Part shown: positions 1-64,000 of the stretch, piece after piece | Layout: each line of letters starts with the position of its first letter | How positions within the stretch are numbered: the stretch's first letter is position 1 | Origin: Rhodospirillales bacterium | Lineage (GTDB): Bacteria > Pseudomonadota > Alphaproteobacteria > MPNO01 > UBA2964 | Direction of reading: 5' to 3' | DNA length: 64,000 nucleotides | Assembly: GCA_038120295.1 (NCBI GenBank) | Contig: JAYOLL010000001.1 | Span: 205,140-269,139, forward strand | Position numbers and translations under genes: made by a program | The notes under the pieces: generated by a model | The model's input: the letters and a program-made list of their open reading frames with translations, nothing else | Database searches by the model: none | What the model was told of the DNA's origin: nothing

Positions 1-993
1 GCGCTGTTTGCGTCGATCACAGGCTCTTCGATCGCCTCCGCGTCCGTGTTTACCCGGATAGCGGTTCCGGAAATGCGACGGTTCGGTTATTCGCGCCCGT
101 TTTCCGTCGGCGTTGTGGCCGGTAGCTCTGTGCTGGGAATGCTGATCCCGCCATCGGCGATGCTGATTATCTTTGCGATTGTGGCAGAACGGTCGGTCGG
201 CGACATGTTCATCGCCGGCTTCATTCCTGGAATCATGCTCGCTGTTGCCTTTATTCTCGGCATTCTGCTGATGTCCTACATCAAGCCGTCGTTCATCGGT
301 GAAAGGCTGTCGCGGTCGGAAGAAGAAGCACCGCCTGAGATGAGTGCAAAGGAGATATTCGGGCTTCTGTTGCCCGTCGCAGGGCTGGTGGTTGTGGTTC
401 TGGGCGGCATTTATTCCGGTTGGTTTTCGCCTGAGGAAGCGGGGGCCGCCGGGTCTGCCGGCGCACTCGCCATCGGGTTGTTGAAGCGCAGGCTGACCTG
501 GCGTGGATTCTGGCGTGTGCTGGTGGAAACGGGCCAGATCACCGCCGCCATCCTGTTCCTCATCATCGCCGCTTCGATGTACAGCCGGATGCTCGGCGTT
601 GCGGCTTTGCCGACGCTGTTCAGCGAATGGCTTGCGGACCTGAATTTGGGGCTGACAGGACTTATGGTGATCTACGTCATCCTGATGGTGGCGCTCGGTA
701 CGATCATCGAGACTGCGTCCATCATCCTGATCGTCGTACCACTGTTTCTCGGTTCGGTAGAGGCGCTCGGCGGCGATATCGTGTGGTTCGGGATCGTTAC
801 GGTGATCGGCGCCGAGATAGGTCTGTTAACGCCCCCGCTGGGCATATCGTGCTTTACGATCAAGAGTACCATTCGAGATCCGTCAATCACGCTTCGGCAT
901 ATCTTCACCGGCGCGTTTCCGTTCGCGGTAATCATGCTGCTGGTGCTGATCCTGATCATTGCTTTCCCCTGGCTCAGCCTTGCGCTGCTATAG
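1..993 (+). CDS. TRAP transporter large permease (DctM family), 5'-truncated by window edge
   Basis: Frame 1 is open from base 1. Polytopic membrane protein with DctM-like segments (GSSIASASVFTRIAVPEM..., LLMSYIKP..., LLTPPLGISCF). Stop at 991-993. Confidence 0.7.
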   Translation, partial: ALFASITGSSIASASVFTRIAVPEMRRFGYSRPFSVGVVAGSSVLGMLIPPSAMLIIFAIVAERSVGDMFIAGFIPGIMLAVAFILGILLMSYIKPSFIGERLSRSEEEAPPEMSAKEIFGLLLPVAGLVVVVLGGIYSGWFSPEEAGAAGSAGALAIGLLKRRLTWRGFWRVLVETGQITAAILFLIIAASMYSRMLGVAALPTLFSEWLADLNLGLTGLMVIYVILMVALGTIIETASIILIVVPLFLGSVEALGGDIVWFGIVTVIGAEIGLLTPPLGISCFTIKSTIRDPSITLRHIFTGAFPFAVIMLLVLILIIAFPWLSLALL

Positions 994-1032
994 CGTTAGC
1001 GGCAGAATTCCGGCCATCCAAAGGAGGCGTAC

Positions 1033-1431
1033 ATGATCAAAATGAAGGGGCTGACCCATTTCACCATTCCGGTGAAGGACCTGGAAAATTCGAAAGACTT
1101 CTACGTCAACACGCTCGGGTTCGAGTTCGTCCGGGAGAACCCGCATATGGTGTTCTGCAAGTGTCAGAACGATTATTTCGTTCTGACTCGGTCGGAAAAC
1201 CCGATCGATCCCAACCCGGGCGATAGTCATGACATCCACACCGCGTTCTATGTCGATTCCGACGAGTACGATCGGGCGCTGGATTACCTTGAGGGTAAAG
1301 GCATCCGGGTGTTCAAGTCAGAGGAACGCCACGGTGATGCTACCTTCACCGGCCGCAGCGCCTATTTCCACGACCCGGACAGGAACGTCCTGGAACTGCT
1401 GGATTCCGACAAGGGAACCCATCACGACTGA
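1033..1431 (+). CDS. VOC/glyoxalase-bleomycin resistance family protein
   Basis: 132 aa. HFTIPVKDLENSKDFYVNTLGFEFV and AYFHDPDRNVLEL glyoxalase-fold motifs. AAAGGAGG RBS 5 nt upstream of ATG. Confidence 0.7.
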   Translation: MIKMKGLTHFTIPVKDLENSKDFYVNTLGFEFVRENPHMVFCKCQNDYFVLTRSENPIDPNPGDSHDIHTAFYVDSDEYDRALDYLEGKGIRVFKSEERHGDATFTGRSAYFHDPDRNVLELLDSDKGTHHD

Positions 1432-1451
1432 CCGGTCGTCTTACGGCAAAA

Positions 1452-1489
1452 GAAAAACCCCCGGGCGGATGCCCGGGGGTTTTGTTTTT
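1452..1489. terminator. Bidirectional rho-independent terminator between convergent genes
   Basis: CCCCCGGGC-GGAT-GCCCGGGGG hairpin (9-bp GC stem). Flanked by an A-run upstream and TTTTGTTTTT downstream. Confidence 0.6.
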
Positions 1490-1505
1490 CGACCTGTTCG
1501 GAAGA

Positions 1506-2819
1506 TCAGCTCTTGCAGTCGAGCTTCTTCGCCGTGGTCTTGTTGCCGTAGTAATGGAAGGTGCAGTTCATGCCCATCTTGATGGCCTTCCGCTTCGCTT
1601 TCTTGCCGTCTACGAGCACTTCGGTCTTGCTGCCGGAGACGTTGGCCCGGCGGTTCTTGCCCTTGTAGTCGATGGTGATTCGGCGGCCGTCGCGCTGGAT
1701 TTTGACGACCTTACCGGCTTCGACGACGATCGGCAGTTCGACCTTCTCGACCGGGCCCTTGAACTTGAACATTTCCTTCAGGGCAGCCATCTTCTCGGTC
1801 GGGGTCTTGGACAGCTCCTTAAGAATTTTTTCGATCTCGTCGCCCGACACGAACTCGATTTCGCGTTTAATACGCTTGGCGTCGGCGAGGAATTCCGGGT
1901 CCTTGGTCATTGCCGCAAAAGCATTCTTCATTGCGACGACACGCGCTCTCGGCACTTCCGCCGCCATGGCGAACGGACGACCGAATACCGGCGGGATCAC
2001 CGTCAGCTGGAAGTACAGCCTCGCGTCTTCCATGGTCACGCCCTTGGCGAGCTGGTCCTTGGTCAGCACGTCGCTCAGGAGCGGTACGCTCAGCTTTGTC
2101 ATCTGCGGATCGGGATGCAGCGAAATCTGCACCAGCGGGACGATCTCGCCGCTATCCAGCATGTGCTTGGCCTGTTCCGCGAACGAAGCCCAGCTCTGGC
2201 ACACGCCGTCGAGCTCGCCGCGACCGATCGCCAGATGAATCTGCGGCGTGGCCGGATAACCACGGATCAGCTTCATGTTGGCGCCCATCGTGTTGCGCAG
2301 AAGGGCCGGCCAGAACTCGGTCGAATTCGGTCCGGTGCCGCCGAATGTGAGCTGTTTGCCGAAAAGATCGCTGAAATTTTTCACGCCGGTCCGTTTCGCG
2401 ACGGCGCAGACGCCGGCTTCCTTGGCGAGACTGCCCAGCCAGTTGAGCTCCGCTGCCTTGAACTTCGGACCCTTCTGGCCCATCAGCTGGACCAGCGGAA
2501 CCGACCGCTGCAGACCGCCGACGATCGAGCCGTCCTTGGGCGCGGCGTTGAACACGAAGTTCGCGCCGATAATGCCGCCGGCGCCCGTCATGTTCTGAAC
2601 GATCATGGTCGGGTTACCGGGGATGTGCTTGCCGATATGGCGCGCGACAAGACGCGCATACACGTCGTAACCGCCGCCGGCGCCGGAGCCGACGATCATT
2701 TTCAGGCGTTTGCCTTTGTAGAAATCCTCAACCTCGTCAGCGGATGCGGACGGGGCCGCGATGCCGAAACCGACGGCTACGGCCAGCGCCGCAGCGGAAA
2801 TGCGTTTTATAGTTTTCAT
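1506..2819 (-). CDS. Bug/TctC-family periplasmic solute-binding protein with an extra Lys-rich C-terminal domain of about 110 aa
   Basis: Signal peptide (AAALAVAVGFGIAAPSASA). TctC-like core (IVGSGAGGGYDVYARLVA...VQNMTGAGGIIGANFV...APKDGS). 437 aa versus about 325 typical. AGGAGG RBS upstream of ATG 2819. Confidence 0.65.
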   Translation of the reverse strand: MKTIKRISAAALAVAVGFGIAAPSASADEVEDFYKGKRLKMIVGSGAGGGYDVYARLVARHIGKHIPGNPTMIVQNMTGAGGIIGANFVFNAAPKDGSIVGGLQRSVPLVQLMGQKGPKFKAAELNWLGSLAKEAGVCAVAKRTGVKNFSDLFGKQLTFGGTGPNSTEFWPALLRNTMGANMKLIRGYPATPQIHLAIGRGELDGVCQSWASFAEQAKHMLDSGEIVPLVQISLHPDPQMTKLSVPLLSDVLTKDQLAKGVTMEDARLYFQLTVIPPVFGRPFAMAAEVPRARVVAMKNAFAAMTKDPEFLADAKRIKREIEFVSGDEIEKILKELSKTPTEKMAALKEMFKFKGPVEKVELPIVVEAGKVVKIQRDGRRITIDYKGKNRRANVSGSKTEVLVDGKKAKRKAIKMGMNCTFHYYGNKTTAKKLDCKS

Positions 2820-2939
2820 AAATTTACCTCCTGTTCAGGGCGGGCGACATCTTCTGCCCGCCCGTGGCCGGGAGATTAGCAATGCTAAGCCGTCGGGCCA
2901 ATGGCGAATTTATGGCGGAAATCGGGCGATTGATTGCGG

Positions 2940-3680
2940 TTAGTGGCGATTGCCGAGGTCTCGTAACTCTTTCAGAACCGGCATGTCTTCGATATCCCGC
3001 TCCGTCAGGCAGGACCAGTCTATTCCGGCAGGGGCCGGAAGAGGGGAGGCGATTTCGAATGCGCCCTGCGGCGTCGCAATGGCGGAGAGCGGCAGGTCGG
3101 TTGGTTCGGACGGAAAATCGCCGACCAGACCGATATCGTGTACGGTCGTGGCGACCGGGACGGCGCGATGGCCGAGTTCGCGCAGGATGGCGAATTCGAT
3201 GTCGCTATAGCCTTCTCCCTTGCCGCAGCGCTTTCCGGCGCGCGTGACCGCGACGGAGCCGGCAACGATGGCGTCGACCTGCGGCATATCCTCGAGGGCG
3301 ACCAGTTCTCCCCATTGTTCCGAGCTCGATAGCGCTGCGGCCTCGTTGAACTTGTCCGGCGGAAGGCGGGCAGGATCGAATTTCCTGAATCCCGCCTTGA
3401 GTCTCGGCGTCGGCATGAAATAGGTGATGCCGCGGCGCAGGGCTTCGACGCGTACCGGCTTTTGCGGAGAATCGGGGTTTATTTTGAGAAGCTTCGCATC
3501 GCGCCAGGGCGGCAGCGTGAACAGATGCCTTGCTGCCGCTTCCGCCCCCTTGAAGTTGGGAATACGGCCGCGCACGGGAAAGGGGAAACGCGCCAGTTTT
3601 CGTTCGGTCAGAGCTTGCCAGATTGTCTCGCGGGCGTCGGCTTTCGATTTGAATTTCCGGTCGCCGAAATCGTCGCTCAT
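2940..3680 (-). CDS. 5-formyltetrahydrofolate cyclo-ligase family protein
   Basis: 246 aa from the internal ATG at 3680, which forms an ATGA overlap with the stop of the upstream gene. The longer ORF to 3842 would overlap that gene. 5-FCL-like N-terminus (KSKADARETIWQAL) and Gly-rich core. Confidence 0.55.
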   Translation of the reverse strand: MSDDFGDRKFKSKADARETIWQALTERKLARFPFPVRGRIPNFKGAEAAARHLFTLPPWRDAKLLKINPDSPQKPVRVEALRRGITYFMPTPRLKAGFRKFDPARLPPDKFNEAAALSSSEQWGELVALEDMPQVDAIVAGSVAVTRAGKRCGKGEGYSDIEFAILRELGHRAVPVATTVHDIGLVGDFPSEPTDLPLSAIATPQGAFEIASPLPAPAGIDWSCLTERDIEDMPVLKELRDLGNRH

Positions 3681-5776
3681 GATCGGTTGCTGCCTGACAC
3701 CATCAGCGCGAACCCGTATGACAAGGCGATTTCCTTGAGTCGATCGAAACGGCCGGACGCCCCGCCATGCCCGGCGTCCATATTGATCCAGCACAGAATA
3801 TCGGTGTTTCCCTGATTGTGATGGCGTAGCTTTGCCGCCCATTTAGCAGGTTCCCAGTAGGTGACGCGCGGATCTGTCAGCCCGCCGGTCGCCAGAACAT
3901 TGGGATAGGCCTTATCCGCGATGTTGGTATAGGGGCAATAAGCGGCCATGTCGTTGAAGGCCTCTTCCTCGCGGATCGGATCGCCCCATTCTACCCATTC
4001 GGGAGGAGTCAGCGGCAGGGTCTTGTCCGACATGGTGTTGATTACGTCGACGAACGGGACCTCGGCCAGAATGCCGCGGAACAGGTCGGGCCGCATGTTC
4101 GCTACCGCACCCATCAGCATGCCGCCGGCTGACCGTCCCTGCGCGACGATGGAGCCGACAGAGGTGTATTTCCGTTCCACCAGCATCTCGGCTGCGGCGA
4201 TGAAATCGCGGAACGTGTTCATCTTTTTCTTCATCTTGCCGTCGAGATACCAGCCATAACCGCGATCGGTGCCGCCCCGGATATGGGCGACGGCATGAAC
4301 GAAGCCGCGGTCCACCAGGCTGAACACGTTGGGGGAGAAGGCGGCAGGGATAGAGATGCCGTAGGAACCGTACCCGTAAAGAAGCAGTGGCGCTGTGCCG
4401 TCGACCGGCGTCGATTTCGCGTGCAGGACTGTCACCGGAACTTCGATGCCGTCATGACTCTTGGCGTAGAGCCGCCGGCAGACGTATTTTTCGGGGTCGT
4501 GGCCTGACGGAATTTCCTGTTCCTTGCGTAACTGGCGCGTTCTCGTCGCCATGTCGTAATCGTAGATCCGTTGCGGCGTGGTCGGCGAGGAGTAGGCGAA
4601 ACGCAGGATCGTCGTCGCGAACTCGTAGCCAGGCATCAGAGACAGGTCGTAGGCTTCCTCGTCGAACGCGATGGCGTGTTCCTCGCCGGTGGCGATCTCG
4701 CGGATGACAATGCGGGGCAGAGCGTCCTCCCGCTCTAGCCGTACGAGGTGTCGTTCGAACAGCAACATCGAACGGATCAGACGACCGGGCTGGTGCGGCA
4801 CGACCTCCGTCCAGTTCCCCGGCGAGGGGTCGGCGATGGGGGCGGAAACGATCTTGAAATCCAACGCACCGTCGTGGTTGGTGCGGATGAAGAACGATTC
4901 GCCGTGGTCGCTGAAATCGCACGTGATCCCGGTTTCCTTCGCCCACAGCATACGGGGTGGATCCTCCGGTCTTGCCGCATCGATGGCAAGGACCTCTGTC
5001 GTGTCGGAATGGTCATGGGAGTCGATCAAGATGAAGCGCCCGCTCTCGGTCTCGCCCGCACTCATATAAAAAGCCGGGTCGCTGTCCTCATGGATGGAGA
5101 CATCGGTCTGCGGGTCGGTGCCCACAACATGCCGCATCACCCGGCACGGTCGATGGTTTTCGTCGAGCACCGTATAGATAAGTGATGACGAGTCCCGCGA
5201 GAAGGACAGGTCGCCCAGCGCATCCTGAAGCAGGTCGGGCAGCGTCGTGCCACGTTCGAGGTCGCGAATCTCAACCGTGCAGTACTCGGACCCGTTTCGG
5301 TCGATCGCCGCGGCCAGCAGTCGGTGGTCCGGCGCGTGCGCCGCGCCGTTGACCGAGAAGAATTTCTCGCCCTCCGCTTCCGCATTGCCGTCGATCAGGA
5401 CCTGCTCTCCTGAGCCGTCAGTCACACCGCGCGGTCGGCGGCAGTATATCGGATACTGCTGGCCGGTCTCGAACCGCCGGTAATACTCCCAGTCGCCGTC
5501 GGGCGACGGCACCGTGGAATCGTCCTCCTTTATCCGTCCCTTGAGCTCCTCGAAAAGCGTTTCGCGCAGGTTTTCTATCGGTGCGAGAACGTGATCCGTC
5601 CAGGCATTCTCCGCCTCGAGATGGGTGCGAATGTCCGGGGCCAGCGCATCCGGTTCGCGCATGACGCGCTGCCAGTCCTCGTCCTTGAGCCACGCGTACG
5701 GATCGCTCAGCGTGCGGCCGAACCGTTCTTCCGTCTTTTCGCGCCGTTCGGCGCAGGGTGGTGATTCTTTTGTCAT
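3677..5776 (-). CDS. ptrB: Oligopeptidase B (protease II, S9A prolyl-oligopeptidase family)
   Basis: 699 aa. N-terminal SDPYAWLKDE (matches E. coli PtrB DNYYWLRD). Beta-propeller region. C-terminal catalytic domain with GRSAGGML (Ser nucleophile) and the PYTNIADKAYP / GHGG region. Start chosen at MTKESPP; an alternative start is 5809. Confidence 0.8.
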   Translation of the reverse strand: MTKESPPCAERREKTEERFGRTLSDPYAWLKDEDWQRVMREPDALAPDIRTHLEAENAWTDHVLAPIENLRETLFEELKGRIKEDDSTVPSPDGDWEYYRRFETGQQYPIYCRRPRGVTDGSGEQVLIDGNAEAEGEKFFSVNGAAHAPDHRLLAAAIDRNGSEYCTVEIRDLERGTTLPDLLQDALGDLSFSRDSSSLIYTVLDENHRPCRVMRHVVGTDPQTDVSIHEDSDPAFYMSAGETESGRFILIDSHDHSDTTEVLAIDAARPEDPPRMLWAKETGITCDFSDHGESFFIRTNHDGALDFKIVSAPIADPSPGNWTEVVPHQPGRLIRSMLLFERHLVRLEREDALPRIVIREIATGEEHAIAFDEEAYDLSLMPGYEFATTILRFAYSSPTTPQRIYDYDMATRTRQLRKEQEIPSGHDPEKYVCRRLYAKSHDGIEVPVTVLHAKSTPVDGTAPLLLYGYGSYGISIPAAFSPNVFSLVDRGFVHAVAHIRGGTDRGYGWYLDGKMKKKMNTFRDFIAAAEMLVERKYTSVGSIVAQGRSAGGMLMGAVANMRPDLFRGILAEVPFVDVINTMSDKTLPLTPPEWVEWGDPIREEEAFNDMAAYCPYTNIADKAYPNVLATGGLTDPRVTYWEPAKWAAKLRHHNQGNTDILCWINMDAGHGGASGRFDRLKEIALSYGFALMVSGSNRS

Positions 5777-5970
5777 CGGTCCGTCTCGTGTCTGGGTAAC
5801 GCGGCGCATCTATATCGACGTCGGGTCGATACAGGCAAGTCTCGGACCAACACAAAAAGTTCGAAATTATTCTTCGGCCAGTGACCCGTTTAGAGATTCG
5901 ACCCGTACAGGCAACGCGTTCGTCGAATGCGGCGCAGAAGCGAGCAAACTTTCTCACAGGAGACATCAAA

Positions 5971-6465
5971 ATGTTTGGTATCAAATCACTAGCACGGGTT
6001 GCTGCCTTTACGGCAGCGCTTTTCCTCTCAGCGACTGGCGCCAAGGCCATGGAGAAGGACATCGTCGACACGGCCGTTGCGGCGGGGTCGTTCAGTACCC
6101 TCGTAGCCGCGGTCAAAGCGGCGGGACTGGTCGAGACGCTGAAATCCAAGGGGCCTTTCACCGTATTCGCTCCGACCGACGAAGCTTTCGCAAAGCTGCC
6201 CAAGGGTACGCTTGAGAATCTGTTGAAACCGGAGAACAAGGATAAGCTGGTCGCAGTTCTGACCTATCACGTGCTGTCAGGAAAGGTGATGGCATCCGAC
6301 ATCGCCGGAAAGAAGATGGACGTGCCGACCGTGCAGGGCAGCAAGGTTGCGGTCGACGCCACCTCCGGCGTAACGGTCGACAAGGCGAACGTCGTAAAAG
6401 CCGATATCGCGACGTCGAACGGCGTGATCCATGTTATCGACACGGTAATTCTGCCGGTCCAGTAA
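5971..6465 (+). CDS. Secreted fasciclin (FAS1) domain protein
   Basis: 164 aa. Signal peptide ([26 protein letters not shown]). FAS1 motifs [40 protein letters not shown] before ATG 5971. Confidence 0.8.
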
Positions 6466-6489
6466 CCGCACAAGCTCTGAAAACACGAC

Positions 6490-6522
6490 GGGCCGGCATC
6501 ATGCCGGCCCGTTTTCGTTTTT
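6490..6522 (+). terminator. Rho-independent terminator downstream of the fasciclin gene
   Basis: GGGCCGGCA-TCA-TGCCGGCCC hairpin followed by GTTTTCGTTTTT. Confidence 0.6.
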
Positions 6523-6634
6523 GCATATTCGACGGCAACTATGCCCGGATTCAGCCGTGAATTCGTGCGCGGGCCGGTGATCCATGTTCCTGCCAACCCC
6601 GTATCGGAAGTAGTAGCAAGAATGGAGCAGGCAT

Positions 6635-7549
6635 ATGGATTCACAAATTGATGCATCGAGGGACCGATCGGACAAGCTCAATGCTACTGCAAGCAGATTT
6701 CTGACAGCAGATGAGGAAAGACACCTGATCACCTGTTGGCAGGACGCGCGGGACAAACGCGCGCTCGACAGGATTGTTCGTGCCTTTGCTCCCCTGGTTG
6801 CACGGCACGCCCACGCATTACGGAAATACACCGATCAACGCGATGACCTGATTCAGGAAGGAAATATCGCTCTCATGGAAGCCATATCGCGCTTTGACTC
6901 TGAACGAGGGGCGAGATTCGGAACCTACGCCAGCTGGTGGGTGAAAGCGCGTATGCAGGATTACGTCTTGAGCAACCGGTCGGTCGTGCGTATTCCCCGG
7001 TCGCGCGAAAAAAAGAGCCTGTTCTTCAAGATGCGGCACCTCGAGGCAAAGCAGTTTCAGAACGGTACTGACGATCGGCAGGGAGTCGAAACTGTTTCCG
7101 CAGCACTCAATATTCCTGTCGGCGACGTCGTTCGCGTAGCAGCGCTGATGTCAGGCGATCAGGCCATGGAGGCGCCAGTTCCGGCAACCGGTATGGAGTT
7201 TGGTAGCATGCTGGCCGACCCGGCGCCCGGACCAGAAGAAACTGTTGCTGCGCGCCAAAGCATCGACGCTTGCCGCCTCTTGCTCGGCGAGGCCATGGAC
7301 GATCTATCCGACCGTGAAAGAGAGATAATCAAGGCCAGAAAACTTACGGAAGCCCCCCGGACACTGAAGGAACTGGCCGCAGATTTCGGTGTCTCGACAG
7401 AAAGGGTTCGCCAGATCGAAGGCTCAGCCCTGATCAAGCTACGCGAAGCTATAGAGACCTCATTCAGCTTTCCCGTAGATCTGTTGCCAGATTCCCCCTC
7501 CTTTGTAGCAACCGGAAGGTCCGGGACCGTCGGTCAGGCTCTTTATTAA
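6635..7549 (+). CDS. rpoH: RNA polymerase sigma-32 (RpoH-type, heat shock) factor
   Basis: 304 aa. Sigma-70 region 2 (DLIQEGNIALMEAISRFDSERGARFGTYASWWVKARMQDYVL). RpoH-box-like REKKSLFFKMRHL. Region 4 HTH (TLKELAADFGVSTERVRQIEGSALIKLR). Confidence 0.8.
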   Translation: MDSQIDASRDRSDKLNATASRFLTADEERHLITCWQDARDKRALDRIVRAFAPLVARHAHALRKYTDQRDDLIQEGNIALMEAISRFDSERGARFGTYASWWVKARMQDYVLSNRSVVRIPRSREKKSLFFKMRHLEAKQFQNGTDDRQGVETVSAALNIPVGDVVRVAALMSGDQAMEAPVPATGMEFGSMLADPAPGPEETVAARQSIDACRLLLGEAMDDLSDREREIIKARKLTEAPRTLKELAADFGVSTERVRQIEGSALIKLREAIETSFSFPVDLLPDSPSFVATGRSGTVGQALY

Positions 7550-7571
7550 GCGGTGCTGGAGGTGATTGATG

Positions 7572-8147
7572 TCACCGCTCGCCTTCGCCGTCTATCAGGA
7601 TAAACGCCATGGTGCAGTATTCGTCTCCGCGGTTTACCCAGGCGTGGTTGGTGCCGCGCTGGACCATCACGTCGCCGGGCTTCATCACTACTTCGCTATC
7701 GTCGAGCAGCATGGTCATCTCGCCCGACAGGCAGATCGCGTAATCGACCGTGTCGGTACGGTGCATGAAGGAATGGCGGTTCGCCTGCGTTTCGTTGGCA
7801 TTGTCTTCGTGCTGCAGCGCGCCGTCGGCGCCGTATTCCTCGAACGCCTTTTTCGCGGTTTCCTCGTCGACCGTGCCGACTTGGTTTTCCGGCGGGAACT
7901 CGATCAGGCGGAAAGTCGTGCCGTTGGTTGGCGGCGGCAGAGGAAGGTCCACGCTGGTCTCTTCCTCCGGTCCGTCATAGCGCGCAGGTGCGGATTTGGT
8001 GGTCCACATATTGTGAAAGATCACGCCCGGACGGTTGGGGGTGGTCTTGACTCCCGGCGTCGGGCCGTCCGCGATGACGATCGCCTTTCCGCTGGAATCG
8101 TGTCCGGTAACGATACGGCGAATGCCGACAGGCTGTTTCTCGGTCAT
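7572..8147 (-). CDS. Cupin-2 domain protein
   Basis: 191 aa. C-terminal cupin barrel with MKPGDVMVQRGTNHAWVNRGDEYCTMAFI. Likely co-transcribed with the upstream hydrolase (17-bp gap). Confidence 0.65.
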   Translation of the reverse strand: MTEKQPVGIRRIVTGHDSSGKAIVIADGPTPGVKTTPNRPGVIFHNMWTTKSAPARYDGPEEETSVDLPLPPPTNGTTFRLIEFPPENQVGTVDEETAKKAFEEYGADGALQHEDNANETQANRHSFMHRTDTVDYAICLSGEMTMLLDDSEVVMKPGDVMVQRGTNHAWVNRGDEYCTMAFILIDGEGER

Positions 8148-8164
8148 TGAATAATCTCCTGGTT

Positions 8165-8962
8165 TTAAAGACGGTTCAGGAAGCCCAGCAGGGCCTGATT
8201 GAAATCGGCCGGGTTCTCCATGTTGGAAATATGCCCGGCTCCGGGCACGACATGCAGCTCCGAGCCGGAAACCGCCTGCTGCATCGGGCCCATCGTGTCG
8301 GCATTGGCTGCCGGGTCGAATTCACCGCAGATGAACTGGGTCGGTACCCGGATGCGGTCGAGGCGTGCCTTGTAGTTGATGTCCTGCAGCGCATTCGAAC
8401 AGCCGATGAACCCGTCGAGCGAGGTCGTGGCGATCATGCCCTTGATCTTTTCCATCACGGGCGCATTGGCCGGGTCCGTGTGAAATTTTTCCGTAAACCA
8501 GCGATTGGCCGTTGGCTCAGCCATGCCGTCCATGCCGACTTCTTTCGCCATGGCGATGCGGTCGTCCCAGGCGGCGGTGAAATCGGGCAGGGACTCGCAG
8601 CGCAGGTCGCAGCCGATATAGGCCGCCAGTCGGTCTTCGTAATCGATGGCGAGGCCGAGACCGGTCGTGCCGCCCATCGACAGGCCGCAGAACACGCTGC
8701 GCCGTACGCCGAGCTCATCCCAGATCGCGACGACATCGGCGGCCAGTTGATCGAACGAATAAGGGGGCGTCGTCGCCTGGGTCTTTCCGTGGCCGCGCTG
8801 GTCGTAGCGAAGCACGCGCCAGTTATCCGACAGCAGCGCCGCCTGTTCGTCCCACATGGTGATGTTGGTGGCGAGCGAGTTGGAAAAGGTGATCCACGGC
8901 GCGCCTTCCGGTCCGTCGACTTCGCAATTGAAAGTGATGCCGTTCGCGGCAACGGTCGGCAT
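8165..8962 (-). CDS. Alpha/beta-hydrolase (3-oxoadipate enol-lactonase-like)
   Basis: 265 aa. GLSMGG nucleophile elbow, HGKT oxyanion region, C-terminal GAGHISNMENPADF. Confidence 0.7.
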   Translation of the reverse strand: MPTVAANGITFNCEVDGPEGAPWITFSNSLATNITMWDEQAALLSDNWRVLRYDQRGHGKTQATTPPYSFDQLAADVVAIWDELGVRRSVFCGLSMGGTTGLGLAIDYEDRLAAYIGCDLRCESLPDFTAAWDDRIAMAKEVGMDGMAEPTANRWFTEKFHTDPANAPVMEKIKGMIATTSLDGFIGCSNALQDINYKARLDRIRVPTQFICGEFDPAANADTMGPMQQAVSGSELHVVPGAGHISNMENPADFNQALLGFLNRL

Positions 8963-9114
8963 GGCAAGCCCCCCGGCTGTTATCGATAGGGGACCTGATA
9001 CGGTTTTTGCCGCAGGCGGTCAACGGAGGCAGCGGCGGGATAATATGCGCCCTATCCGACCGGATGCCGGGTTCCTATGATGGTTTGCAATAAAAGAGGT
9101 AACGGGAGGCGCCG

Positions 9115-9978
9115 ATGAACGCTGACAGGAAAAAACGACTAATGCTCAAGGACGCGCTAGCGGCGCCTGACATTGCTCTGGCGCCAGCATGCGCCGATGT
9201 GTCGACGGCGCGTCTGGTGGAGCGTATGGGGATCGCAGCCATCCACGGTTCCGGCAGCACGATGCACCGCACGGCGGGCTACGCCGATGCCGGATACCTG
9301 ACGATGACCGAAATGGCCAACCGCATCCGTTCGCTCAACGAGGGGATCGGCATCCCCGTTATCGCCGACGCCGATACCGGGTTCGGCGGTCCCTCGAATG
9401 TGGTCCGGATGGTCAGGGAGTACGAGCGCGCCGGCGCGGCGGCGATCCATATCGAGGATCAGCTGACGCCCAAGCGGCCGACCCATGCCGGCTTCGACGG
9501 TAATTTCGTCTCCCGGGCCGAAATGGTGGACAAGATCCGCGCCGCCGTCGATACGCGCGAGGACGAGAACCTGCTGATCATCTCGCGCTGCGATGTCGAC
9601 GACTGGGACGAAAAGCTGGAACGGCTCGTCGCCTGCCGAGATGCCGGCGCCGATTGCGGCTGGATTGCGGCGCACGATCCGGAAAGGATCCGGGAAATCG
9701 TCGACGCGTGCGGCACGCCCTGTATCGGCGTGCTGCAGCCTTCCATGAGCGCCCAGGAATTCCAGGCCGCCGGCGCCGCGCTGGCGCTTATTCCCACCGC
9801 GCTGGAAATCGCCGCCCTGTGCGCGCAGATGGCGGTGCTGGAGTCGTTGAAGGCGACGGGAACCTTCGCCGAATGCCTCAACGGCCTGCCGAACATAGAC
9901 GAGATGCGACCCTTCTATACCCAGCAGGGCACCGAGGAGCTGAAACGCGTCGAGGCGAAATATAACGGGGAGGGGTAG
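9115..9978 (+). CDS. Isocitrate lyase/PEP mutase superfamily protein (paralogue 1; catalytic-loop Cys replaced, KRPTH)
   Basis: 287 aa. DADTGFGG and IHIEDQ motifs of the ICL/PEPM fold. The gating loop reads TPKRPTHAGF instead of KRCGH. GGGAGG RBS upstream. Confidence 0.75.
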   Translation: MNADRKKRLMLKDALAAPDIALAPACADVSTARLVERMGIAAIHGSGSTMHRTAGYADAGYLTMTEMANRIRSLNEGIGIPVIADADTGFGGPSNVVRMVREYERAGAAAIHIEDQLTPKRPTHAGFDGNFVSRAEMVDKIRAAVDTREDENLLIISRCDVDDWDEKLERLVACRDAGADCGWIAAHDPERIREIVDACGTPCIGVLQPSMSAQEFQAAGAALALIPTALEIAALCAQMAVLESLKATGTFAECLNGLPNIDEMRPFYTQQGTEELKRVEAKYNGEG

Positions 9979-9985
9979 TCTAGCC

Positions 9986-10879
9986 CTACGGTCTGAACAA
10001 TATTCGGGCGGCAGTTGCCGCCATGCGCCTGTTGCTGTGCCCGACTCCAGGAACGGATTCCAGCCTCCATCCGAACTCAAAACGGTTCATGCGGGCAAAC
10101 TCCTGAGACACTGAGAAAAAATTTCTGGCGCGTTCAAGGCGGTGACTTCCCTGCTTCCGGGTGTTGCTGTTCTGCCGCAGAGATTTCGCATACGGGTCGT
10201 TGTCGTTTTCGCCGATAAGGATTGTCAGGTCGGTTCCGAATACCGACCGCCAGTCGATCTGGTCTTTCTTTAGCAGTCCCGTGCCGTACGGGTAGTTCCG
10301 GTCTTCGTCCGGCCACAGATAGTATCCCGCGTTTGCGGCGACCGCGCGGATGATCCGCTTCCCGCCGGTAAGCATGACGTAGCGGTGTACGAACTGTGCG
10401 CCGGCAGAGTGGCCGTACAGATAGAATTTTTCGCCGTTTGCGCCTGTGGCTGCGGCCGCGATGGCGACGGCTTCTTCCATTGCACTGAAGCTCCAAACAG
10501 CCCGTGGCTTCTGTACGTTGCGGCTTTTCGTCAGGACATTGCCCCAGTTGTAGTGGCGGCCGGACGGCCAGTCCTGTCTGGCGAATTCCGGCACGAGCAG
10601 AATGACGCCCTGCGCGTTTGTGAACGGTTTCCAGACATCAAGATAATTTCCTGCCGTTCGGCTCTTGCCGTGCATGACCACAAGAATTCGGGAGTCGTCC
10701 GACCGCGCATCGGGAATATGGATATGCGCCCGGACGGTTCGCCGCCGCTCGACATCGTCTATTTCGAATGTCTTCGTAATGGTTTCGCCGGCTTGAGATA
10801 AAGATAAGCTGCTCAGGGCAACAAAGGCCGCTACAGCGGACGCGGCCCACCGCGCCGGAAATCTTTTTCGATATGGCAT
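9986..10879 (-). CDS. Secreted alpha/beta-hydrolase (esterase/depolymerase-like)
   Basis: 297 aa. Signal peptide (AASAVAAFVALSSLSLSQA). LYGHSAGAQF GxSxG. His near the C-terminus (GVGHS). Confidence 0.6.
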   Translation of the reverse strand: MPYRKRFPARWAASAVAAFVALSSLSLSQAGETITKTFEIDDVERRRTVRAHIHIPDARSDDSRILVVMHGKSRTAGNYLDVWKPFTNAQGVILLVPEFARQDWPSGRHYNWGNVLTKSRNVQKPRAVWSFSAMEEAVAIAAAATGANGEKFYLYGHSAGAQFVHRYVMLTGGKRIIRAVAANAGYYLWPDEDRNYPYGTGLLKKDQIDWRSVFGTDLTILIGENDNDPYAKSLRQNSNTRKQGSHRLERARNFFSVSQEFARMNRFEFGWRLESVPGVGHSNRRMAATAARILFRP

Positions 10880-10971
10880 CCGAAAGAGGCCTCTCCTGTC
10901 GACTGTCCGACCCTACCACCAGGAAGGGGCGGGACGTATGATGAAAGCAACAACAGCTGAGGGAGTCATTC

Positions 10972-11928
10972 ATGCCCCGCAAAAACATGGGGAAGGCGTT
11001 CCGCGATCTGCTGGCGCAGGAGCGGATCATCGTCAAGCCGGGCGCCTATGACGCGCTGAGTGCGAAGATGATCGAGGCCGCCGGGTTCGAAAGCTGCGGC
11101 GTATCGGGCTACGCCGTGTCGGCAACGCTGCTGGGCAAGCCGGATTGCGGGCTGGTCACGCTTGATGAGATGGTAATGGTGTCGCGCTACGTGCAGGCGG
11201 CGGTCGATATTCCGGCCATCGCGGATGCCGATACCGGCCACGGCAATGCCATCAACGCGATGCGTACGGTCGAGGATTTCATCCGCGCCGGCGTCGGCGG
11301 CATCCATATCGAGGACCAGGTCGCGCCCAAGCGCTGCGGCCATGTCGCCGGCAAGCAGATTATCCCGGTCGAGGAAGCTGCCGGAAAATATCGTGCGGCC
11401 GCGAAGGTTCGTGATGAGCTCGACCCCGATTTCGTGCTGATCGCCCGGACGGATGCGCGTGGCGTTGCCGGCGGATCGGTGGATGCCGTGGTGGAACGGG
11501 CGAAGGCCTATCTCGATGCCGGGGTCGACATGATCTTTCCGGAAGGGCTGACTACGAAGGACGAACTGGCCGAGGTGTGCGACCGGGTCGATGCGCCGAT
11601 CCATTACAATCGTACAGGCGTCTCGCCCATGCTGACGCTGGAAGAACTGGACGAGCTGGGCGTCGCCATGGTGTCCAACGCGACCGGGACGCTGCGCTCG
11701 GCGGCGCGCGCCATGTGGGACTACATGCACCGGTTCCGGGACGAGGATGTCGCCTGGCAGAAGGCGTTTCTCGCCGAGGTAAAGGATCACCCGATTGGCG
11801 ATTTCCATGGTTTCATGGGTTTCGATACGCTGCGGGAGCTGGAGGAACAGTTTCTGCCGGCCGAGGAAATCGTCGCCAAGTACGAAGGTTCGGTCGGTTA
11901 CCAGCCGCCGACGGATCAGGAAAAATAG
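10972..11928 (+). CDS. ICL/PEPM superfamily lyase (2-methylisocitrate lyase / dimethylmalate lyase-like; canonical KRCGH)
   Basis: 318 aa. DADTGHG, IHIEDQVAPKRCGHVAGK catalytic loop, ARTDA. First gene of an operon with the LeuCD-like genes. Confidence 0.8.
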   Translation: MPRKNMGKAFRDLLAQERIIVKPGAYDALSAKMIEAAGFESCGVSGYAVSATLLGKPDCGLVTLDEMVMVSRYVQAAVDIPAIADADTGHGNAINAMRTVEDFIRAGVGGIHIEDQVAPKRCGHVAGKQIIPVEEAAGKYRAAAKVRDELDPDFVLIARTDARGVAGGSVDAVVERAKAYLDAGVDMIFPEGLTTKDELAEVCDRVDAPIHYNRTGVSPMLTLEELDELGVAMVSNATGTLRSAARAMWDYMHRFRDEDVAWQKAFLAEVKDHPIGDFHGFMGFDTLRELEEQFLPAEEIVAKYEGSVGYQPPTDQEK

Positions 11929-11940
11929 GGGAGACCGACC

Positions 11941-13215
11941 ATGCCGGGCATGACGGCCATAGAGAAGATTCTCGCCCGCAATGCTGGGCTCGACCGCGTC
12001 GGACCCGGCGATCTCGCCGTGGTCAAGGTGGGCTGTGCGGTGCTTTACGACAACAACCTTATCCCCGCGAACTGGCGCAAGCTGACAAGCGTGTACGACC
12101 CCGACCGTATCGTGGTGGTGTTCGACCACCGCGTGCCGGCCAAGGATGTGATTACCGCCACGGCGCAGAAAACAGGGCGGGAGTTCGTCGCGCAGTTCGG
12201 CATTAAGCGGTTTCATGATGTCGGCCCGAACCAGGGGATCTGCCATGTGCTGGTGGCTGATCACGGCTACGCCATTCCTGGCGAGGTGCTGGTCTGCGGC
12301 GACTCGCACACCTGTTCCGCCGGCGTGTTCAATTGCGCCGCGCGGGGCACCGGCTCGCCCGACATGCTGTACGCCGCCGCAAAGGGCGAGACCTGGTTCC
12401 GGGTCGGCGAAACAGTGCGCTACGAGCTCGAAGGCGAACTCCAGGAGGATGTCTCGACCAAGGATGTGTTTCTCCATATCGCCGATAAATTTGGCGATCA
12501 TGCGACGATGAACGTCGAATATGGCGGACCGGCGCTGGCGAACCTGTCGATCAACGCACGGCGAACGCTGTCGACCATGTCGGCGGAGCTGTCGGCGGAG
12601 TTTGCGACGTTCGAGCCGGACGATGTCATGCTCGACTATGTGCGGGAGCGAAATCCGGGTCTTGAGTTCGAGGCGCAATATTCCGATGCGGACGCGGCCT
12701 ACGCTGCTGTGCGGACCGTCGACCTCTCTGCCATCGAGCCGCAGGTGGCGCTGCCGGATTCGGTGCTCAACAATTCTCAGCCTGTCGGCGCTGTCGCGGG
12801 TACGAAGATCGATCAGGCCTTTATCGGTTCCTGCGCCAACGGCACGCTCGACGATCTGGCCGTCGCAGCGAAAGTCCTGAAAGGTCGACAGGTGGCCGAC
12901 AGTGTGCGGCTGATCGTGACGCCGGGCTCGCAGAACATCTATCGGGACGCGCTTCGGGCCGGCTATATCGAGACGCTGATGGATGCTGGCGCGGTCGTTA
13001 CGAATTCGACCTGCGGTGCGTGCGGCGGCGGCAATCTTGGCATCCTTGCGCCGGGGGAGACCTGTATCACGGCGAGCACCCGCAACTTCAAGGGACGCAT
13101 GGGCTCGGCGGAAGCGCGCATCTTCATGGCCTCGCCCGCCACCGTTGCGGCCTCCGCTGTCGAAGGGACGATCGCCGATCCCCGCGAGGTGCTGGCGAAA
13201 GGAGCCGCATCATGA
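11941..13215 (+). CDS. Aconitase-family dehydratase large subunit (LeuC/DmdA-like, short archaeal-type)
   Basis: 424 aa. GICH, VCGDSHT, Fe-S ligand region GSCANG and NSTCGACGG, FKGRMGS. Confidence 0.85.
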   Translation: MPGMTAIEKILARNAGLDRVGPGDLAVVKVGCAVLYDNNLIPANWRKLTSVYDPDRIVVVFDHRVPAKDVITATAQKTGREFVAQFGIKRFHDVGPNQGICHVLVADHGYAIPGEVLVCGDSHTCSAGVFNCAARGTGSPDMLYAAAKGETWFRVGETVRYELEGELQEDVSTKDVFLHIADKFGDHATMNVEYGGPALANLSINARRTLSTMSAELSAEFATFEPDDVMLDYVRERNPGLEFEAQYSDADAAYAAVRTVDLSAIEPQVALPDSVLNNSQPVGAVAGTKIDQAFIGSCANGTLDDLAVAAKVLKGRQVADSVRLIVTPGSQNIYRDALRAGYIETLMDAGAVVTNSTCGACGGGNLGILAPGETCITASTRNFKGRMGSAEARIFMASPATVAASAVEGTIADPREVLAKGAAS

Positions 13216-13727
13216 TCCTGCCCGGTAGGACCTGTATCGGCAAGACCTGGATATTCGGCGACAACATCAACACCGACCTGATCCTTCCCGGCCGCGCACA
13301 GTGGTTCACAGAAGAAGAACAACTGGCCTGCGTTTTTGAGGCCAACCGCCCCGGATGGATCGACGAGATCGCGCCCGGTGAGATCATTATCGGCGGGCAG
13401 AATTTCGGCATGGGCTCAAGTCGCCCGGCGGCGCGGTCGCTGCGCAACCTGAAGCTCGGCTGCCTGGTCGCGGAGTCGATTAACGGGCTGTTCTTTCGCA
13501 ACTGCGTCAACTGGGGCTTCCGGGCGCTCGAATGTCCGGGCGTGTCAGAGGCGTTCGAGGAAGGCGATGTCGCGGAGGTGTCGTTCGAGGATTTCACCGT
13601 GCGCAACCAGCGGACGGGCGCGACGCTTCAGTCCGCCGCCGTGCCTGCGACGCTGCTTGCCACCATGGAAGCCGGCGGCGTACTGCCGCTGCTTGAGAAG
13701 GAAGGCCTGATCGAGGCGACGGAATAG
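13212..13727 (+). CDS. Aconitase-family dehydratase small subunit (LeuD/DmdB-like)
   Basis: 171 aa. GDNINTDLI and GGQNFGMGSSR swivel-domain motifs. Its ATG overlaps the large-subunit stop (ATGA at 13212-13215). Confidence 0.8.
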   Translation: MILPGRTCIGKTWIFGDNINTDLILPGRAQWFTEEEQLACVFEANRPGWIDEIAPGEIIIGGQNFGMGSSRPAARSLRNLKLGCLVAESINGLFFRNCVNWGFRALECPGVSEAFEEGDVAEVSFEDFTVRNQRTGATLQSAAVPATLLATMEAGGVLPLLEKEGLIEATE

Positions 13728-15158
13728 CTACTCCGCTGCCGCGGCACCGACTTTTCCGCTCATATATTTCGCGACCTCGTCCTCGACTACGGTGCCTTTG
13801 AAGAAGTCCGGATTCATACCGGCATGCATCGAAACGACATTGCCGAAGGTAAACTCGCGGAAATCGTCGTCGTCCATAAAGCCGTCCTCGACCATTTCAT
13901 AGGCCTCGACCATCACTTTCGACATATCCGGCACGTCCCAGTGGCCGATGTCGGAGCCGAGGAAAGCATTCAGCTTCAGCCCGTAATGGTTGATTCTGGG
14001 GTCGAAGGCGAGGGCATTGAGACTGTCATCCGCCTCGCAGCCGAAATAGAAGTTGCGCTGGAAAATATCGCGGATGTCCTCTCCCTTCGTGATTCCGCTT
14101 TCACGAAAATCGTCGACCTCTTCGGCGGGTACGAAGAGTTGCGTGGCTGACGGCTGGTGCGGCGCTTCGCGAATGCGTTCGGGCGTCAGGTAGTCGTTGC
14201 CGTACTTGTCGAACATCTCGACCATCAGGTCGATATTAAGCGCCGACGGGTCGAGATTGCGCTTTTCGAAATATTCGAACAGCGAGTTGTAAAGGGCTGC
14301 CGCCCAGCCGGGCCCGCCTTCGAGGAAGGCGTATTTGAGCGTCGGGAAACGTTTCGGTACGCCGCCCATGAACAGCGAACGGCAAAAAAACTCCGATCCC
14401 TTGGCGAAGCTGCCAAGCGAGTTGTGCACGTAGTTGGTGGGCGAGTTGTTGAGCGATCCGCGGCCACGCGACGAATTGTGGCAACTCGGTGCAACCTCGA
14501 GTTCTACGCATCTGGCCCATACCTTGTCGTATCTGTCGCCGACATCGATGGCGGGCGAGATTGGTGCGGTAGAATACTGCGCGAGGTGCGGCGCTTCCTT
14601 CACCACGTCCGGATGCGGCAGATGGATCTGGGTGTTCATGACGATAGCTTTGAGACCCAGCTCGTTGACCACGAATTCGAGCTCCGCCACGACTTCGTCG
14701 GGGTCGTGCATAGGGATCAGCGCGACCGGCGTCAGCCTGTCTTCAAGTCCTCTGAACATGTCGGCATAGAGCATGTTCATGGCGCGATAGATAACGGGAC
14801 GCATCTCGTCGTCGCCCTCGCGCATCACGGTCAACGCGTAGGTGCCGTATACGACACCAAAATCGATGCCTGCCTCGTCGAGTCGTTCGTAATAGAGCTT
14901 CGGCAGCATGGCGGTCGCGCGATCAATGCTCATGTCGCCGGAAAGCCCCACCCAGACCGCGCGCCGTCCGCGCGTCTGGTTGTCGTGAATCAGGTGCTGC
15001 TCGTATCGCTTCGCCATATCGGAACCGCCGACCTTTTTGACGAAATCGAGTATCGCGAAGCTCGCCTCGATCATGTGCCCGTCGGCATCCACTACCGGAT
15101 GGTTCAGCTTTTTACGAATGTCCGCGCCCTTGAGCTTGCTGTCGTGATGTCCCGTCAT
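13728..15158 (-). CDS. Amidohydrolase-2 family (metal-dependent TIM-barrel hydrolase/decarboxylase-like) protein
   Basis: 476 aa from ATG 15158 (MTGHHDSKLK...). VVDADGHMIE N-terminal metal-site region. Transcribed divergently from the UbiD gene. Confidence 0.65.
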   Translation of the reverse strand: MTGHHDSKLKGADIRKKLNHPVVDADGHMIEASFAILDFVKKVGGSDMAKRYEQHLIHDNQTRGRRAVWVGLSGDMSIDRATAMLPKLYYERLDEAGIDFGVVYGTYALTVMREGDDEMRPVIYRAMNMLYADMFRGLEDRLTPVALIPMHDPDEVVAELEFVVNELGLKAIVMNTQIHLPHPDVVKEAPHLAQYSTAPISPAIDVGDRYDKVWARCVELEVAPSCHNSSRGRGSLNNSPTNYVHNSLGSFAKGSEFFCRSLFMGGVPKRFPTLKYAFLEGGPGWAAALYNSLFEYFEKRNLDPSALNIDLMVEMFDKYGNDYLTPERIREAPHQPSATQLFVPAEEVDDFRESGITKGEDIRDIFQRNFYFGCEADDSLNALAFDPRINHYGLKLNAFLGSDIGHWDVPDMSKVMVEAYEMVEDGFMDDDDFREFTFGNVVSMHAGMNPDFFKGTVVEDEVAKYMSGKVGAAAAE

Positions 15159-15279
15159 GGCTCTGATCCCCTGTCTTGCCGTCCGCAAAAAGCTTAGTCC
15201 CGAAAGGGAGATTTGCGAAGGCTGCCCTGTACCGTTTTTCCTGCCTGGGATACGCTTGCGGAAACACAGGGAGTCTCCT

Positions 15280-16932
15280 ATGCCGAACGACACTGCGGGC
15301 CGTGACTATCCGGATTTTCACGATCATCTGGCGGCCCTGGAAGAGGCCGGGCTGCTGACCGTGATCGACGCGCCGGTCAACAAGGATACCGAACTGCATC
15401 CGCTGGTCCGCTGGCAGTTTCGGGGCGGCATTGCGGAAAAGGACCGCAAGGCGTTCAAGTTCACCAATGTGACAGACTCGAAGGGCCGGAAATACGATAT
15501 GCCGGTGGTGGTCAGCGCGCTGTCGACCAACGAGCAGATGTATTCGATCGGGATGGGCGTTCCGGTCGAGGAGATCGGCGACCGATGGAACCACGCCATC
15601 GCCAATCCGATCGATCCCGTGACGGTCGAAGATGCGCCCTGTCATGAGGTCGTGATCACCGGCGACGATCTGCGCGGAGAAGGCAAGGGGGTCGATGCGC
15701 TGCCGGTGCCGATTTCCACCCCGGGCTATGATTCAGCGCCGTATTTCACCGCGACCAACGTCACCACGAAGAACCCGGAGACGGGGACCCAGAATATGGG
15801 CACCTATCGTGTCGGGCTAAAGGCACCCGACCGTCTGGCGGTAAGGATGGTGGCGCGGCCCGGTGGCGCGGAGGGCCATCTGCACTGGGAGCTGTGGAAG
15901 AAGCGGGGCGAAAAGATGCCCTGCGCTGTTGTCGTTGGCTGCCCGCCGTCGGTTGCCTTCATGGGACCGCAGAAACTGCCGGTCGGGATCGAGGAGATGG
16001 CGGTCGCAGGCGGTGTGGTCGGGGCGCCGATCCGGCAGGTGAAGTGCAAAACCATCGACATCATGGTGCCGGCGGAATCCGAACTGGTGATCGAAGGGCT
16101 GGTCGATACGGAATATCTCGAACCCGAGGCGCCGTTTGCCGAGAGCCATGGCCATGTTGCGCTGGAGGATTACAACACGGTGATGGAGATTACCGCGATC
16201 ACGCACCGCAGGGACGCGGTCTATACCTCGATTATCTCTCAGCTTACCCCGTCGGAATCCTCTGTAATCAAGCGCGTAGCGTACGAGCCGCTCTACCTGT
16301 CGCATCTCCGCGACAATCTCGGTATCAAGGGCGTGAAGCGGGTCTATCTGCACGAGAAGCTGACCAACCTGCGCAAGGTGCTGTTCGTGGTCGTCGACAG
16401 AGATACGCCGACGACAGAGGTGTGGCGTGCGCTCTATGGCGCGTCGTCGCTTGCCGCCGCCATCGGCAAATACGTGGTCGCAATCAACGAGGACATCGAT
16501 CCGGAAAACGGCGATTCCGTATTCTGGGCGCTGGCCTACCGGTCGAACCCGGCGCTGGACGTGCAGATACTCAAGCACAAGGTGCGCTACGGGCCGCGCG
16601 ATCCGCGCACGCCCAACGGCGAAGAATCGATCTGCCTGATTGACGCGACGCTCAAGGCCGACATGCCTCCTATTGCGCTGCCCAAGCGCGAATACATGGA
16701 AGGCGCAAAAGAGCTATGGGAACGGCTGGGCCTGCCGCCTTTACAGCCGGAAAGCCCGTGGCATGGCTATTCGCTTGGCGACTGGACCGATGAATGGGAC
16801 GAGATGGCGAAACGCGCGGCGGAAGGAAATTACCTCGAGAACGGCCGCCGCAGCGCGCAATATCGCCGTAAGGATGTCGCGCCCAACACCTCCATTCGCG
16901 ATGTCCCGGGCGGCCCGTTCGACAAGTCCTGA
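15280..16932 (+). CDS. UbiD-family (prFMN-dependent) reversible decarboxylase
   Basis: 550 aa. Typical UbiD architecture and motifs (YPDFHDHLAALEEAGLL N-terminus, VVVGCPPSVAFMG, ESHGHV). AGGGA RBS before ATG 15280. Confidence 0.85.
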   Translation: MPNDTAGRDYPDFHDHLAALEEAGLLTVIDAPVNKDTELHPLVRWQFRGGIAEKDRKAFKFTNVTDSKGRKYDMPVVVSALSTNEQMYSIGMGVPVEEIGDRWNHAIANPIDPVTVEDAPCHEVVITGDDLRGEGKGVDALPVPISTPGYDSAPYFTATNVTTKNPETGTQNMGTYRVGLKAPDRLAVRMVARPGGAEGHLHWELWKKRGEKMPCAVVVGCPPSVAFMGPQKLPVGIEEMAVAGGVVGAPIRQVKCKTIDIMVPAESELVIEGLVDTEYLEPEAPFAESHGHVALEDYNTVMEITAITHRRDAVYTSIISQLTPSESSVIKRVAYEPLYLSHLRDNLGIKGVKRVYLHEKLTNLRKVLFVVVDRDTPTTEVWRALYGASSLAAAIGKYVVAINEDIDPENGDSVFWALAYRSNPALDVQILKHKVRYGPRDPRTPNGEESICLIDATLKADMPPIALPKREYMEGAKELWERLGLPPLQPESPWHGYSLGDWTDEWDEMAKRAAEGNYLENGRRSAQYRRKDVAPNTSIRDVPGGPFDKS

Positions 16933-16936
16933 TCGG

Positions 16937-19270
16937 ATGGCTATATCGACCCCTACCGGAATCGGGGCACCGCTGCCGCGGGCTGAGGACAGGCGTCTGC
17001 TGACCGGCGAGGGGAGCTACAGCGACGATATTTCACGTCCCGACCAGCTTCATATCGCTATGGTTCGCAGTCCCCATCCGCATGCGGAACTGTTCGGAGT
17101 CAATGCGACGGCGGCGAAGGCAATGGCTGGCGTGATCGATGTTCTGGACGGGGTCGACTGGCGCGCGGACGGTCTCGGTCCGATGCCGGCCTGGGGCAAC
17201 CCCAAGGATGTCGAACTGAAGAATGCCGACGGCTCCCCGATCTTCTATACGCCGCTCTGGCCGGTTGCGGTCGATCGCGTTCGTCGCGCAGGAGAGATCG
17301 TAGCCGTCGTTATCGCTGAAACGGAAGCGGCGGCCCAGGAAGCGGCGGAAGCCGTGTCACTCGACTGCAAGATTCTTCCCGCTGTCGTCGACCCTGAGGC
17401 CGCCCTGGCGGACGGCGCGCCTCTCCTGTGGAAAGAGGTTCCCGGCAACCTCAATTTGCGGGACGAGAAGGGCAATCGCGAGGCTACCGACCTGGTGTTC
17501 GAAAACGCCTGGCAGACGGTGTCGTTCGAGAGCTGGAACCAGCGCGTCACGGGCGTCCCAATGGAGCCGCGCGCGGCTCTCGGCGAATACAGCGACGGAA
17601 AATTCCTGCTCGAAGCGGGCGGGCAGGGCGTCATCCGGTTCCGTAACGAACTGGCCCAGACCTTCGGCGTCGATCCCGCCCACATGCATGTGATCACCCG
17701 TGACGTCGGTGGGGGGTACGGGACGCGTAACCACACCTACCCCGAATTTGCGCTTGTGCTATGGGCGGCGAAACGGATCGGCCGGCCAGTAAGATGGGTA
17801 TGCGAGCGCTCTGAGGCGTTCCTCAGCGACTATGCCGGGCGTGACCTGCATATGACAGTGGAGGTCGCACTCGACTCCACCGGCCGCATTCTAGCCATGC
17901 GCAATGGGAATACCGCCAATATCGGCACTCATACGATCAGCTATGTACCGCTGGCGCGCGGGCCGACGGTCTATAACGGGGTCTACGATATCCCGGTGGC
18001 GCACATTGTGTCTTCTGCGGTTTTCACCAACACGACGGCCACGGCATCCTATCGTGGGGCAGGGCGACCGGAAGCCATGTTCCTGATCGAACGGCTGATG
18101 GATGTCGTTGCCGCAGAAACCGGGATTGACCGGATAGAACTGCGCCGCCGAAACATGATCCCGGAAGACCGCATTCCCTACAGAAACGCAGTGGACGTTT
18201 CCTACGACAGCGGACGGTTCGAGCGGTCGATGGACATGGCGCTGGCGATGATCGGCTGGGTTGACGCGGACGCGCGCAAGATCGCGGCGAAGGAACGGGG
18301 AAAGTTGCGGGGCATAGGCCTTGCCAACTATATCGAGACGGCGACCGGCTACCCGCAGGAGCGCGCCGAGATGGAAATCATGCCGGGCGGAATTGTGGAT
18401 CTGATAATGGGGACGCAGTCGAGCGGCCAGAGCCATGAGACGACCTATCCGCAGGTCGTCTCGGATTGGCTCGGCGTACCGTATGACAGCGTTCGGCTGC
18501 GCACGGGCGATACCGACTTCGTGTCCGCCGGGTCCGGGTCCCATTCATCTCGCTCGATGAAGCTTGCCGGCCATCTTTACCGTCAAACCGCGGACGACAT
18601 CATCGAGCGCGGCGCCCAGATTTCAGCGCATCTGCTTGAGGCGTCGCGCGAAGATATCCTCTTTCATGACGGTCAGTTTGAAATTGAGGGGACCGACCGG
18701 TCTGTGCATCTGTTCGACGTCGCCCGCGAGGCGACCGGCGAGAACGTACCGGAGGAACTGCGTGGGCCTCTGCGCGCCGTGGCCGAAATCGCGGCGCCTC
18801 TTCCGACCTATCCAAACGGCTGTCACGCGGCAGAAGTCGAGATCGATCCGGAAACCGGGGTGGTGGAGATCGTTGTCTATGTCGGGGTGGACGATCCCGG
18901 CACCGTGATCAATCCGCTGGTGGTCGACGGTCAGACCCATGGCGGCGCAGTGCAAGGGATCGGGCAGGCGCTGATGGAAGCCTGCACCTACGATCCGGAC
19001 AGCGGACAGCTTCTGGCAGGCTCGTTCATGGATTACGCCATGCCACGCGCAGACGATGTGCCGTCTTTCGATACCGCCTTCAACGAGGTTCCGGCGCCTT
19101 CGACAGAGCTCGGCGTGAAGGGCGGCGGTGAAGGGGGCGCGACGGCGGCTCCGCCCGCGATTGTCAACGCGATCTGCGACGCGCTGTTGGAATACGGCGT
19201 GCGCCATATCGAAATGCCGGCCACACCAGAGCGCATCTGGCGGGCCATTCGCGATCATCAAACAGGCTGA
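16937..19270 (+). CDS. Xanthine dehydrogenase/aldehyde oxidase-family molybdopterin-binding large subunit (orphan)
   Basis: 777 aa from ATG 16937 (MAISTPTGIGAPLPRAEDRRLLTGEGSYSDD). MoCo-binding segments (GGGYG, SYRGAGRPE, C-terminal GVKGGGEGG). Starts 4 nt after the UbiD stop. Confidence 0.85.
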   Translation: MAISTPTGIGAPLPRAEDRRLLTGEGSYSDDISRPDQLHIAMVRSPHPHAELFGVNATAAKAMAGVIDVLDGVDWRADGLGPMPAWGNPKDVELKNADGSPIFYTPLWPVAVDRVRRAGEIVAVVIAETEAAAQEAAEAVSLDCKILPAVVDPEAALADGAPLLWKEVPGNLNLRDEKGNREATDLVFENAWQTVSFESWNQRVTGVPMEPRAALGEYSDGKFLLEAGGQGVIRFRNELAQTFGVDPAHMHVITRDVGGGYGTRNHTYPEFALVLWAAKRIGRPVRWVCERSEAFLSDYAGRDLHMTVEVALDSTGRILAMRNGNTANIGTHTISYVPLARGPTVYNGVYDIPVAHIVSSAVFTNTTATASYRGAGRPEAMFLIERLMDVVAAETGIDRIELRRRNMIPEDRIPYRNAVDVSYDSGRFERSMDMALAMIGWVDADARKIAAKERGKLRGIGLANYIETATGYPQERAEMEIMPGGIVDLIMGTQSSGQSHETTYPQVVSDWLGVPYDSVRLRTGDTDFVSAGSGSHSSRSMKLAGHLYRQTADDIIERGAQISAHLLEASREDILFHDGQFEIEGTDRSVHLFDVAREATGENVPEELRGPLRAVAEIAAPLPTYPNGCHAAEVEIDPETGVVEIVVYVGVDDPGTVINPLVVDGQTHGGAVQGIGQALMEACTYDPDSGQLLAGSFMDYAMPRADDVPSFDTAFNEVPAPSTELGVKGGGEGGATAAPPAIVNAICDALLEYGVRHIEMPATPERIWRAIRDHQTG

Positions 19271-19282
19271 GAGGAAACAGAC

Positions 19283-20014
19283 ATGGCCGACGACAAAATC
19301 CTTTGCGAAAAGAGGGGCGATGCGACTCACATCACGCTGAACCGGGCCGATTGCGGCGGGCTGGTCAGCGATCCGATGGCGGTCGAGCTTGCCGATATGA
19401 TCGACGCCGCGGCGGCGGAGTCGAAATATATCGTGTTCCGCAGCGCGGGCGCCGATTTCTGCCTTGGGCGAGACCCGGAAGGGCGTGAACCCGGCAAGCC
19501 GAAGGATGCACTGGATTCGCGCCGCCGGTCCGAGGTCGTGTTCAATTTTTACGGCGCATTCCGCCGGTCGAAGGTGCCGGTCGTCTGCGCTGCGCAGGGC
19601 CGCTCCCTCGGGTTCGGTTGCGCCATCACGTCGGTCTGCGACATTACCATCGCAGGGGAAAGTTCCACTTTTGCGCTACCCGAGATGGGGCACAACATCA
19701 TGCCGACCATGGCGATGTCGTCGCTGGTCGATCGGGTGGGACGCAAGGGCGCTCTGTATCTGACCTACTCGACCGAGGAAATCGACGCGCAGACCGCGCT
19801 TGCCTACGGGCTGGTGAGCCGGGTTGTTCCCGACGACCGGATCGAGGCCCAGGTGGAGCTGGTCTGCGCCGCTCTCGACAAGGCGCCTCTGCCGGCGGTG
19901 ATGTCGGTCAAGGAATACGCCACCAATGCACTCACCATGAGCATTGAGCAGGCATCCGATTTCGCCCGCAACATGCATGCGGCCGTGAATACGTCGGAAG
20001 GGATGCGGCGGTAA
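19283..20014 (+). CDS. Enoyl-CoA hydratase/isomerase (crotonase) family protein
   Basis: 243 aa. Crotonase fold signatures (FCLGRD, VPVVCAAQGRSLGFGCAI, oxyanion-hole region). Confidence 0.75.
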   Translation: MADDKILCEKRGDATHITLNRADCGGLVSDPMAVELADMIDAAAAESKYIVFRSAGADFCLGRDPEGREPGKPKDALDSRRRSEVVFNFYGAFRRSKVPVVCAAQGRSLGFGCAITSVCDITIAGESSTFALPEMGHNIMPTMAMSSLVDRVGRKGALYLTYSTEEIDAQTALAYGLVSRVVPDDRIEAQVELVCAALDKAPLPAVMSVKEYATNALTMSIEQASDFARNMHAAVNTSEGMRR

Positions 20015-20023
20015 ATTCGACCG

Positions 20024-21430
20024 ATGGCCGCCGGTTACTTTCGCGAACGCCGCCGCCTGGCCGCTGTTTTCGTCGTCGGCGGTCTGGCGGCGATGGCGGT
20101 CGTGCTGGGCGCCTTGTGGAAGTTGTCCGAAAACGCCGGCGGCGGCCATGAATCCTGGCTTGTCGTCGCTTTCGCACTGGCCGGGATCGTCGCCGGTCTG
20201 GCGCTGATCTGGGTGAGGCTCGACAGAACACTGCTCTATCCCCTCGAACGGCTGGAGCGCGAACTCGATACCTTGCTGCATGCGGATCCCAAGCGCGCAG
20301 TCGATCTGGTCGAACCTGGCCTGCTGGGACCGGTCATCGCCAGGATGGAACGCCTTTTTGCGCGCGCGGACAGGAGCAGGCAGGACCTGGCCGCTTCGAT
20401 AGCCGCAGCGACCGCCGCGCTGGAGAGCGACAGATCGAAGCTCGCAACGATCCTCCATGAACTGCCTGATGGCGTCGTGGTCTGTTCGGCTGATCATCGT
20501 ATCCTGCTCTTCAACGCCGCGGCCCGCCAGATTGTGGCCAACGGGGACCGGCTGGGCGTTGGGCAACCAGTCGATTTCTGTTTCGACAGGGAAACAGTGG
20601 CAAGTGCCTTCGACAGGGTCGCTGCGGGCGTTGGACGAGATATTTTGCTCATCGATTTGCCTCAGACAGGCCCCGCCCGCATTGCGGCCTGGCACGGTAA
20701 GGGCGGAGACTGCGAAGGGTACGTGCTGACGATTGTCGCCGAGCCAAACGGTGGCGAGGCGAAGATGAAACGGCTGGCCTACGATTTCGGAATTTCCGGT
20801 CGGCCGGTCGAGGAAACCGGGGGCGATGTGAAGCTCTCGGAGGCGACCTTCGTGGTTTTCGGTATTCTGACCACGGGGCTCCGGCCCGACAGAGGCGACC
20901 GGATCCTCCGGATTGGCGCCGTCAGGGTCTCGAACGGGAAAGTGCGCGAAGAGGAAGTCTTCGAGACTCTGGTCAATCCCGGCCGTCCTGTCCCGCCTTC
21001 TTCAACCCGGCTTCACGGTCTCACCGATGAAATTGTTGCCGATGCGCCCGATACGGTCCGGGCCATTGCGTCGTTTCACGCGTATTGCGGCGATGCCGTG
21101 CTCGTGGCGCAACATGCCGGGTTTGATATGCGGTTTCTGCGTAATAGCCAGCAGGAAGCGGGTGTAGAGTTCCCCGACAGGTTTCTTGATCCCATGCTGC
21201 TATCCTTCGTTCTTCATCCCGGGGAAAGCGACCATTCTCTCGCAGCGCTGGCGAGGCGTTACGGCGTCGATATAGCGGGACCGCACACGCTTAATGAAGA
21301 CGTACGGGGGGCGGCGGAAATTCTGTGCCGGATGGCGCCGCTGCTGGCCGCTTCGGGGATCGAAACGGTCGATCAGGCGATAGAGGCGTGCAGAAAGAGC
21401 ATCGCCAGAAACGGGAAGACGTCGGAATAG
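20024..21430 (+). CDS. Membrane-anchored PAS-domain protein with a C-terminal DnaQ-like 3'-5' exonuclease domain whose catalytic motif is degenerate
   Basis: 468 aa. Two N-terminal TM helices, coiled linker, PAS-like segment (LHELPDGVVVCSADHRILLFNAAARQIV). Exo domain with motif II HAGFDMRFL and motif III HTLNEDV. Motif I reads FVVFGILTTGL where DxETTG is expected. Confidence 0.6.
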   Translation: MAAGYFRERRRLAAVFVVGGLAAMAVVLGALWKLSENAGGGHESWLVVAFALAGIVAGLALIWVRLDRTLLYPLERLERELDTLLHADPKRAVDLVEPGLLGPVIARMERLFARADRSRQDLAASIAAATAALESDRSKLATILHELPDGVVVCSADHRILLFNAAARQIVANGDRLGVGQPVDFCFDRETVASAFDRVAAGVGRDILLIDLPQTGPARIAAWHGKGGDCEGYVLTIVAEPNGGEAKMKRLAYDFGISGRPVEETGGDVKLSEATFVVFGILTTGLRPDRGDRILRIGAVRVSNGKVREEEVFETLVNPGRPVPPSSTRLHGLTDEIVADAPDTVRAIASFHAYCGDAVLVAQHAGFDMRFLRNSQQEAGVEFPDRFLDPMLLSFVLHPGESDHSLAALARRYGVDIAGPHTLNEDVRGAAEILCRMAPLLAASGIETVDQAIEACRKSIARNGKTSE

Positions 21431-21589
21431 GATTCTGCCGGAAGGATCGCCTTTGCCGGCGGTATTTGCTCGATCAGAGCCTGCGACGGGTGCGCCGCCG
21501 GGCCAGTCCTATGGAAAATTCCGCTTGGCGGCTGCTTCGTGAAGCGCGAACATCAACTGTACCCGGGTCAACGTTGTGGGGGATGCGGC

Positions 21590-22471
21590 ATGACAGTCAG
21601 AAGTATTCTTACGGTTCTTGTCGGTGGGGAAGGCGACGCGGCAGCGCTTGGGTGTTCCGTTCGGGTCGCCCGGCATTCCGGCGCCCATATTGCAGCGGTC
21701 TCCGCCGTTTCGTCGAACGGGGCGGTCGGCGATCTCGGGTTGCTGCCCGAAGAGGGCGGAAGCGCGGTCATGCTGGAGTTCGAGAAGCGGGCGAAGGAAC
21801 GCGCCACACGGGCGCGCGCCGCATTCGATACGTTTGTTCGTACCGAAGCGGTTACAATATCCGACAGGCCAAAGTTGGAGGACAACGTTACGGCAAGCTG
21901 GGAAGAAATCGATGACGCGCCCGACAGCGTCGTCGAACATCTCGGCGGGGCCTACGATCTGATCGTCGTCGGGCAGCCGGAACGTGTTTCGGGCGGCATG
22001 GCAGGCAGCGGCCTGCTGAATGAACGGATTTTCGAAACCGCCACCTTTTCGACCGGGCGACCGGTTCTTGTTGCGCCAGCCAAAACGCCGGCCATGCTGG
22101 GTGAAACGGTCCTCATCGGCTGGAACCGGAGCGCCCAGGCTGCGCGGGCGTTTCACGCCAGCAAGGCGCTCCTTCTTAACAGGGCCCGGCGGGTACGGAT
22201 CGTGTCTGTTACAACGGGCGCCAAGGACGGACCGCCCGCCGAACGGATCGCGGAGAACCTGGCCTGGCACGGGATCGATTGCGACGTTCGGGAACTGTCG
22301 CCCGATAACAGATCGGTTGGGACAGTTCTGCTCGCTGAGGCCAGCGCTATCGGTGCGGATCTATTGGTCGCCGGCGCCTATACGCATAGCCGCCTGCGCC
22401 AGCTCTTGCTCGGCGGCGTGACGCAAAGCCTGCTGGCCGAAGCGGAAATCCCGCTGTTTTTCGCTCACTGA
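21590..22471 (+). CDS. Tandem universal stress protein (UspA) domain protein
   Basis: 293 aa from ATG 21590. Two Usp-like halves ending in LVVGAYTHSRLRQLLLGGVTQSLL. Confidence 0.7.
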   Translation: MTVRSILTVLVGGEGDAAALGCSVRVARHSGAHIAAVSAVSSNGAVGDLGLLPEEGGSAVMLEFEKRAKERATRARAAFDTFVRTEAVTISDRPKLEDNVTASWEEIDDAPDSVVEHLGGAYDLIVVGQPERVSGGMAGSGLLNERIFETATFSTGRPVLVAPAKTPAMLGETVLIGWNRSAQAARAFHASKALLLNRARRVRIVSVTTGAKDGPPAERIAENLAWHGIDCDVRELSPDNRSVGTVLLAEASAIGADLLVAGAYTHSRLRQLLLGGVTQSLLAEAEIPLFFAH

Positions 22472-22507
22472 CGGTCGCGAATAGTGGCAGTTTAGGCTTC
22501 TGCGGGG

Positions 22508-22729
22508 TCAGTAGTGCGGGGGCGGCGGCTCCTCTCCCTCAGGGTTTTCCAGCCGGTATGAAAGGGCTTCGAGCGTGGCTTCCAGCCGTTCGATCCGCGC
22601 CGAAAGCGCTTCCATTGCCGTCCACTGTTTCGTCACCACGTCGTTGAGGTCGTCGATCGTACCGTCCCGGTGCGCGATAAGGGTTTCCAGCGCGTCGAGA
22701 CGCTCGGTCAGGCGAGAAAGGTCCGGCAT
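22508..22729 (-). CDS. slyX: SlyX family protein
   Basis: 73 aa coiled-coil. LEERLDALE / LEATLEAL heptads typical of SlyX. Confidence 0.65.
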   Translation of the reverse strand: MPDLSRLTERLDALETLIAHRDGTIDDLNDVVTKQWTAMEALSARIERLEATLEALSYRLENPEGEEPPPPHY

Positions 22730-22737
22730 CGGATCAA

Positions 22738-23274
22738 TCAGAGAGGCCGGGCATATTCGTCGTCGCGACGTTCAGGGGGCTGCTTTTCGGCCTCCCGTTC
22801 GGCAAACCGGATGATGCGTTCGAAAAAGCCGAAAAACCGGTCCATCATCGCCGTCCGTTCTTCCGAACGTTTCTGCCGCTGTTCGGCCCGCTTCTTCTCG
22901 AGCTCCTGGGGTGAGGCGGCCGGAAGTTCGGTGGCGGCGGTCGATTTCGCGCAGATCATGCGATCCGCTTCGAGCCGGCATACCGTGATTTCCCCGGTTT
23001 CCGTATTCAGACGCCAGGCCTGCCCGTTGCCGGTTTTGACGATCTGGTACCGGCCGGCGGATGAGGGGGGGCGGCTGTCCGACGCCGGGGTATCCTCCGT
23101 CGCGACCTGAGGCGGCGGTGCTTTCGCGGCGACCGGTTGCTGGTTCGCGGAGTCGCCTGGCAACACCGGCGCGCCGGCGAAAATACCGGCGGCGATGATG
23201 ACGCTGCCGAAAATGATGGCCTTTCCTGCGGTTGGGCCGGACGATTGGTGGGGGGATGGGCTGTTATCGCTCAT
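22738..23274 (-). CDS. Hypothetical membrane-anchored protein (N-terminal TM helix, Pro-rich linker, charged C-terminus)
   Basis: 178 aa from ATG 23274 (MSDNSPSPHQSSGPTAGKAIIFGSVIIAAGIFAG). 8-bp gap to slyX on the same strand. No recognisable family. Confidence 0.4.
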   Translation of the reverse strand: MSDNSPSPHQSSGPTAGKAIIFGSVIIAAGIFAGAPVLPGDSANQQPVAAKAPPPQVATEDTPASDSRPPSSAGRYQIVKTGNGQAWRLNTETGEITVCRLEADRMICAKSTAATELPAASPQELEKKRAEQRQKRSEERTAMMDRFFGFFERIIRFAEREAEKQPPERRDDEYARPL

Positions 23275-23460
23275 ATCTGTTCTTTCCTGTTCATTGCGAT
23301 CTCCGGTCGCCCTGTTTCCCCGACCGGATACGGATAATGTGGTGATAAACGAGGTTCGATCAACGGAAACCCGCTCCGACCCATGAATTTCCATCTTCCC
23401 CTTATTTATCCCAGTCAATAAAGTGGTTTGCAATTCTGGCAAAACCAAGGCGGATCTCAC

Positions 23461-23775
23461 ATGCTGTTCATGTGCTACGGAATCGATGGTCCTGACGGCG
23501 CCGCGCGGCGCGATCTCGCACGCGAAGAGCATTTCGCCTATCTCAAGGCGAATGAGGATATCATGGTCCTCGGCGGGGCGACGCTCGCCGATGCGGATGA
23601 TACGCGGACCGGAAGCGTTCTGATCATCAATGTTCCCGACCGCGCCGCTGCCGAGGCGTTCGCCGACGGGGAGCCGCTCAGGAAGGCGGGCGTCTTCGAA
23701 AGCTATAAGATTACACGCATGCGACGCGGGCAGTGGTACCCGGAAAACGCGCCGAAAACAGCTGAGGGCGATTGA
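23461..23775 (+). CDS. YciI-like (Dabb-fold) protein
   Basis: 104 aa. MLFMCYGIDGPDG...REEHFAYLKAN...IMVLGGA pattern of the YciI family. Confidence 0.6.
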   Translation: MLFMCYGIDGPDGAARRDLAREEHFAYLKANEDIMVLGGATLADADDTRTGSVLIINVPDRAAAEAFADGEPLRKAGVFESYKITRMRRGQWYPENAPKTAEGD

Positions 23776-23792
23776 GGGTAAGAAGCGGGACG

Positions 23793-24449
23793 ATGCTGCG
23801 AAAACTTGTCTCAGGGATCGCGTGTTTTCTGCTGCTGGCGGGAAGCGTCTCCGCTGCGCCCGTCGTTATCGATTTTTCGGGCTTCGTCGATCAGTTCAAT
23901 CCCGGGCCGCACTCTCCCAACGTGCCACTGTTCGGACAGATCGTTCTCGACGACACTGTCGTTGCGAGCGGCCCCAACAACACTTTCGAAAACGCCATTC
24001 TGAGCCTGACGATAACGGTTCAGGATTCGGGAGGCGACGTGACCTTTACGAGCGCCGGACCGGGCGGCCGGGTGCAGCAGTTCGTCAACAACTCGACCGA
24101 ATTTATCGGGATCAATTTCGGTGCAAATTCAAGCGGCATTATAAACGGAACGGTGGAGGGGGCGTCGGGAACGCTCACGATGACCGATTTCGAGATCGAT
24201 TTTCGCGGCGTAGACCTGTTCGGCGACCCTACCGTTCTGGCGACCGGGCTGACCCAGGCGGATTTCAGCTTTTCTGAACTGACCGTCAATTACAGCACAA
24301 TCGGGCTGGAAGGGCTGATGGTCGAAAGGTCGCTTGATGTCGTCACGTTCTCGACCAGCGAGTCGATCGATGAGCCGCCGATGGCGCTTTTCCTTTCATT
24401 TGCCTTACTGTGGCTGGTCGGGCGGGCGCGTCAGGCGCCCCTCACCTGA
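23793..24449 (+). CDS. Secreted Gly/Thr-rich protein with a PEP-CTERM-like C-terminal sorting signal
   Basis: Signal peptide (MLRKLVSGIACFLLLAGSVSA). C-terminus SIDEPPMALFLSFALLWLVGRARQAPLT, i.e. an EPP motif, then a hydrophobic helix, then basic residues. Confidence 0.5.
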   Translation: MLRKLVSGIACFLLLAGSVSAAPVVIDFSGFVDQFNPGPHSPNVPLFGQIVLDDTVVASGPNNTFENAILSLTITVQDSGGDVTFTSAGPGGRVQQFVNNSTEFIGINFGANSSGIINGTVEGASGTLTMTDFEIDFRGVDLFGDPTVLATGLTQADFSFSELTVNYSTIGLEGLMVERSLDVVTFSTSESIDEPPMALFLSFALLWLVGRARQAPLT

Positions 24450-26029
24450 TCGATCAAGGCGCCGCTATCGTCGGGCAGGGCATCGTCCCGCCACGCGACA
24501 TGAGCGTCCGGCCGCACAAGCACCAGTTTCCGCTCGAAAAGGCGTATCGCATCCTCATTATCGAGGTCGACTATCTTTAACGGTACCTTGTGGTCTATGG
24601 CGGCAGCTTCCAGCGACGCAACATCGGTATCGGCCGCGCCCAGCCGCAACAGCACGAACCCGTCGCCAAACAGATCGAGGGTGGATTTGTCCCCGTCGAT
24701 CCAGCAATGCGGCGCCCTTGTGCCAGGCCGCGCCGACGGCTTGAGTAGATCCGGGCCCTGGGGCGGGGAGGTGCCATCGGCGACGCAGATGGGCGAATTC
24801 TCGTAGCGCATATAGGCGCGGATCTGGTCCGGGATCGACAGGCTGCGCATCAGGGACTGGTCTGCTTCGACAGCGGCCGACAGGCTGTCCGCCGCCGGAA
24901 GGGCGGAGAGGGCGTCGTACGTATCGGTCGACAAATCGACAAAATGCCGGGCGATCGGGCGGCACTCTATTTCGTATGACGGGATCAGGTTCGTCCCGCC
25001 CCAGCCCTTGAACACCGCCTCGAATTTCCAGGCGAGATTGTAGGCCTCGCTCACGCCGGTATGCATGCCCAGTCCGCCGGTGGGCGAGCATTGATGCGCG
25101 GAATCTCCCGCAATCAGGACCCGTCCGGGACCGATTTCCGATCCGTAAGTCCGCGCCACATAGTCGCGCCGCTCCCAGGGAGAGGTATCGATGATCTCGA
25201 ACTCGAAATCCTTTCCCATCATACGTTTGAGATAGGAATCGCCAGCGATGTCGGGATCGTCGTCATGGAAAACCGTCAGGCGCCAGTATTCCTTCCCGTC
25301 GATGGCGATCAGCTCCGACCAGCAGCCGGTTTCATCGACCATGCGGTAGAAGCGCGCCCAGCCCTTGTCGTGCATCGAGGCCAGCCCCGGCGACCGGAAG
25401 AACACGTTGACGCTGGTCGCGATGGTACCCAGCCCGTCGAGCGGAATATCGAGCGCATCGCGAACCTTGCTGCTGCCGCCGTCGCACCCGACCATGTAAA
25501 GAGCGGAAATTACGTATGTTTTTTCGTTTTCGCGATCCAGAACGGTCGCGCGGACGCCGGTTTCGTCCTGCTCGAAGGATTCCAGCTGCGTGTTGTAGCG
25601 AATATCGGCTCTGGGCAGGGACTGCGCTTTCTCGGCCAGAATAGGGTCGAAATAGATCTGTGGGCAGGTACAGGTGCCTTCCGGCGAATATTCCAGATTG
25701 CCGCGCTGCATGTAGGACGGCACCTTGAGCCGCGCCAGCTCTTCTCCCAGCAGCCCGTTGGTGTAGACGAAATCGAGCGGATGGGAGCTCGACCAGACGG
25801 CGTTGCGGACCTTGTCCGCGATGCCCCAGCGGCGGCAGAACTCCATGTTCCGGCCGCTGACTTGGCTCATGCGCGGCACGCGCAGCCTGCCGTCGCGCCG
25901 TTCGACGAGGATGCAGTCGATCCCTCGGATCCCAAGCTCAATCGCCAGCGAAAGCCCAACCGGACCCGCGCCGACGATCAGGACGGACGTCGAAAAACTG
26001 TCGTCACTGATTGCGCTACTGTCAGCCAT
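24431..26029 (-). CDS. FAD-dependent aromatic-ring monooxygenase (PheA/TfdB family)
   Basis: 532 aa. N-terminal GAGPVGLSLAIEL dinucleotide fold, GCDGGSSKVR, and GRVLIAGDSAHQCSPTGGLGMHTG FAD motif. C-terminal thioredoxin-like extension. Confidence 0.85.
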   Translation of the reverse strand: MADSSAISDDSFSTSVLIVGAGPVGLSLAIELGIRGIDCILVERRDGRLRVPRMSQVSGRNMEFCRRWGIADKVRNAVWSSSHPLDFVYTNGLLGEELARLKVPSYMQRGNLEYSPEGTCTCPQIYFDPILAEKAQSLPRADIRYNTQLESFEQDETGVRATVLDRENEKTYVISALYMVGCDGGSSKVRDALDIPLDGLGTIATSVNVFFRSPGLASMHDKGWARFYRMVDETGCWSELIAIDGKEYWRLTVFHDDDPDIAGDSYLKRMMGKDFEFEIIDTSPWERRDYVARTYGSEIGPGRVLIAGDSAHQCSPTGGLGMHTGVSEAYNLAWKFEAVFKGWGGTNLIPSYEIECRPIARHFVDLSTDTYDALSALPAADSLSAAVEADQSLMRSLSIPDQIRAYMRYENSPICVADGTSPPQGPDLLKPSARPGTRAPHCWIDGDKSTLDLFGDGFVLLRLGAADTDVASLEAAAIDHKVPLKIVDLDNEDAIRLFERKLVLVRPDAHVAWRDDALPDDSGALIDQVRGA

Positions 26030-26041
26030 TCCTGGTGGTTC

Positions 26042-26722
26042 CTACATCGACTGAAAACATTTCAGCGCGGCTGCCCGCGAAGCCTTCGCCGCCGCCTCGT
26101 CGTAGCCAGGTTTGTAGGGCATGGCGAAATTATGCGAGGCGCCCGGATAGACGCCGATCTCGGCATTGGGGTGGCTGGCGTAGGATTTCTTGATCGCGTC
26201 TACCTCGTCCATCGGCACGACGGGGTCTTCCTCTCCGAAATGGAAGCTGATGGGGCATCTGACGTTGGGCGTTTCGTCGAGATGCTCGCCGATCAGGGTG
26301 CCGTGATAGGCAGCTGCCGCATCCACTCCGAGCCGTGCGGCGGCGAGGTGCGCATAGCGTCCGCCGAAACAGTAGCCCAAAACCCCCACCTTTCCGTTGC
26401 ATTCCGGTCGCGCCTTCAGATCTGCGATCAGGTCTTCGATATCAAGCATCCCTTGCACCGGGTCGAAGGCCTCGTAACGTGCGAAGGCCTTTTCCATATC
26501 GGCGGTCGGGCCGGGCATGACGCGCCAGAAGATGTCAGGAACCGAGACGACAAAACCGTCCGCCGCCCAGGCGTCGGCGATTTCCTTCATCTCGTCATCG
26601 ACCCCGAAAATTGCCGTGATCAGCAGGATGCCCGGCGCAGCCTTGCCGCCGTCAGGCGCGGACAGATAACCGGTGAATTCCTCTTTCGCGCGGGTGGTAT
26701 AGGTAATGTCCCTGCTGGCCAT
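26042..26722 (-). CDS. Dienelactone hydrolase family protein
   Basis: 226 aa. GYCFGG nucleophile (Cys-type DLH). His near the C-terminus (GASHNF). 12 bp upstream of the monooxygenase gene, suggesting an operon. Confidence 0.8.
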   Translation of the reverse strand: MASRDITYTTRAKEEFTGYLSAPDGGKAAPGILLITAIFGVDDEMKEIADAWAADGFVVSVPDIFWRVMPGPTADMEKAFARYEAFDPVQGMLDIEDLIADLKARPECNGKVGVLGYCFGGRYAHLAAARLGVDAAAAYHGTLIGEHLDETPNVRCPISFHFGEEDPVVPMDEVDAIKKSYASHPNAEIGVYPGASHNFAMPYKPGYDEAAAKASRAAALKCFQSM

Positions 26723-26752
26723 GCTTCTTCTCCCTGTTATCGCGTGCCCATG

Positions 26753-27799
26753 TTACCCAAGGGTCGGGTCGATGACGATCTTTCCCTTCACGCCGCCGGT
26801 TTCCAGCATGTCGTACGCATCGTGCAGGGCCGCCAGCGGCATAATGTGGTCGATGGCGCAGCTCAGCCGGCCGGTCCTGGCGAAATCTAGCGCCCGTTCG
26901 ACGTTCTTCCGGCTCGAACCGGCTCCGCCGATCACGCGAAGTCGCCGCAGGTACAGCCGCCTTGCATCGAGTGGAACCGTGCCGCCGCCATGCGCGCCGG
27001 CGGTCACGAGCCTGCCGCTGAAGGCGAGACATTCGAATGCTTTCGGCCAGGTTGTCGGGTCCGAGATGTTTTCGAACACGACATCGGCGCCGCGCCCTTC
27101 AGTGATCTTCATGACCTCTTCGACGAGATCCTGTTCGCGGTAATTGACTCCGTGGTCTGCGCCGAGCGAAAGGCCGAGTTCAACGCGTTCGTCCGCACCC
27201 GCGCCGGCGATCACGGTCGCGCCCATCAGCTTCGCGATCTGGATACCGGTGCTGCCAAGCCCGCCGCCGGCGCCCATGACAAGGACGGTTTCGTCCGGTT
27301 TCAGCCCCGCCTTGTCGTCCAGCAGCTGGATCGCCGTCGGGCAGTGCCGCATGAAGACGGCGGCTTCCTGAAACGAGATATTGTCGGGAATGACGCGGAT
27401 GTTGTCAGCCGGCGCGGCGATGTACTCGGCATAGCCGCCCCAGCGCTGGATTCCCATTGTCGAACCCGACCGGCAATCGGCGTCGTTGCCGGCATTGCAA
27501 TAGACGCATTCGCCGCAGGGGGAGCGCGAAATCACGACGACGCGGTCGCCAGTTGAAATGCCTGAAACCTCGTCGCCTGCCTCGACGACCACGCCTGACG
27601 GGTCGACTCCCGGCACTAGGGGAAGGGCATCGGCCTTGCCGTAATGTCCCTCGGCCGCCTGAACGTCGCGCGTGCGGTTGGCCGTAACGGCATGTACCTC
27701 GACGAGCACGCCGTCCGGTCCGATTGCCGGGCGCTCGACTTCCGCCAACCGCATGACGTCGCGCCAGGGGCCGTATTCCCGGATCAGAATTGCTTTCAT
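26753..27799 (-). CDS. Zinc-binding alcohol dehydrogenase (MDR family)
   Basis: 348 aa. Structural-Zn Cys cluster (CGECVYCNAGNDADC). GAGGGLGSTGIQIAKLMG Rossmann motif. Confidence 0.85.
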   Translation of the reverse strand: MKAILIREYGPWRDVMRLAEVERPAIGPDGVLVEVHAVTANRTRDVQAAEGHYGKADALPLVPGVDPSGVVVEAGDEVSGISTGDRVVVISRSPCGECVYCNAGNDADCRSGSTMGIQRWGGYAEYIAAPADNIRVIPDNISFQEAAVFMRHCPTAIQLLDDKAGLKPDETVLVMGAGGGLGSTGIQIAKLMGATVIAGAGADERVELGLSLGADHGVNYREQDLVEEVMKITEGRGADVVFENISDPTTWPKAFECLAFSGRLVTAGAHGGGTVPLDARRLYLRRLRVIGGAGSSRKNVERALDFARTGRLSCAIDHIMPLAALHDAYDMLETGGVKGKIVIDPTLG

Positions 27800-27826
27800 A
27801 TTGGTCGCAGGCTCCCAAAGTCTGCC

Positions 27827-27896
27827 CCAGCCCTCTCCCCCTCCTGACCACCCATCAGGATACTCTCGTGGGTGGTCAGGAGGGGGAGAGGGCTGG
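27827..27896. repeat. Palindromic intergenic repeat, copy 1 (26-bp perfect stem, 18-nt centre)
   Basis: CCAGCCCTCTCCCCCTCCTGACCACC-CATCAGGATACTCTCGTG-GGTGGTCAGGAGGGGGAGAGGGCTGG. It shares the 28-nt core CCACCCATCAGGATACTCTCGTGGGTGG with the element at 49524-49585. Confidence 0.7.
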
Positions 27897-27914
27897 CACC
27901 AAATTCCGCATAAG

Positions 27915-28337
27915 TTACTTCGGCGGACCGACCGACCAGCGGCGGTTGTCTATCTCCAGCACCCCGTCGGCGAGGTTGAGGGTCATCCGCATGTTGCCCT
28001 CGTTGCGCTGCCACGGGATGACGTCGATTTCGCGCTGGCCGTACTTCGTGTAGGGCTCCTGCATGGCAAGCTCGGTTGCTTCCGCCCGGCTGGCGGCGCG
28101 GAAGATCAGCAGCCCGGTGCCGCGCGTCCAACCCTCGTCATCGCGACACGGACCGGCGGCGAACAGGACGCCGCGTCGCTCCATCTCGCAGAGGAAATCA
28201 TGGTGCTCAAGCCGCATCTCGGCCTGCGGCTTGGGCGGCTCCGGTGGGTTTTCGGCGGGGCGCATCATGATCAGGTAACACTGCTCGCGCTGCAGGCCTG
28301 CCATCAGTTCTTCTGCTTTTTTTTCTGCGTCGCTCAT
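27915..28337 (-). CDS. YciI-like domain protein with a C-terminal extension
   Basis: 140 aa. CYLIMMRP...HHDFLCEMERRGVLFAAGP fits the YciI/Dabb pattern. Confidence 0.5.
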   Translation of the reverse strand: MSDAEKKAEELMAGLQREQCYLIMMRPAENPPEPPKPQAEMRLEHHDFLCEMERRGVLFAAGPCRDDEGWTRGTGLLIFRAASRAEATELAMQEPYTKYGQREIDVIPWQRNEGNMRMTLNLADGVLEIDNRRWSVGPPK

Positions 28338-28343
28338 CGGTTT

Positions 28344-29222
28344 CTATTCCTCAAGAAATTTAAAGGCGTACCCGTCGGCGGTGCCGACGACATGGCCTGC
28401 GGTCGGACAGGGGAAATGCGCCGGGATCAGCAGGGTATCGGTGTCGGCGATCTCGCTCAGGATACGACGCTTGGTCGCCGACGCCGCTTCCATGTCGGTG
28501 CATCGGATGGTGCTCCAGCCCGGCTCGAAGACTTGCAGCGGATGGTGGAACGCGTCTCCGGCGAATAACGCCTTCGTGCCCGCGGATTCGAAATTGGCGC
28601 AGCACTGGCCCGGCGTGTGACCGAAAGCCGGGCTAAGATGCAGCAGATCGTTGATCTCGTAATCGTCCTCGACGAGGATCGCGCGCCCTGCCTCCACAAT
28701 GGGCAGGACCGAATCCTCGAAGGACGGGCCGGACGGGTGCGGGCCGTTCTCCTTGTTCCATGCCTGCGAGTGCTCGAACTCCTTGCGGCCGAAAATGTAC
28801 TGCGCGTTGGGAAAGGTCGGCACCCAGCGCCCGTTCTCCAGCTTCGTGTTCCAGCCGACATGATCGACATGCAGATGGGTGCAGAACACGATGTCGATAT
28901 CCTCAAACGTTACGCCCGCCGCAAGGAATTCCGCCCGCCAGCGGTCCTTGGGATAAAGCAGCCCCTCGCGCCGGTCCTCATGCTCGCCGACGCAGGTGTC
29001 GATCAGGATGTTGTGATGCGGCGTTTTCAGGAGAAAGGACTGAAAGGTAAGACACAGCCAGCCGGTTTCCCGGTCGACAACGAAGTCGGGCAGGGCGGTC
29101 AGGTGTTTTTCGACCAGCTCCTTCGTCGCCTTCGGAAACATGTGATAGGGGTCGTGATAGGGCCCCTCGCGCTCAATGATGCGCGTCAGCGTGACATCTC
29201 CGAGCGGCATGGTGTTCTGCAT
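28344..29222 (-). CDS. MBL-fold metallo-hydrolase
   Basis: 292 aa. THLHVDHVGW (HxHxDH), with further His/Asp ligands downstream (GHTPG, AGDAFHH). Confidence 0.8.
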   Translation of the reverse strand: MQNTMPLGDVTLTRIIEREGPYHDPYHMFPKATKELVEKHLTALPDFVVDRETGWLCLTFQSFLLKTPHHNILIDTCVGEHEDRREGLLYPKDRWRAEFLAAGVTFEDIDIVFCTHLHVDHVGWNTKLENGRWVPTFPNAQYIFGRKEFEHSQAWNKENGPHPSGPSFEDSVLPIVEAGRAILVEDDYEINDLLHLSPAFGHTPGQCCANFESAGTKALFAGDAFHHPLQVFEPGWSTIRCTDMEAASATKRRILSEIADTDTLLIPAHFPCPTAGHVVGTADGYAFKFLEE

Positions 29223-29347
29223 CGCCTGTCTCCCTTTTTCTTTGGCCGAAGCTTATGGGCGAGCCGCCCTGGCGTCTACCGGGGGCTCGAACCGCATTAA
29301 CGGGCAAGCGGGCGCCGATTTGCCAATGGGGAGGCTGGGCGCAGGTT

Positions 29348-29971
29348 CTATTTTCCCGTTGCGACCCAATTTCGTTCGGCGAGGTAAAAAGCCTCCAGTA
29401 CTTCAGGGCGGTCATCGCCCAGCAGGTCATGACTGACTTCATAGTTGCGGCTCGTCTCACAGAAACCGAAAAAGCGGTAAGAGGGGCGCATCGCAATCCC
29501 CTTGTTCCAGTCGCTGGGCAGGACATCGTTCGGATTGACCGGCCGCAGGCTGTCGCTTTCGTATATGGCCTCGAACGAATTGAGCCGCCAGCCGACGTCG
29601 GTAAGCACTAGCCGGGAATGGAACCTGACGTGGGCCATGAGGTCCAGTTCGACGCCATTCAATGTCAGGCGCTCCGAGATGTTTGCCGGGCTTTCACAGA
29701 TCGCGCGGCCGCCCTTCTGGTGAAGCTTGGCTGGAAAAACCCGATGCTGGATCATGTTACCAGCAGCCTTCTTCGCTTTCAGGGCTTCGGCGAAGCCTTC
29801 GATGGGACCGTCGAACCAGGTGGTACGCACGGGCGATCCGGGCACGTAGGAACCGACAAGGCCATCCCAGTCCCCGATGTCGCGGCAAAGAGACTCGAAA
29901 CGAACGAGATAGAAGATTTCGGCCCGGTCTAGCAGGCCAACGGTTCTCTCTTCGGCACTTGCGCGTGGCAT
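29348..29971 (-). CDS. Hypothetical protein (possibly NTF2/SnoaL-like fold)
   Basis: 207 aa from ATG 29971 (MPRASAEERTVGLLD). The longer ORF to 30154 has an arginine-rich, unlikely N-terminus. No diagnostic motif. Confidence 0.35.
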   Translation of the reverse strand: MPRASAEERTVGLLDRAEIFYLVRFESLCRDIGDWDGLVGSYVPGSPVRTTWFDGPIEGFAEALKAKKAAGNMIQHRVFPAKLHQKGGRAICESPANISERLTLNGVELDLMAHVRFHSRLVLTDVGWRLNSFEAIYESDSLRPVNPNDVLPSDWNKGIAMRPSYRFFGFCETSRNYEVSHDLLGDDRPEVLEAFYLAERNWVATGK

Positions 29972-30166
29972 GGGTAGTCTTCCTTTGTGCAGCCGGTGTT
30001 CGCTATTTGGAGAAACCGGCAAGCGAAATATTATGGACGGGCAAGAGTTCCGTCCACTGTGCGCAGAATGCCGGTTTGTACTCGCAGATTGCCGAGAATG
30101 GCCGGCCAAGTGTTTCGATCTGCGGAAGAGGGATGTAGGATCGGGGCGCAACATCCGGAGAAGCCT

Positions 30167-31168
30167 ATGCCCCTAGATGGCGTCCTTTTCATTCCCTATC
30201 GCGACACGCTGAACCTGCTGAGCGTCGAGGAGGCGCTGCAGGTCTGCGAAGATGTTTACCGCATGCATGCGCGCGGCACGGTGCAATGGTCGAACCCGCC
30301 GTCCTGGAAGCTCGACGCGGGCGAGCCGTGGCACAATCACTGGCATGTGAAGGGGGCGCTTCTGACCGATATCCCGACCACCGGGGTGCGCATGTACAAC
30401 TATTACGACGACGGGGTGCGCAACACGGTCGGACAGCTTGAATGCGCGCGCTACATCCTGCTAACCGACCCCGCGACCGGCCACGCAAAGGCGATTGTGG
30501 AGGAGCACTGGTCCTACGCCATCCGCTCGACCGCGGCAGCCGCCCTGCCGCTGCGCTGGATGGCCCCGAAGGACCCGAAAGTGCTGGGGCTGGTCGGTAT
30601 CGGCACGATGGGCGTCAACATGCTGCGCTGCCTCAACACCATGTTTTCGTTCGAGAAAATCGTATGCACCTCGCGCCGCCCCGAAACGCGGGAAGCGTTC
30701 GCGCAGACCTGGTCGGCGACGTTGGGGATTCCGGTCGAAACCGTGGATACGGTGGAAGAGGTTGTCCGCGTTGCCGATATCGGCGTCGGCGGGACCACGA
30801 CGGAGGATATCGTTGCCCGCGAACACTGGGTGAAGCCGGGCGCGACCTATATCTCGCTGGCGCGCCGCGAAATGGACCCGGCGGGCTGGGCCGCGTTCGA
30901 CAAGGTCGTGATCGACGGGTGGGACGTGAACATAATCACCAAGGAATTCAAGGCAATGATCGACGCGGGCGAGTTCTCGCACGAACAGCTGCACGGCGAA
31001 ATCTGCGATGTCGTGACCGGGGCCGTTCCGGGCCGCGAAAGCGACGACGAACGCATCCTGGTCCACACGACAGGGCTGGTGTCGCAGGACATCGCCATGT
31101 GCCACTACATCTACGAAAAGGCAAAAGAACGCGGCGTCGGCATCGTCCTGCCGCCGACGGGCGGGTAA
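30167..31168 (+). CDS. Ornithine cyclodeaminase / mu-crystallin family protein
   Basis: 333 aa from ATG 30167 (MPLDGVLFIPY). GLVGIGTMG NAD-binding motif and OCD-family core. Confidence 0.75.
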   Translation: MPLDGVLFIPYRDTLNLLSVEEALQVCEDVYRMHARGTVQWSNPPSWKLDAGEPWHNHWHVKGALLTDIPTTGVRMYNYYDDGVRNTVGQLECARYILLTDPATGHAKAIVEEHWSYAIRSTAAAALPLRWMAPKDPKVLGLVGIGTMGVNMLRCLNTMFSFEKIVCTSRRPETREAFAQTWSATLGIPVETVDTVEEVVRVADIGVGGTTTEDIVAREHWVKPGATYISLARREMDPAGWAAFDKVVIDGWDVNIITKEFKAMIDAGEFSHEQLHGEICDVVTGAVPGRESDDERILVHTTGLVSQDIAMCHYIYEKAKERGVGIVLPPTGG

Positions 31169-31255
31169 AAACGAGAGCAAAATATTCGTATTTTTTTATT
31201 GTTTCCGGTGTTATTTGCGTTGTGGACTGACCAGTTTTTTCTAGTGGTATAGCAG

Positions 31256-32311
31256 GTGTCGACTGAACCGATTGCCAGGCTCGCATTCCGGGACCTGGGT
31301 CCGGGCGCGCTCCATGATCTGTTTCGCGCTGGATCGAAGGTCGTGGTTATCGAAAACGACGACAGGGTCCGGATGCTCTGGCGGCGACTGGTAGAGCGTG
31401 AAAGCGGCGCAAACCAGCCCGATGAGGAAGTACTTCCATGGGCAGGAAGTTTTCGAGATCTTGCACGCAATCATTATGCCGGTGGAGATATTTCCCAGAA
31501 TATCGGGGATATGGTCTGTTCCTCGGAAGGATCGATCGCTTATACGGCCCGCAAATTTCTTCTGCATCGATCACCGGCCGACGGGGCGTTGAAGACCTTT
31601 CCGCCTCATTTCGTATTTGAAGACGAGAAACACGTTATTGCCGATGACCTGCAATCGACGGCATGGGAACTGGCGTCCGAACTGACGCAGGCGATGATGC
31701 CGCCCGGCGCAGCGACGTCCGAGATATGCGTTTCGGTCCAGCGGCTTAAATACGACGAGTCGCTGGACGATGTGATCCGCAAGAACATCGTCATAGACGA
31801 CGCGATCGGGACCTGGGCGCAGCGCGGAAGAAGGGTGGATGCGATGGTGACGCGCGCCTCGGGCCTGCTCGATCACCGTTATGTCCGGGATGCGTTCGGC
31901 CTGGCGGGACTGAACGGGTTAATGCGCCGGTTGCTCGATCGTCTGAATGACGGTCAGGCCAGGCGGGATCCTGTCCGGAAAGCCCTCCCCGGTTTCGAGG
32001 TGATTGGCAGGCCGCATACGGATTCCCGCCTTTTCAGCGCAATGTGCAGCCGTCGCGACACGGTTCGGACGGAAATCTATGACGGTGCCGAATGGCATGA
32101 GCTGCCGGCGGCTCCCGATACGCTGTGCGTGTTCCCGGGCAACGGCATGATCCAGGAGTTTGGCATCGAACCGACCATGCACCGCATTCTCATGCGCGAC
32201 GGGGATGCCGCCACGTTTGGCGACAGCGGCAATGTGACGCTGCTGTTCGGCATCACGCCGGCGGCCAAGTTCGAAGGGGTGTTCGAGGCCTTTCCCGCTT
32301 CTTCTGCGTAA
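31256..32311 (+). CDS. 2-oxoglutarate/Fe(II)-dependent oxygenase superfamily protein
   Basis: 351 aa with a GTG start. HTD (HxD) triad element, then distal TMHRIL His. Preceded by an AT-rich 85-bp region. Confidence 0.55.
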   Translation: MSTEPIARLAFRDLGPGALHDLFRAGSKVVVIENDDRVRMLWRRLVERESGANQPDEEVLPWAGSFRDLARNHYAGGDISQNIGDMVCSSEGSIAYTARKFLLHRSPADGALKTFPPHFVFEDEKHVIADDLQSTAWELASELTQAMMPPGAATSEICVSVQRLKYDESLDDVIRKNIVIDDAIGTWAQRGRRVDAMVTRASGLLDHRYVRDAFGLAGLNGLMRRLLDRLNDGQARRDPVRKALPGFEVIGRPHTDSRLFSAMCSRRDTVRTEIYDGAEWHELPAAPDTLCVFPGNGMIQEFGIEPTMHRILMRDGDAATFGDSGNVTLLFGITPAAKFEGVFEAFPASSA

Positions 32312-32388
32312 TTCCACCAGTATTTCCGCCAGTATTTCCGCCAGTAATTCCGCCAGTAATTCCCCCGATAATTCCGGCAGTCATTCTG
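32305..32388. repeat. 12-bp tandem repeat array (about 7 units)
   Basis: CCAGTATTTCCG x2, CCAGTAATTCCG, CCAGTAATTCCC, CCGATAATTCCG, GCAGTCATTCTG, plus a degenerate first unit that overlaps the stop of the upstream gene. Confidence 0.7.
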
Positions 32389-32516
32389 GAGGAAAGTCCC
32401 GGTCAGCTGCTCTGGCCCGATATATTTATTCGCCGTTAACCATAGAATTTGATTTTCCTGCCGAGGTCGGGCGTTTAATCTGTGCCCCAATCGTGTAAAA
32501 CATCGGTTCTGTCCCG

Positions 32517-33299
32517 TTGCGACAAAAACCCACCAAGCCTTCCGGAAGTTCGATCGCCCGGCCCGCATCGCTTGTCTTCAACCGGTTGCGATCGGCAGTT
32601 CCGATCGGGCTGGCTGCAGTTATTTCGGTATTTGTTTTCGTTACAGACGCGCTTGCCGTGCCGACGACAGTTCCGACTGGCCTGGCGCCCGGTACGCAAT
32701 ACCGGCTCGCCTTTGTGACGAGCACGGTGCGTAATGCGACATCGGCGAATATCTCGGACTACAACGCCTTTGTGTCGGCGGCGGCCAACGCCGTATCGGA
32801 ACTGGCTGCGCTAGGGACAGGATGGACAGCGATAGCGTCTACGACGACGGTAGATGCGCGCGACAACACGTCCACAAGCCAGGCGCCTGCCGGTCCGAAC
32901 GGTGTTGCGATATATCTGATGAACGATGTCAAACTGGCCGATCATTACGACGATTTGTGGGATGGGACGATCGATAGCGTTCTCGGAATCGATGAAAACG
33001 GGAATGCGGTAGGCGGAGACACAAGGGTCTGGACAGGTACGACCTTCTTCGGCACGGCCACCGCGACGTCGGCGCTGGGAGTGCCGACAACAGAAGTAAC
33101 GCATGGACGGACGACTTTTTCTTCCGCTGCATGGGTGACCGGACAGACACTGGCGAAGAGCAACCAGCTCCATCTCTACGGTATTTCGGACATCCTGACG
33201 GTACAGGAAGATGTGGTTCTTTCAGAACCCGGCGCGATGCCTCTGGTCCTCTTCAGCCTGATTACGATGGTTATGGTCTCGCGTCAGGCGCGCTTGTAG
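32517..33299 (+). CDS. Secreted Thr/Ala/Gly-rich protein with a PEP-CTERM-like C-terminal sorting signal
   Basis: N-terminal signal/TM (AVPIGLAAVISVFVFVTDALA). C-terminus VLSEPGAMPLVLFSLITMVMVSRQARL, i.e. an EPG motif, a hydrophobic helix, then RQAR. Confidence 0.5.
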   Translation: MRQKPTKPSGSSIARPASLVFNRLRSAVPIGLAAVISVFVFVTDALAVPTTVPTGLAPGTQYRLAFVTSTVRNATSANISDYNAFVSAAANAVSELAALGTGWTAIASTTTVDARDNTSTSQAPAGPNGVAIYLMNDVKLADHYDDLWDGTIDSVLGIDENGNAVGGDTRVWTGTTFFGTATATSALGVPTTEVTHGRTTFSSAAWVTGQTLAKSNQLHLYGISDILTVQEDVVLSEPGAMPLVLFSLITMVMVSRQARL

Positions 33300-33655
33300 C
33301 CTGAATTGATCTTGATCTCGCACCCGTCCGGGCCGTTGACGATGAACGAGTCGTGACCCGGCGTCTGGCGGGCGATCGGGGCGGGTTTCAGGCCGTTATC
33401 GGCGCATTCCTGCCAGGCGGAGTCGATGTCCTTTACCCTGAAATCGAACTGAAGTGGCGCGTCGGTGGCGATATTGCTCGCCCCGCCCGTTAGCTGCAGG
33501 CGCGTTTTGTCGGAAAACTCCATCACGGCGAAATTATCCCTGTCCACGTCCTGTCGTGCGCCGAGAGCTTCGAAAAATGCGATGGCGCCGGGGAGGTCGG
33601 TAACTGACAGTCGCAAATGACCGAGCGAAAGGGACAGGGGGGGCTGAGATGCCAT
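33284..33655 (-). CDS. VOC/glyoxalase family protein
   Basis: 123 aa. LGHLRLSVTDLPGAIAFFEALG ... FIVNGPDGCEIKI glyoxalase-fold pattern. Confidence 0.6.
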   Translation of the reverse strand: MASQPPLSLSLGHLRLSVTDLPGAIAFFEALGARQDVDRDNFAVMEFSDKTRLQLTGGASNIATDAPLQFDFRVKDIDSAWQECADNGLKPAPIARQTPGHDSFIVNGPDGCEIKINSGYKRA

Positions 33656-34321
33656 GGCTCGTTTCCGTCTTTGGCTTCAGGTTGCTGCTAATCCGGTCGG
33701 GGAATATTAGCGGGGAACACAGGCGTAGCAAACTCCGCTCCGTATACTCCCAGGGTTTGTCGAGGGGCACGCCTGTCGTCCAATTTACCTAAAATTCGAA
33801 CAAACGCCGGATGCCGCTTAGTATTTTGTTAACAGGGCAAACCAATAATTTCCCATGACGTTACCAGAGTCGGTCGAGTGCCGATACGAAGCGGAGGGAA
33901 CTATGTCGAGACATCTGACGTTCGAACATCATGCCGATCTCGCGGGCTGGACCGCTGAGCATGCCGGCCAGTCCAATATCGATATGCAGTGGTCCGGCGC
34001 TATCAGGGCCATCTGCTTCATCGGCTCCTGTTTTGCTTCCTGGGGGGGCGTTATCGCGGCGTTGTACGCGATCTTCTGATCGGGCGGCTTACGCGGGCCG
34101 GGCACCGTCACAGCAAGGTTTGCATACAGCGACCGGTTTTCCAGGAACACGCAGAATTCGGGCGTCAGAATCCCGGCAGGAGGTAGCCTTCGTCCATCGG
34201 AGGCTTCGTCCAGATCGCCATTTCGTTTCCGGTCGGCATGAAGCCACTGAAAAGACCTGGTCCGAGGCTCGGAATGTTTCCACCCGGGTTCTTGCCTGTT
34301 GCGCGAGCGCTGCCTTATCCT

Positions 34322-34339
34322 GTTTCGCGTTTGCGAAAC
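34322..34339. promoter_or_regulatory. Inverted repeat GTTTCGC-N4-GCGAAAC in the tauD-like promoter region (candidate operator)
   Basis: Perfect 7-bp arms, 26-43 nt upstream of ATG 34365. It lies within a 285-bp non-coding leader. Confidence 0.25.
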
Positions 34340-34364
34340 TGAAAAATCCGTACCCGTCATGTCT

Positions 34365-35213
34365 GCGACCGCGGCACGATTCGTTAAGTCGTTTGAAATC
34401 GAACCGATCGGTCCGACGATCGGCGCGGAAATCCACAACCTCGACCTGACGCAGAATCTGGGCGAGGAGACCTTCGCGGCGCTTGAGGCATCGCTTATCG
34501 AGCACAAGGTCGTCTATCTGCGTGACCAGTTCCTGACCACCGAACAGCATGTCGCGCTCGGCAAGCGGTTCGGCGAGCTCGAAGTCCACCCGTTCCGGCC
34601 CGAAGGCGCGTTTCCGGAAATCATGGTGCTCGACAATCACAAGGACAATCCGGTGCTGTCGACCGATGTCTGGCATTCGGACACGACCTTCCGCGAATGC
34701 CCGACGCGTTATTCGATCCTGCGCTGCCTGGAGATGCCGGCGGTCGGCGGCGATACGCTGTGGGCCGACATGTGCGCCGCCTATGACGGGCTGAGCGAGA
34801 CGATGAAAGCCTTTATCGACGGGCTGGAAGCGGTCCACGATTTCAAGAATTTCCGCGCGCTGTTCACCAAATCCGAGGAGGATCAGGCGAAGCTGAACCG
34901 GATGGAAGAGCTTTACCCAAACCCGACCCATCCTGTTGTACGCACCCATCCGGTGACAGGCCGTAAGGTGATTTACGTTAATCCGCAGTTCACGCTCCAT
35001 ATCAAGGGTATGAATCCGGATGAAAGCCGCGCGCTGCTGGACCTTCTGTACGAGCAGGCGCATGTGCCGGAATACCAGTTCCGGCTGCGCTGGAAGGCGG
35101 GCACCATCGTGATGTGGGACAACGCCTCGACCCAGCATTACGCCGCCAACGACTACTATCCCAATCGCCGCCACATGGAACGCGTGGCGGTGATCGGCGA
35201 CAGGCCATACTGA
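34365..35213 (+). CDS. TauD/TfdA-family Fe(II)/2-oxoglutarate dioxygenase
   Basis: 282 aa. WHSDTTF (HxD), a distal His, and R near the C-terminus (WDNASTQHYAANDY). Confidence 0.8.
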   Translation, partial: ATAARFVKSFEIEPIGPTIGAEIHNLDLTQNLGEETFAALEASLIEHKVVYLRDQFLTTEQHVALGKRFGELEVHPFRPEGAFPEIMVLDNHKDNPVLSTDVWHSDTTFRECPTRYSILRCLEMPAVGGDTLWADMCAAYDGLSETMKAFIDGLEAVHDFKNFRALFTKSEEDQAKLNRMEELYPNPTHPVVRTHPVTGRKVIYVNPQFTLHIKGMNPDESRALLDLLYEQAHVPEYQFRLRWKAGTIVMWDNASTQHYAANDYYPNRRHMERVAVIGDRPY

Positions 35214-35225
35214 CCGTTTTCCCGT

Positions 35226-37124
35226 TTACGTCGCCGCAGCTTTTTTTGCCCCCGCCTCCCGCCCCTGGGCCGCCCGCCGCTGGGCTGCAAGCCGGTAGGG
35301 TGCATTCGGCGCGCCGAATCCGCGATAACCGTTCTCGCGCTGCACGAATTCGAAGAAGAACCCGTTGCCAATCGTCCTGCTGAAAAGCTGGTAGAACGGA
35401 CCGTTGTCGTCCTCATCGTAAAGAATGTTGTTTGACTGGAGCCGTTGAAGATGGTCCGGGGCGAGATCGAAACGGGCCAGAACGTCGTCATAGTAATTCT
35501 GGGGCAGGTCGAGCACGTCGAAATTTTCCCGGCGCAGCCGGTCCGCAAGCGCGAAGATATCGCTGGTGGCCAGCGCAAGATGCTGCACCGCTGCGCCCCG
35601 GACGGACGAAATGAAAAGGTTGGCGCGCGTGTGGGGGGCGTCGCTGCCGTTAAGGGTGATCTGCAGCTTCCTGTTTGCGCTGCCGATCACCTGGCTCTTG
35701 ATGATGCCGTCCGGATCGACCACGTCGAACTGCGGCGACTTTCGCGTCGCGAAGATGGTTGTGTAGAACAGCGCCCAGCTCATCATCTCGTCATAGGTCA
35801 TGGTCTGGGCGATATGGTCGATATGGGACAGGCAGGCAGCATCGTCCGACGTCTCTCCGGTCGGTGCGAAATCCTGTTCCCACACTTCGTCGGGACGGTC
35901 GATCAGCCGGATGACGCTGTGTCCGACACCCTTGATCGTGGGAATTTTCGCTTCACTGGCGGCGATCTCCTGGTCGAAGTTTTCGGCCCGCAACGCGATG
36001 GCCCGTCGATGCGCGGCCGCGGCATCCGGCACCACCAGCGCGATATCCGTTACCGTGGTGCCGTGTTCCGAAACCGCGTCGTTTGCGTAACCCGCCGGCT
36101 CGGTATCGAGCAGAAAATTCAGACTGCCTTGCTGCCAGCGAGTCACAGCCTTCGATTTGTGACGCCCCGTGTTTCGAAAACCGAGCTGGCGAAAGAGCCC
36201 TTCGAAAAACGCCTTATCCCCCGGCTTTGTTGCGAACTCGATAAAGCCGATCTCGGCGATTTCGGGCTTGGCGGGCAGAGGTTTGAGATCGTTACGGGCG
36301 CCGAACGGCTCGCGCCCGACCTCGTCCATCAAATGGAGGATCGAGCGCAGCCCGTCCTTCGCCACCATGTCGGCGTATCCGCGCCGGAACTGGTCATTGA
36401 AAATTTCGAGGCTGATCGGTCCCGCATAGCCGGTTGCCTGCACCGCGCCCATGAATCCTGTGACGTCGAGATCGCCCTCGCCCGGCATGTTGCGAAAATG
36501 GCGCGACCAGTAAAGCAGATCCATTTCGATGCCCGGGGCATCGGCCAGCTGGACGAAGAAAATCTTGTCGCCCGGGATGATGCGGATGCTTTCCGGATCG
36601 ATCCCGCGGGCGAGGGTGTGAAAACTGTCGAGGATCAGCCCGATATTGTCGTGATCGGCGCGGCGGACGACTTCCCAGGCATCCCGGTGGTCGTTGATGT
36701 TCTTTCCCCAGGCCAGCGCCTCGAACCCGACGCGCACACCGAACTTCTTCGCGATGTCGCCGAGCTGGGCGAAATCCTCCGCGCACTGGCCGATTCCTCC
36801 CAGACTTTGCGGGTGCACCGACGAGCAGATCAGCATGAGATCCGTGCCGAGCTGATTCATCAGATCGAACTTGCGTTCGGCGCGCCTGAACGTCCGGTCC
36901 CGCAACGGGCCGTCCGGCAACCCTTCGAAGTCGCGGAACGGCTGGAAAAGCATGATCTCCAAGCCGTGATCCGAGACCATTTTCCGGACATCCGTAGGGC
37001 TGAAATCGAAGCTGATGAAGTCCTGTTCGAAAATCTCTATGCCATCGAACCCGGCTTTGGCGATGGCGTCGAGCTTCTCCGCGAAATCTCCAGACAGCGA
37101 AACCGTGGCGATGCCCGTTTTCAT
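35226..37124 (-). CDS. 3-dehydroshikimate dehydratase, QuiC1-type fusion (xylose-isomerase-like TIM barrel plus HPPD-like VOC domain)
   Basis: 632 aa. N-terminal sugar-phosphate isomerase/epimerase fold (MKTGIATVSLSGDFAEKLDAIAKAGFDGIEI...). C-terminal 4-hydroxyphenylpyruvate-dioxygenase-like tandem VOC domain. Confidence 0.75.
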   Translation of the reverse strand: MKTGIATVSLSGDFAEKLDAIAKAGFDGIEIFEQDFISFDFSPTDVRKMVSDHGLEIMLFQPFRDFEGLPDGPLRDRTFRRAERKFDLMNQLGTDLMLICSSVHPQSLGGIGQCAEDFAQLGDIAKKFGVRVGFEALAWGKNINDHRDAWEVVRRADHDNIGLILDSFHTLARGIDPESIRIIPGDKIFFVQLADAPGIEMDLLYWSRHFRNMPGEGDLDVTGFMGAVQATGYAGPISLEIFNDQFRRGYADMVAKDGLRSILHLMDEVGREPFGARNDLKPLPAKPEIAEIGFIEFATKPGDKAFFEGLFRQLGFRNTGRHKSKAVTRWQQGSLNFLLDTEPAGYANDAVSEHGTTVTDIALVVPDAAAAHRRAIALRAENFDQEIAASEAKIPTIKGVGHSVIRLIDRPDEVWEQDFAPTGETSDDAACLSHIDHIAQTMTYDEMMSWALFYTTIFATRKSPQFDVVDPDGIIKSQVIGSANRKLQITLNGSDAPHTRANLFISSVRGAAVQHLALATSDIFALADRLRRENFDVLDLPQNYYDDVLARFDLAPDHLQRLQSNNILYDEDDNGPFYQLFSRTIGNGFFFEFVQRENGYRGFGAPNAPYRLAAQRRAAQGREAGAKKAAAT

Positions 37125-37145
37125 TTTGCGCTCCTGACTGCCGCC

Positions 37146-37925
37146 CTAACCGCCGACCGGTACGCGTTCGGCTGCAAACGCAGGGTCCCCGGCTGCTTCG
37201 GCGCGGGCGAGTTTTCGGCAATAGTAGCGCCACAGCGTCGCGCCGCCGATGATGGCGGGGTCGAGCGATGCGCCGGTGGCCAGCTTTTCGATCAGTTCAT
37301 CTTCCTCCGGACATGAATAGGACAGGCCGGACGCATTGATCGCCAGCGCTTCGCGGCACATTTTCTCGAGCGCTATGCCCACCAGCACCGGATCGCAGAT
37401 TTCTACCCCGCAGGTGACGATCCCGTGATTGCGCAGCAGGATCGCGGTTCCGGCGCCCATCGCCCTGGTCATCGAGTCCGCGGCTTCGACGGTATTGATC
37501 AGGTCGGCAGGCCCATCCCAGCGCGGCGGGCGCACCGGCTGCGTGGTGCTCCGCGGCACCACGGTGCGCAGCGGCTCCTCCGACGCCGAATAGACCGAGG
37601 CGTAGAACGGGTGCGTATGGGCCGTGACATTGATCTCGGGCCGCTGCTTCATGATCTCGGTGTGGATCGGCCACTCGTTGTGCGATCGACCGTCACCGCC
37701 GATCAGCTTTCCATCCCAGTCGAGCAGGACGAAATCCCGAGCGTCGAACACCTCGCCCAGGGCGATACCGGCGCGCTTCATCCAGATGCCGCGACCGTCA
37801 GGGTCGCGCAGCGCCATATGCCCGACGACGCGGTCGCCATGGCCCTCGAGTTCGAACACCCGGCAGGCCCGCGCCAGCTCGTCGAGATCGGCACGCAGGC
37901 TGTTGCTCATTTGCTCCATAAGCAT
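37146..37925 (-). CDS. Class II aldolase/adducin family protein
   Basis: 259 aa. VTAHTHPFYASVYS and NHGIVTCG metal-binding His motifs. Confidence 0.8.
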   Translation of the reverse strand: MLMEQMSNSLRADLDELARACRVFELEGHGDRVVGHMALRDPDGRGIWMKRAGIALGEVFDARDFVLLDWDGKLIGGDGRSHNEWPIHTEIMKQRPEINVTAHTHPFYASVYSASEEPLRTVVPRSTTQPVRPPRWDGPADLINTVEAADSMTRAMGAGTAILLRNHGIVTCGVEICDPVLVGIALEKMCREALAINASGLSYSCPEEDELIEKLATGASLDPAIIGGATLWRYYCRKLARAEAAGDPAFAAERVPVGG

Positions 37926-38006
37926 CTCCTGTTCATCTCTTCCATTTTGCTATGTCCGGGGCACGGGGGCTGTCCAGAGAGAGCCTGTCATCGTACCTTA
38001 TCCAGC

Positions 38007-39572
38007 ATGCGAGGTCGCCCGAATATTGTCCTGATCGTCACCGATCAGCATCGTGCCGATCATCTGGGATGCTATGGCAATCCGGTGGTGCGAACGCCCA
38101 ATATCGACAGCATCGCGGCGGACGGGACGCGGTTCGAGCGGTTTTATGTGGCGAGCCCCGTCTGCATGCCGAACCGGGCGTCGCTGATGACGGGCCGCAT
38201 GCCGTCGCTGCACGGGGTGCGCCATAACGGGATCGCTCTGTCGGCGGAGCACGTGACCTTCGTTGAACTGCTGGCTGCCGCCGGATACCGCACCGGGCTT
38301 ATCGGCAAGTCTCACCTGCAGAACTTCACCGGAGCGCCGCCGACGCGGGATTTTCCTGAAATTGAAGGGCTGGAGGCGCCGCCCGCCGATCTTCGGGAAG
38401 CGGACCGCCGGCACCGGCAGGGCGCGTTCTACGATATCGAGAACCAGACGCTATGGGACGATCCGGAACACGGCGTTTCCTTGCCGTTCTACGGGTTCCA
38501 GCACGCGCGGATATGCACAGGTCATGGCGATCTGGTGGGTGCCGACTATCTGCGCTGGCTGAAGGAAAAGGGCGGCGATGCGGACGCGCTGGTCGGCGAA
38601 GGGAACGCGCTGCCGGATCAGCGCCGCGTCGGTCCGCAGGTCTGGCGCACCGCCGTTCCGGAAGAGCTCTACCCGACGCGCTATGTCGAGGAGCTTTCCA
38701 TCGAGTTTCTCGAACAGGCGGCCGGGACGGGTGATCCGTTTTTCGCCCAGATTTCCTTCCCGGATCCACACCATCCGTTCACGCCCCCCGGCCGTTACTG
38801 GGAAATGTACGACCCTGACGAAATCGATCTCCCGTCCTCGTTCGGCAAGGGCGATCTCCGCGCGCTGCAATATCTCTGGCAGGCGCGCGAGGCCGGTACG
38901 GCGGTCCGCACCTCGGCGACAGTGCCATTTGCCGTCTCCGAGGAAGAAGCCCGCGTTCTGATCGCGCTGACCTACGGCATGATCACGATGGTCGATGATG
39001 CGGTGGGGAATATTCTTTCGACGCTCGACAGGCTGAACATCGCTGACGACACGGTGGTGATGTTTACAAGCGACCACGGCGACTTCATGGGCGACCACGG
39101 CATCATGCTGAAATACCTGCTTCACTATCAGGGGCTGATCAGGGTCCCGTTTGTCTGCCGTGTGCCGGGACAGGCGGGGGATGTCAGGGCCGGACTCGGC
39201 CAGACCATCGATATCGGCGCGACGGCGCTCGGGCTCGCCGGTCTGCAGCCTTTCAACGGCATGCAGGGACGCGACCTGCTGTCGACAGAAGCGCCCAAAG
39301 AGTTGCTGGTTGAGGAAGATTCCATCATCCGCATGTTCGGCGACGATCCGGGGGACCGCGTTCGCACGCTGGTAACTGACCGCTGGCGCCTGTCCTGCCA
39401 CCAGGAAGCGGGCTGGTGGGAGCTGTACGATCTGGAGAACGATCCGGATGAGATCGAGAATTTGTGGGGCTCGGACGACTATCGGGATATCGCCGACGAT
39501 CTTATGCAGAAACTGATCGTAAAGATGATCGATCTGCAGGACCGCAGCCCCCTGCCGAGCGGGCGCGCCTGA
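38007..39572 (+). CDS. Sulfatase (arylsulfatase family, Cys-type formylglycine site)
   Basis: 521 aa from ATG 38007 (MRGRPNIVLIVTDQHRADHLG). CMPNRASLMTGR (C-x-P-x-R FGly motif). GKSHL. Confidence 0.85.
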   Translation: MRGRPNIVLIVTDQHRADHLGCYGNPVVRTPNIDSIAADGTRFERFYVASPVCMPNRASLMTGRMPSLHGVRHNGIALSAEHVTFVELLAAAGYRTGLIGKSHLQNFTGAPPTRDFPEIEGLEAPPADLREADRRHRQGAFYDIENQTLWDDPEHGVSLPFYGFQHARICTGHGDLVGADYLRWLKEKGGDADALVGEGNALPDQRRVGPQVWRTAVPEELYPTRYVEELSIEFLEQAAGTGDPFFAQISFPDPHHPFTPPGRYWEMYDPDEIDLPSSFGKGDLRALQYLWQAREAGTAVRTSATVPFAVSEEEARVLIALTYGMITMVDDAVGNILSTLDRLNIADDTVVMFTSDHGDFMGDHGIMLKYLLHYQGLIRVPFVCRVPGQAGDVRAGLGQTIDIGATALGLAGLQPFNGMQGRDLLSTEAPKELLVEEDSIIRMFGDDPGDRVRTLVTDRWRLSCHQEAGWWELYDLENDPDEIENLWGSDDYRDIADDLMQKLIVKMIDLQDRSPLPSGRA

Positions 39573-40801
39573 TGACCTCGGTTTCCGCCAGCACGGCCCA
39601 TACGGTCAGGGTTCTCGGGTTCATTGGCTCAGCGCATTTCATGAGCCATGTGTTCAACCTGGCGCTCCCGCCGCTGTTTCCTCTGCTGGTGCAGGATACC
39701 AGCCTCAGCTACACCGAACTCGGCTTCGTGATGACCGCATATGCGCTGGCTGGCGCCCTGTTTACGACCCCGATGGGGTTCCTGGTCGACAGATGGGGTG
39801 GGCGGACGGTTCTGACGCTGGGGCTCGCGCTGCAATCGGGAGCGATCCTGGCGGTAGGGTTTGTCAGCTCCTTCTGGGCGATGCTGGCGCTGTTCGTCCT
39901 CGCGGGCGTGGCGTATTCGGTCTATCACCCGAGCGACTACGCCATTCTGTTGGCCTCCATCGCCAGGGAACGGCTGGGGCGCGCGTTCAGCTTTCACGCA
40001 TTTTCCGGCAATACCGGGTCTGCCGCGACGCCGCCGGTGATGGTCGGGATTGCCGCGCTGTGGGACTGGCGAGTCGCGATGATCGCGGTCGGAATTTTTG
40101 GGCTGTGCCTGGCGGCTCTGATTCTGCTTCAGGGAGATTCTCTTTCGGACGGGGCGGACGAGCCGCGCAAAAAGAAAAAAGAGGAGGGCGCCGGTGGAGG
40201 CTTCAGACAGGATTTCCGCGTTCTGCTCTATCCGCCGATCTTGTTGTGCTTCCTGTTTTACGTGATCTCAAGCATCGGGTTCGGCGGGTTCCGGGCGTTC
40301 AGCGTGGCCGGAATCGTCGAGCTCTACGGCACGCCGCTGGCGGCCGCGAGTGGGGCGCTGACCGGATTCCTGGTCGGGTCGTCGGCGGGCATTCTTGCCG
40401 GGGGCTGGGTCGCTGACCGGTTCGGCGCAAAGATGATTACGGCGGCGGCTGGATTCCTCACCGCGGCCGCGCTGATCGCGTTTACCGGCACGGTTTCCAT
40501 GCCGATGGTCCTGATGGTCGCGGTGCTGAGCGCCGCTGGCTTCATGCGCGGAATGGTGCAGTCGACCCGCGATCTGTTTGTGCTCTCCGTTACTCCTGCG
40601 GGCAGCACGGGCAAGGTCTTCGGTTTCGTCAATAACGGCGCCCTTGTCGGCGCGGCAATCATGCCGCTGGTGTTCGGGCTGGCGCTCGATAACGGCAACC
40701 CGCAGGGCGTGTTCTACCTGACTGCGGGATTTATGACGCTGGCGCTCTGCACGTTTTTCGGGGTGAAGCAGCTCGCGGCGAACCGGGGCGAAGGCAGCTG
40801 A
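39572..40801 (+). CDS. MFS transporter
   Basis: 409 aa, 12-TM profile. Its ATG overlaps the sulfatase stop (TGATG). Confidence 0.8.
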   Translation: MTSVSASTAHTVRVLGFIGSAHFMSHVFNLALPPLFPLLVQDTSLSYTELGFVMTAYALAGALFTTPMGFLVDRWGGRTVLTLGLALQSGAILAVGFVSSFWAMLALFVLAGVAYSVYHPSDYAILLASIARERLGRAFSFHAFSGNTGSAATPPVMVGIAALWDWRVAMIAVGIFGLCLAALILLQGDSLSDGADEPRKKKKEEGAGGGFRQDFRVLLYPPILLCFLFYVISSIGFGGFRAFSVAGIVELYGTPLAAASGALTGFLVGSSAGILAGGWVADRFGAKMITAAAGFLTAAALIAFTGTVSMPMVLMVAVLSAAGFMRGMVQSTRDLFVLSVTPAGSTGKVFGFVNNGALVGAAIMPLVFGLALDNGNPQGVFYLTAGFMTLALCTFFGVKQLAANRGEGS

Positions 40802-41590
40802 TTATTCCGCGAGAATTTTCTGAATCTTCGGCCAGGCGTCCGCGCCCTTCTCTGCCATAAGCTCGCAATAGGCCTCGTTGCGCCAGTCTAGATAGCCGGG
40901 CCTGAAATTCGGCCTTGCCTTTATCGCTTCGTAGAGTTCCGTCACGCGCGGCTTGTCGTCCATCCAGCCCCAGAGCTGCAGCTCGTCGAGACGGATCAGA
41001 TAGGGCGTGTACCCAATCTCGGCGAGAGAGTAACTCGACCCCGCCATCCATTCGGTCTTCTGTAGCTGTGTATCGAGGTCATGGACGAATCTATCGAACG
41101 CGCGGACGGCTTCGGCGAATTGCGGCGCGTCCATGCCGAGCTCGATCTGCTGCCGCTGGCGTTCGCGGCGCTTCGGGTCGGGGATGCCGTCGATATAGGC
41201 TTTGAGTTCCTCTGCCGGGCGCGCCAGATGCTGGAAACGGAAGGCGATCGAGCCCGACAGCACGCCGGTATAGTAGTGCAGCACCTCGTCCAGCCACTTG
41301 GTCCATTGCCGCATGCGCGCCCGCTCGGCGGGAGAGGCCGGGCGCACCGGCGGGTCGGGGAAAGCGTCGTCGATATATTCGCAGATCACGGTGGATTCGA
41401 TGACGACCGTGCCGTCATGCACCAGCGTCGGCACGACGCCGTTGGGGTTTAGCTCCAGATAGTCAGGGGCGTGCTGGTCGCGGGTCCGCAGATTGAGCAG
41501 GTGCCCCTCCCACTCCAGCTCTTTCTCGGCGAGCAGAAGCCGGATTTTCTGGGCGCAGGTCGACATGTCCGCGTGGTAGAGTTCAATCAT
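40802..41590 (-). CDS. Glutathione S-transferase family protein
   Basis: 262 aa. N-terminal thioredoxin-like GST domain (MIELYHADMSTCAQKIRLLLAEK...VPTLVHDGTVVIES) and a C-terminal helical domain. Confidence 0.8.
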   Translation of the reverse strand: MIELYHADMSTCAQKIRLLLAEKELEWEGHLLNLRTRDQHAPDYLELNPNGVVPTLVHDGTVVIESTVICEYIDDAFPDPPVRPASPAERARMRQWTKWLDEVLHYYTGVLSGSIAFRFQHLARPAEELKAYIDGIPDPKRRERQRQQIELGMDAPQFAEAVRAFDRFVHDLDTQLQKTEWMAGSSYSLAEIGYTPYLIRLDELQLWGWMDDKPRVTELYEAIKARPNFRPGYLDWRNEAYCELMAEKGADAWPKIQKILAE

Positions 41591-41706
41591 GGAGAAGTTC
41601 CCTTTGTTCGGCGTTTAGTCTAACGCCGGCATCGGTTGTCGGCCATCGGGGCTGGTGATAAGTACAAACCAATGCTTTCAAACTACTAACGGATGGAATT
41701 ACGACC

Positions 41707-42696
41707 ATGGCAAAGCTCACCCTCAGTCTCGCCTGCTGCGATTACGATCGGACCCGCGCCCTGTTCGACGGGCGCGTCCCGGTCGAGGGATGCGAGGTGG
41801 TCGGCGTTCCGATGTCGCCCGAAGAAGCGTTTCACCGGGCATTCAAGTACCAGGAATTCGATGTCACGGAACTGTCGATGTCGAGTTACATGAACGTCCT
41901 GTCGCGCGACAACAGCCCCTATATCGGCATTCCGGCTTTCGTCTCGCGCCTGTTTCGTCACAGCTCGATCTATATCCGTACCGATCGTGGGATCGAAAAG
42001 CCGGAAGACCTGAAAGGAAAGACCATCGGCGTTCCGGAATACCAGATGACGGCGGCGCTCTGGGTACGCGGCATTCTGCATGACGAATACGGGGTGCGGG
42101 CCGAAGACATTTCCTGGCGCAATGGCGGGCTGGAAGAAGGCGGGCGCGAGGAACGCGCACCGCTGCATCTCCCCGATACGATTGATCTCCAGAGTATCCC
42201 GAAAGACGAAACCCTGGCGCAGCAGCTCGACGACGGCCGGCTGGATGCGGTCATTTCCGCCCGCGCGCCCTCGACCTACTACACCAACGAAAATATCGAC
42301 CGGCTGTTTCCCGATTATAAGACGGCCGAGCAGGCCTACTATGCCAAGACCGGCATGTTCCCGATCATGCATCTTGTCGGCGTAAGGCGGTCCATTGTGG
42401 AGAAACATCCCTGGCTGCCGGTCAATCTCTATGTCGCCTTCCTGAAAGCCAAGGCGCTCTGCTACGAGGAGATGGAGCAGGTCGGTCACCTGGCGCACAC
42501 CATGCCCTGGCCGGTCTACGAGCTGGAGCAGGTGCGCAAGCTGATGGGGCCGGATCACTGGAAGTACGGAATCCAGGAGAACGAGAAGGAAATCTCGGCC
42601 GTGACCCGCTATTCGTTCGAACAGGGAATTTCGGCCCGCAAGCTCGAGGCGGAAGATCTGTTCGCAGAGGCGACTTTCGAGCTGTACAAGCTCTAG
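41707..42696 (+). CDS. 4,5-dihydroxyphthalate decarboxylase-like protein (PhtD family, SBP-like fold)
   Basis: 329 aa. MAKLTLSLACCDYDRTRALFDG N-terminus characteristic of the PhtD-like family. Confidence 0.65.
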   Translation: MAKLTLSLACCDYDRTRALFDGRVPVEGCEVVGVPMSPEEAFHRAFKYQEFDVTELSMSSYMNVLSRDNSPYIGIPAFVSRLFRHSSIYIRTDRGIEKPEDLKGKTIGVPEYQMTAALWVRGILHDEYGVRAEDISWRNGGLEEGGREERAPLHLPDTIDLQSIPKDETLAQQLDDGRLDAVISARAPSTYYTNENIDRLFPDYKTAEQAYYAKTGMFPIMHLVGVRRSIVEKHPWLPVNLYVAFLKAKALCYEEMEQVGHLAHTMPWPVYELEQVRKLMGPDHWKYGIQENEKEISAVTRYSFEQGISARKLEAEDLFAEATFELYKL

Positions 42697-42707
42697 GAGC
42701 CGAAAAG

Positions 42708-43313
42708 ATGACGCGGATTGCGCCGCTTAGGCGCGAGGATCATCCCGACCTCGACGAGAAGTTCTTCAGGCCCTACGAGGAATCGCGCGGCTATGTGCCG
42801 AACTCCAACCTCGTTATGGCTCGCAGACCCAAGGTGCTGGCGGCGTTCCGCGCGCTGAACGCGGCGGTGTTCGATCCTGAGAACAGCGTACCTGCCGGGT
42901 TGCTTGCGCTGGTCGGGAATATCGCGAGCCAGGCTGCAGGTTGCATGTATTGCGTCGCGCATACGGCTAACAATGCGGGTATTCACGGCGTCGATGCGGC
43001 AAAAGTCGCGGCGCTGTGGGAATATGAGACCAGCCCGCTGTTCGACGATGCCGAACGGGCGGCGCTGCGGTTCGCCCAGGCGGCAGCGTCGGTGCCCAAT
43101 ATGGTGACGGACGAGGACGTCGATGCCGTGAAGGCGCATTTCGGCGAAGACGGCGCGGTGGAAATCCTGACGGTGGTGTCCTGGTACGGATTTCTCAATC
43201 GCTGGAACGACAGCCTCGCGACGGACCTGGAAGAGGTCGCCTTTGATAAGGCGTCGGATACGCTGGCTTCGACCGGCTGGGATGCCGGCAAGCATCGCCC
43301 GCCGACGCGTTAG
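42708..43313 (+). CDS. Carboxymuconolactone decarboxylase (AhpD-like) family protein
   Basis: 201 aa. CMYCVAHT (CxxC/H AhpD-fold motif). Confidence 0.75.
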   Translation: MTRIAPLRREDHPDLDEKFFRPYEESRGYVPNSNLVMARRPKVLAAFRALNAAVFDPENSVPAGLLALVGNIASQAAGCMYCVAHTANNAGIHGVDAAKVAALWEYETSPLFDDAERAALRFAQAAASVPNMVTDEDVDAVKAHFGEDGAVEILTVVSWYGFLNRWNDSLATDLEEVAFDKASDTLASTGWDAGKHRPPTR

Positions 43314-43322
43314 GGAATCGGG

Positions 43323-44195
43323 TTACGAAACGCCGATTTGCGCGCGCACCGTTTTCGACAGTGTGCTTTCGGAATCGAGATATTCGTTGATCGTCGTGAA
43401 GTGATGCTTGCCCTGCATCACCCAGGCGCTGACGTCATGACCCTGGGCCGACCAGGTAGAGGCGAGATCCTCGGACTGACGAACGAACTCGGGGCCCTCA
43501 TCGCCTCCAACCAGCAGTAGCAGCGGCGCCACGCGACCGGGCGTCATCAGGACCGGACTGAATTCCTCGGCTTCTTTCGGAGAGAACTGCAGATCGTCGT
43601 TCTGGAACGACAGCCGCACGGGTTCGAGGTCGTACACGCCGCTTATCCCGCAGCCCGCCTTGACCAGATCAGCCGGCAGGTCTTCGGCATAGGAAGGCCA
43701 GTCGGTAGATGCCAGCATTGCCGTGATGTGCCCGCCTGCGGAATGACCGGAAACCGTGATGTTATCGGGATCGCAATCCATCTCTGCAGCGTTGCGCCAC
43801 ACCCAGGCCATCGCTGCGCGGCACCGCTCAATCAGCGTGTCCATACGTACGCCCGGAATAAGAGGATATTCGACCACCACCGTCGTCACCCCGTAGGGAA
43901 CGAACGGCTTGGCGACAAACCCGAAATCGTTCTTGGTGTTCGATTTCCAGTATCCGCCGTGAAAAAACACATGTACGGGACGCGGGCCTATCGACTCTCC
44001 GTGATAGATGTCGAGCAGATCGGTCGAGCCGGAACCGAACCGGTGATCCAGCAGGGTGTGATATTGCGCCTTGGCCTCGTCCGACCCGGAGATTTGCGCG
44101 GCCTTGCATTCTGCCGTATCGGGCACCTTGCCGCGATTATTGTATTCCCAGTCCAGCGCTTCCTGATCGTAGCTGCGAAATACCGGTTCTGCCAT
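43323..44195 (-). CDS. Alpha/beta-hydrolase (esterase/arylformamidase-like)
   Basis: 290 aa. HGGYW oxyanion motif, SGHSAGG nucleophile elbow. Confidence 0.75.
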   Translation of the reverse strand: MAEPVFRSYDQEALDWEYNNRGKVPDTAECKAAQISGSDEAKAQYHTLLDHRFGSGSTDLLDIYHGESIGPRPVHVFFHGGYWKSNTKNDFGFVAKPFVPYGVTTVVVEYPLIPGVRMDTLIERCRAAMAWVWRNAAEMDCDPDNITVSGHSAGGHITAMLASTDWPSYAEDLPADLVKAGCGISGVYDLEPVRLSFQNDDLQFSPKEAEEFSPVLMTPGRVAPLLLLVGGDEGPEFVRQSEDLASTWSAQGHDVSAWVMQGKHHFTTINEYLDSESTLSKTVRAQIGVS

Positions 44196-44343
44196 GGGAG
44201 TCCTCGATTGTGATTATCACGGGAAAAACATTGTGATGACGTAGAAATATAGTTGCAAATCCCGCTTGGGTCAAAATGCCGTCCGTATTGACCCTTGGCC
44301 TTATTTTGACAGAATAGCATTTCTTCGAACGGAATATGGAAAA

Positions 44344-44685
44344 ATCATGCCTTCCAAGGAAGATCCCGGACGCGGTTATCATGATATTGGCGGACTCGAT
44401 GCCGGGTCCATCCCGCTTGAAACGACGGACATGAAGCCGTGGGAGAAGCTGTCGACCGCTATCAGCAATGCTCTTGGCGCGGGGGGACGGGGTTATTACG
44501 TCACGGACGAATCAAGGCGCGCGCGCGAACAGATGGGCGATCCACCCTATAGCGATCTTGGATATTTCGAACGCGCAACAGAATCGATGAAGATGGTGCT
44601 GATCGAGAAGGGACTGTTTTCATCCGAAGAGCTCGAATCTCGGATGAAGGAAATCGAACAGCGTATGGCAGAGGCGCGCAAATGA
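44344..44685 (+). CDS. Nitrile hydratase beta subunit, N-terminal half (SCNase-beta/ToyK-like split subunit)
   Basis: 113 aa. HDIGGLDAGSIP matches the NHase-beta N-terminal HDLGG motif. Its stop overlaps the next ATG (ATGA). Confidence 0.7.
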   Translation: MMPSKEDPGRGYHDIGGLDAGSIPLETTDMKPWEKLSTAISNALGAGGRGYYVTDESRRAREQMGDPPYSDLGYFERATESMKMVLIEKGLFSSEELESRMKEIEQRMAEARK

Positions 44686-44966
44686 GTGCGCTCTATCAGG
44701 CTGGCGATCGGGTGAGGGTCATTGCGACCAACCCGCCCGGTCATCGAAGGACGCCATACTATATTCGCGGCAAGGTGGGCGAAGTCGAACGGGTGTGCGG
44801 CGCGCATCCGAATCCGGAGGAACTCGCTTACGGATTCGATGGCCTGCCGGCGAAGATGCTCTATCGTGTCCGGTTCAAACAGAAAGAGGTCTGGGATGCC
44901 TATTCGGGACCCGAGACCGATACGGTCGATGTCGACATCTACGAACACTGGCTTCGTCCAGCGTAA
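44682..44966 (+). CDS. Nitrile hydratase beta subunit, C-terminal half (SCNase-alpha/ToyL-like split subunit)
   Basis: 94 aa. GDRVRVIATNPPGHRRTPYYIRGKVGEVERV...YRVRF...VDVDIYEHWLRPA matches the NHase-beta C-terminal barrel. Confidence 0.7.
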   Translation: MSALYQAGDRVRVIATNPPGHRRTPYYIRGKVGEVERVCGAHPNPEELAYGFDGLPAKMLYRVRFKQKEVWDAYSGPETDTVDVDIYEHWLRPA

Positions 44967-44983
44967 TTCAGAGGAGATTTGAA

Positions 44984-45682
44984 ATGGCTGCTGACGAACG
45001 CGGACATCAACACGACCATGGTCATGATCACGATCATGACCACGACCACGAACATCCGCACGATCATGACCGGACATTCCAGCCCGATATCGAAGACGAG
45101 CCGCCCGGTCGCTACGAACTGATGACCTATGCGATCCGCGAACTGCTGATCGAGAAGGGTAATCTGACCGGCGAAGAAATCCGCAAGGCCCAGGAAAAGA
45201 TCGATAGCTGGGAAGTATCCCAGGGCGCCCGGATCGTTGCTCGCGCCTGGACCGACCCGGATTACAGGAGCCGCTTGCTGGAGGATGGCAATTCCGCGAT
45301 GGCGGAGTTCGGCATCGAACCCGGCGGAGCCAAGATGACGGTGGTCGAAAACACCGACAAGGTTCAGAACGTCATCGTCTGTACGCTGTGCTCCTGCTAT
45401 CCGCGTGCAGTTCTCGGCCTGCCGCCGGACTGGTACCGTTCGAAAAGCTATCGCTCTCGCGTCGTCGTCGAGCCACGCGAGGTGCTGAAAGAGTTCGGCA
45501 CCGAGGTTCCCGATGACATGGCGGTCAGGGTTCACGACAGCCTGGCGGATCTGCGCTATCTGGTGCTGCCGCGACGGCCGGAAGGAACGGAAGGCTGGAG
45601 CGAGGAACAGCTCGCCTCCATCGTAACGCGCGATACCATGGTCGGCGTTGCCAACCCCGTTGCGGACGCCTCCAAGAGCTGA
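44984..45682 (+). CDS. Nitrile hydratase alpha subunit, Co-type, with an N-terminal poly-His/Asp extension
   Basis: 232 aa. Metal site VIVCTLCSCYPRAVLGLPPDWYRSKSYRSR (the Thr/Tyr variant of cobalt enzymes). Residues 8-29 read HQHDHGHDHDHDHDHEHPHDHD. GGAGA RBS upstream. Confidence 0.85.
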   Translation: MAADERGHQHDHGHDHDHDHDHEHPHDHDRTFQPDIEDEPPGRYELMTYAIRELLIEKGNLTGEEIRKAQEKIDSWEVSQGARIVARAWTDPDYRSRLLEDGNSAMAEFGIEPGGAKMTVVENTDKVQNVIVCTLCSCYPRAVLGLPPDWYRSKSYRSRVVVEPREVLKEFGTEVPDDMAVRVHDSLADLRYLVLPRRPEGTEGWSEEQLASIVTRDTMVGVANPVADASKS

Positions 45683-45694
45683 TCGGTTCCACCT

Positions 45695-48034
45695 ATGCCC
45701 GACGATCTGATCGGCGTCTCGCGTCGCCGGCTTGAAGATTACGACCTCCTGACCGGCAATGCGTCCTTCGTCGACGATCTGCGGCTCGACGGCATGCTGC
45801 AGGCAGCCTTTGTGCGCAGCGCCCATGCTCACGCGACTATAGGAACCGTCGATCTGTCGGCTGCGCGCGCCGCGCCAGGCGTTGTCGCCGCATACGCGAT
45901 CGACGATCTGGCTGACGTGCTGACACAGGACCGCATTCCCGAAGGGTTTCCCAAGCCGGGTCTGCGCAATGAGGTCGGTCCATACGTTCTGGCGCGTGAC
46001 GAGGTCTGTTATGTCGGCGAACCCATTGCAGTCGTCATCGCCGACACACGGTACCGGGCGGAGGACGCGGCGCAGCTTGTCGAAGTCGAGTACGACCCTC
46101 TGCCGGCAGTCGGAGACCCCCGCGACTCTGCGGCAGACGGCGCTTCGGTCGTCAACAGGCGTAGCGGCGAGAACACCGTCGGGCGCTACGCGCTGGAGAC
46201 CGGCGATGTCGATGCGGCCTTCAACACCGCCGCTCATGTCGTAAAGGCGAAGCTGCGCCAGCATCGCGGGTGTTCGCTGCCGATGGAATGCCGGGGCGTT
46301 GCGGTACGCTACGATCCACGCCGCCGCAAGCTTACGCTCTGGAGTTCCAACCAGGCGCCGCATTCGCACAAGAGCATCATCGTTTCCCTGTTCGGGCTTT
46401 CGGAAGGCGATGTGCGGGTCATCGTACCGTCGGTCGGCGGCGGGTTCGGGCCCAAGCTGCTGTTCTACCCTGAGGATGCCTCCGTGACCGCTGCGGCGAT
46501 CAAGCTCGGCCGTCCGGTAAAGTGGATCGAGGATCGGCGCGAACATCTGATGTGCACGACCCAGGAACGCGACCAGTTCTGGGACGTCGAAATGGCTGCT
46601 GATACGGAAGGTCGCGTGGTCGGATTGCGCGGCACGCTCTGGCATGACCAGGGCGCCTACACGGCTCGCGGCACCAACATTCCGTTTTCTTCAGCCACCA
46701 CCATTCTCGGTCCCTATATCATCCCGACCTACCGGATGAATGTGGTGATCGCGCATACCAACAAGGTTCCGGCAACATCGATGCGGGGCGCGGGCCATCC
46801 CCAGGGCTGTTTCACGATGGAGCGGCTGCTCGACCGGCTGGCCGTGGCGACCGGGATCGACCGGGCGGAAATCCGCGTGCGCAACATGATCCGGCCCGAG
46901 CAGATGCCTTACGAACATCCGCTTCGTACGCAGGCGGGACAGCGGATCATCTATGACAGCGGCGACTATGCGAAATGCCAGGCGGACCTGCTGGACGCGA
47001 TGGATTACGACGGGTTCGCGGCGCGTCAGCGGGCGGCGCGGACCGAGGGCCGTTATCTGGGCATTGGCATCGCCAACTATGTGAAGCCGACGGGGCGGGG
47101 TCCGTTCGAAACCGGGCTGGTGCGCATCGGCACCTCGGGCAAGGTGATGGTCTATAGCGGCGGCGTCGCGATGGGGCAGGGGTTCCATACCGCCATGGCC
47201 ACCATCGCGGCCGAACAGCTGGGCGTCAGTCCCGACGATGTCTCCGTTGTGGCGGGGGATACTGACGGGGTGCCGCGCGGCATAGGCGGGTTCGCCAGCC
47301 GGCTGACGGTCTGCGCCGGTTCGTCGGTTCACCTCGCGTCGGTAAAGCTGCGCGAAAAAGTCCTGGCGATCGCGGCCAACCTGCTGGAAGCCTCGGCCGA
47401 GGACCTGGAACTGATCGATGGCAAGGTGTTCATCAAGGGGGTGCCGGGGATCGAGGTGTCGTTCAGCCAGGTCGCGCAGGCGGTGGCGGGGATGCCGGGA
47501 GTCTCTCTGCCCGAGGGGATGTCCCCCGGACTTGAGGCAGACGCGAGTTTTCAGCCGGAGAACGTGGTCTACGCCAATGGCGCGCATGCGGCGGAGGTGG
47601 AAATCGACCCCGACACCGGGCGCATTCGCCTGCTGCGTTACGTGGTCGTGCATGACAGCGGCCGGCTCATAAACCCGATGATCGTCGACGGTCAGGTGCA
47701 GGGCGGCGTCGCCAACGGACTCGGCAATGCCTTGTTCGAGGAAATGATGTTCGACGACGACGCGATGCCGCTCTCGACCAACCTGGCCGAGTATCTGGCG
47801 CCCACCGCGCCGGAACTGCCGAATTTCGAGATCATCCATCAGGTCTCGCCGACCGACCGAAACCCCATCGGCGTCAAGGGCGTCGGCGAATGCGGCGTTA
47901 TGTCCGCCGCCCCGTCCGTCCTGTCGGCTATTGAGAACGCGCTGGACGAATTCGGCGTGACCCTGGACTCCCATCCGGTTACGCCCATGATGCTCGTCGA
48001 AAAGATCAATGAACACCGCAACAGGGAGAAGTAG
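45695..48034 (+). CDS. Xanthine dehydrogenase/aldehyde oxidase-family molybdopterin-binding large subunit (orphan, second copy)
   Basis: 779 aa. MPDDLIGVSRRRLEDYDLLTGNASFVDDL N-terminus, GGGFG, MoCo-domain motifs. 12 nt after the NHase alpha stop. Confidence 0.85.
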   Translation: MPDDLIGVSRRRLEDYDLLTGNASFVDDLRLDGMLQAAFVRSAHAHATIGTVDLSAARAAPGVVAAYAIDDLADVLTQDRIPEGFPKPGLRNEVGPYVLARDEVCYVGEPIAVVIADTRYRAEDAAQLVEVEYDPLPAVGDPRDSAADGASVVNRRSGENTVGRYALETGDVDAAFNTAAHVVKAKLRQHRGCSLPMECRGVAVRYDPRRRKLTLWSSNQAPHSHKSIIVSLFGLSEGDVRVIVPSVGGGFGPKLLFYPEDASVTAAAIKLGRPVKWIEDRREHLMCTTQERDQFWDVEMAADTEGRVVGLRGTLWHDQGAYTARGTNIPFSSATTILGPYIIPTYRMNVVIAHTNKVPATSMRGAGHPQGCFTMERLLDRLAVATGIDRAEIRVRNMIRPEQMPYEHPLRTQAGQRIIYDSGDYAKCQADLLDAMDYDGFAARQRAARTEGRYLGIGIANYVKPTGRGPFETGLVRIGTSGKVMVYSGGVAMGQGFHTAMATIAAEQLGVSPDDVSVVAGDTDGVPRGIGGFASRLTVCAGSSVHLASVKLREKVLAIAANLLEASAEDLELIDGKVFIKGVPGIEVSFSQVAQAVAGMPGVSLPEGMSPGLEADASFQPENVVYANGAHAAEVEIDPDTGRIRLLRYVVVHDSGRLINPMIVDGQVQGGVANGLGNALFEEMMFDDDAMPLSTNLAEYLAPTAPELPNFEIIHQVSPTDRNPIGVKGVGECGVMSAAPSVLSAIENALDEFGVTLDSHPVTPMMLVEKINEHRNREK

Positions 48035-48583
48035 ATGCCGCGGATCGACCCCATCGATATGGACAACCTGACAGAGGAACAGAAGGCCGTCGCCGCCAAG
48101 ATTGTTTCCGGGCCGCGCGGCGAAGTTCGCGGACCGTTCCGTGTGCTGATGCACAGCCCCGAACTGGCCGATGCGGTTCAGACCATGGGAGCCTATGTGC
48201 GGTTTAATGCGGAACTGCCCTGGAAGCTGCGCGAACTGGCGATTCTCGTAACAGCGCGTCACTGGAACTGCTCCTACGAGTGGTTTGCGCACGAAAAGGA
48301 GGCTCAGAAGGCCGAGCTGGACCAGGGCATTATTGATGCCATCCGAATTCGCGAGAAGCCGAACTTCACTGAGGAAGCGGAAGAGGAAATCTGGAATTTC
48401 TGCACCGAGTACTACGCCAACACCAAGGTTAGCGACGCGACCTTCCAGAAGATCATCGACCGGCACGGCAAACGGGGCGCGGTCGACCTCGCCGGGCTGC
48501 TCGGCCATTACAATGCCATTGCGGCGACGCTGAATATCTTCCAGGTGGAAGTGCCGGACGGATCGTCGCCTTTGCCCGATTAA
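48035..48583 (+). CDS. Carboxymuconolactone decarboxylase-family protein
   Basis: 182 aa. Its ATG abuts the stop of the Mo-hydroxylase gene. HWNCSYEWFAHE AhpD-like helix motif. Confidence 0.7.
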   Translation: MPRIDPIDMDNLTEEQKAVAAKIVSGPRGEVRGPFRVLMHSPELADAVQTMGAYVRFNAELPWKLRELAILVTARHWNCSYEWFAHEKEAQKAELDQGIIDAIRIREKPNFTEEAEEEIWNFCTEYYANTKVSDATFQKIIDRHGKRGAVDLAGLLGHYNAIAATLNIFQVEVPDGSSPLPD

Positions 48584-49488
48584 GTCGTCCGGTACTGACG
48601 GGCGACCAGCCAGACGCCGGCGACGACCATTGCGGTTCCATACAGGTGGAACGGCTGAAGCGTCTCGTTCAGGAAAAAGATGGCGAGCGCCGATCCGAAG
48701 ACCGGATGCAGGTTCATGAAGGATGATGTCCGGTTGGGACCGATCCGGACGATGCCCTGATTCCAGCAGGCCCAGGCGACGATCGTACTGAACAGGGCGA
48801 CATAGACGAGGCTTCCCGCCATCGTCGGCGTCAGGCTCATGACGGCGCCGGTGGCCAGTTCCGCGGCGTATGCCGGAACCAGCCAGATCGTTCCGCTGAT
48901 GCACAGCACGAAGAGCAGGGTCCAGGGCGACACCCTGATGCCCGCCCGCTTGAACAGGACCGTGTAAAGCGCCCAGCAGATCACGGCGAGAAACATGTAG
49001 AGATCCCCCAGCCGGATATCGAGCGCCCTGAGAACGGCGATGTCGCCCCGCGCGACGACGAATGCTATGCCGATGAACGAGAGCGCGATGCCGGTCGCCT
49101 GCCAGCGATTGATCAGCTCGCGCAGGATCAGCCAGGAAAAGAACACCGCAACCACCGGAACGCCGGCGTTTATAAGGGCGGCGTTGATCACGGTCGTGTG
49201 CTGGACGCAGAAATAGACCAGCGTATTGCCCACGACGAAAAGGAAGCTCAGCGCGGGGATTGAGCCCGGATTTTCTCTGATCTGAGGCCAGTCGCGCCGC
49301 AGCGCCGGGATGACGAAGGGCAGAACCATGGCGGCGGCCAGCGCGTGCCGCCAGAAAGACAGCGCCACCGGCGGCACGTCAAGATTGGCGAGCCGCGCCA
49401 CGATGAAATTCCCGGCCCAGCACAGAATCGCAAGCGAGCAGAGCGCATACGCGGTTGTCTGCGCCGCGCCGGAATTCTGGTCTGACAT
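48580..49488 (-). CDS. DMT superfamily (EamA-like) transporter
   Basis: 302 aa from ATG 49488. Two EamA repeats, 10 predicted TM helices. Confidence 0.75.
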   Translation of the reverse strand: MSDQNSGAAQTTAYALCSLAILCWAGNFIVARLANLDVPPVALSFWRHALAAAMVLPFVIPALRRDWPQIRENPGSIPALSFLFVVGNTLVYFCVQHTTVINAALINAGVPVVAVFFSWLILRELINRWQATGIALSFIGIAFVVARGDIAVLRALDIRLGDLYMFLAVICWALYTVLFKRAGIRVSPWTLLFVLCISGTIWLVPAYAAELATGAVMSLTPTMAGSLVYVALFSTIVAWACWNQGIVRIGPNRTSSFMNLHPVFGSALAIFFLNETLQPFHLYGTAMVVAGVWLVARQYRTT

Positions 49489-49523
49489 GCTAGGACATGA
49501 TCCGCTTACGCGGATGCGCACCG

Positions 49524-49585
49524 GCCCACTCCCCCACCCGGCCACCCACGAGAGTATCCTGATGGGTGGCCGGGTGGGGGAGTGG
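49524..49585. repeat. Palindromic intergenic repeat, copy 2 (23-bp perfect stem, 16-nt centre)
   Basis: CCCACTCCCCCACCCGGCCACCC-ACGAGAGTATCCTGAT-GGGTGGCCGGGTGGGGGAGTGGG. It contains the reverse complement of the 28-nt core shared with 27827-27896. Confidence 0.7.
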
Positions 49586-49612
49586 GCGGGCGCTGTCTAA
49601 CATGACTTCGCG

Positions 49613-50479
49613 CTAGAACGTCGCGCCGGACTCCAGCCAGGCGTCGACGATTTCCTCGCCGGTGGCGAACCACACATCGTCGTGGCCCTTGATGTAATCC
49701 AGCGCCGATTCGAGCGCCCAGATCCGGTGCGAGACGCCGATTACGAATGGGTGCAGGCAGATCGCCATCACTCGACCGGATTCAGCGCCCTCCATGTAAA
49801 GACGGTCGAACTGCCGCCGCATCATCAATTCGAACTCGTCGCTCGATTTGCCGGTGCGGAACTGCGGGAGATCGTTGATCTCGGTCGAGTAGGGGAGCGA
49901 CACCATTTTTCGGTCGCCCGCGTCGATAAAATAAGGCTGGTCGTCATTGACCCAGTCGCACACGTAATCGAGGCCCTCACCGGCCAGATAATCCAGCGTA
50001 TGCCAGGTCTCCTGCAAGCCGGACCCAAGCCAGCCGCGCGGCTTTCGGCCAGTTGTCTGCTCGATCCGGGCGAGTGTGTCGCGTACCAGCTTTTCGTCGC
50101 CTTCGGGCGGGGTTTCATGAAAAGGCCGCGAGTTGCTCTGGTTGTGACCGAGAAACTCCCAGCCGAGCGCCATCGCGTCTTCCATGATCTCCGGGTAGAC
50201 GTCGCAGACCTCGGAGTTGAGCGTGACCGACGCCCGTATGTCGCGCGACGACAGCGCGTCCATGATGCGGAATACCCCGATCCGCGCCCCATAATCGCGC
50301 TGTGACCAGGAGGAAACCTCCGGGACATGGCCGCGCGAGCCCGGCACCACCTCGTTCAGCGGGAAGAACTCGATATTAGGGATCACCCAGACGGCGACAC
50401 GCGCGCCGTTGGGCCATTTCAGGGTCGGTCGCCGGTTGATCGGCGTGTAGGGAAAAGGCCCGTAGCGGCGCGGCTCCAT
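49613..50479 (-). CDS. Polysaccharide deacetylase-family (PuuE/allantoinase-like) hydrolase
   Basis: 288 aa from ATG 50479 (MEPRRYGPFPYTPINRRPTLKWPNGARVAVWV). NodB-like His/Asp motifs (LGHNQ, CLHPFVIG). Confidence 0.7.
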   Translation of the reverse strand: MEPRRYGPFPYTPINRRPTLKWPNGARVAVWVIPNIEFFPLNEVVPGSRGHVPEVSSWSQRDYGARIGVFRIMDALSSRDIRASVTLNSEVCDVYPEIMEDAMALGWEFLGHNQSNSRPFHETPPEGDEKLVRDTLARIEQTTGRKPRGWLGSGLQETWHTLDYLAGEGLDYVCDWVNDDQPYFIDAGDRKMVSLPYSTEINDLPQFRTGKSSDEFELMMRRQFDRLYMEGAESGRVMAICLHPFVIGVSHRIWALESALDYIKGHDDVWFATGEEIVDAWLESGATF

Positions 50480-51186
50480 CAGACGACCTCTTTCAGCCCG
50501 GCGGAGCCGAGCAGCTTCTGGACCACCTCGCCTACATGCATGACGTCGGCGTATTTGTGGTGCATGTCGAACAGGTTCACCTTGTGCGACAGTTCGCTGC
50601 GGTCGAAACAGCATTCCTCGGCCAGAGTAACGTGAATGCCGTTGGAGTAGGCGTCGACGACGGATGCACGGACGCAGCCGGACGTGCTTTCCCCGCACAC
50701 AATCAGGCTCTGGACGCCCATTTGGTGAAGCTGGGCAATCAGCGGCGTACCGTAGAACGCGCTGGCGCGCTGCTTGTAAACAATTAGGTCTCCTTCCTGA
50801 GGCGCGAACTCTTCCTTGATCTGCCAGACATCGTCTGATTTCGGCTTGTTCTGGCGCGAGGTGGCGTAGGCCTTGCCGACATTGGCTTCGGTGCGGGCTT
50901 CCGTGGTCGAATAGATGACAGGAATGCCGACCGCCCGGGCCGCCTTGAACAGGCGTTCAGTCGGCTCGATGGCGTTCCAGGCGTTCTCGCCGCAGGAGCT
51001 GGGGAATTCGCCCATCAGGTCGTGTACCGGCTTTGAACCGCCCTGATAGGCAAGCTGATACAGGTCGATAGCCAGCAACGCCGGCTTTTCGCCGATATAG
51101 GTTTCACGCTCGTAGGCGCTGTAAATATCGAGGACCTTGGGGTCGACGATGTCCTGCCAGCAATGATCTTCGAATTTCGACACCAT
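50479..51186 (-). CDS. Isochorismatase-family cysteine hydrolase (amidase-like)
   Basis: 235 aa from ATG 51186 (MVSKFEDHCW). Catalytic Cys in LIVCGESTSGCVR. Its stop overlaps the next ATG by 1 nt. Confidence 0.75.
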   Translation of the reverse strand: MVSKFEDHCWQDIVDPKVLDIYSAYERETYIGEKPALLAIDLYQLAYQGGSKPVHDLMGEFPSSCGENAWNAIEPTERLFKAARAVGIPVIYSTTEARTEANVGKAYATSRQNKPKSDDVWQIKEEFAPQEGDLIVYKQRASAFYGTPLIAQLHQMGVQSLIVCGESTSGCVRASVVDAYSNGIHVTLAEECCFDRSELSHKVNLFDMHHKYADVMHVGEVVQKLLGSAGLKEVV

Positions 51187-51304
51187 GGAGAAAACCTTTC
51201 CTTGCCTGATTGAAACGTAGACACAGGATATTGCAGCGCGGTTCGCGCGGCAACGACGGGGCTGTGACCTAAAAGGGGAAATGGGCCTGAAAAGCCGCTG
51301 GCTC

Positions 51305-53995
51305 CTAGGTCGACTGGTCGGCGGGGCGTCCGCGCAGTTCGGCCACCACGCGGACGAATTCTCCCTCGAGTGCATCGAACAGCGCGTCGGCGTTATCGAT
51401 GACATGTTCGGCGCTCATCTGTTCGAGTTCTTCACAGAGCTTCGGAAGGCTCAGGGCGCCGAGGTTCGCGCTGGCGGATTTGAGCTTGTGTGCAGCGAAC
51501 TGGGCCGCCGCGACATCCCGGTTCTTCAGGGCGGTTTCGATCTCATTCACCGTGTCCGGCGCCGTCCGCAGATAAACGTCCGTAATCTTTCGCAGCAGTT
51601 CCGCCGAGAAGCCGGAAGGAGGAGCGCCTACAGCGGGACCGTCCGTCGGCTCACTATCTATCGGCCCATCGTCATCCTGCAATGCTGACGGGGCCGGGGA
51701 AGCGGTGCTGGAACATTTGTATATCTTTTCGAGCAGATCGACGGGATCGAACGGTTTGGAGGCGTAGTCGTTCATTCCTGCCGCGAGATACTCCTCCCGG
51801 TTCCCGGCCATGGCATTGGCGGTAAGCGCAATGATCGGCGTGTCGCAGCCCAGAGTGCGTATCGCCCTTGTCGCGGATATACCGTCCATTACGGGCATCT
51901 GTATATCCATCAGGATCACGTCATAAGCGGCGTTGCGAACCGCCGCTACCGCTTCCTGGCCGTTCTGCGCAACGACGACGGTGTGACCGGCTTCCTGGAG
52001 CAGCGCGATGGCGATTTCCTGGTTCACCACGTTGTCTTCGGCGAGCAGAATTATCCGGGTCGGGGACACATTACCCACATTCGTTGCACTTTCGCGGAAT
52101 CCAACCGCGCCAGGGTCCGCTACAATCCGCTTTGCGGGTTCGCAGAGGACCGTAAACCAGAAGGTCGAACCTTTGCCCGGTACGCTGTCCACGCCGATGT
52201 CGCCGCCCATCAAACGCGTCAACTCCTGGCATATCGCGAGTCCGAGACCGGTGCCGCCGAACTCCCGTGTCGTCGAGGTATCGGCCTGCGAAAATTTCTC
52301 GAAGATCGTTGCCGTCTTGTCGGGACCGATCCCGATCCCGGTATCGGTAACTTCGAACCGGACAAGGAGACTGCCGTCCGCCGTATCCATGTGCGAGACG
52401 GCAATGTTGATGCCGCCGCGCTCGGTGAACTTGATCGCATTGCCGACAAGGTTGAACAGCACATGTTTGATACGACCGAAATCGCCGCTCAACGTCTCCG
52501 GCGTACCGGGCGCGATGGTTACTCGGTAGTCGACGCCTTTCTCGTGCGCCCGCGATTTCATCAGCGCGCCGACTTCGTCGATCAGCCGGGAAAGCGGAAA
52601 ATCTACACGTTCGAGATCGAGTTTCCCGGCTTCGACCTTGGAGATATCGAGTATGTCGTTGATAAGGCTGAGAAGCGCCTCGCCGGACTGCCTGATGCGC
52701 GAGGCGTAATGTCGCTGTTTTTCGTTCAGCCCGGTTTTGAGAAGCAGGTGCGCCATGCCGAGAAGACCGTTCATCGGCGTCCGTATTTCATGACTCATCG
52801 TCGCCAGAAATTCGGATTTGGTCTGGCTGGCCTGTTCGCCCTTTCTGGTTTCAAATTTGAGGGCCCGCGTTCTCTCTTCAACGCGGTTCTCGAGGTCGGC
52901 GTTGAGCGCTGTCAGCTTGCGCTCGGACCACTGTATTTCCTGCATCTGCAGCGCGAGCATATCTTCTCTCGACTGCAGGGCGTCGGCCATATTGTTGAAC
53001 TCGCTCGCAAGATCTCCCAGACCGTCCCGGTCCGGTATCTCGATCCGCCCGGTCAGGTCGCCGGAACTGATCCGGCGCGCACCTTCCGCTACCAGCCGGT
53101 GCCTCTGCGATATTTTTCTCGGGAGGAAAAATGACAGGTAGAGGATGATTGCTCCCCCGGTCAGCCCCAGTAAGACGAATAATATCTGATCGTTGTTCGC
53201 GTTTTCGATCAGTCGGGACTGGTACGCGTTGAAGTTCTTTTCCAGCTTCGTTGAAAGAGACCGGATCTGGCGACGGGCGTCGATTTCTTCGCGAAATACC
53301 TCCTTGCGAATGTCGTCCAGGCTTGTACCGCTGAGTTCCTGCTGGATCGCATCGGCATAGGCAAACAGGCTCGCCCGATAGCGAAATAGCGGCGTCAGAC
53401 CGGCAACCGCGGTTTCTTGCAGACCGAGTTGCCGCATCAGGCCGTCGTGTTCGTGATCGTGGTGATTGTGGGATTTTTTGTCGCCAAGATGATCGCGGAA
53501 CCATGTCAGTAGCCCAATGCTTTTTTCGACCGGCGCGAGGACATCTGCTACAGAATGTCGGGGGCGCTCGAAGTACCGGCGAATTTCCTCTTCCACCTGA
53601 AGGAGCGTCTGACTTTTTTTCGAGGCCAGGTCAGAAAACGCGATCGACCTGGCGCCGCGGGCCACGAACCCGTTAAAAGCAGTGCGAAAAATCGCCAGTG
53701 ACGTGATGGTTTCTTTCTGCAGCTGGTTCGCCGTGTCCGACGAAGGGTCGACGGCTTCTTCCTGGAGATAGGCGCTAAAAGCTGAGATTATTCGATCCGA
53801 TTTCAGGGCGGGGCTGTTGCCGGACGGGAGTGGTTTCGGCTTTAGGGCAGATGCGCCGTTACCGGCGATCTGTAATTCGATGCGTCTCAGTTCAGAGAGC
53901 GAATCCTGGATGTTTCCCGGCGTCAGGTCCCGGTACGCATCCATCTGCCTGAATTCGACCGCCGACTTTGAAATCAGACTGTCTACGCGCGTCAA
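51305..53995 (-). CDS. Hybrid sensor histidine kinase (periplasmic domain-TM-HAMP-HisKA-HATPase-REC-HPt), as annotated from a TTG start; N-terminal TM helix apparently severed
   Basis: HisKA H-box ([13 protein letters not shown]), N/G1/G2 boxes. REC ([14 protein letters not shown]...[14 protein letters not shown]). C-terminal HPt ([12 protein letters not shown]). The upstream in-frame codon 54068-54070 is TAG. Confidence 0.8.
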
Positions 53996-54067
53996 TGCTT
54001 CGCGCGCGGGCGTGACGACGGTTACGTTCGTGACAAGGAGGTCGTTAAGGCCGCGCGCGTGAAATAT

Positions 54068-54142
54068 CTAGAATCCAATGACGAGAAGCAACAGCGCCGC
54101 GACGGTCGCGAAGCCGAGCCGGCAAAGGACTGTTACAGACAT
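54068..54142 (-). other. 24-codon ORF encoding a single TM helix (MSVTVLCRLGFATVAALLLLVIGF), in frame with and directly upstream of the sensor kinase; separated only by an amber stop
   Basis: ATG 54142 to TAG 54068-54070. The reading frame continues, without any further stop, into the kinase ORF. Confidence 0.4.
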
Positions 54143-54170
54143 CCGGCTGCTCTTTCCCGCGTCTTCTGAC

Positions 54171-55088
54171 TCAATCGAAGCGGAACGTCAGCAGTTCCGT
54201 TATTTCGCCGGAACCGAACAGGGGCTCCTGTATCTTCGGGTTGGGGCGGCGTCCCGCAATTTCGAATCGGGATACCCCGAAAGCATACTGCCGCCCCGGA
54301 TCCAGCTGGATATCGTCGGAATTGCCGGTTTTAAGCTTGCGGGCGAACTCCACCGTCCACCGGCCGTCCTTCCATGTTCCCTTTGCACGGACGTCGGCCC
54401 GACTGCCGGTAGGGGCGGAAAGGGCGAATAGCGGGGTACGGTCGCCGCGATGCTGGGCCTGGATCTCGGTACGATAGGCGGAGCCGCCGCTGTCGCCCGG
54501 CCGCGTCAGGTAATATCGGGTCCCGTTGCGCGACAGGAGTTTTTTCGCTTTTGGCGACCTGATCGTCGAATAGACATGCATCTTGTCGTCAGCAAAACCC
54601 GCATGGTCGGTCCGGTGCGACTTCCAGTACCAGATATCCGCCCGATAGGAATTTTCCGCATCGATGCGGAGGTCCACCGGAAAAGCCTCCATGCTCCATT
54701 TCAGAACGAACGTATCTTCCCGGTCGGGACCGATACGATAGCGTTTCTGGTCGGGTACCCATACCAGTGTCTTGTGATCGCGGTTCTCGGATCGGTCCGG
54801 GAATGTCGCCAATATGTACACATGGCTCTTCGTGTATACCGAGCGGATTTCAAGCTGCGTTTTCGCCAGGGGTTCGAAAGTCGTCAGGGACGCCGCTTTG
54901 GACCATGCCGAATCCGTCGCCTTGCCGTCAATGACTGGCGGGTCTGTGACCTGTACCGCCGTCAGCGTTCTCGAACTACGGTCCGTAGCGGCAGCCGGTA
55001 ACGAAAAAAGAAGGGCAACAAACGAAACGAAGACGACAGGTGCAGAATTTTTCACGACCGATCCAGTTAATTTAGCCGAAGCAGGCAT
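54171..55088 (-). CDS. Periplasmic DOMON/CBM9-like domain protein
   Basis: 305 aa from ATG 55088. Signal peptide (SAPVVFVSFVALLFSLPAAA). VIDGKATDSAWSKA motif typical of the EB-dh/DOMON-like fold. Directly upstream of the kinase, on the same strand. Confidence 0.45.
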   Translation of the reverse strand: MPASAKLTGSVVKNSAPVVFVSFVALLFSLPAAATDRSSRTLTAVQVTDPPVIDGKATDSAWSKAASLTTFEPLAKTQLEIRSVYTKSHVYILATFPDRSENRDHKTLVWVPDQKRYRIGPDREDTFVLKWSMEAFPVDLRIDAENSYRADIWYWKSHRTDHAGFADDKMHVYSTIRSPKAKKLLSRNGTRYYLTRPGDSGGSAYRTEIQAQHRGDRTPLFALSAPTGSRADVRAKGTWKDGRWTVEFARKLKTGNSDDIQLDPGRQYAFGVSRFEIAGRRPNPKIQEPLFGSGEITELLTFRFD

Positions 55089-55292
55089 CAGGCCCCGGGC
55101 GATTAGCAAAATATCCTCGTGGTCGCACAATCGTTTGCGTTCTTGCCGGGACCCTGCGCAACCCGCCAATACCATGGCCGGAAACAGGTTAATAATGAAT
55201 TAAGAAAGATTGCCAGGGCCTGTCGCTCTTGCGATGCCAGACGTCATGGGTTCAAATCTCCGCAATCGATTTCCATCCGACGGGAGAGTTTC

Positions 55293-56264
55293 ATGAAGTA
55301 TCGCAAACTTGGCTGCTGCACAGATGACGTATCTGCCATCGGGCTCGGTGGGATGGCGATGACCGCGATCTATGGTCCTGCCGACAAGGGAGAGGCCATC
55401 GCGACGACCCATGCCGCGCTCGATGCCGGGATGAATTTCATCGACACGTCGGATGCCTATGGCGGCGGCGGAAACGAGGAAATGCTGGGCGAGGCGCTGA
55501 AGGGCGGTTATCGCGACAGGGCGTTTCTCGCTACCAAGTTCGGGAATCTGGGCGGCAGCGCCGACGGACGGCCCGAATATGTCGTCGAGGCCTGCGACAA
55601 GAGCCTGTCGCGGCTCGGAATCGACGTCATCGATCTCTATTTCCAGCATCGCGTGGATAGGGACGTGCCGATCGAGGACACGGTGGGCGCGATGTCGAAG
55701 CTGGTAGAGCAGGGCAAGGTCCGCTGGCTCGGCCTGTCCGAAGCCGGCCCCGATACGATCCGTCGGGCGCACGCGACCCACCCTATTGCAGCGCTACAGA
55801 CCGAATATTCGCTCTGGACCCGCTTCGTCGAGACCGATTACCTGCCGCTGCTACGCGAACTCGGCATCGCGCTCGTCGCTTATTCGCCGCTCGGGCGCGG
55901 CATGCTGACCGGCACCATCGACGGGTTCGACAGCCTGGCGGAAAATGATCGCCGCAAGGACCATCCGCGGTTCCAGCAGGGCAATATCGAGGCGAATGTA
56001 GAGATCATCCAGCCCCTCAAGGCCATCGCGGATGAGAAAGGCGTGTCGACCGCGCAGCTTTCCATCGCGTGGCTCCTGGCGCAGGGCGACGACATCGTGC
56101 CGATCCCGGGAACCAAACGGCGCGAGCATCTGATGGACAATATCGCGGCTGTCGATCTGGAGCTCTCGGCCGACGATATCGCGCGAATTGGCGGAGCGGT
56201 TAAAGCCGATGACGTGTCCGGAACGCGCTATCCGGCAGGTCAGCTGCCCGGTCTGGGTATCTAG
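55293..56264 (+). CDS. Aldo/keto reductase
   Basis: 323 aa. IDTSDAYGGGGNEE, LYFQHRVD, and IPGTKRREHL C-terminal signature. GGGAGAG RBS upstream. Confidence 0.85.
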   Translation: MKYRKLGCCTDDVSAIGLGGMAMTAIYGPADKGEAIATTHAALDAGMNFIDTSDAYGGGGNEEMLGEALKGGYRDRAFLATKFGNLGGSADGRPEYVVEACDKSLSRLGIDVIDLYFQHRVDRDVPIEDTVGAMSKLVEQGKVRWLGLSEAGPDTIRRAHATHPIAALQTEYSLWTRFVETDYLPLLRELGIALVAYSPLGRGMLTGTIDGFDSLAENDRRKDHPRFQQGNIEANVEIIQPLKAIADEKGVSTAQLSIAWLLAQGDDIVPIPGTKRREHLMDNIAAVDLELSADDIARIGGAVKADDVSGTRYPAGQLPGLGI

Positions 56265-56288
56265 ATCTCTCCTGTTTTGGAACGGAAG

Positions 56289-56320
56289 CCGGCGGCGCTG
56301 CTGGTCGCCGCCGGTCTTTT
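56289..56320 (+). terminator. Putative rho-independent terminator after the AKR gene
   Basis: CCGGCGGCG-CTGCTGGT-CGCCGCCGG hairpin followed by TCTTTT. Confidence 0.45.
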
Positions 56321-57237
56321 CAATCGTCCAGACTGTCCATCCGTTTCGGCATGGTCAGGAAGCTGTGAAAGACGTGCCAGAAGCGCGCGCGATTGACGCC
56401 CAGATGGGAGACGTGTGCCTGGCCGGGGATGATGACGAACTGCTTGTCGTGCACCGGTAGCGCATTGTAGTAGGCCATCAGGTCTTCCTCGGTGGCGACG
56501 CCGTCATGCTCGCCGCGAATAATCAGCACCGGGCACCGGATTTTCGTCGGGTCGCATACCGGCAGTTTCGAGCACATATCGACATAGGTGCCGGTCGGAA
56601 CCTGATTACAGATCTTCAGTTCGGTCTCCGCCAGAGCCTCGCCGACGCCGTCCTCGGTGGTGCCCGGCAGGTCGCGTGTGAAGATCGACTTCAGGAAGGC
56701 CTCGTCGATCTGGCGCATGTTGCTGGCGGTCCAGATATCCATCTTCCTGGCGCGCTCGATCAGGGTCGGCGCGTCCTTGCCGGTCCAGACGAAGGCGTCG
56801 AGTACGAGTTGTTCGGCGTGTTCCGGATAGGCTTCGGCAAAGGCCGCGGCGCGCAGCGCACCGGATGACGAGCCGTAGAAGGAAATTTTCTTCAGTCCGG
56901 TTTCGCGCTCGACGACTTCCATCGCAGCCTTAAGATCCCGGACCCCCTCAGCCACCGGTGAATTGCCGTCGGTCGAGTCCGATTTGCCGTATCCCTCATG
57001 GTCCATGGTCCACACGTCGAACCCGTACCCGGCGAATTTCTCCATCAGGGAAAAGTCGCTTTTTCCCGGGACATGCAGGTCGAAGCCCGACGGTCCGCTG
57101 AATGAGGAGCCGTGCACCAGAAACAGCACAGGCCGGCCGTCGCCGCCCGCCGGCGGCGCGTCCGTCCGTTTGCGAAACATGTAAAGTTTCACATCGCCCT
57201 TTTGAGCCCAGTATTCTTCACTCCAGAATTCGGTCAT
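56320..57237 (-). CDS. Alpha/beta-hydrolase (paralogue A)
   Basis: 305 aa from ATG 57237 (MTEFWSEEYW). AGGAGAA RBS 6 nt upstream. YGSSSGALR nucleophile elbow. About 55% identical to the adjacent paralogue. Confidence 0.7.
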   Translation of the reverse strand: MTEFWSEEYWAQKGDVKLYMFRKRTDAPPAGGDGRPVLFLVHGSSFSGPSGFDLHVPGKSDFSLMEKFAGYGFDVWTMDHEGYGKSDSTDGNSPVAEGVRDLKAAMEVVERETGLKKISFYGSSSGALRAAAFAEAYPEHAEQLVLDAFVWTGKDAPTLIERARKMDIWTASNMRQIDEAFLKSIFTRDLPGTTEDGVGEALAETELKICNQVPTGTYVDMCSKLPVCDPTKIRCPVLIIRGEHDGVATEEDLMAYYNALPVHDKQFVIIPGQAHVSHLGVNRARFWHVFHSFLTMPKRMDSLDD

Positions 57238-57247
57238 GTCGGTTCTC

Positions 57248-58192
57248 CTACCCATCCACCCGCCCGGGCATCGACAGGAAGGCGTCGAGGACGTGCCAGA
57301 AGCGGGCGCGGTTGATGCCGATTGAGGTGTTATGGGCCTGACCCGAGACCATGATCATCTGCTTGTCCTTGTTGGGCAGCGCTTCGAAGAACCCCATGAC
57401 GTCCTCGTCAGTGGCAATGCCGTCATGGTCGCCGCGGAAGATCATGACAGGGCATTGCACCTTTGCCGGATCGACCGCCGGCAGGTTGATGCACATGTCG
57501 ATATAGGTCCCGTTCGGCACGCTGCCGCCCCCGTTCTCGATTTCGGTCCGTGCCGCGGCAGCCGGTAGTTCGGGGACGGTCAGTCCGACGACATCGCGCG
57601 AGAATATGCCTTCATAGGCCTTCTCGTCGACAATGCGGCGGTTGGTGGCCTGCCATTCGTCGATGCGTTCGGCGCGTTTCTTCAGGGTGGGGGAGCCTTC
57701 GCCGGTCCAGACCAGCGCGGCGAGGCCGAGTTTCGCCACGCGGTCGGGAAATTTGTTGGCGAACTGCCCGGCGCGCAACGCGCCCGAAGAGGATCCGAAG
57801 AAACAGTATGAGGACAGCCCGGTCGCCGCCTCGACAACCGGCATGGCCGCTTCGAGGTCGTCGACGCCGTCCGCAATATAGGAAAACCCGTCGGTGTGGC
57901 TGGATCGACCGTATCCTTCGTGATCCATCGTCCAGACGTCATAGCCGAGCCCGGCGAACGTCTTCATCAGCGAATAGTCGCCGTGCCCCGGCAGTTCCAG
58001 GTCGTAGGCCGTGCGCGCTGCAAAGGACGAGCCATGCACCAGGAACAGGACCGGCTTGTCCGGATTGGCGGCGCGGAGAGACGGCGAATAGCGGCGGAAC
58101 AGGAACAGGTCCACGTCCCCCTTCTTGGTCCAGTGCTCTTCGCTGGTCAGGTCTCCCGGATCATTGGGCATGGTGACGATGGCTTCGGTCAT
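57248..58192 (-). CDS. Alpha/beta-hydrolase (paralogue B)
   Basis: 314 aa. FGSSSGALR elbow. LFLVHGSSF shared with paralogue A. AGGAGAAG RBS upstream. Confidence 0.75.
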   Translation of the reverse strand: MTEAIVTMPNDPGDLTSEEHWTKKGDVDLFLFRRYSPSLRAANPDKPVLFLVHGSSFAARTAYDLELPGHGDYSLMKTFAGLGYDVWTMDHEGYGRSSHTDGFSYIADGVDDLEAAMPVVEAATGLSSYCFFGSSSGALRAGQFANKFPDRVAKLGLAALVWTGEGSPTLKKRAERIDEWQATNRRIVDEKAYEGIFSRDVVGLTVPELPAAAARTEIENGGGSVPNGTYIDMCINLPAVDPAKVQCPVMIFRGDHDGIATDEDVMGFFEALPNKDKQMIMVSGQAHNTSIGINRARFWHVLDAFLSMPGRVDG

Positions 58193-58462
58193 CCTCGGAC
58201 TTCTCCTGAATGGATACTAGTTCGCTTTGGAGCGTGTTTAAGAGAGATCTAGACTATGCCCGGAGACTGGATGGAAGGGAAGATACCGAGGGGGAAATGC
58301 CGACAATACCGCGCCAAGAAGCCGAGGAGCAGTATCGCCGCCGCACTCGCCTGTCGGGATTGTTGATCGGAATGGCGGGGATGTCGGCGCTAATGCAGAA
58401 AGAGGCGTAGAGCGCGACCTTAAACACGCCCCCGATCTCGGGCTCACGGAATAGTGTTTCCG

Positions 58463-60316
58463 TCAGGCTAGCGGCCAGACCCAGAGCAGCATCGGCGTTG
58501 CAACGGCGACAATCAGGATTTCGAGCGGTAGCCCCATGCGCCAGTAATCGCCGAACCGGTAGCCGCCCGGCCCCATGATCAGCGCGTTGTTCTGGTGTCC
58601 GATAGGGGTCAGGAAGGCGCAGGATGCGCCTATGGCGACCGCCATAAGAAAGCTGTCCGGATTAACGTTCAGACGCCCGGCAATGTCGATCGCCACAGGC
58701 GCCATGACGACGGCGGTCGCGGCGTTATTGATAACGTCCGAGAGAGTCATGGTTAGGACCAGTACGACGACAAGCCCGACAACCGCCGGATAGCCTTCGA
58801 GCAGACCCGAAATCCCACTGGCCAGGATAGCTGTCGTTCCGGTGGCCTGCATGGCCTGCCCTATCGGGATCATGGCGCCCAGCAGCACAACAATGGACCA
58901 GTCGATATCGTCGTAAAGCTCCCGGACCGGGACGATGTTGGTCAGGACCATGCCGACGACTGCGACGCCCAGGGCGACCGCGAAGCCTGTTATTCCCATG
59001 GTGGCGGCAGCGATCGCCGCGCCGAACAGGCCGATGGAAAGCCAGGCGAGGTGGTAGCGGCTTCCGTGGATCGGCCGGGCGGCGAGGGGAAGACAGTGCA
59101 GGTCTGAAATAGCCAGATGGAGGCGGTCCGCGTCTCCCTCCAGCAGCAAAACGTCGCCGGGCTGGAATCGCAGCTGGTGCAGCCCTTCGTGCAACGACCG
59201 GCCCTGACGCGCTACGGCGAGCAGGTTGACGCCGAAATGACGGCGGAGGCGAAGGCTGGCCGGCGTCCGGCCCGCGATATGAGCATCGGGAGTCACCACA
59301 GCCTCTGCGACGGCGACGTCCGGTCCGCCGAACAGCCGGGGCTTTTCCACCTCGTCGTCTGCCAGCTCTTCCGTTGAAGCGGGGGAAACGTCTTCTTCTT
59401 TCTGTTCTTTTTCAGGTGCAGGCGGAGCGGGCGGACGCAGGTCCAGTTTGGAGAGTGCGGCACTGATCGATTCCGATCCGGCGCGGACAAGGACCACGTC
59501 GCCCGCGCGTATCAGCGTCGTCCGTGCAGCGGGGTCCAGTCGGCGGTTTCCGCGCAGCACGCCCAGAACGACGGCGTCTATCTCCTGCATGGTTTCGTCC
59601 AGTTCGCGCAGTCTCTTGCCGATAAGCGCGTGTTCGTCCGGCACGCGGGCCTGCGCGATATACCCGTCGATATTCATCAGCTCTTCGCCCGACGGGGTTT
59701 CCTGTCGGCCCTTGGGGATCAGCCGCCAGCCGACGAGGGCGACGAACGCGATACCGGCAAGCGCGACCGCCCCGCCAACCGGAGAAAAATCAAACATGGA
59801 AAACGGTACGCCTGCGACGTCTTCCCGTATCGCGGCGATGATGATGTTGGGCGGCGTACCGATCAGTGTCACCAGCCCGCCAAGGATTGACCCGTAGGCC
59901 AGAGGCATCAGCAGCAGCGACGCCGGCCTGTTTGTTTGCTTTGCCGACTGGATCGCCGCAGGCATCAGCATGGCCAGCGCGCCGACATTGTTCATGAAAC
60001 CCGACAGGGCTCCGCCGACGCCCGACAGCAGCCCGACATGCGCGGTGGTCGTTTTTACAGGCGGCAGCAGGTTGCGGGCGATCATGTTGACCGCGCCTGA
60101 ATTTACCAGTCCCCGGCTTGCAACCAGTACGAGCGCAACCGTCACGGTCGCTGCGCTCGCGAAACCGGAGAAGACGTTCTGTGTTTCTACCTGTCCGCCG
60201 AGGGCCGCGGCCAGAAGACCGAGCATTGCCACGATGTCGTGCCGCAGTTTTCCCCAGACGAAGAGCGCGAGAATGCCGGCGAGAATACCCAGGAGAAAGA
60301 TCTGGTCGAATGTCAT
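58463..60316 (-). CDS. DASS/SLC13-family anion transporter with two central TrkA-C domains
   Basis: 617 aa. N- and C-terminal permease repeats flanking two TrkA_C-like cytoplasmic domains. Confidence 0.8.
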   Translation of the reverse strand: MTFDQIFLLGILAGILALFVWGKLRHDIVAMLGLLAAALGGQVETQNVFSGFASAATVTVALVLVASRGLVNSGAVNMIARNLLPPVKTTTAHVGLLSGVGGALSGFMNNVGALAMLMPAAIQSAKQTNRPASLLLMPLAYGSILGGLVTLIGTPPNIIIAAIREDVAGVPFSMFDFSPVGGAVALAGIAFVALVGWRLIPKGRQETPSGEELMNIDGYIAQARVPDEHALIGKRLRELDETMQEIDAVVLGVLRGNRRLDPAARTTLIRAGDVVLVRAGSESISAALSKLDLRPPAPPAPEKEQKEEDVSPASTEELADDEVEKPRLFGGPDVAVAEAVVTPDAHIAGRTPASLRLRRHFGVNLLAVARQGRSLHEGLHQLRFQPGDVLLLEGDADRLHLAISDLHCLPLAARPIHGSRYHLAWLSIGLFGAAIAAATMGITGFAVALGVAVVGMVLTNIVPVRELYDDIDWSIVVLLGAMIPIGQAMQATGTTAILASGISGLLEGYPAVVGLVVVLVLTMTLSDVINNAATAVVMAPVAIDIAGRLNVNPDSFLMAVAIGASCAFLTPIGHQNNALIMGPGGYRFGDYWRMGLPLEILIVAVATPMLLWVWPLA

Positions 60317-60378
60317 CAGAAAATTCTAAGCTTTGTTTCCCGCGTGCGAAACCGCGCCGAGAATTGGAAGGGTGACGG

Positions 60379-60741
60379 ATGAACGATGCTCCCGGCATCG
60401 ATACCTCCAGGATGAAGAGCGCGCTGGACAAGCGCGTGGCGGAGCTGGAGAGGCTTCTCGAGAGCTTCGCCGACACACGGACAGATACGGCGCTCGATCA
60501 GCAGAGAATCGGTCGACTGTCGCGCATGGACGCGATCCAGCAGCAGGCCATGGAAGATGAAACGCACCGCCGGAGCGAGCGCGAGCTGGCGCTGTGCCGC
60601 GCGGCGCAAAAGCGCATTGCCGATGGCGACTACGGGTACTGTACTGCCTGCGAAGAACCGATCGCGCCCAAACGGCTGGAAAACGACCCTTCCGCCATGC
60701 TGTGCATCGCCTGCGCCAGCAGGGCGGGGGCGGGTGGCTGA
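60379..60741 (+). CDS. DksA/TraR-family C4-type zinc-finger protein
   Basis: 120 aa. Coiled-coil followed by CTAC...CIAC (CxxC-N17-CxxC). Confidence 0.7.
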   Translation: MNDAPGIDTSRMKSALDKRVAELERLLESFADTRTDTALDQQRIGRLSRMDAIQQQAMEDETHRRSERELALCRAAQKRIADGDYGYCTACEEPIAPKRLENDPSAMLCIACASRAGAGG

Positions 60742-60747
60742 CGGGTG

Positions 60748-61995
60748 TTACCCGTCCTTTAGTTCTTCGTCTGCCGGGGCGCGTGGGTCGAGTTCCGAAA
60801 TAGCAGGCGTCGTGCGCGGTAAGGCGGCGAAGGAATTTTTTCGATCCGCGGGCACGGAATCCCGCTGGCGCATGCGCCATACACCGAATCCGACAGCAGC
60901 TGCGGCGACAATGCCTGTAAAGACGAACAGGCCGGATGCACCGGTCGCGGTCATTGCCGCTGAGCTTGCAACGGGTCCGACTGTCGCGCCCAGGCTGTAG
61001 GCAAGCAAAAGCCCGCTCACGACTCCGACGAAATCCGCATCCCGTGCAAAATCGCTGGCATGCGTGACGGATAGCGGATAGAGCGCGAAGGCGACAGAAC
61101 CGAACGCGGCAGATAGAAACAGGATCGCCCCCTCTGAACTTCTCGTCAGGATGACCATAGCTACGCTCACGAGAAGGATTCCTCCGCACACCCCGACGAT
61201 GACGCGGCGGCGGTCCATGCGGTCCGAGAGCACCCCTAAGGGCCACTGCATCCCGAGCCCGCCTATGATCGCGACGGACATGAAGCGCGCAGTGGCGTCG
61301 ATATCCAGCCCGGCAAGAGGCGCGTAGGCAGGGCCCATCCCGTAGAACGCACCCAGAATGAGGCCGCTGGCGAAAGAGCCGACCACGCCGAGCGGCGACA
61401 GCCGGTAAAGGTCGCGAATTTTCATCCTGCTTGGCAAAGGCGGCTTCGGTTGCGGTTGTCGTGTCAACGCAATCGGAACCGCTCCGATCGAGGCGATTGC
61501 GGAAACGATGGCGAACAGAACGAATGTGTCCGGCGGAGTCGCGAGCAGCAGGAACTGACCGAACGCCTGCGCCAGGTAAATAAGGATCATGTAGAGCGAC
61601 ATGATCCTGCCCCTTGTGTCGTTGGTGGCGCGCTCGTTAAGCCAGGATTCCGTGCACAGGAACAGGCCTGCCATGCAGGCGCCTTCAAGAAATCGCAGGA
61701 TTCCCCAGAAAACCGGATCGAAATAAAGGGCGTGGAGTAACGACGCCGCCGAATAGATCGAGGCGAAGGCGGTGAAGGACCGAATGTGGCCAACGGTGGC
61801 GATCAGAGTGCTGCCCCTGATCGCGCCGACAGCGAGGCCGCCGAAATAGGCCGCCATTACCGCGCCAGTCGCCAATGTCGGAATTTCCGCCAGCGTCATC
61901 CGTACGCCCAGCAATGTCCCGAGCAGCCCGTTGCCAAGCATGATCAGGGAGATGCCCAGGAGGAGGGATGAAATGGCGATGGCAGTATGACGCAT
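60748..61995 (-). CDS. MFS transporter
   Basis: 415 aa, 12 TM. MFS signature loop (GILRFLEGACMAGLF). Confidence 0.8.
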   Translation of the reverse strand: MRHTAIAISSLLLGISLIMLGNGLLGTLLGVRMTLAEIPTLATGAVMAAYFGGLAVGAIRGSTLIATVGHIRSFTAFASIYSAASLLHALYFDPVFWGILRFLEGACMAGLFLCTESWLNERATNDTRGRIMSLYMILIYLAQAFGQFLLLATPPDTFVLFAIVSAIASIGAVPIALTRQPQPKPPLPSRMKIRDLYRLSPLGVVGSFASGLILGAFYGMGPAYAPLAGLDIDATARFMSVAIIGGLGMQWPLGVLSDRMDRRRVIVGVCGGILLVSVAMVILTRSSEGAILFLSAAFGSVAFALYPLSVTHASDFARDADFVGVVSGLLLAYSLGATVGPVASSAAMTATGASGLFVFTGIVAAAAVGFGVWRMRQRDSVPADRKNSFAALPRTTPAISELDPRAPADEELKDG

Positions 61996-62076
61996 CAGAA
62001 GTACTGCGGTCAGGGCGCCAGCGGGCTGGTCAGGTCGACCTGCTCGGATCGGCGAATGTCAGCTCCCGGGCGCCCG

Positions 62077-63912
62077 TCAGGCGACTTCGGGGGCCTGTCT
62101 GGAACGCCGCTTGCGTTCGACCGGGTCGAGATAGCGCTTTCGCAGCCGGATCGATTTAGGCGTCACCTCGACAAGCTCGTCATCGTCGATATAGGCGATG
62201 GCGCGCTCCAGCCCCAATTTGAGCGGCGGTGTCAGGAGAATAGCGTCGTCGCTGCCGGAGGCGCGGATATTGGTCAGCTGCTTGGTTTTGAGCGGGTTGG
62301 CGTCGATGTCCTGGCCCTTGTTGTGCTCGCCAATCAACATGCCGCAATAGACCTTTTCGCCCGGGCCGATCATCAGTGGCCCCCGTTCTTCCAGGTTCCA
62401 CAGCGCGTATGCGACTGCGTTGCCCTGCTGGGTCGAGATGATGACCCCCTGACGTCGCCCTTCGATGGCGCCGCGGTCCGGCGCGTACTCGTGGAAAATC
62501 CGGTGCATCACGCCGGTTCCCCGCGTGTCGGTCAGGAATTCGCCATGATAGCCGATGAGCGCGCGCGAAGGCGCATGAAACACCAGACGCTGCTTGCCGC
62601 CGCCCGATGGGCGCATTTCCAGCAACTCGCTGCGACGCGCCGAAAGTTTTTCGACGACCACGCCGGAAAATTCCTCGTCAACGTCGATCACGACCTCTTC
62701 GATCGGTTCCGTACGCTTGCCGGTCTCCGGGTCCGTCTGAAACACTACGCGCGGACGGCTGATTGACATTTCGTAGCCTTCGCGGCGCATGGTTTCGATC
62801 AGTACGCCGATCTGCAGCTCGCCGCGTCCGGCGACCTCGTACCCGTCGTCGTTTTCAGTGACCTGAATGGCGACATTGCCTTCAGCCTCGCGCATCAGTC
62901 GATCGCGTATCATGCGCGACGTGACCTTGTCGCCTTCCTGGCCGGCATAGGGAGAATCGTTCACCGAGAAGGTGACGGCGAGTGTCGGCGGATCGATGGG
63001 GCGAGCCTCAATGGGGGCTTCCGAGCCCGGCGCACAGATCGTGTCGGCCACCGTCGTTTTCTGGAAGCCGGACAGGGCGACAATGTCGCCGGCGGCGGCT
63101 TCTTCCAGCGGTACGCGTTCCAGACCGCGGAAGGCGAGAATCTTGGTGACCCGGATTCTCTCGACCGGCTTGCCCTCGCGCGTGACGGCAGAGATAGTCT
63201 CGTTGGGACGAATTTTGCCGGAGGCGATGCGACCGGTCAGCAGGCGTCCGATATAGGGATCTGCTTCGAGCGTGGTCGCCAGCATGCGGAATGGCGCATC
63301 CGCGTCGACCGCCGGTGGCTCGACATGGCTTGCGATCAGTTCGAACAGGGGGGTCAGGCTGTCCTTGGGTCCTTCCGGCTCTTCCGCCGCCCAGCCTTCC
63401 TTGGAGGACGCGTAAAGCGTCGGGAAATCGAGCTGCTCGTCATTGGCGTCGAGCGCTGCGAAAAGGTCGAAAATCTCGTCCAGCACCTCGTCAGCGCGGG
63501 CATCCGGGCGGTCAACCTTGTTGATCACGACGATGGGGTGAAGCCCCTGCGCCAGCACCTTCGACAGTACGAACTTGGTCTGCGGCATTGGCCCTTCGGC
63601 CGCGTCTACGAGAAGGACGCAGCCGTCGACCATGGAGAGTACACGCTCTACCTCGCCGCCGAAATCGGCATGGCCCGGCGTGTCGACGATATTGACCCGG
63701 ATGCCGTTCCATTCGACAGAGGTACATTTGGCGAGGATGGTGATACCGCGCTCGCGTTCCAGGTCGCCCGTATCCAGCGCCTGCGATTGTACAGACTGGT
63801 TGTCGCGAAACATGCCTGACTGCCGCATCAGGCAGTCGACCAGCGTGGTCTTGCCATGATCGACATGGGCGACGATCGCGATATTCCTGAGGGAAGCGGC
63901 GCTGTTTGTCAT
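62077..63912 (-). CDS. typA: Translational GTPase TypA/BipA
   Basis: 611 aa from ATG 63912 (MTNSAASLRNIAIVAHVDHGKTTLVD). G1-G4 motifs (AHVDHGKT, DTPGH, NKVD). Confidence 0.9.
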   Translation of the reverse strand: MTNSAASLRNIAIVAHVDHGKTTLVDCLMRQSGMFRDNQSVQSQALDTGDLERERGITILAKCTSVEWNGIRVNIVDTPGHADFGGEVERVLSMVDGCVLLVDAAEGPMPQTKFVLSKVLAQGLHPIVVINKVDRPDARADEVLDEIFDLFAALDANDEQLDFPTLYASSKEGWAAEEPEGPKDSLTPLFELIASHVEPPAVDADAPFRMLATTLEADPYIGRLLTGRIASGKIRPNETISAVTREGKPVERIRVTKILAFRGLERVPLEEAAAGDIVALSGFQKTTVADTICAPGSEAPIEARPIDPPTLAVTFSVNDSPYAGQEGDKVTSRMIRDRLMREAEGNVAIQVTENDDGYEVAGRGELQIGVLIETMRREGYEMSISRPRVVFQTDPETGKRTEPIEEVVIDVDEEFSGVVVEKLSARRSELLEMRPSGGGKQRLVFHAPSRALIGYHGEFLTDTRGTGVMHRIFHEYAPDRGAIEGRRQGVIISTQQGNAVAYALWNLEERGPLMIGPGEKVYCGMLIGEHNKGQDIDANPLKTKQLTNIRASGSDDAILLTPPLKLGLERAIAYIDDDELVEVTPKSIRLRKRYLDPVERKRRSRQAPEVA

Positions 63913-64000
63913 TTTTTTCCGGAAATTCGGGGGCTTCGGTGCGCCCGATATAGAGGGTTCCCCGCGTCGGTTCAATCAAAACCGGCTGATGCGGAAACTG

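Follow-up and report, generated by a model that had tools for sequence, protein, structure and literature searches.

The 64-kb stretch of DNA analyzed here, hereafter the window, carries five tightly packed genes on the + strand that encode the two halves of a nitrile hydratase (NHase) beta subunit, a cobalt-type NHase alpha subunit, a xanthine-oxidase-family molybdopterin-binding large subunit (MoL) and a CMD-family protein (CMD182). The coordinates in the preliminary description hold for these five reading frames except at the first start: position 44344 is an Ile codon, and beta-N begins at the ATG at 44347, in agreement with the gene calls on identical contigs. The N-terminal half of beta (beta-N; 44347..44685, +, 112 aa, AnhD/ScnB-like) matches PF21006 with 55 bits, and the C-terminal half (beta-C; 44682..44966, +, 94 aa, AnhE/ScnA-like) matches PF02211 with 80 bits. 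Alignment to the NHase beta chains in the PDB showed that beta-N has HDIGG and a DE-x-R motif with its conserved Arg, and the GDRVRV...GHRR segment of beta-C aligns to residues 129-219 of the P. putida Co-NHase beta chain (56 bits). The two conserved beta Arg residues are divided between the halves, one in DESR (beta-N) and the other in GHRR (beta-C).

The alpha gene (44984..45682, +, 232 aa) matches PF02979 with 263 bits and TIGR01323 with 250.9 bits, above the cut-off of 249.85. Its metal site reads Cys-Thr-Leu-Cys-Ser-Cys-Tyr, and its top PDB matches are Co-NHase alpha chains (208-223 bits), the solved members of which are ~55% identical to it. The N-terminus is rich in His and Asp, with His at 11 of the first 30 positions, and such His-rich alpha tails are seen clade-wide. 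VCTLCSCY, HDIGG, GDRVRV and YRVRF were all found in the translations, and the profile and structure matches bear out the earlier assignments of a Co-type alpha and of a beta subunit encoded by two genes, which overlap at an ATGA (-4 nt). By domain content and metal site, 44347-45682 is a three-polypeptide (beta-N, beta-C, alpha) non-corrin cobalt NHase of the ScNHase/ToyJKL type.

Downstream of the ATGA, beta-C and alpha are separated by 17 nt containing an AGAGGAG ribosome-binding site, alpha and MoL by 12 nt, and MoL and CMD182 by 0 nt, with ATG following TAG at once. A consensus scan upstream of beta-N revealed a putative divergent control region (44269..44315, +), in which the inverted repeat GGTCAA (44269-44274)-N13-TTGACC (44288-44293) may form two back-to-back -35 boxes, followed on the + strand by a -10-like CAGAAT box preceded by TG (44310-44315). 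The GGTCAAA...TTGAC core and a TG-GAAAAT box are kept in the same intergenic region of five relatives (L007, L009, L011, L059 and L132), and the region is inferred to be a promoter. Because the gaps measure -4, 17, 12 and 0 nt, no + strand terminator was found between the operon genes and the divergent -35 pair is conserved, NHase, MoL and CMD182 are predicted to be expressed from one operon. Tight gaps and conserved synteny across lineages thus favor the operon-like unit proposed earlier.

MoL (45695..48034, +, 779 aa; CoxL/QorL/KdhL-like) has the Pfam architecture PF01315 + PF02738 + PF20256 and aligns over its full length, with the active-site motifs kept, to Mycobacterium CODH (8uem), 6-hydroxypseudooxynicotine dehydrogenase (7dqx) and quinoline 2-oxidoreductase (1t3q), scoring 459-513 bits. 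It is nearest to the large subunits of the latter two enzymes, while true xanthine dehydrogenases score ~177 bits. Unlike the Mycobacterium CODH, MoL lacks the copper-binding Cys-Ser-Phe-Arg (CSFR) loop and has SMRGAGHPQ at that position. Gln220, GGGFG, Arg364 and Glu732 are invariant among 116 MoL homologues, and from these residues MoL is predicted to be catalytically intact. CoxL-type Mo hydroxylases are three-component enzymes, whereas the window holds no gene for a small (2x[2Fe-2S]) or medium (FAD) subunit: a motif search combined with tblastn found no CoxS/CoxM homologue in the 64 kb, although positive controls were recovered in L078, L114, L133, L134 and L135. MoL is an orphan, as first described, and no FeS/FAD subunit gene lies within 10 kb on either side in any orthologous NHase locus. 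Most likely, the [2Fe-2S] and FAD subunits that MoL needs are encoded at other sites in the genome. Supply in trans is suggested by a 64% MoL orthologue located 4 kb from a separate coxS-coxM-coxL set, by a second partner-less large subunit in the window (16937-19270), and by an M-S-L-L operon in which two large subunits share one M/S pair. The last belongs to the MoL paralogues (54-55% identity) found in coxM-coxS-L operons.

CMD182 (48035..48583, +, 182 aa) matches PF02627 with 29.6 bits, above the cut-off of 23. Its sequence contains only one Cys and lacks a CxxC motif. Ten of the loci have it behind MoL, and where MoL is absent it comes directly after alpha. Divergent from the NHase operon lies an esterase- or formamidase-like alpha/beta hydrolase (43323..44195, -, 290 aa; PF20434, PF07859), whose PDB matches include kynurenine formamidase 4e11 (69 bits) and which lies upstream of beta-N in all related loci whose flank is long enough. 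Beyond it are a second CMD/AhpD-like protein (42708..43313, +, 201 aa) with a CMYC (CxxC) motif (PF02627 34.8 bits, TIGR01926 56 bits; kept in L007, L011, L059, L062, L066 and L132), a close homologue of 4,5-dihydroxyphthalate decarboxylase (41707..42696, +, 329 aa) that matches PDB 9jp7 over its full length (E = 1e-94, 320 bits) and has copies 79-87% identical in related clusters, and a glutathione S-transferase (GST) family protein (40802..41590, -, 262 aa; GST_N and GST_C; kept in L007, L009, L059, L066 and L132). A class II aldolase-family protein, possibly a decarboxylase (37146..37919, -, 257 aa), matches NF053537 (3,4-dihydroxyphthalate decarboxylase) with 74 bits, below the cut-off, and co-occurs in L009, L059, L063, L065 and L132; we regard it as a looser cluster member. 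On the other side of the operon, a PuuE/polysaccharide-deacetylase-like putative cyclic-amide hydrolase (49613..50479, -, 288 aa; allantoinase PuuE domain TIGR03212, 124 bits, below the cut-off) is paired, here and in 11 related loci, with an isochorismatase-family amidohydrolase (50479..51186, -, 235 aa; PF00857). An aldo-keto reductase (AKR; 55293..56264, +, 323 aa; PF00248), with copies 69-80% identical in L007, L011 and L059, adjoins this amidase pair in related loci but is separated from it in the window by a histidine kinase gene and an EB_dh gene.

The order alpha-MoL(-CMD) was observed in 15 distinct loci from marine and other Alphaproteobacteria, with identities of 72-86% for alpha and 63-77% for MoL; the linkage between NHase and Mo-hydroxylase noticed earlier is conserved across lineages. 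The conserved cluster comprises ~12 genes, among them NHase, MoL and CMD182, two aromatic-acid decarboxylase homologues, the amidase pair, GST, AKR and the formamidase-like hydrolase, and the second CMD protein is a recurring neighbor as well. Taken as a whole, the locus is probably best explained as a split-beta Co-NHase in a conserved nitrile-catabolic cluster, with an MoL that borrows its partners. Two lineages that nest beside the branch of the window have lost MoL, and in them CMD182 directly follows alpha; by this pattern (MoL is absent from L011 and L055, which keep the remaining cluster) it is dispensable. One could argue from these losses that MoL, perhaps with CMD182, is a syntenic passenger that may have an internal promoter and whose function is unrelated to the nitrile. 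The 64% MoL orthologue also occurs without NHase in a TctC/UbiD context, CMD182 paralogues occur without NHase, and no obvious ribosome-binding site precedes the MoL start codon. Yet MoL occupies the identical insertion point between alpha and CMD182 in all 15 loci, with gaps of 12-44 nt, neither a terminator nor a promoter-like site was found between alpha and MoL, and the cluster moves as a whole, which makes a mere passenger unlikely. Since MoL is missing from L011 and L055 and its 64% orthologue occurs without NHase, the coupling of hydration and hydroxylation may be loose, and we hypothesize that within the nitrile-catabolic cluster MoL provides an accessory step.

The gene content points to the breakdown of a natural nitrile, whose structure is most likely N-heterocyclic or aromatic in some other way. 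In our model, hydration of this nitrile would give the amide and hydrolysis of the amide the acid, after which oxygen-independent Mo hydroxylation, decarboxylation and hydrolysis of ring amides might follow. Because no ring-cleaving oxygenase was found in the conserved core, the route past the acid is conjecture. That the cluster catabolizes an N-heterocyclic nitrile is plausible though unproven, and the neighbors and the kinship of MoL fit the catabolism of N-heterocycles. The order of steps proposed in the preliminary description, however, is not supported: the isochorismatase-family gene is present at 50479-51186 on the - strand, but its product has much closer matches than the nicotinamidases, scoring 97 bits against 3ot4/3uao (which we take to be the NicF maleamate amidohydrolase), 78-84 against N-carbamoylsarcosine amidase and ~20-27 against nicotinamidases. 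A more specific proposal would be the salvage or degradation of 7-cyano-7-deazapurines (preQ0 or toyocamycin type), in which NHase would form the amide, an amidase the 7-carboxy compound, and decarboxylation, purine-like Mo hydroxylation and PuuE-like ring opening would follow. ToyJKL, the best-studied three-subunit NHase, acts on such a compound; MoL belongs to the xanthine-oxidase family, and the cluster contains both decarboxylase homologues and a protein matching the allantoinase domain. Nevertheless, que, toy and dpd genes are absent from the window and related loci, the region from 40.5 to 52 kb yielded no riboswitch, whether of the preQ1 type or any other, and the true xanthine dehydrogenases are more distant from MoL than CoxL, Kdh and Qor are. 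We therefore consider a deazapurine substrate quite unlikely.

We also compared the three NHase subunits with thiocyanate hydrolase (SCNase). ScnBAC of Thiobacillus thioparus (PDB 2dd4) has a cobalt centre and subunits homologous to beta-N, beta-C and alpha, encoded in the same order, and one might suppose that the enzyme is a ScnBAC orthologue making carbonyl sulfide, with the CoxL-like MoL processing the C1 product. Indeed, TIGR03887 matches alpha with 219.5 bits, and the chain 2dd4_C does so with 196 bits. The SCNase equivalog cut-off is 291.45, however, far above this score, while the NHase alpha equivalog is above its own, and every subunit scores higher on the NHase side than on the SCNase side: alpha 211-223 versus 196 bits, beta-N 35.8 versus 22.6 and beta-C 56 versus 35.7. 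The copper loop of CODH is missing from MoL, and the neighbors are aromatic-acid decarboxylase homologues and amidases, with no sulfur-oxidation genes. By these comparisons the enzyme is not a thiocyanate hydrolase, an identity we regard as very unlikely; the scn-like layout noted earlier is real, but all subunits are nearer to the classical Co-NHases than to SCNase.

A dedicated activator of the NhlE/P14K type had been reported as missing, and an HMM built from eight Co-type activators found none in the window; its sole match was to the ORF of beta-N (6 bits, E = 9). The same HMM scored 134-198 bits downstream of fused beta in 20 of the classical relatives, and it weakly picks up the beta-N ORFs of several other split-beta loci. 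Such weak matches fit the role of AnhD as a chaperone in ScNHase (PMC7329996). This Streptomyces canus enzyme, with the order anhD-anhE-anhA, binds cobalt, and its genome lacks an activator (PMC7329996). By analogy, the NHase of the window may mature without a dedicated activator; beta-N would probably serve also as the chaperone for self-subunit swapping and for the metal, with help from the His/Asp-rich N-terminus of alpha. The Co-type reading is supported by CbtA/CbtB cobalt-transporter genes inside the clusters of L009 and L132. CMD182 might instead stand in for the absent activator, for example by assisting Cys oxidation or cobalt insertion as a redox helper. Its gene shows the tightest linkage to alpha and is kept where MoL is lost, and the CMD/AhpD family includes redox proteins. 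Against this, CMD182 has one Cys and no CxxC motif. None of the other split-beta NHase loci without an activator contains it, those of the soil sister clade included, and L061 apparently lacks it too. Its ~50% identical paralogues lie in catabolic clusters without NHase, beside aldehyde dehydrogenase, AKR, PEP-mutase-like and aconitase genes. ScNHase, moreover, matures without any such protein, and an activator role for CMD182 is highly unlikely.

Finally, beta was split in all 80 loci (~65 distinct) with alpha of at least ~52% identity in which both halves were scorable, while it was fused in nine classical loci, and the classical relatives (alpha at or below 50% identity) combine fused beta with an activator. 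Judging from these relatives, the split is genuine and ancient. That the two ORFs are one beta gene broken by a sequencing or assembly frameshift, which the 4-nt overlap alone would favor, is almost certainly wrong and in practice refuted, as the split recurs in L001-L006, which are independent assemblies of this organism, and in ~65 distinct relatives with alpha identities as low as ~52%, many relatives have an intergenic gap in place of the overlap, and the split corresponds to the characterized anhD/anhE pair (PMC7329996).

The layout had been thought to be known mainly from scnBAC and toyJKL, but the same order without activator is characterized in ScNHase (PMC7329996) and extends clade-wide. 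The split-beta, activator-less Co-NHase is already a characterized enzyme type and not novel. By its published description, ScNHase shares with the window the split beta, the order beta-N, beta-C, alpha, the CTLCSC motif and the lack of an activator, and the two probably mature in the same way, through self-subunit swapping with beta-N as the chaperone; unlike the window, it is known for xenobiotic N-cyano substrates, and no cluster with Mo-hydroxylase, CMD or amidase genes is reported for it (PMC7329996). L015, the only 'Streptomyces'-labelled relative examined, has an alpha ~54% identical to that of the window and belongs to another clade in the alpha tree. ToyJKL of Streptomyces rimosus, also compared by description, is likewise a three-polypeptide Co-NHase without activator, with an N-heteroaromatic nitrile as substrate. 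The alpha gene reportedly leads there (order J, K, L), and the genes are part of a cluster for deazapurine biosynthesis, whereas the window has no deazapurine biosynthetic genes. Novelty therefore looks to lie in the genomic context, not in the enzyme type; the gene cluster around the NHase is apparently undescribed, a provisional statement based on a shallow search of the literature on NHase and xanthine-dehydrogenase-family clusters. The classical Co-NHases (P. putida 3qxe, Pseudonocardia 1ire, Bacillus 2dpp) share the alpha core (~55%), the metal claw and the beta Arg residues, but in the sampled alpha-beta loci they have a fused beta directly followed by an activator gene, both of which the window lacks. 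The eukaryotic NHases of Monosiga and others (PMC3323583) resemble the window in placing beta before alpha and a His-rich stretch directly N-terminal to the alpha domain, but they are single polypeptides, whereas the window encodes three.

The preliminary description placed five plus-strand ORFs here, and all five were found. They encode beta-N (44347-44685, 112 aa; PF21006, 55 bits) and beta-C (44682-44966, 94 aa; PF02211, 80 bits), the two halves of a split nitrile hydratase (NHase) beta subunit; the NHase alpha subunit (44984-45682, 232 aa); MoL, a xanthine-oxidase-family molybdenum large subunit (45695-48034, 779 aa; PF01315, PF02738 and PF20256); and CMD182, a CMD-family protein (48035-48583, 182 aa; PF02627, 29.6 bits against a cut-off of 23). 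The motifs VCTLCSCY, HDIGG, GDRVRV and YRVRF were each recovered from the translations. The start of beta-N had to be corrected: the codon at 44344 is Ile, and the ATG lies at 44347, as in the gene calls on identical contigs. The junctions agreed with that description. Beta-N and beta-C share an ATGA, beta-C and alpha are separated by 17 nt that include an AGAGGAG ribosome-binding site, alpha and MoL by 12 nt, and the TAG stop of MoL is followed by the ATG of the CMD182 gene with 0 nt between. No plus-strand terminator-like site was found within the five-gene block, and a sigma-70-like promoter is predicted about 30 nt 5' of beta-N. We infer that the five genes form one operon.

The predicted promoter is part of a divergent control region. 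Its -35 box, TTGACC (44288-44293), forms one arm of an inverted repeat located between the NHase operon and a divergent alpha/beta-hydrolase gene. The other arm, GGTCAA (44269-44274), is 13 nt away and is the -35 box of the hydrolase gene, giving two back-to-back -35 boxes. This inverted-repeat/-35 architecture is kept in five related lineages. GGTCAA-N13-TTGACC could also serve as an operator; the cluster has no conserved regulator gene.

The alpha translation carries the claw VCTLCSCY, which aligns to the claws of the Co-NHases 4ob1 and 2dpp. Thr and Tyr in the alpha claw C-(T/S)-L-C-S-C are the mark of Co-type enzymes. Alpha scored 263 bits against PF02979 (cut-off 27) and passed the TIGR01323 equivalog marginally (250.9 versus 249.85 bits). 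In NHases, two conserved beta Arg residues bond to the oxidised Cys ligands, and both have counterparts here: the Arg of DESR in beta-N aligns with that of DE-x-R, and GHRR in beta-C aligns with GHTR, retaining the conserved Arg of GH-x-R. Judged by its claw, its equivalog and Pfam scores and its beta Arg residues, the predicted enzyme is a Co-type NHase. The preliminary description had left the choice between NHase and thiocyanate hydrolase (SCNase, ScnBAC) to profile searches, and these side with the Co-NHases. Alpha does not reach the SCNase gamma equivalog TIGR03887 (219.5 bits against a cut-off of 291.45), and the solved structures rank the same way for each subunit: 211-223 bits for the best NHase chain versus 196 bits for SCNase (2dd4 gamma) with alpha, 35.8 versus 22.6 bits with beta-N, and 56 versus 35.7 bits with beta-C. 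At the sequence level, all three subunits are nearer classical Co-NHases than thiocyanate hydrolase; these rankings and the equivalog cut-offs led us to reject membership of ScnABC.

A frameshift or assembly artefact could mimic a split beta subunit. The window's organism shows the same arrangement in each of six independent assemblies, and genome and metagenome scans returned at least 131 loci. Among the matches listed, separate beta-N and beta-C ORFs stood 5' of alpha in 80 of the 80 scorable loci (about 65 distinct), all with alpha identity of at least about 52%; a fused beta was found in nine loci, which are classical NHases with alpha identity of 50% or less. Since the split is kept clade-wide, an artefact is ruled out, and the division of the beta subunit is genuine, old and defines the clade. 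Alpha subunits of this clade generally have a His/Asp-rich N-terminus (HQHDHGHDHDHDHDHEHPHDHD in the window), which has a parallel in eukaryotic fused NHases, where a His-rich segment lies between the beta domain and the alpha domain (PMC3323583). In some split-beta loci (L078 8353-9574; L026 8510-9579; L079, L081 and L082 upstream of beta-C), one beta-C gene and alpha are preceded by a tandem array of two to four beta-N paralogues, which would be consistent with a second, chaperone-like role for beta-N.

The proposed lack of an activator gene was borne out across the 64 kb. We trained an HMM on eight classical Co-type activators encoded downstream of fused beta genes. Its scores were 134-198 bits in 20 of the sampled classical loci; in the 64-kb window it matched only the beta-N ORF itself (6 bits, E = 9), with a weak match to beta-N in several other split-beta loci as well. 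Strong matches in the classical loci and none in the window argue against a hidden activator. Nor did Pfam annotation show a CobW/COG0523 protein among the window's likely coding ORFs. The split-beta clade stood cleanly apart from the sampled classical fused-beta enzymes, most of which have an activator gene.

The three-gene layout, presented earlier as unusual, proved to have a precedent. An activator-free enzyme with a Co-type alpha and its genes ordered beta-N, beta-C, alpha has been described and studied biochemically: ScNHase (AnhD-AnhE-AnhA) of Streptomyces canus, whose genome contains no activator gene (PMC7329996). The three-gene, activator-free Co-NHase is thus a type already characterised, and the enzyme itself adds little. 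Its distribution is wider: the split-beta, no-activator, His-rich-alpha form is a large environmental clade, for which one scan returned more than 500 metagenomic relatives, and not a Streptomyces curiosity. Expression of such enzymes for biocatalysis may be easier. One relative among the matches listed, L015, is labelled 'Streptomyces' (alpha 54% identity). We dropped it as a proxy for placing ToyJKL, another three-subunit NHase, and ScNHase in the tree, since its GC content is 62% and its locus holds no deazapurine genes and is not a toy-like cluster.

The association of this NHase with MoL is conserved. The order alpha-MoL(-CMD182), with gaps of 12-44 nt, was found in 15 distinct loci at 72-86% alpha identity and 63-77% MoL identity, among them a 4.15-Mb contig and a Rhodospirillaceae MAG from Tara. 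A neighbour-joining tree built on alpha groups the MoL-linked loci in one part, which also includes a soil group without MoL. This soil group branches beside two MoL-carrying loci and has neither MoL nor CMD182. In two further loci (L011 and L055), alpha is followed directly by CMD182; both nest next to the window's own branch, indicating that MoL was lost in both lineages. MoL is therefore a conserved yet dispensable accessory step.

MoL has the hammerhead, MoCoBD_1 and MoCoBD_2 architecture and keeps the catalytic residues Gln, Arg and Glu and the GGGFG motif. Its full-length alignments to three solved large subunits scored 459-513 bits: Mycobacterium CoxL (8uem), 6-hydroxypseudooxynicotine dehydrogenase (7dqx) and quinoline 2-oxidoreductase (1t3q). 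Across 116 full-length homologues, Gln220 (SNQAPH), GGGFGPK, Arg364 (SMRGAGHPQ) and Glu732 (GVGECG) do not vary, and MoL accordingly counts as an intact catalytic subunit. As the source names of these homologues illustrate, CoxL-like genes of this kind usually carry no more than a generic label, 'CO dehydrogenase large subunit' or 'xanthine dehydrogenase family protein'. Form I CO dehydrogenases carry a loop AY-x-CSFR with the Cu-binding Cys, whereas MoL reads SMRGAGHPQ at the position of the Cys-Ser-Phe loop in the Mycobacterium CODH. Because this Cys-Ser-Phe-Arg copper loop is absent, MoL is not a form I CO dehydrogenase; the form I CoxL equivalogs were likewise not reached (TIGR02416, 520 versus 991 bits; NF040766, 740 versus 950).

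The description of MoL as an orphan was upheld. CoxS and CoxM, the small FeS and medium FAD partners of such large subunits, were searched for by motif regex and by tblastn with the subunits of a control locus, L114. Neither was found in the 64-kb window nor within 10 kb on either side of any NHase-linked orthologue. The positive controls returned both subunits in L114, L133, L134 and L135, and in L078 only the CoxS query matched. With these controls positive, hidden CoxS/CoxM genes near MoL were rejected. Several observations suggest a different source. The next family of MoL paralogues, at 53-56% identity, is encoded in ordinary coxM-coxS-L operons, among them an M-S-L-L operon with two large subunits and one M/S pair. 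A 64% MoL orthologue in a Hyphomicrobiales MAG stands alone, and a distinct coxS-coxM-coxL set lies 4 kb away from it. A further large subunit without CoxS/CoxM is encoded in the window (16937-19270, plus strand, 777 aa, 35% identical to MoL), its gene beginning 4 nt past a UbiD-like decarboxylase gene (15157-16932). The M-S-L-L operon, the 64% orthologue and the second orphan make supply from elsewhere the most economical reading, and we infer that the FeS and FAD subunits of MoL come from elsewhere and are possibly shared. A limited literature search returned no prior account of an NHase with a xanthine-dehydrogenase-family cluster, its results being confined to papers on RiPPs and sponges. 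The conserved cluster with its partner-less Mo subunit appears to be an undescribed context and the part worth pursuing, and it would offer a tractable case of how orphan CoxL-like subunits obtain electron-transfer partners.

CMD182 has its Cys in the context NCSYEW alone and lacks CxxC, the redox motif that characterises AhpD-type proteins, and no solved structure matching it by sequence was found. Its paralogues (about 50% identity) occur in NHase-free clusters with aldehyde dehydrogenase, AKR, aconitase, hydantoinase A/B and two PEP-mutase/ICL-like genes, which argues that CMD182 is a pathway enzyme and not a maturation factor; the absence of CMD182 from other split-beta loci also counts against maturation. 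In L136 and L137, the paralogues adjoin the set of two PEP-mutase genes and aconitase. The neighbourhood of the second Mo subunit (window 9115-20014) contains two PEP-mutase/ICL-like genes, aconitase-like ORFs, an Amidohydro_2 gene and an enoyl-CoA hydratase gene. From the L136 and L137 arrangement, the window's two clusters may be functionally connected. The aconitase-like large (11941-13215) and small (13020-13727) ORFs, both on the plus strand, overlap by about 195 nt as listed, probably through a mis-assigned start of the second ORF and not as a real overlap.

The operon is accompanied by several further genes: a homologue of 4,5-dihydroxyphthalate decarboxylase that matches over its full length (9jp7, E = 1e-94), an upstream 201-aa CMD protein with CMYC (CxxC), the divergent alpha/beta hydrolase (kynurenine formamidase being among its solved relatives), a PuuE-like protein, an isochorismatase-family hydrolase, a GST, an AKR and a class II aldolase-like protein. 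The top solved relatives of the isochorismatase-family hydrolase are 3ot4/3uao (97 bits), which we take to be the Bordetella maleamate amidohydrolase NicF, and N-carbamoylsarcosine amidase; nicotinamidases score about 20-27 bits. The structural matches of the aldolase-like protein (fuculose aldolase-like, 74 bits; Mlr6791, 46 bits) do not discriminate. In two lineages, CbtB/CbtA cobalt-transporter genes lie within the orthologous cluster (L009 4478-5405; L132 5785-6713), accompanied by aldehyde dehydrogenase and NMT1-like genes; the transporter genes are absent from the window's version. Besides the partner-less Mo subunit, the cluster joins the NHase to two decarboxylase homologues and to ring-amide hydrolases. 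The conserved core contains no oxygenase.

This composition fits an N-heterocycle-style catabolism, so the general idea of an N-heteroaromatic nitrile route put forward in the preliminary description is reasonable; its specific order of steps is not supported. In such a route, the nitrile would be hydrated to the amide and the amide hydrolysed to the acid, which would then be hydroxylated without oxygen and decarboxylated, ring amides being handled hydrolytically. A doubtful but specific reading, to which we give a low probability, is that marine Alphaproteobacteria, apparently with widespread carriers in ocean metagenomes, have a dedicated oxygenase-free pathway for mineralising a natural N-heteroaromatic nitrile (for example cyanopyridine or 7-cyano-7-deazapurine), with a self-maturing three-subunit Co-NHase feeding a MoL that uses FeS/FAD partners supplied in trans and shared with other large subunits, or conceivably no conventional ones. 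Taken as an alternative in its own right, a 7-cyano-7-deazapurine substrate is possible though of low probability: no que, toy or dpd genes were found, and riboswitch support is absent. An Rfam search of 40.5-52 kb gave no credible match, only spurious miRNA matches at a hairpin (49512-49597), and a riboswitch was dropped as a clue to the substrate. Whatever the compound, the cluster recurs in many marine assemblies, Tara samples included, implying regular use of some nitrile as a substrate in seawater. If that nitrile were identified, marine dissolved organic nitrogen cycling would gain a compound class.

Some minor observations concern the surroundings of the cluster. The long hairpin at 49512-49597 occupies the gap between an EamA gene and the PuuE-like gene; its several sub-threshold matches are to unrelated eukaryotic miRNA families on both strands, and it is probably a terminator or structural hairpin and not a known RNA. 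On the 4.15-Mb contig (L132 14962-16711), the cluster AKR is truncated to 202 aa beside a DDE transposase, an IS insertion inside the conserved cluster. A hybrid histidine kinase by the cluster (window 51305-53995, minus strand) is a single 945-aa gene in some assemblies of the window's organism and is called as 561-aa and 241-aa pieces in others (L002 and L003, 16322-19159), reflecting either strain-level disruption or assembly error; it is not conserved in other lineages. Upstream, at 34299-39572, lie genes for a TauD-like dioxygenase, an arylsulfatase-like protein, an MFS transporter and a 632-aa QuiC-like 3-dehydroshikimate dehydratase fused to an HPPD-like domain, all specific to this organism's version of the neighbourhood.

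Follow-up and report, generated by a model that had tools for sequence, protein, structure and literature searches.

The enzyme of the nitrile hydratase (NHase) family encoded in the window (the whole stretch of DNA analysed here, 64,000 nucleotides) is read, with moderate confidence, as a three-subunit Co-type enzyme in which the His/Asp-rich N-terminal tail of the alpha subunit would act as an auxiliary Co(II) antenna, and in which the lack of an activator gene would come from the split beta subunit, with the free N-terminal beta half (betaN) doubling as chaperone. The route of cobalt to the buried NHase site is incompletely understood and matters for industrial expression. An earlier note on this DNA had suggested that the tail together with the missing activator gene constitutes an unusual, self-contained maturation arrangement. 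Due to the fact that tails co-occur with bona fide accessory genes and that the absence of an activator follows the split beta subunit, the tail is not regarded here as a replacement of the activator.

The alpha subunit gene and its operon

The features of the locus are compiled in Table 1. The alpha product, whose N-terminus reads MAADERGHQHDHGHDHDHDHDHEHPHDHDRTFQPDIEDEPPGRYELMTYAIRELLIEKG, was matched by the Pfam model PF02979 (NHase_alpha) over residues 45-223 with an E-value of 9.5e-79 (263.5 bits against a cut-off of 27.2), and it passed the TIGR01323 model only narrowly (250.9 bits, cut-off 249.85). In the C-T-L-C-S-C metal-binding motif a threonine is characteristic of Co-type NHases, and a serine at this position of Fe-type NHases. 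Residues 132-141 read VCTLCSCYPR, and judged by profile matches and this motif the protein is a Co-type member of the NHase alpha family. The arginine after CSCYP is present in 120 of 120 clade members.

Table 1. Features of the NHase locus in the window
Feature	Position	Strand	Basis
betaN gene, N-terminal half of NHase beta as separate 112-aa protein	44347..44685	+	Pfam NHase_beta_N, E = 1.4e-14
betaC gene, C-terminal half of NHase beta as separate 94-aa protein	44682..44966	+	Pfam NHase_beta_C, E = 2e-22
Shine-Dalgarno sequence GAGGAG, 7 nt 5' of the alpha ATG (44984)	44971..44976	+	Sequence inspection
Alpha subunit gene of Co-type NHase-family enzyme, 232 aa/codons	44984..45682	+	Pfam NHase_alpha, TIGR01323, best PDB relatives are Co-type NHase alpha chains
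Disordered N-terminal extension (predicted), residues 1-37	44984..45094	+	AlphaFold2 pLDDT
His/Asp tract, residues 8-29, variable-length (HD)n followed by fixed core	45005..45070	+	Exact coordinate mapping; tandem repeat; HD-unit number variation
Conserved tail core H22-x-H24-x-H26-x-H28-D-R-T-F-Q-P-D-I-E-D	45047..45097	+	Alignment of 34 clade members; mostly synonymous substitutions
Metal-binding motif CTLCSC (C133-C138), followed by Y-P-R141	45380..45406	+	Sequence inspection
CoxL-like molybdopterin hydroxylase large-subunit gene	45695..48034	+	Pfam Ald_Xan_dh_C, MoCoBD_1, MoCoBD_2

The genes are arranged in the order betaN-betaC-alpha with the two beta halves as separate proteins, and from the separate betaN and betaC genes a three-subunit enzyme is deduced. 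The betaN stop codon overlaps the betaC start codon (ATGA, 44682-44685), betaN was called as a 112-aa gene in the loci L001-L004, and betaC could be aligned with chain B of PDB 3QYG over residues 129-219 of the latter. The CoxL-like gene begins 12 nt past the alpha stop codon, at the place where classical operons would have the activator gene, and is followed by a gene of the carboxymuconolactone-decarboxylase family (CMD). A block consisting of an esterase gene on the minus strand, the betaN, betaC, alpha, CoxL-like and CMD genes and then isochorismatase-like and deacetylase-like genes is kept in the syntenic relatives L005 and L006, whose alpha subunits have 72% and 77% identity, and in L006 the cobalt transporter genes cbtB/cbtA are located 3 kb upstream. 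The conserved linkage of the NHase genes to an orphan CoxL-like gene was obtained as a by-product of this comparison. As a further side observation, the betaN HMM also matched the alpha N-terminal helix (E = 5.6e-10), which may reflect a real helix similarity (LIEKG..T.EE) or contamination with betaN-alpha fusions.

Composition, conservation and predicted disorder of the tail

The 22-residue His/Asp tract that had been assigned to the alpha N-terminus was recovered exactly by coordinate mapping. Residues 8-29 read HQHDHGHDHDHDHDHEHPHDHD and contain 11 His and 8 Asp/Glu, and just 1 His is present in the other 203 residues; at the local His frequency of 2.15%, taken from the neighbouring genes, the probability of at least 11 His in 22 residues is 2.5e-13. 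From H8 to H28 the histidines alternate with Asp, Glu, Gly, Gln or Pro and form a tract of the HxHxHxH type, so that the composition resembles that of metal-binding tails, as had been stated before.

A true start codon downstream of the tract, which the earlier note had named as the outcome that would overturn its claim, was looked for. Within the first 60 codons the only in-frame start besides the ATG at 44984 is codon 47, and since this codon lies inside the conserved first helix, a start 3' of the tail was rejected. The His/Asp-rich N-terminus is present in 120 of the 120 nearest homologues (71-100% identity). Because of this conservation at the protein level, the mostly synonymous changes in the core and the lack of a plausible later start, the tail is, on comparative sequence evidence, translated. 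It is an N-terminal extension of the alpha gene itself and not a fused foreign domain, and the former wording of a tail fused to alpha is replaced by that of an extension of the same gene. The named relatives among the nearest homologues are, by annotation, marine Rhodospirillaceae/Alphaproteobacteria MAGs.

When 34 clade members were aligned, H22, H26 and H28 proved invariant, and H24, Q33 and P34 were shared by at least 90% of the sequences; the core has the consensus HxHxHDHDRTFQPDIED, and N-terminal to it the length varies. When the 15 conserved core codons were compared with those of two relatives, 9 synonymous and 3 non-synonymous changes were counted for the first and 6 and 3 for the second, and by this measure the conserved segment of the tail is under purifying selection. 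The DNA at 45011-45071 forms an imperfect tandem repeat with periods of 6, 12 and 30 nt. Among proteins at least 90% identical to the alpha subunit the count of HD units differs and EHPHDHDRTFQPDIED is fixed, and the tail therefore combines an (HD)n tract prone to slippage with a fixed core. The AlphaFold2 model has pLDDT values below 50 for residues 1-37 and a first helix from residue 43, and the tail is accordingly predicted to be disordered.

The imperfect repeat, the number of HD units that varies among these close relatives as well as across the clade, the predicted disorder and the existence of whole clades without the tail would all be expected if the tract were a neutral low-complexity product of slippage, tolerated at a disordered and solvent-exposed N-terminus. 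Such an origin is considered improbable in view of the invariant H22, H26 and H28 and of the HDHDRTFQPDIED core, which is conserved with mostly synonymous change. The mixed use of CAT/CAC and GAT/GAC codons points to selection on the peptide and not on the DNA repeat, and bacterial proteins, fusions of three architectures and eukaryotic enzymes repeatedly show His-rich tracts at precisely this place (PMC3323583).

Distribution of the tail in the NHase family

The His/Asp tail is already known in the family, though little discussed. A tail of this kind is also found at the corresponding position in the gamma subunit of thiocyanate hydrolase (SCNase; PDB 2DD4 chain C), with the N-terminus ..DHDHDHDHDHDHKPAPMVEEVSDFEILEMAVRELAIEKG, and the alpha subunit of a crystallised two-subunit Co-NHase (PDB 3QZ5/3QXE) has the N-terminus MGQSHTHDHHHDGYQ, with the His-rich stretch MGQSHTHDHHHD in 3QZ5_A. 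We take the enzyme of 3QZ5/3QXE to be the NHase of Pseudomonas putida NRRL-18668.

For a wider survey the best 150 representatives of 50%-identity clusters from 1.8 billion proteins were used, 111 of which had a complete alpha N-terminus. Of the 111 representatives, 70 contain 4 or more His within the 45 residues that precede the alpha domain, a share of about 63% that is biased upwards because the query used for the ranking included the tail; by type, these are 19 of the 35 stand-alone alphas and 51 of the 76 fusions. Three fusion architectures were encountered: betaN-His-alpha with ~320 aa, beta-His-alpha, which is the eukaryotic type and has 450-530 aa, and His-alpha-betaN. In all three the His tract invariably lies directly next to the alpha domain. 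Many metagenomic beta-His-alpha fusions are among the closest 50%-identity clusters of the window alpha, and in opisthokont NHases the beta and alpha domains have been described as separated by a His-rich stretch (Marron et al., PMC3323583).

Two clades depart from this pattern. Among the 120 relatives closest to an Fe-type alpha, 4 had at least 4 His, in scattered positions, and none had a repeat-like tract, and of the 120 relatives closest to the Co-type alpha of P. thermophila the tail was present in 1. The statement that canonical alpha subunits start directly at the helix is thus correct for the Fe-type clade and the P. thermophila-like clade and incorrect elsewhere, where the tail is widespread; with this distribution the 'canonical' picture fits the best-studied actinobacterial enzymes and not the whole family. 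Nor can the arrangement be called unusual, as had been claimed, since the tail occurs in 120 of the 120 closest homologues, in about 63% of the cluster representatives (with the upward bias given above), in SCNase gamma and in 3QZ5/3QXE. The comparison across NHase alphas that had been suggested showed N-terminal His-rich extensions to be widespread outside the two clades.

In these sequences the tail is limited to particular Co-type lineages. It is best read as an accessory feature that is inherited and widespread within one large branch of the family, to which many proteobacterial Co-NHases, SCNase gamma and the eukaryotic beta-alpha fusion enzymes belong. Its association with Co-type clades could be due to shared ancestry rather than function, and because the two clades without the tail consist of fully functional enzymes, it is dispensable in principle.

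In the fusion proteins the tract is the linker between beta and alpha, and for the eukaryotic linker a structural role was suggested by Marron et al. (PMC3323583). A mainly structural tail, acting as a spacer or charged arm that positions the N-terminal helix of alpha against the beta subunit(s) or as a site of oligomer contacts, would also agree with its position directly before the alpha N-terminal arm and with the conserved RTFQPDIED after the His core. However, a spacer does not explain the strict His/Asp composition and the invariance of HxHxHxH, stand-alone alpha subunits do not need a linker, and the region is predicted to be disordered; a mainly structural function is held to be very improbable.

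Absence of an activator gene and the split beta subunit

The statement that the activator is missing was borne out for the window. A single-sequence phmmer search with betaN yielded no betaN paralogue or activator-like ORF in the six frames of the 64-kb window, an iterated betaN/accessory HMM that was able to detect TIGR03889 proteins at other loci found nothing further in the window, and no accessory gene was found within 10 kb in the syntenic relatives. The window betaN itself had no TIGR03889 match at E <= 0.01. A weak alpha-like match at 33604-33789 (E = 0.008) was discarded as a chance hit, its translation being unrelated.

In addition, 45 loci from among the matches listed of a contig pattern scan, in which HDHDHDHD was one of the patterns, were annotated with home-built alpha, betaN and betaC profiles. 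At least 25 two-subunit loci with an intact beta subunit contained an extra betaN-only ORF and 21 of 25 had a His-rich tail (4 or more His directly preceding the alpha domain), numbers which demonstrate co-occurrence and no unbiased frequencies, because the loci were partly retrieved via HDHDHDHD and are therefore enriched in tails. When extra betaN-only ORFs were tested against NCBIfam, 5 of 5 were TIGR03889 accessory proteins with 85-103 bits (cut-off 46). Accessory-like genes adjoin long His/Asp tails in Bradyrhizobium, Variovorax, Limnohabitans, Mesorhizobium and other loci, the counts per 40 residues being 17 His for a Mesorhizobium MAG (L033), 16 for Variovorax rhizosphaerae and 14 for Limnohabitans. 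No further betaN-like ORF was present in 11 of the 11 distinct split-beta loci (one betaN and one betaC gene) among the matches listed. Among these loci the absence of an activator tracks the split beta subunit and not the tail, and the lack of an activator gene at the locus is best explained by the split beta subunit.

Studied three-subunit enzymes provide the background for this explanation. The ScNHase of Streptomyces canus (AnhD-AnhE-AnhA) has no activator gene anywhere in the genome, its cobalt is inserted directly under reducing conditions, and AnhD, the betaN half, serves as metallochaperone and as self-subunit-swapping chaperone; ToyJ of the three-subunit toyocamycin enzyme ToyJKL matures alone (PMC7329996).

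The proposal that the tail is a built-in cobalt capture or delivery module, which replaces the missing activator in an unusual self-contained maturation, can draw on the absence of the activator from the window and the syntenic relatives, on a composition typical of metal-binding tracts, on the universal presence of the tail with its invariant HxHxHxH core in the activator-less clade, and on the precedent of UreG, which gains a His stretch in genomes without UreE (PMC2770081). It is nevertheless judged unlikely, since equally long tails (7-17 His in 40 residues) adjoin bona fide TIGR03889 genes, in 5 of 5 cases tested, and since the absence of the activator goes with the split beta subunit throughout the 11 split-beta loci among the matches listed. 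The 3QZ5/3QXE-type enzyme, which by our assumption above is the P. putida NHase, is likewise His-rich at its N-terminus. P. putida NHase needs the activator P14K (PMC3511329), and SCNase gamma has the tail, yet the activator P15K promotes functional expression of SCNase (Kataoka 2006, as cited in PMC3511329). Moreover, activator-free maturation of three-subunit enzymes has already been explained without a tail (PMC7329996).

Comparison with known systems

The SCNase of Thiobacillus thioparus is a cobalt enzyme, as is predicted for the Co-type window enzyme, and its gamma subunit (2DD4_C) resembles the window alpha in the (DH)n tail directly before the first helix and in the sequence CTLCSCYPR, with R141 of the window aligned to R136 of 2DD4_C. 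Its beta is also split in two, and the 2DD4 chains B and A match betaN and betaC. The tail, a beta in two parts and Arg after CSCYP led to a true thiocyanate hydrolase, an enzyme that hydrolyses thiocyanate to carbonyl sulfide and ammonia, being considered, and this was rejected: the window alpha reaches 219.5 bits on TIGR03887, well below the cut-off of 291.45, whereas it passed the NHase alpha model, and the window betaN and betaC resemble NHase beta more than they do the beta and alpha subunits of SCNase. The split beta and the Arg after CSCYP are common to both enzymes and are insufficient for SCNase membership. A further difference is that SCNase has the activator P15K (as cited in PMC3511329), whereas no activator was found in the window.

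The eukaryotic beta-alpha fusion NHases of Monosiga brevicollis and other opisthokonts have in common with the window enzyme the His-rich stretch that directly precedes the alpha domain (PMC3323583), the Co-type CTLCSC motif and the fact that no dedicated activator has been reported for them (discussion in PMC7329996). They consist of one fused polypeptide with the His tract as internal linker, whereas the window enzyme consists of three proteins with the tract at a free N-terminus. The two-subunit proteobacterial Co-NHases (3QZ5/3QXE; Bradyrhizobium, Variovorax, Mesorhizobium; L016, L023, L033) share the His/Asp-rich alpha N-terminus and CTLCSC, but they possess a full-length beta and a TIGR03889 accessory gene, have Trp where the window alpha has Arg after CSCYP, and are mostly organised in the order alpha-beta-accessory instead of betaN-betaC-alpha.

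The ScNHase and ToyJKL enzymes of Streptomyces resemble the window enzyme in the split beta, the order betaN-betaC-alpha, the lack of an activator gene and the use of cobalt (PMC7329996). They are actinobacterial, whereas the relatives of the window enzyme are marine alphaproteobacterial MAGs, and the neighbouring genes differ. As far as gene content and order predict it, the architecture places the window enzyme with the three-subunit activator-less NHases.

Tracts of the HxHxHxH type as in the window tail are found in HypB, UreE, UreG, CooJ and COG0523 proteins, where they are regarded as markers of metal storage or delivery, and the His stretches of G3E metallochaperones are taken as metal-delivery elements (PMC2770081). 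These tails are carried by dedicated chaperones or GTPases, whereas the window tract is located on a subunit of the client enzyme, and beyond composition there is no sequence homology between them.

Proposed role of the tail

In the preferred reading, that of an auxiliary antenna, the tail would form a disordered arm of ~37 residues just before the alpha N-terminal helix, made up of the (His-Asp)n tract, which would expand and contract via repeat slippage, and of the HxHxHxH-DRTFQPDIED core. The alternating His and Asp side chains would bind Co(II) weakly and reversibly, and the bound Co(II) would give a higher local metal concentration beside the CTLCSC site. Capture of the metal would occur while alpha is free or is part of a maturation intermediate of the alpha-(betaN)2 type, and the tail would assist as an antenna and not substitute for an activator. 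The free betaN, which shares its fold family with the accessory proteins, would probably double as self-subunit-swapping and metal chaperone, as AnhD does; for the split-beta clade this function of betaN is probable by extrapolation from one studied enzyme.

We infer that the most likely role of the tail is that of an auxiliary, low-affinity Co(II)-capturing arm. Deletion of the (His)17 stretch of the Monosiga enzyme reportedly resulted in full cobalt content and about half of the activity, and any role of the tail may therefore be modest. A stronger function, to which only a small chance is given, would be that the invariant HxHxHxH core, in the marine clade with split beta and no activator, is the actual cis donor of Co(II) to CTLCSC and enables self-maturation at the very low cobalt of seawater, with the slippage-prone (HD)n tract tuning the capture capacity between strains.

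Significance

The question of the tail is not new with this locus, as crystallised relatives and eukaryotic enzymes already carry tails and activators co-exist with them. The tail is probably an ordinary accessory feature, with metal binding as its probable property, and not a new device for self-maturation. If it is true that it acts as a cis-acting cobalt antenna, it would be transplantable in order to improve activator-free expression. The more useful comparative result is that the missing activator goes with the split beta subunit, a correlation that supports the idea, so far derived from one enzyme, that the free betaN is an ancestral or alternative form of the accessory protein.

Variation of the His/Asp tract and related alpha subunits

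The number of HD units was found to vary among the near-identical proteins P0511-P0524 (223-234 aa), which belong to the same 90% cluster as the alpha subunit of the window, and the core EHPHDHDRTFQPDIED is constant across all of them. In these proteins the His/Asp tract is thus polymorphic in length at the strain level. His-tailed alpha subunits were also identified in actinobacterial loci (L021, L025, L027 and L044, from Nocardia, Mycolicibacterium and an Actinomycetota MAG), where they start with ..HDHDHDHDRT(V/A)xPMVDE(I/V)T, and the start of the SCNase gamma subunit (HDHDHKPAPMVEEVS; PDB 2DD4 chain C) closely resembles these starts. Each of the four loci carries an intact beta subunit and a betaN-like ORF downstream; the one such ORF tested, that of L044, fell below the nitrile hydratase accessory protein model TIGR03889.

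Similarity, multiplication and fusion of betaN

The N-terminal helix of the alpha subunit (YELMTYAIRELLIEKGNLTGEEIRKAQEKID; in the region of residues about 33-78) is similar to the helix at the C-terminus of betaN (FERATESMKMVLIEKGLFSSEELESRMKEIE), and the former is matched by the betaN HMM with E = 5.6e-10. This likeness may be real, or it may be spurious and stem from fusion proteins that went into the betaN profile. Single-polypeptide betaN-His-alpha fusions of about 320 aa occur among the Roseomonas MAG locus L029 (7542-8618) and the proteins P0122-P0128 and P0150, and a His-alpha-betaN fusion of 351 aa exists in the same set. A search of locus L029 for an ORF resembling betaC found none. 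The 1062-aa protein P0263, probably of eukaryotic origin, joins RCC1/WD40-like repeats to a beta part, a tract rich in His (HHHHHHHDDHEH) and an alpha domain.

Multiplication of betaN was observed in the Dehalococcoidia MAG locus L020 (6492-8648), in which three tandem betaN-like genes are followed by betaC and a His-tailed alpha gene. For all three, the beta model gives a higher score than the accessory model does, and they may be intermediates between structural betaN and the accessory protein.

Genomic neighbourhood

Genes and regions of the window discussed here
Feature	Position	Strand	Remark
CMD-family (carboxymuconolactone-decarboxylase/AhpD-like) gene, first	42708-43313	+	one side of NHase block
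betaN	44347-44685	+	
Alpha region with the N-terminal helix	45080-45215	+	
CoxL-like molybdopterin hydroxylase large-subunit gene	45695-48034	+	12 nt past alpha stop codon
CMD-family gene, second	48035-48583	+	begins immediately past CoxL-like stop codon

The CoxL-like product remained under the cut-off of all specific NCBIfam models (top: CODH group 5, 740 bits vs 950), and no genes for FAD or 2Fe-2S partner subunits were found within 10 kb. Its adjacency to the NHase genes is kept in the syntenic loci L005 and L006. In L006 (GCA_002306905.1; 77% alpha identity) cbtB and cbtA, which code for a cobalt transporter, are located at 6478-7405, and the NHase genes follow 3 kb downstream; both transporter genes are absent from the equivalent place in the window. 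Retained in relatives are both CMD-family genes around the NHase block as well as genes for a GST, a 329-aa 'phosphonate-bd'-like protein, an esterase, an isochorismatase-like and a deacetylase-like protein. The NHase/CMD-family neighbourhood looks like an uncharacterised catabolic cluster.

Follow-up and report, generated by a model that had tools for sequence, protein, structure and literature searches.

In the window, that is, the whole 64,000-nt stretch of DNA from a Rhodospirillales bacterium analysed here, a long inverted repeat (hereafter copy 2) occupies the junction between two genes, as the original prediction had placed it: a deacetylase-family gene on the minus strand (288 aa, polysaccharide-deacetylase/PuuE-type), ending in a TAG stop codon at 49613-49615, and an EamA/DMT transporter gene with its start codon at 49486-49488. 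A 361-aa ORF in the mechanical list is an over-extended version of the same deacetylase-family gene. The perfect 23-bp stem described previously (CCCACTCCCCCACCCGGCCACCC, at 49525-49547 on the plus strand and 49564-49586 on the minus strand) and the 16-nt centre that it encloses (ACGAGAGTATCCTGAT, 49548-49563) were both recovered, while the interval originally given for the element, 49524-49585, is one base too low; none of 100 dinucleotide-preserving shuffles of the window contained a matching stem. The inverted repeat extends beyond what had been predicted, with 31-nt arms (49518-49548 and 49563-49593) that are 94% complementary, and the palindrome as a whole measures 82 nt, composed of two 33-nt arms and the 16-nt centre, itself a quasi-palindrome around TA. 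The peptides HESILMGG and HQDTLVGG, already suspected of being spurious translations, are indeed two readings of the centre plus GGGTGG, HQDTLVGG arising on the other strand from CAT CAG GAT ACT CTC GTG GGT GGC; HQDTLVGG is also found in an ORF of another locus of the family (L037). Only spurious ORFs cross the unit, which is thus non-coding.

The full unit of copy 2 spans 49490-49616 and its mobile part amounts to about 123 nt, compared with the 62 nt considered at first. The unit is bounded by a CTAG at either end, between which lie, in order, a 21-nt arm carrying a GNRA mini-hairpin, then the 82-nt palindrome and lastly an arm of 16 nt. The features of the unit, together with the second palindrome found in the window (copy 1), are the following:

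27821-27902, minus strand: 82-nt palindrome of copy 1, with a perfect 28-bp stem, matched by the covariance model
49490-49493, no strand: left CTAG junction, separated by 1 nt from the start codon of EamA; its TA (49491-49492) is the putative target duplication
49494-49514, plus strand: long outer arm of 21 nt, with the mini-hairpin and the motif CTTACGCGGA in common with copy 1
49500-49515: mini-hairpin ATCCGC-TTAC-GCGGAT, giving a GUAA tetraloop on the transcribed minus strand
49515-49547, plus strand: C-rich 5' arm of the 82-nt palindrome, perfect at 49525-49547
49548-49563, plus strand: 16-nt centre ACGAGAGTATCCTGAT, found inverted, with the same sequence, in copy 1
49564-49596, plus strand: G-rich 3' arm of the 82-nt palindrome, fitting the G-quadruplex motif of four G3 runs with spacers of 1-7 nt
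49597-49612, plus strand: short outer arm of 16 nt
49613-49616, no strand: right CTAG junction; CTA at 49613-49615 is the TAG stop of the deacetylase-family gene, and TA at 49614-49615 is the putative target duplication

The hairpin of copy 2 folds far better than chance, both as RNA (-97 kcal/mol for the unit, z = -12) and as DNA (-53 kcal/mol, z = -9.5). The fold of the transcribed-strand RNA is three-way, comprising an outer stem that pairs the AUG of EamA, the hairpin with its 33-bp stem, and the GUAA mini-hairpin. The latter, in the form TCCGC-GTAA-GCGGA, adjoins the palindrome also in locus L063 of the family, and analogues are found in L012, L053, L082, L098 and L120. The tips of copy 2 are degenerate, reading GCGC|TA and GTCC|TA and not GNCTC|TA as in other members of the family. 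A single GTTAGAC string, resembling a GTTRRRY core, is present in the short arm.

The covariance model, built from 50 copies of the family, detects just two copies in the window, at 81.6 and 78.3 bits, the next-best match scoring 17 bits with E = 0.27. Copy 1, the sole comparable structure in the window, has perfect 28-nt arms at 27827-27854 and 27869-27896 and lies between the stop codon of a YCII gene (27915-27917) and the start codon of an ADH gene (27797-27799). Its 16-nt centre is ATCAGGATACTCTCGT, so that its minus strand reads ACGAGAGTATCCTGAT; this is the exact reverse complement of the centre of copy 2, and the description of the two as copies in reversed orientation therefore holds. 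The inversion concerns the units as a whole and goes beyond the loop alone: when the loop is read as ACGAGAGTATCCTGAT, the two copies share the string CTTAYGCGGA, located 0-6 nt outside the 5' arm.

Comparison with related genomes indicates that both copies were acquired. In metagenomic contigs of the window's own species copy 2 is essentially unchanged, while in three relatives (L127-L129), whose deacetylase protein is 93% identical to that of the window, the site is empty and reads TTC TAG-CATCGCCTTCCGC-ATG, with one CTAG and with the genes 13 nt apart against the 124 nt of the window. Likewise, the site of copy 1, between the YCII and zinc alcohol-dehydrogenase genes, is empty in two other relatives, the gap being 2 nt in L132 and 11 nt in L133 compared with 115 nt in the window's species. 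Since the sites are empty in relatives, both copies are lineage-specific arrivals in tight operon junctions. The mobility suspected in the original prediction is borne out by these empty sites and by the direct repeats that flank units of the family; as for the target-site duplication that it proposed to look for, CTAG is found on both sides of copy 2 and only once at the relative's empty site. Filled and empty flanks of the window copies are too diverged for base-exact junctions: the comparison at copy 2 requires an additional 12-nt difference, and the flanks of copy 1 show no clean TA/TA. Outside the window, the pair formed by Sphingomonas sanguinis, with an intact copy, and S. parapaucimobilis was considered as a clean filled/empty pair and discarded, the ~19-nt arm remnant in the latter being what is left after loss of the copy and not a naive site; no relative of the FD7 plasmid offering a filled/empty junction was found.

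The palindrome belongs to a family of which more than 150 related copies were recovered across many alphaproteobacterial orders. A genome scan with a degenerate, structure-aware pattern, using one genome per species, matched at least 119 stretches, and among the matches listed nearly all come from Alphaproteobacteria; the hosts include, on the sphingomonad side, Sphingomonas, Novosphingobium, Sphingopyxis, Sphingobium, Hephaestia, Erythrobacter and Qipengyuania, and further Rhodospirillales, Kiloniellales, Minwuia, Geminicoccaceae, Acetobacteraceae/Neoroseomonas/Rhodopila, Filomicrobium, Kordiimonadales, Denitrobaculum and Roseospira. One match in Streptomyces was rejected as low-complexity noise. 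The palindrome was found in 41 additional contigs of IMG/VR, and a blastn search of the region against plasmids returned only the hairpin itself, on three sphingomonad plasmids and always unannotated. The palindromic unit conforms to a scheme of 33 + ~16 + 33 nt, with the consensus arm GCGGCACCGGCCCGCTCCCCCACCCGGCCACCC; pairing ends sharply at 33 bp, that is, 15-16 bp past the part fixed by the search pattern. The covariance model retrieved seven copies independently of the pattern in family loci and, in host DNA, some 10 additional copies per 0.76 Mb; the seven pattern-independent copies suggest that tens of copies exist per genome. Loop subfamilies are genome-specific, and both decayed and deleted copies exist. 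At the gathering threshold, Rfam gave no match in the window, and the sub-threshold generic hairpins (miRNA precursors) returned for the region at a permissive E-value were discarded. A literature search by stem sequence, tip sequence and topic retrieved no description of the palindrome family; while miniature inverted-repeat transposable elements (MITEs) are well known as a kind of element, this family, unusually widespread in Alphaproteobacteria, has apparently not been described.

The limits of the mobile unit emerge from the flanks of the palindrome across the family. CTAG, whose background in the family loci is 0.39 per kb, occurs in 41 of 222 palindrome flanks against 2.2% expected, at an offset of 16 on one side and 22 on the other, with TA peaks at offsets 17 and 23-24; at least eight copies, that of the window included, carry CTAG (TA) on both sides. 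The 22-nt side corresponds to the 16-nt side with the addition of ~6 nt forming a small tetraloop hairpin. The base just inside TA is C in 58 of 84 cases and is element-derived, while the base just outside (G in 46, A in 20) is target-derived. The better conservation of the inner base, together with the excess of CTAA over TTAG at the boundaries (13 vs 4), favours a duplication of TA over one of YTAR, and on these grounds a 4-bp YTAR duplication was set aside. Further, a tip of the form G-N-CTC is enriched ~20-fold, at offsets 12/18 (for a unit of ~122 nt) or 28/33 (~153 nt), and the outer inverted arms have in common the tips 5'-GAG(Y)C...G(N)CTC-3', abutting TA (in CTAG) or TNA, with the strict tip motif being present in only ~18% of copies. 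Small hairpins with A/T-tract stems flank the palindrome on both sides in sphingomonads and lead into (C)AAAC(A/G)G(A/C)CTC|TNA, in which the G-N-CTC tip recurs, here at the offsets 28/33 and thus with units of ~153 nt; the tips of this type are homologous (GAGYCTGTTTGG vs GAGYCTTTCCGG). The sample of direct repeats is small: among the four TNA pairs that can be read, three repeat directly (TCA/TCA, TAA/TAA and TGA/TGA), to which a minimal 48-nt unit devoid of the central palindrome adds a perfect TTA/TTA duplication, alongside the CTAG pairs. In two plasmid units the terminal modules are kept around a decayed core.

Insertion at TA of a unit starting with G predicts TAG stop codons at a fixed distance from the palindrome, and these were then observed. 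According to gene calls made with a crude GC3-based caller, the genes beside the element end in TAG 38 times, in TGA 38 times and in TAA 20 times, compared with 153, 375 and 93, respectively, for the other genes of the same loci (Fisher p = 1.5e-4), and the distances of the TAG stops from the palindrome concentrate at 19 and 25-26 nt. With the same gene calls, the median distance from the stop codon to the element is 24.5 nt and that to the next start 110 nt; 33 of 84 gaps are convergent, against a background of 19%, and divergent gaps are depleted. TA represents 1.5% of the dinucleotides in the family loci and, in GC-rich genomes, would be concentrated largely in stop codons. Targeting of TA accounts for the location past the stop, for the enrichment in convergent gaps and for the depletion from divergent ones without any function having to be invoked.

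The two arms of the palindrome remain matched to each other throughout the family. They pair at 96%, with compensatory changes at 14 pairs (110 cells), a value reached in none of 500 shuffles, while sliding the structure by 1-3 columns leaves no more than 8 cells. At position 22, left free in the search pattern, A:T is found 61 times, G:C 27 and T:A 22, with 7 unpaired; at position 30, also free, A:T is found 70 times, T:A 21 and G:C 7. The arms are still perfectly matched in the more divergent copies, which were found independently of the pattern. A variant locus (L018) carries a replacement of ~15 nt in both arms, largely complementary. Mismatches on the sense strand are G·U in 26 cases and A·C in 33, thus without a G·U bias, and the loop shows no preferred orientation relative to transcription (19 vs 15); it follows that pairing is symmetric on both strands and, most simply, is upheld at the level of DNA. 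It is unlikely that selection acts on an RNA transcribed from one strand, as G·U does not exceed A·C and the orientation is random. The arms may be kept matched either because a hairpin or cruciform would be needed in transposition or through templated correction of the quasi-palindrome between the arms. As to the sequence, the Cs of the 5' arm and the Gs opposite them in the 3' arm hardly vary, inner-stem conservation being partly built in by the search pattern, while the spacers vary among A:T, T:A and G:C and are almost never C:G; this pattern of C-tracts and G-tracts is kept over at least six orders, and the fit of 110 of 117 3' arms to the G-quadruplex motif is a result of the fixed tracts and of the spacer pattern.

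Taken together, these observations make it probable that the palindrome of copy 2 is the core of a ~123-nt MITE, belonging to a family that inserts at TA/TNA targets and is likely mobilised by an enzyme of the IS5/PIF-Harbinger kind. According to the mechanism that we propose, a DDE transposase acting in trans would cut the unit and paste it into the TA of a CTAG, here the one formed by the stop codon of the deacetylase gene, with duplication of TA upon insertion, and the first G of the element would restore the TAG stop. As TA is rare in genomes of 61-68% GC and would be concentrated in stop codons, elements would be expected to accumulate where genes end. The IS1031 and IS427 groups of IS5 (ISfinder) are common in Alphaproteobacteria and are characterised by GAG ends and a TNA duplication. 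The occurrence of both TNA/TA duplications and GAG tips in the family favours a DDE transposase of the IS5/PIF-Harbinger superfamily, most likely of a kind similar to these two groups and less likely IS630-like; duplications of 3 bp or of TA are documented for the PIF/Harbinger-IS5 superfamily (PMC12730594). As for a parent, no IS with matching ends is present in 1.39 Mb of family-bearing DNA, and neither there nor among 72,556 plasmids do arms or tips lie an IS-length apart; a blastn search of the plasmids with the consensus and the terminal module returned nothing beyond the MITE itself, whose palindrome is present in 3 records. Tip pairs in family DNA are only 48 or ~153 nt apart, and solitary arms are degenerate or interrupted hairpins. 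Once inserted in an operon junction, the unit would be co-transcribed, and its 33-bp stem would make for a hairpin of great stability. If it behaves like the hairpins of REP, ERIC and Correia elements, it might act as a barrier to 3' exonucleases, stabilising the upstream cistron, might be a substrate of RNase III, and might partially block read-through and the translational coupling of EamA in either orientation.

Among the alternatives, an origin of the MITE from IS630/Tc1-mariner, with a strict TA duplication at a CTAG target, appears unlikely. IS630 inserts into CTAG and duplicates TA, and the subtype represented by the window copy indeed has C|TA|G at a fixed offset on each flank; TA duplications are likewise seen in many bacterial MITEs, such as Correia, RUP, ERIC and Nezha. 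Such bacterial MITEs are listed in PMC3733652. Against this origin, the sphingomonad-type copies, with homologous tips, have 3-bp TNA repeats (TCA, TAA, TGA, TTA), which enzymes of the IS630 type are not known to make. It is somewhat more doubtful that the 33-nt arms are the repeats flanking a RAYT-like HUH/Y1 gene (TIRYT, TnpA_REP subclass 2.1), the 82-nt palindrome being a REPIN-like doublet of such arms copied via single-stranded hairpin intermediates. The failure to find a parent IS, also on the 72,556 plasmids, and the GGGGWSAS-like strings make a RAYT/TIRYT system attractive: GGGGWSAS has been reported for the TIRs flanking TIRYT genes, TIR families can be dimers (PMC3733652; PMC6006769), and many arms of the present family contain GGGGAGAG-like strings that fit this motif. 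The long hairpin, whose arms are conserved and whose centre varies more freely, the genome-specific subfamilies, a low to moderate copy number of tens per genome, the persistence across several orders and the strand-symmetric pairing, suited to hairpins of single-stranded DNA, all agree with this origin as well. On the other hand, the consensus arm GGGGAGCG does not fit GGGGWSAS, and the foot of the stem (consensus arm GCGGCACCGGCCCGCT...) is without a GTAG or CGTC tag. To our knowledge, HUH/Y1 transposition makes no target duplication, in contrast with the TNA/TA direct repeats and GAG tips seen here. Moreover, the Y1 signature is absent from the 1.39 Mb of family-bearing DNA; a tblastn search with E. 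coli RayT against plasmids and chromids gave no alphaproteobacterial gene; the palindrome sequence does not appear in the supplements of the TIRYT paper; and the genes enclosed between paired palindromes in L028 and L037 would encode, judged by eye, a YtoQ-like small protein and a PpiD/SurA-like protein, not transposases.

A further possibility, to which we assign little weight, is that the element is a structural or regulatory module selected by the host, whose location and conservation would derive from function and not from transposition; it could mark the 3' end of transcripts, serve as a site for RNase III or for attenuation, offer a palindrome for a protein to bind, or switch between hairpin and G-quadruplex/i-motif. 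The position tightly downstream of stops with depletion from divergent promoter regions, the C-tract/G-tract pattern with its spacer bias, the G-quadruplex fit of the 3' arms and a very stable fold whose outer stem covers the EamA AUG would all be expected of such a module. The random orientation relative to transcription and the lack of an excess of G·U over A·C count against it, as do the absence of a U-tract and of an Rfam family match; the post-stop position is explained by TA targeting, which predicted the TAG enrichment; both window copies are recent arrivals at junctions which in relatives function without them; copies decay and are deleted; and a 33-bp hairpin would be expected to outcompete a G-quadruplex thermodynamically. 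One observation against the MITE reading is that the 82-nt core is more conserved across orders than would be expected of a passive internal segment. On the basis of the fixed C/G tracts, the spacers never occupied by C and the G-quadruplex/i-motif-competent arm, it is conceivable, if improbable, that the palindrome is not a passive passenger and persists as a functional module, largely vertically, across at least six alphaproteobacterial orders; it could serve a domesticated single-copy transposase, or else a host factor, as its site of recognition, and switching from hairpin to quadruplex or templated copying of one arm from the other might form part of its life cycle. Finally, a chance palindrome, a locally evolved terminator or an integron attC site can practically be dismissed. 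A GC-rich hairpin downstream of a gene and the GTTAGAC string of copy 2 might recall them, but the shuffles never match the stem and the homologous copies in other genomes exceed 150, a distribution of the family that refutes this explanation. A terminator scan found no T-run/U-tract at the element or in its flanks, and an intrinsic terminator was thus rejected; an attC site was rejected in the absence of paired R''/R' core sites (RYYYAAC ... GTTRRRY), of a cassette array and of a nearby integrase, GTTAGAC being one chance string and the copies being dispersed in core metabolic operons.

Considered as a MITE family, the element finds its closest parallels in several known systems. With ERIC/IRU of enterobacteria and Correia/NEMIS of Neisseria it shares a length of ~100-160 nt, the non-coding character, a long imperfect-to-perfect palindrome, insertion at TA with duplication, the vicinity to genes and, by analogy, co-transcription with expected RNA hairpins (RNase III/RNase E sites or stabilisers); it differs from them in having no sequence similarity, a longer and more perfect central stem (33 bp), a modular three-hairpin architecture, some 3-bp TNA duplications and alphaproteobacterial hosts. 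REP/BIME/REPIN-RAYT systems are similar in that they consist of extragenic palindromes just past stop codons, with genome-specific subfamilies, mosaics with small hairpin modules (as in the sphingomonads), compensated stem changes and no ordinary parent IS; unlike these, the present family has target duplications, lacks the GTAG/CGTC tag, has arms that are not small palindromes, numbers tens and not hundreds of copies per genome, and no RAYT gene was found for it in the searches described above. TIRtrons (TIRYT, TnpA_REP subclass 2.1; Di Nocera 2013, Quentin 2018) have comparable long G-rich inverted repeats, moderately abundant and often dimeric, and some arms of the family fit their GGGGWSAS motif, whereas the consensus arm departs from it, the family-bearing DNA yielded no Y1 gene and the flanking duplications argue for a DDE enzyme. 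IS5 elements (IS1031/IS427), PIF-Harbinger and their MITEs share the TNA or TA duplications and the GAG tips; in contrast, no IS with matching ends was found in the DNA searched, and the internal 82-nt palindrome has no known counterpart. Lastly, the small hairpins flanking the palindrome in sphingomonads, with A/T-tract stems of 8-11 bp, a loop of 3-6 nt and a ...TTTCCA tail, resemble the CGTC-tagged REPs of alphaproteobacteria (Di Nocera 2013); those REPs are units of 20-40 nt, the 82-nt palindrome itself is not one of them, and they too are without a known transposase.

For genome annotation, these results provide a defined alphaproteobacterial repeat family for which a covariance model, the unit limits, the tips and the target site are available. 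Its members give rise to spurious ORFs, form TAG stops or rewrite existing ones, and separate closely spaced operon genes by a hairpin (-97 kcal/mol). The family also offers a natural example of how, in a GC-rich genome, a preference for TA steers mobile DNA towards stop codons, and it shows that long perfect palindromes can keep their arms matched without selection at the RNA level. Should the core turn out to act as a functional module served by an enzyme of its own, the REPIN/RAYT idea would extend to a new class of elements; were this the case, the family would represent a long-lived symbiosis like that of REPIN-RAYT, built on a different enzyme, in which persistent populations of intragenomic sequences are vertically inherited.

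The repertoire of palindrome units and of their altered forms, drawn from other genomes and plasmids (L-numbers), comprises the following features:

L172:7538-7591, minimal perfect palindrome of 48 nt
L180:240-405 and L181:243-400, complete units with a decayed core, Sphingobium plasmids
L177:890-915, arm remnant, S. parapaucimobilis plasmid
L002:1498-1579, intact element, S. sanguinis plasmid
L037:3021-3062, L065:4013-4054 and L051:3188-3229, interrupted palindrome arm, Hephaestia caeni and two Sphingomonas koreensis loci
L018:5370-5480, variant palindrome copy, with a segment of ~15 nt replacing positions 14-16
L078:5681-5787, tandem partial duplication of the C-rich arm, Acetobacteraceae MAG

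The minimal palindrome (GAGCCTGTTTGGAAAATGCGC-GGAAGA-GCGCATTTTCCAAACAGGCTC), flanked by TTA on either side, carries tips identical to those of the 153-nt units while the central palindrome is missing; the tips alone therefore seem to define a mobile unit. In the two Sphingobium units the terminal modules are intact and the central palindrome has decayed, and both are overlooked by searches with the core sequence. The S. parapaucimobilis plasmid retains only ~19 nt of one arm, CCGTCCGGCTCCCCTTCCC, whereas at the corresponding S. sanguinis site the element is intact, with its flanking hairpins present; the former copy is lost through deletion.

The small hairpins flanking the palindrome in Novosphingobium (L001, L018, L021 and L104) are combined differently from copy to copy, in a BIME-like mosaic whose modules (for example GAAAATCCGC..GCGGATTTT, AAAATGCCC..GGGCATTTT and AAATTCGC..GCGAATTT) are similar to the CGTC-type REPs (Di Nocera 2013). 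In the Acetobacteraceae MAG a partial C-rich arm repeat immediately precedes the complete palindrome, and in the L018 variant the replacement segment exists in one version per arm, GTTTGGATTCAGGCG / CGCCGGAGTCCAATTG; since the two are largely complementary, their sequences hint at arm-to-arm copying of changes. In Hephaestia caeni and at both Sphingomonas koreensis loci a 35-nt mini-hairpin, tNtaRCCCCRCAAAGT-aNt-ACTTTGYGGGGacccc, breaks the 82-nt palindrome within a single arm, at an identical position in each case, and is accompanied by a 7-bp duplication (GTGGGGG); the insert looks like a second tiny element with the 82-nt palindrome as its specific target.

The window features concerned are:

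49613-50698, minus strand, mechanical "deacetylase" ORF of 361 aa, over-extended
49486-49509 with 49597-49612, minus-strand RNA, predicted outer stem of the unit
1448-1489, terminator-like palindrome of classic type, AAAAGAAAAACCCCCGGGC / GCCCGGGGGTTTTGTTTTT

The last has no relation to the 82-nt palindrome; it could act bidirectionally, because both A- and T-tracts are present.

Homologues of the "deacetylase" ORF, named in their sources allantoinase or PgdA/CDA1-family deacetylase, are 288-289 aa long and cover 80% of it; PF01522 is present in several of them, and a Pfam search with the full 361-aa ORF gave no match. In the predicted RNA fold, the region of the EamA start codon (..CCUAGCAUG) pairs with CAUGUUAG.. 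just past the upstream stop codon, and the outer stem so modelled could occlude translation initiation of the EamA transporter gene.

Follow-up and report, generated by a model that had tools for sequence, protein, structure and literature searches.

The chromosomal histidine kinase gene read on the minus strand of the window (the whole stretch of 64,000 nucleotides that was analyzed) is very probably an ordinary polymorphic pseudogene in a conventional, uncharacterized sensor module, in which the serine codon TCG at position 25 has become a true nonsense codon, TAG. It carries the marks of a nonsense-disrupted pseudogene: a sense codon is found at this site in close and distant relatives, the part of the gene upstream of the stop is conserved, the stop is reproducible and purifying selection has been lost. 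We see here the ordinary decay of a gene whose sensor is dispensable, the TAG being one of four independent stop alleles. Judging from its sequence, the window allele is most likely a loss-of-function allele that would give no functional product.

Reading frame and layout of the intact kinase

Translation from the ancestral start, ATG 54142-54140, runs through 24 sense codons with the start included (54071..54142, minus strand), which make up most of the first transmembrane helix (TM1), MSVTVLCRLGFATVAALLLLVIGF, as judged from the sequence, a gapless alignment of homologues and hydropathy. The premature amber codon follows as codon 25 (54068..54070, minus strand) and was recognized by haplotype comparison, TAG against TCG; the change from TCG (Ser25) is a coding-strand C>A substitution at position 54069. 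Past the TAG, 920 codons are open in the same frame of the minus strand up to the stop TAG at 51307-51305. Both the minus-strand sequence and its translation bear out the earlier note, which had read a single in-frame TAG as interrupting the kinase after ATG 54142. The stop codon of the upstream gene, which encodes an EB_dh/DOMON-like protein, lies 28 nt from ATG 54142, a spacing that matches the 28–30 nt found in homologue loci and thereby supports this ATG as the ancestral start. The 24 codons ahead of the TAG are not there by chance, as 16 homologues have N-termini to which they can be aligned gaplessly. The first in-frame start-type codon past the TAG is a TTG (53993..53995, minus strand), from which 896 aa can be read, and the first in-frame ATG (53942..53944, minus strand) would give 879 aa, both products being without TM1. 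The latter is the gene caller's start in locus L001 and is also seen in P0031.

When intact, the gene encodes a 945-aa hybrid histidine kinase consisting of TM1, a sensor domain, TM2, HAMP, HisKA, HATPase, receiver and Hpt, the sensor being predicted to lie in the periplasm. The topology that we propose would have the N-terminus in the cytoplasm and, between TM1 and TM2, an all-helical sensor of about 290 aa on the periplasmic side, with the HAMP domain following TM2. Kyte-Doolittle hydropathy gives two transmembrane-like peaks, at residues ~3–27 and ~318–341, so that one helix starts about 315 residues after the other and the stretch between them is about 290 residues long. The earlier estimate of about 270 residues to the second helix is approximately correct when the count starts at the TAG. 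The same reading had taken the intact gene for a TM1–periplasmic sensor–TM2 kinase, and with this the hydropathy, the Pfam domains and the TM1 of homologues all agree. The predicted all-helical, periplasmic sensor domain occupies codons 26–318 (53189..54067, minus strand), belongs to no Pfam family and includes a histidine-rich loop, HNHHDHEHD, at codons 225–233. TM2 (codons 319–341; 53120..53188, minus strand) corresponds to the second hydropathy peak and is followed by basic residues.

The cytoplasmic transmitter (51305..53098, minus strand) has an open frame that ends at the normal stop, and Pfam finds HAMP, HisKA (H451), HATPase_c, receiver (D746) and Hpt (H885) within it. HisKA (78 bits, with H451 in the motif MSHEIRTP) and HATPase_c (99.2 bits) both score above their cut-offs, and the Response_reg (97.2 bits) and Hpt (47.4 bits) domains retain D746 and H885. 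In kinase, receiver and Hpt the protein is thus a hybrid (unorthodox) histidine kinase of the TorS/BarA/ArcB type, with its coding sequence interrupted here by the TAG at codon 25; uninterrupted 945-aa alleles are present in relatives. TorS (TIGR02956 equivalog) is the best NCBIfam match, yet at 453.7 bits it stays below the cut-off of 676.5 and is aligned over residues 292–810 only, leaving out the sensor domain, so membership of the TorS family was rejected. A Foldseek search of the sensor domain against the PDB returned no match at E<=0.001 and no full-length structural match.

Codon 25 in haplotypes and homologues

An identical TAG was found in two separately assembled sequencing runs, SRR26337538 (locus L001) and SRR26337545 (L002). 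As these accession numbers are neighbouring, the runs may come from one study and the TAG allele could be local. Ten other haplotypes (L003–L005 and L092–L098) have TCG (Ser) at codon 25 and, where this was measured, are about 99.6–99.7% identical. Five haplotypes compared directly with the window are 99.6–99.9% identical to it at the nucleotide level. The TAG is linked with a synonymous change at codon 23 and with eight shared missense changes, which together mark a single lineage. That the window's stop stems from a sequencing error, as the earlier note had allowed, or from faulty assembly has next to no probability, since the sequence across the site is identical in assemblies of two different runs and the TAG travels with the codon-23 change and the eight missense changes of its lineage; the search for evidence of an error found none. 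The window allele has three private missense changes in addition, and because of these an exact look-up of its 879-aa product found no record.

The sensor family is rare and uncharacterized. An exhaustive search of representative sequences with the sensor domain recovered 29 relatives among 1.84 billion proteins, and the carriers of the domain include kinases, a chemoreceptor and a GGDEF-EAL-type protein. With the same query, a scan of GTDB genomes gave no relative and no reference genome with a close copy, and a word-index protein search gave nothing although that collection includes the cluster to which the gene belongs, which reflects a shortcoming of the tool and is no evidence against relatives. 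For the majority of the 29 relatives the match to the sensor sets in at about residue 26–29 of the hit, and the N-terminal TM1 could be aligned gaplessly in 16 homologues at 18–43% identity. At the position of codon 25 homologue P0001 has Ser and most others have Ala, so the check that had been proposed, for a sense codon in orthologues at the TAG site, came out in favor of one both here and in the TCG haplotypes. Kinases that naturally begin downstream and lack TM1 would have spoken against a truncation; we found the opposite, with a TM1 of the same length kept in every homologue examined. The one apparent case, P0005, is called without TM1, but in its locus (L099) a TM1 can be read in frame ahead of the called gene, where a CTG takes the start position, and the notion that homologues naturally lack the helix was rejected. 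Together, the TCG of near-identical haplotypes and the TM1 of distant homologues support a recent nonsense mutation, the first of the options raised for this stop.

Population variation and the fate of the TAG allele

Four independent single-base nonsense alleles of the kinase occur in the wild population of this one uncultured Rhodospirillales species, at codons 25, 242, 444 and 560. The codon-242 allele (CAA>TAA) is present in five assemblies from three different sources, codon 444 (GAA>TAA) in one assembly, and codon 560 (CAG>TAG) in one assembly and a second protein record. Each stands alone on its own haplotype, the rest of the gene being open. Other assemblies of the population carry the 945-aa gene intact. 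Among 13 haplotypes the kinase carries 6 synonymous, 26 missense and 4 nonsense variants, against 32 synonymous, 32 missense and no nonsense variants in thirteen flanking genes. The non-synonymous to synonymous ratio is therefore 30:6 in the kinase and 32:32 in the flanks (p=0.0012), with pN/pS of 1.64 and 0.33. This sample was partly chosen by a look-up of truncated proteins and is enriched for truncated alleles, which inflates the nonsense count. In an unbiased set of six haplotypes the ratio is 24:2 in the kinase against 10:14 in the flanks (Fisher p=1.8e-4). The TAG lineage is derived at sites where outgroups show no or almost no variation (A435G, Q560H and E529K), and missense changes are scattered across all domains of the kinase. 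GC>AT changes account for 28 of 36 kinase variants and 41 of 74 flank variants, and the GC>AT-rich spectrum of the kinase fits unfiltered mutation pressure. The gene thus behaves as unconstrained across the population. A diversity-generating retroelement or other targeted mutagenesis was considered as a source of the variation and rejected, the changes being found in all domains, mostly GC>AT and not adenine-specific.

With the gene unconstrained, this population would be able to do without the module, or would even bear a cost from it, and one or the other is the presumed reason for what appears to be its piecemeal loss. Knock-out alleles of covS, gacS and lasR are known to arise repeatedly, and inactivation of the present kinase may likewise be advantageous, or favored when rare, so that knock-outs rise again and again. 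We regard such adaptive loss as possible though unlikely; it would refine the reading as decay and does not contradict it. Four independent nonsense alleles were observed where ~0.8–1.0 are expected neutrally, even with a 4-fold GC>AT bias (P ~0.008–0.02, in a sample enriched for truncated alleles), and the codon-242 allele is spread over assemblies from three different sources, with none of the 13 neighbouring genes having a nonsense variant. Kinase pN also exceeds pooled pS 2.2-fold in the six-haplotype set (p=0.02). However, in the 13-haplotype set, with its nonsense count inflated by the way it was sampled, the excess of pN over pooled pS falls short of significance (odds ratio 1.49, p=0.12). 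Neutral decay, moreover, predicts both a spectrum rich in GC>AT and missense changes dispersed over all domains. The partner gene is frameshifted in one haplotype, and at a rather low probability the stop alleles and this frameshift could together reflect recurrent positive or frequency-dependent selection switching off an undescribed periplasmic sensing module, made up of the conserved EB_dh/DOMON-like protein and a rare helical sensor. If true, a wild uncultured bacterium would harbor a 'regulator-loss' polymorphism that metagenomes alone have brought to light.

Under the preferred reading, that of ordinary decay, translation of the window allele from its native start would end after 24 residues. 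Restart at TTG 53995 or ATG 53944 would give a product without the signal-anchor helix, and as a sensor domain of ~290 aa is not exportable without TM1, given how membrane proteins are inserted, the sensor of such a product could not reach the periplasm or the partner protein. It is quite improbable that the allele still yields a working kinase in this manner, a constitutive or cytoplasmic form of 896 or 879 aa. The 920 codons past the TAG are open, H451, D746 and H885 are kept, and gene callers annotate the 879-aa form; but TM1 is conserved in all homologues examined, there is no clear Shine-Dalgarno sequence ahead of either start, and the changes of conserved transmitter residues, A435G and Q560H (the latter in the N-box region), point to a lack of purifying selection on any product. 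A scan of 53800-55500 for promoters and terminators found nothing, so that nothing points to a restart product having a promoter of its own.

Decoding of the TAG by programmed readthrough, an amber suppressor tRNA or pyrrolysine, which would restore the full-length kinase, has the intact downstream frame as its sole support, and we consider it very improbable. TAG is the stop of 18 of the 55 ORFs in the window, about one third of them and the kinase gene itself included, and such common use as a stop argues against readthrough. An in-frame TAG conserved among relatives would be expected of a recoded site, yet near-identical relatives have TCG and other alleles have their stops, TAA among them, at different codons. 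The TAG lineage has moreover decayed at conserved sites. Scans of the 64-kb window for tRNAs and Rfam families came back empty, and a suppressor tRNA or recoding element is thus lacking locally. Regulated readthrough, which the earlier note had listed as a third option, is thus unsupported. The stop itself is chiefly of importance to annotation, in which the ORF of 879 or 896 aa should be flagged as disrupted, being the remnant of a 945-aa gene, and not taken for a cytoplasmic kinase. Of possible wider interest is the parallel inactivation, by four nonsense alleles, of one kinase among near-identical wild haplotypes with no such allele in 13 neighbours.

The EB_dh/DOMON-like partner and comparison with known systems

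Directly upstream is the gene for an EB_dh/DOMON-like protein of 294 aa (54171..55055, minus strand; the longest ORF reaches ATG 55175) with a signal-peptide-like N-terminus, MKNSAPVVFVSFVALLFSLPAAA. The protein belongs to EB_dh (PF09459) at 70.9 bits against a cut-off of 33.3, over model positions 29–224 of 236. It also has a weak match to CBM9_1 (E 0.0036) and weak matches, far below significance, to TIGR03477 (type II DMSO-reductase haem b subunit) and to NxrC (7b04_C). In four of the six other loci examined an EB_dh gene lies 28–30 nt upstream of the homologue, and the partner proteins of these four are 58–63% identical. No EB_dh gene was found upstream of the homologue in the other two, L099 (P0005) and L100 (P0027, the chemoreceptor), and pairing across the whole family was rejected for this reason. 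The suggested pairing of the kinase with a periplasmic DOMON-like protein therefore holds as a gene neighbourhood in four of six homologue loci and fails in two. The intact gene is a member of a rare sensor family, and next to its closer members lies the gene of a secreted EB_dh/DOMON-like protein that is strongly conserved.

The pairing in closer family members suggests that the kinase and the secreted protein form an unstudied periplasmic co-sensor arrangement. The kinase would work with the EB_dh/DOMON-like protein encoded 28 nt upstream, which is probably a ligand- or redox-sensing subunit contacting the helical sensor domain, and the signal would then pass via TM2 and HAMP into a His-Asp-His phosphorelay and on to a response regulator. 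An alignment of five partner sequences has an invariant Met159 and several invariant Lys residues; in the gamma subunit of ethylbenzene dehydrogenase, haem b is ligated by a Met/Lys pair. The match above cut-off to PF09459 likens the upstream protein to the haem b subunits of ethylbenzene dehydrogenase and type II DMSO-reductases, yet no catalytic molybdoenzyme subunits adjoin it here, and a sensor kinase is found instead.

GacS in Pseudomonas has recurrent natural loss-of-function alleles. Like GacS, and like CovS of group A streptococci, the present kinase has been inactivated several times independently among near-identical conspecifics, whereas the alleles described here are known solely from metagenome assemblies of an uncultured bacterium. 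CovRS mutations are described as frequent in invasive strains (PMC10470059).

With its hybrid kinase and periplasmic partner protein, the module is broadly analogous to TorS/TorT, the TMAO sensor. LytS-XylFII, Adeh_2942, Tar/Tsr and NarQ have four-helix-bundle sensors, yet these are single bundles of 120–145 residues, in contrast to the ~290 residues of the sensor domain here. A literature search for a DOMON-linked kinase gave no description of a module of this kind, the sole precedent being the fused-domain PghK of Shewanella oneidensis, which has a DOMON-like CBM9 module in the periplasmic sensor of a kinase (bioRxiv 10.1101/2023.05.05.539549). A beta-sandwich of the DOMON type that does the periplasmic sensing for a two-component kinase has its precedent in PghK. 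In PghK, however, the module is fused into the kinase, whereas here a separate secreted EB_dh protein stands beside a kinase with a helical sensor of its own.

An in-frame amber codon and the ancestral start

On the minus strand of the window an ATG at 54142-54140 is followed by 24 sense codons (translated on that strand as MSVTVLCRLGFATVAALLLLVIGF) and a TAG at 54070-54068, after which the frame is open for 920 codons as far as a TAG stop at 51307-51305. This matches the interrupted sensor kinase gene described in the earlier note. The first start-type codons downstream of the premature TAG are a TTG at 53995 (896 aa) and an ATG at 53944 (879 aa). By hydropathy there are two transmembrane-like segments, at residues ~3-27 (TM1) and ~318-341 (TM2).

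The premature TAG is also found in two near-identical contigs, L001 (run SRR26337538) and L002 (SRR26337545), which were retrieved by exact look-up of the protein encoded upstream, of the EB_dh family, and were assembled independently from other runs whose neighbouring accession numbers may mean one study. Both match the window exactly across the site, with whole-sequence identities of 99.94% and 99.92%, respectively. Because the same TAG is present in these independent assemblies, the sequencing error considered in the earlier note, or an assembly error, is excluded. Three further contigs (L003-L005; 99.6-99.7% nucleotide identity), obtained by scanning metagenomes with the sensor domain, all read GGG TTC TCG ATA where the window has GGA TTC TAG ATA, so that the mutation is TCG (Ser) to TAG, a single C>A (coding-strand sense) at 54069.

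Queried with the 340 residues that follow the premature TAG, a set of 1.84 billion representative proteins gave 29 relatives at E<=1e-3 in an exhaustive search. The best of these is P0001 (940 aa, 43% identity), and in most of the 29 the match starts at about residue 26-29 of the relative. Sixteen aligned homologue N-termini have zero gaps over window codons 1-24, follow the pattern M-S-x-T, a Gly and then a hydrophobic stretch, and have Ser or Ala opposite the TAG. The homologue P0005 was called without the TM1 segment, yet its locus (L099, 2896-3000) encodes TM1 in frame upstream; its start position is occupied by CTG instead of the ATG or GTG of other family members. The possibility, raised when orthologue comparison was first proposed, that orthologues natively start downstream and lack TM1 is ruled out by the gap-free N-termini and the upstream TM1 of P0005. 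ATG 54142 is thus the ancestral start, and TM1 belongs integrally to the family. The nonsense-mutation (pseudogenisation) reading is correct.

Nonsense alleles and constraint in the population

The 90%-identity protein cluster of the kinase has 30 members. The 15 listed include intact 945-aa proteins in six distinct sequences, the TAG allele in its 879-aa form, three forms of 241 aa, two pairs that each share a contig (443 aa with 497 aa, and 559 aa with 385 aa) and another form of 559 aa. DNA of seven further loci was added, and the resulting 13 haplotypes were aligned across 18.8 kb. All truncations result from single-base nonsense changes, each alone on its haplotype: TCG>TAG at codon 25 (window, L001, L002), CAA>TAA at codon 242 (L004, L005, L094, L095 and L096, from JGI, ENA and Logan sources), GAA>TAA at codon 444 (L093) and CAG>TAG at codon 560 (L092). 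The kinase is intact in L003, L097 and L098. L004 additionally carries a 14-bp deletion (CTATTCGCCCTTTC) that frameshifts the EB_dh gene (window 54418-54431), so both genes of the module are broken in this one haplotype.

No nonsense variants were found in the flanking genes (13 genes, 5,006 codons, 13 haplotypes), and the chance of all four falling in the kinase is ~9e-4 once relative opportunities for such changes are taken into account. Nonsense alleles are also more numerous than the 0.8-1.0 expected under neutrality, even when a 4-fold GC>AT bias is allowed for (P ~0.008-0.02), in a test biased upward in that some haplotypes were picked for carrying truncated proteins. Decoding of the TAG by readthrough or suppression, another option of the earlier note, is rejected as highly improbable: TAG ends 18 of the 55 greedily chosen window ORFs, this gene included, no tRNA or Rfam element lies within the 64-kb window, the TAG is not conserved in relatives, and TAA is the stop in two of the three other nonsense alleles.

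In the unbiased set of six haplotypes (the window and L001-L005, which were found through similarity alone) the kinase has 2 synonymous, 22 missense and 2 nonsense variants against 14 synonymous and 10 missense in ten flanking genes (Fisher p 1.8e-4), with a kinase pN of 0.0112 versus a pooled pS of 0.0052 (odds ratio 2.2, p=0.02). With all thirteen haplotypes the counts are 6, 26 and 4 against 32 synonymous and 32 missense in 13 flanking genes (Fisher p 0.0012), and pN/pS is 1.64 in the kinase versus 0.33 in the flanks; kinase pN is here not significantly greater than pooled pS (odds ratio 1.49, p=0.12). From these counts and ratios, the kinase gene behaves as unconstrained. Its variants are scattered across all domains, and GC>AT changes make up 28 of 36 kinase variants versus 41 of 74 flank variants (p=0.035), as would be expected where mutation pressure acts unfiltered on a GC-rich genome (window G+C 60.9%). 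Among the 13 flanking genes, a clearly elevated proportion of missense variants is confined to an EamA-family transporter gene (48580-49488, minus strand), in which the 13 haplotypes show 5 missense and 0 synonymous variants.

Private alleles of the TAG lineage number 12 in the 2.8-kb kinase versus 4 in 4.2 kb of flanking sequence. When changes were polarised against six outgroup homologues, A435G was derived and private to the window (Ala in 6/6 outgroups), Q560H was derived in the N-box region (Gln in 5/5 aligned outgroups) and E529K was derived at an outgroup-conserved position. Such changes at conserved sites argue against any selected full-length or restart product of the TAG allele. Codon 560 (52463-52465) was struck twice independently, as CAG>CAT (Q560H) in the TAG lineage and CAG>TAG in L092.

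On the TAG allele ribosomes would halt after 24 residues, and a restart product would be without the signal-anchor. A protein without a signal-anchor could not export a domain of ~290 aa; the sensor of a restart product would thus stay unexported and never reach its partner. Very probably, the TAG allele has lost function, in a gene that has become dispensable to the population. A refinement of this decay reading, in which loss of the kinase was itself selected, is a live but less likely option.

Host and neighbouring genes

The TypA/BipA gene (62077-63975) shares 90% identity with its counterpart in a Rhodospirillales metagenome-assembled genome and ~80% with those of several Rhodospirillaceae genomes; a scan of reference genomes with the sensor domain found no close copy. 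Relative to the window, L092 and L093 differ by a 1-bp indel at 62075, in the spacer that separates the TypA/BipA and MFS transporter genes.

An isochorismatase ORF (50479-51405, 308 aa) runs into the kinase 3' end and is called as 235 aa (start 51186) in related contigs. This isochorismatase-family gene is found where the loci of homologues P0003 and P0004 have a gene for a 392-394-aa REC-HisKA-HATPase_c protein (L007 9108-10292 and L008 8402-9580, respectively), directly after the hybrid kinase and overlapping its stop. At 44347-48034, nitrile hydratase beta and alpha genes, placed by transfer of gene calls from L097, adjoin a molybdopterin-binding, xanthine-dehydrogenase-family gene (45695-48034, plus strand) and a CMD-family gene.

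The intact kinase and its EB_dh partner

The long frame holds HAMP, HisKA, HATPase_c, Response_reg and Hpt domains (Pfam), with a transmitter half nearest TorS and BarA. Assignment as a TorS equivalog (TIGR02956) was rejected, as the score is below cut-off (453.7 versus 676.5 bits) and only residues 292-810 align. No Pfam family was found for the sensor half (codons 26-318). An AlphaFold model of the sensor built with 24 homologues is of good confidence (pLDDT 87.8, pTM 0.75) and all helices; Foldseek gave no significant full-length match in the PDB, and partial structural matches each align only 116-142 of 340 residues. The sensor domain also occurs on plain kinases, hybrid kinases, the chemoreceptor P0027 and P0017 (1,148 aa; C-terminal part GGDEF-EAL-like by eye only), and its presence on such diverse output proteins indicates a modular input domain. 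A His-rich loop, HNHHDHEHD, at codons 225-233 (53444-53470) lies in a region of lower model confidence, has similar counterparts only in the nearest homologues P0001, P0003 and P0005 rather than family-wide, and may be a metal- or haem-contact site.

The ORF directly upstream of the kinase matches EB_dh (PF09459) at 70.9 bits against a cut-off of 33.3, a family known for haem b subunits of molybdoenzymes. Its longest form (54171-55175, 334 aa, ATG 55175) overstates the gene, which is 294 aa (GTG 55055) in several contigs; the start at GTG 55055 gives a canonical signal peptide. The suggested pairing of kinase and DOMON-like protein is largely upheld. In the P0001, P0003, P0004 and P0006 loci the kinase is preceded, at a distance of 28-30 nt, by an EB_dh gene of ~300 aa, a spacing that includes the 28 nt of the window, but such a gene is absent upstream of P0005 (L099) and of P0027 (L100); the pairing is therefore a trait of the closer subfamily rather than of the family as a whole. 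Among themselves the partner proteins are 58-63% identical, while the sensor domains are just 25-43% identical to that of the window, and all aligned partners begin with a signal-peptide-like segment. In place of the EB_dh gene the P0005 locus has a 153-aa ORF and a ~300-nt gap, and this copy may be another decaying or rearranged one.

In the intact allele the secreted EB_dh-like protein would sense a periplasmic cue and contact the helical domain that TM1 and TM2 flank; the signal would then travel via TM2 and HAMP and lead to autophosphorylation at H451, with a predicted phosphoryl relay from H451 to D746 to H885 and on to a response regulator. The phenomenon is an ordinary polymorphic pseudogene; of modest interest are the parallel nonsense alleles and an undescribed but conventional EB_dh-coupled sensor module. 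The EB_dh partner also gives a weak CBM9 match (Pfam), and in the Shewanella kinase PghK a DOMON-like CBM9 module is the periplasmic sensor (bioRxiv 10.1101/2023.05.05.539549).
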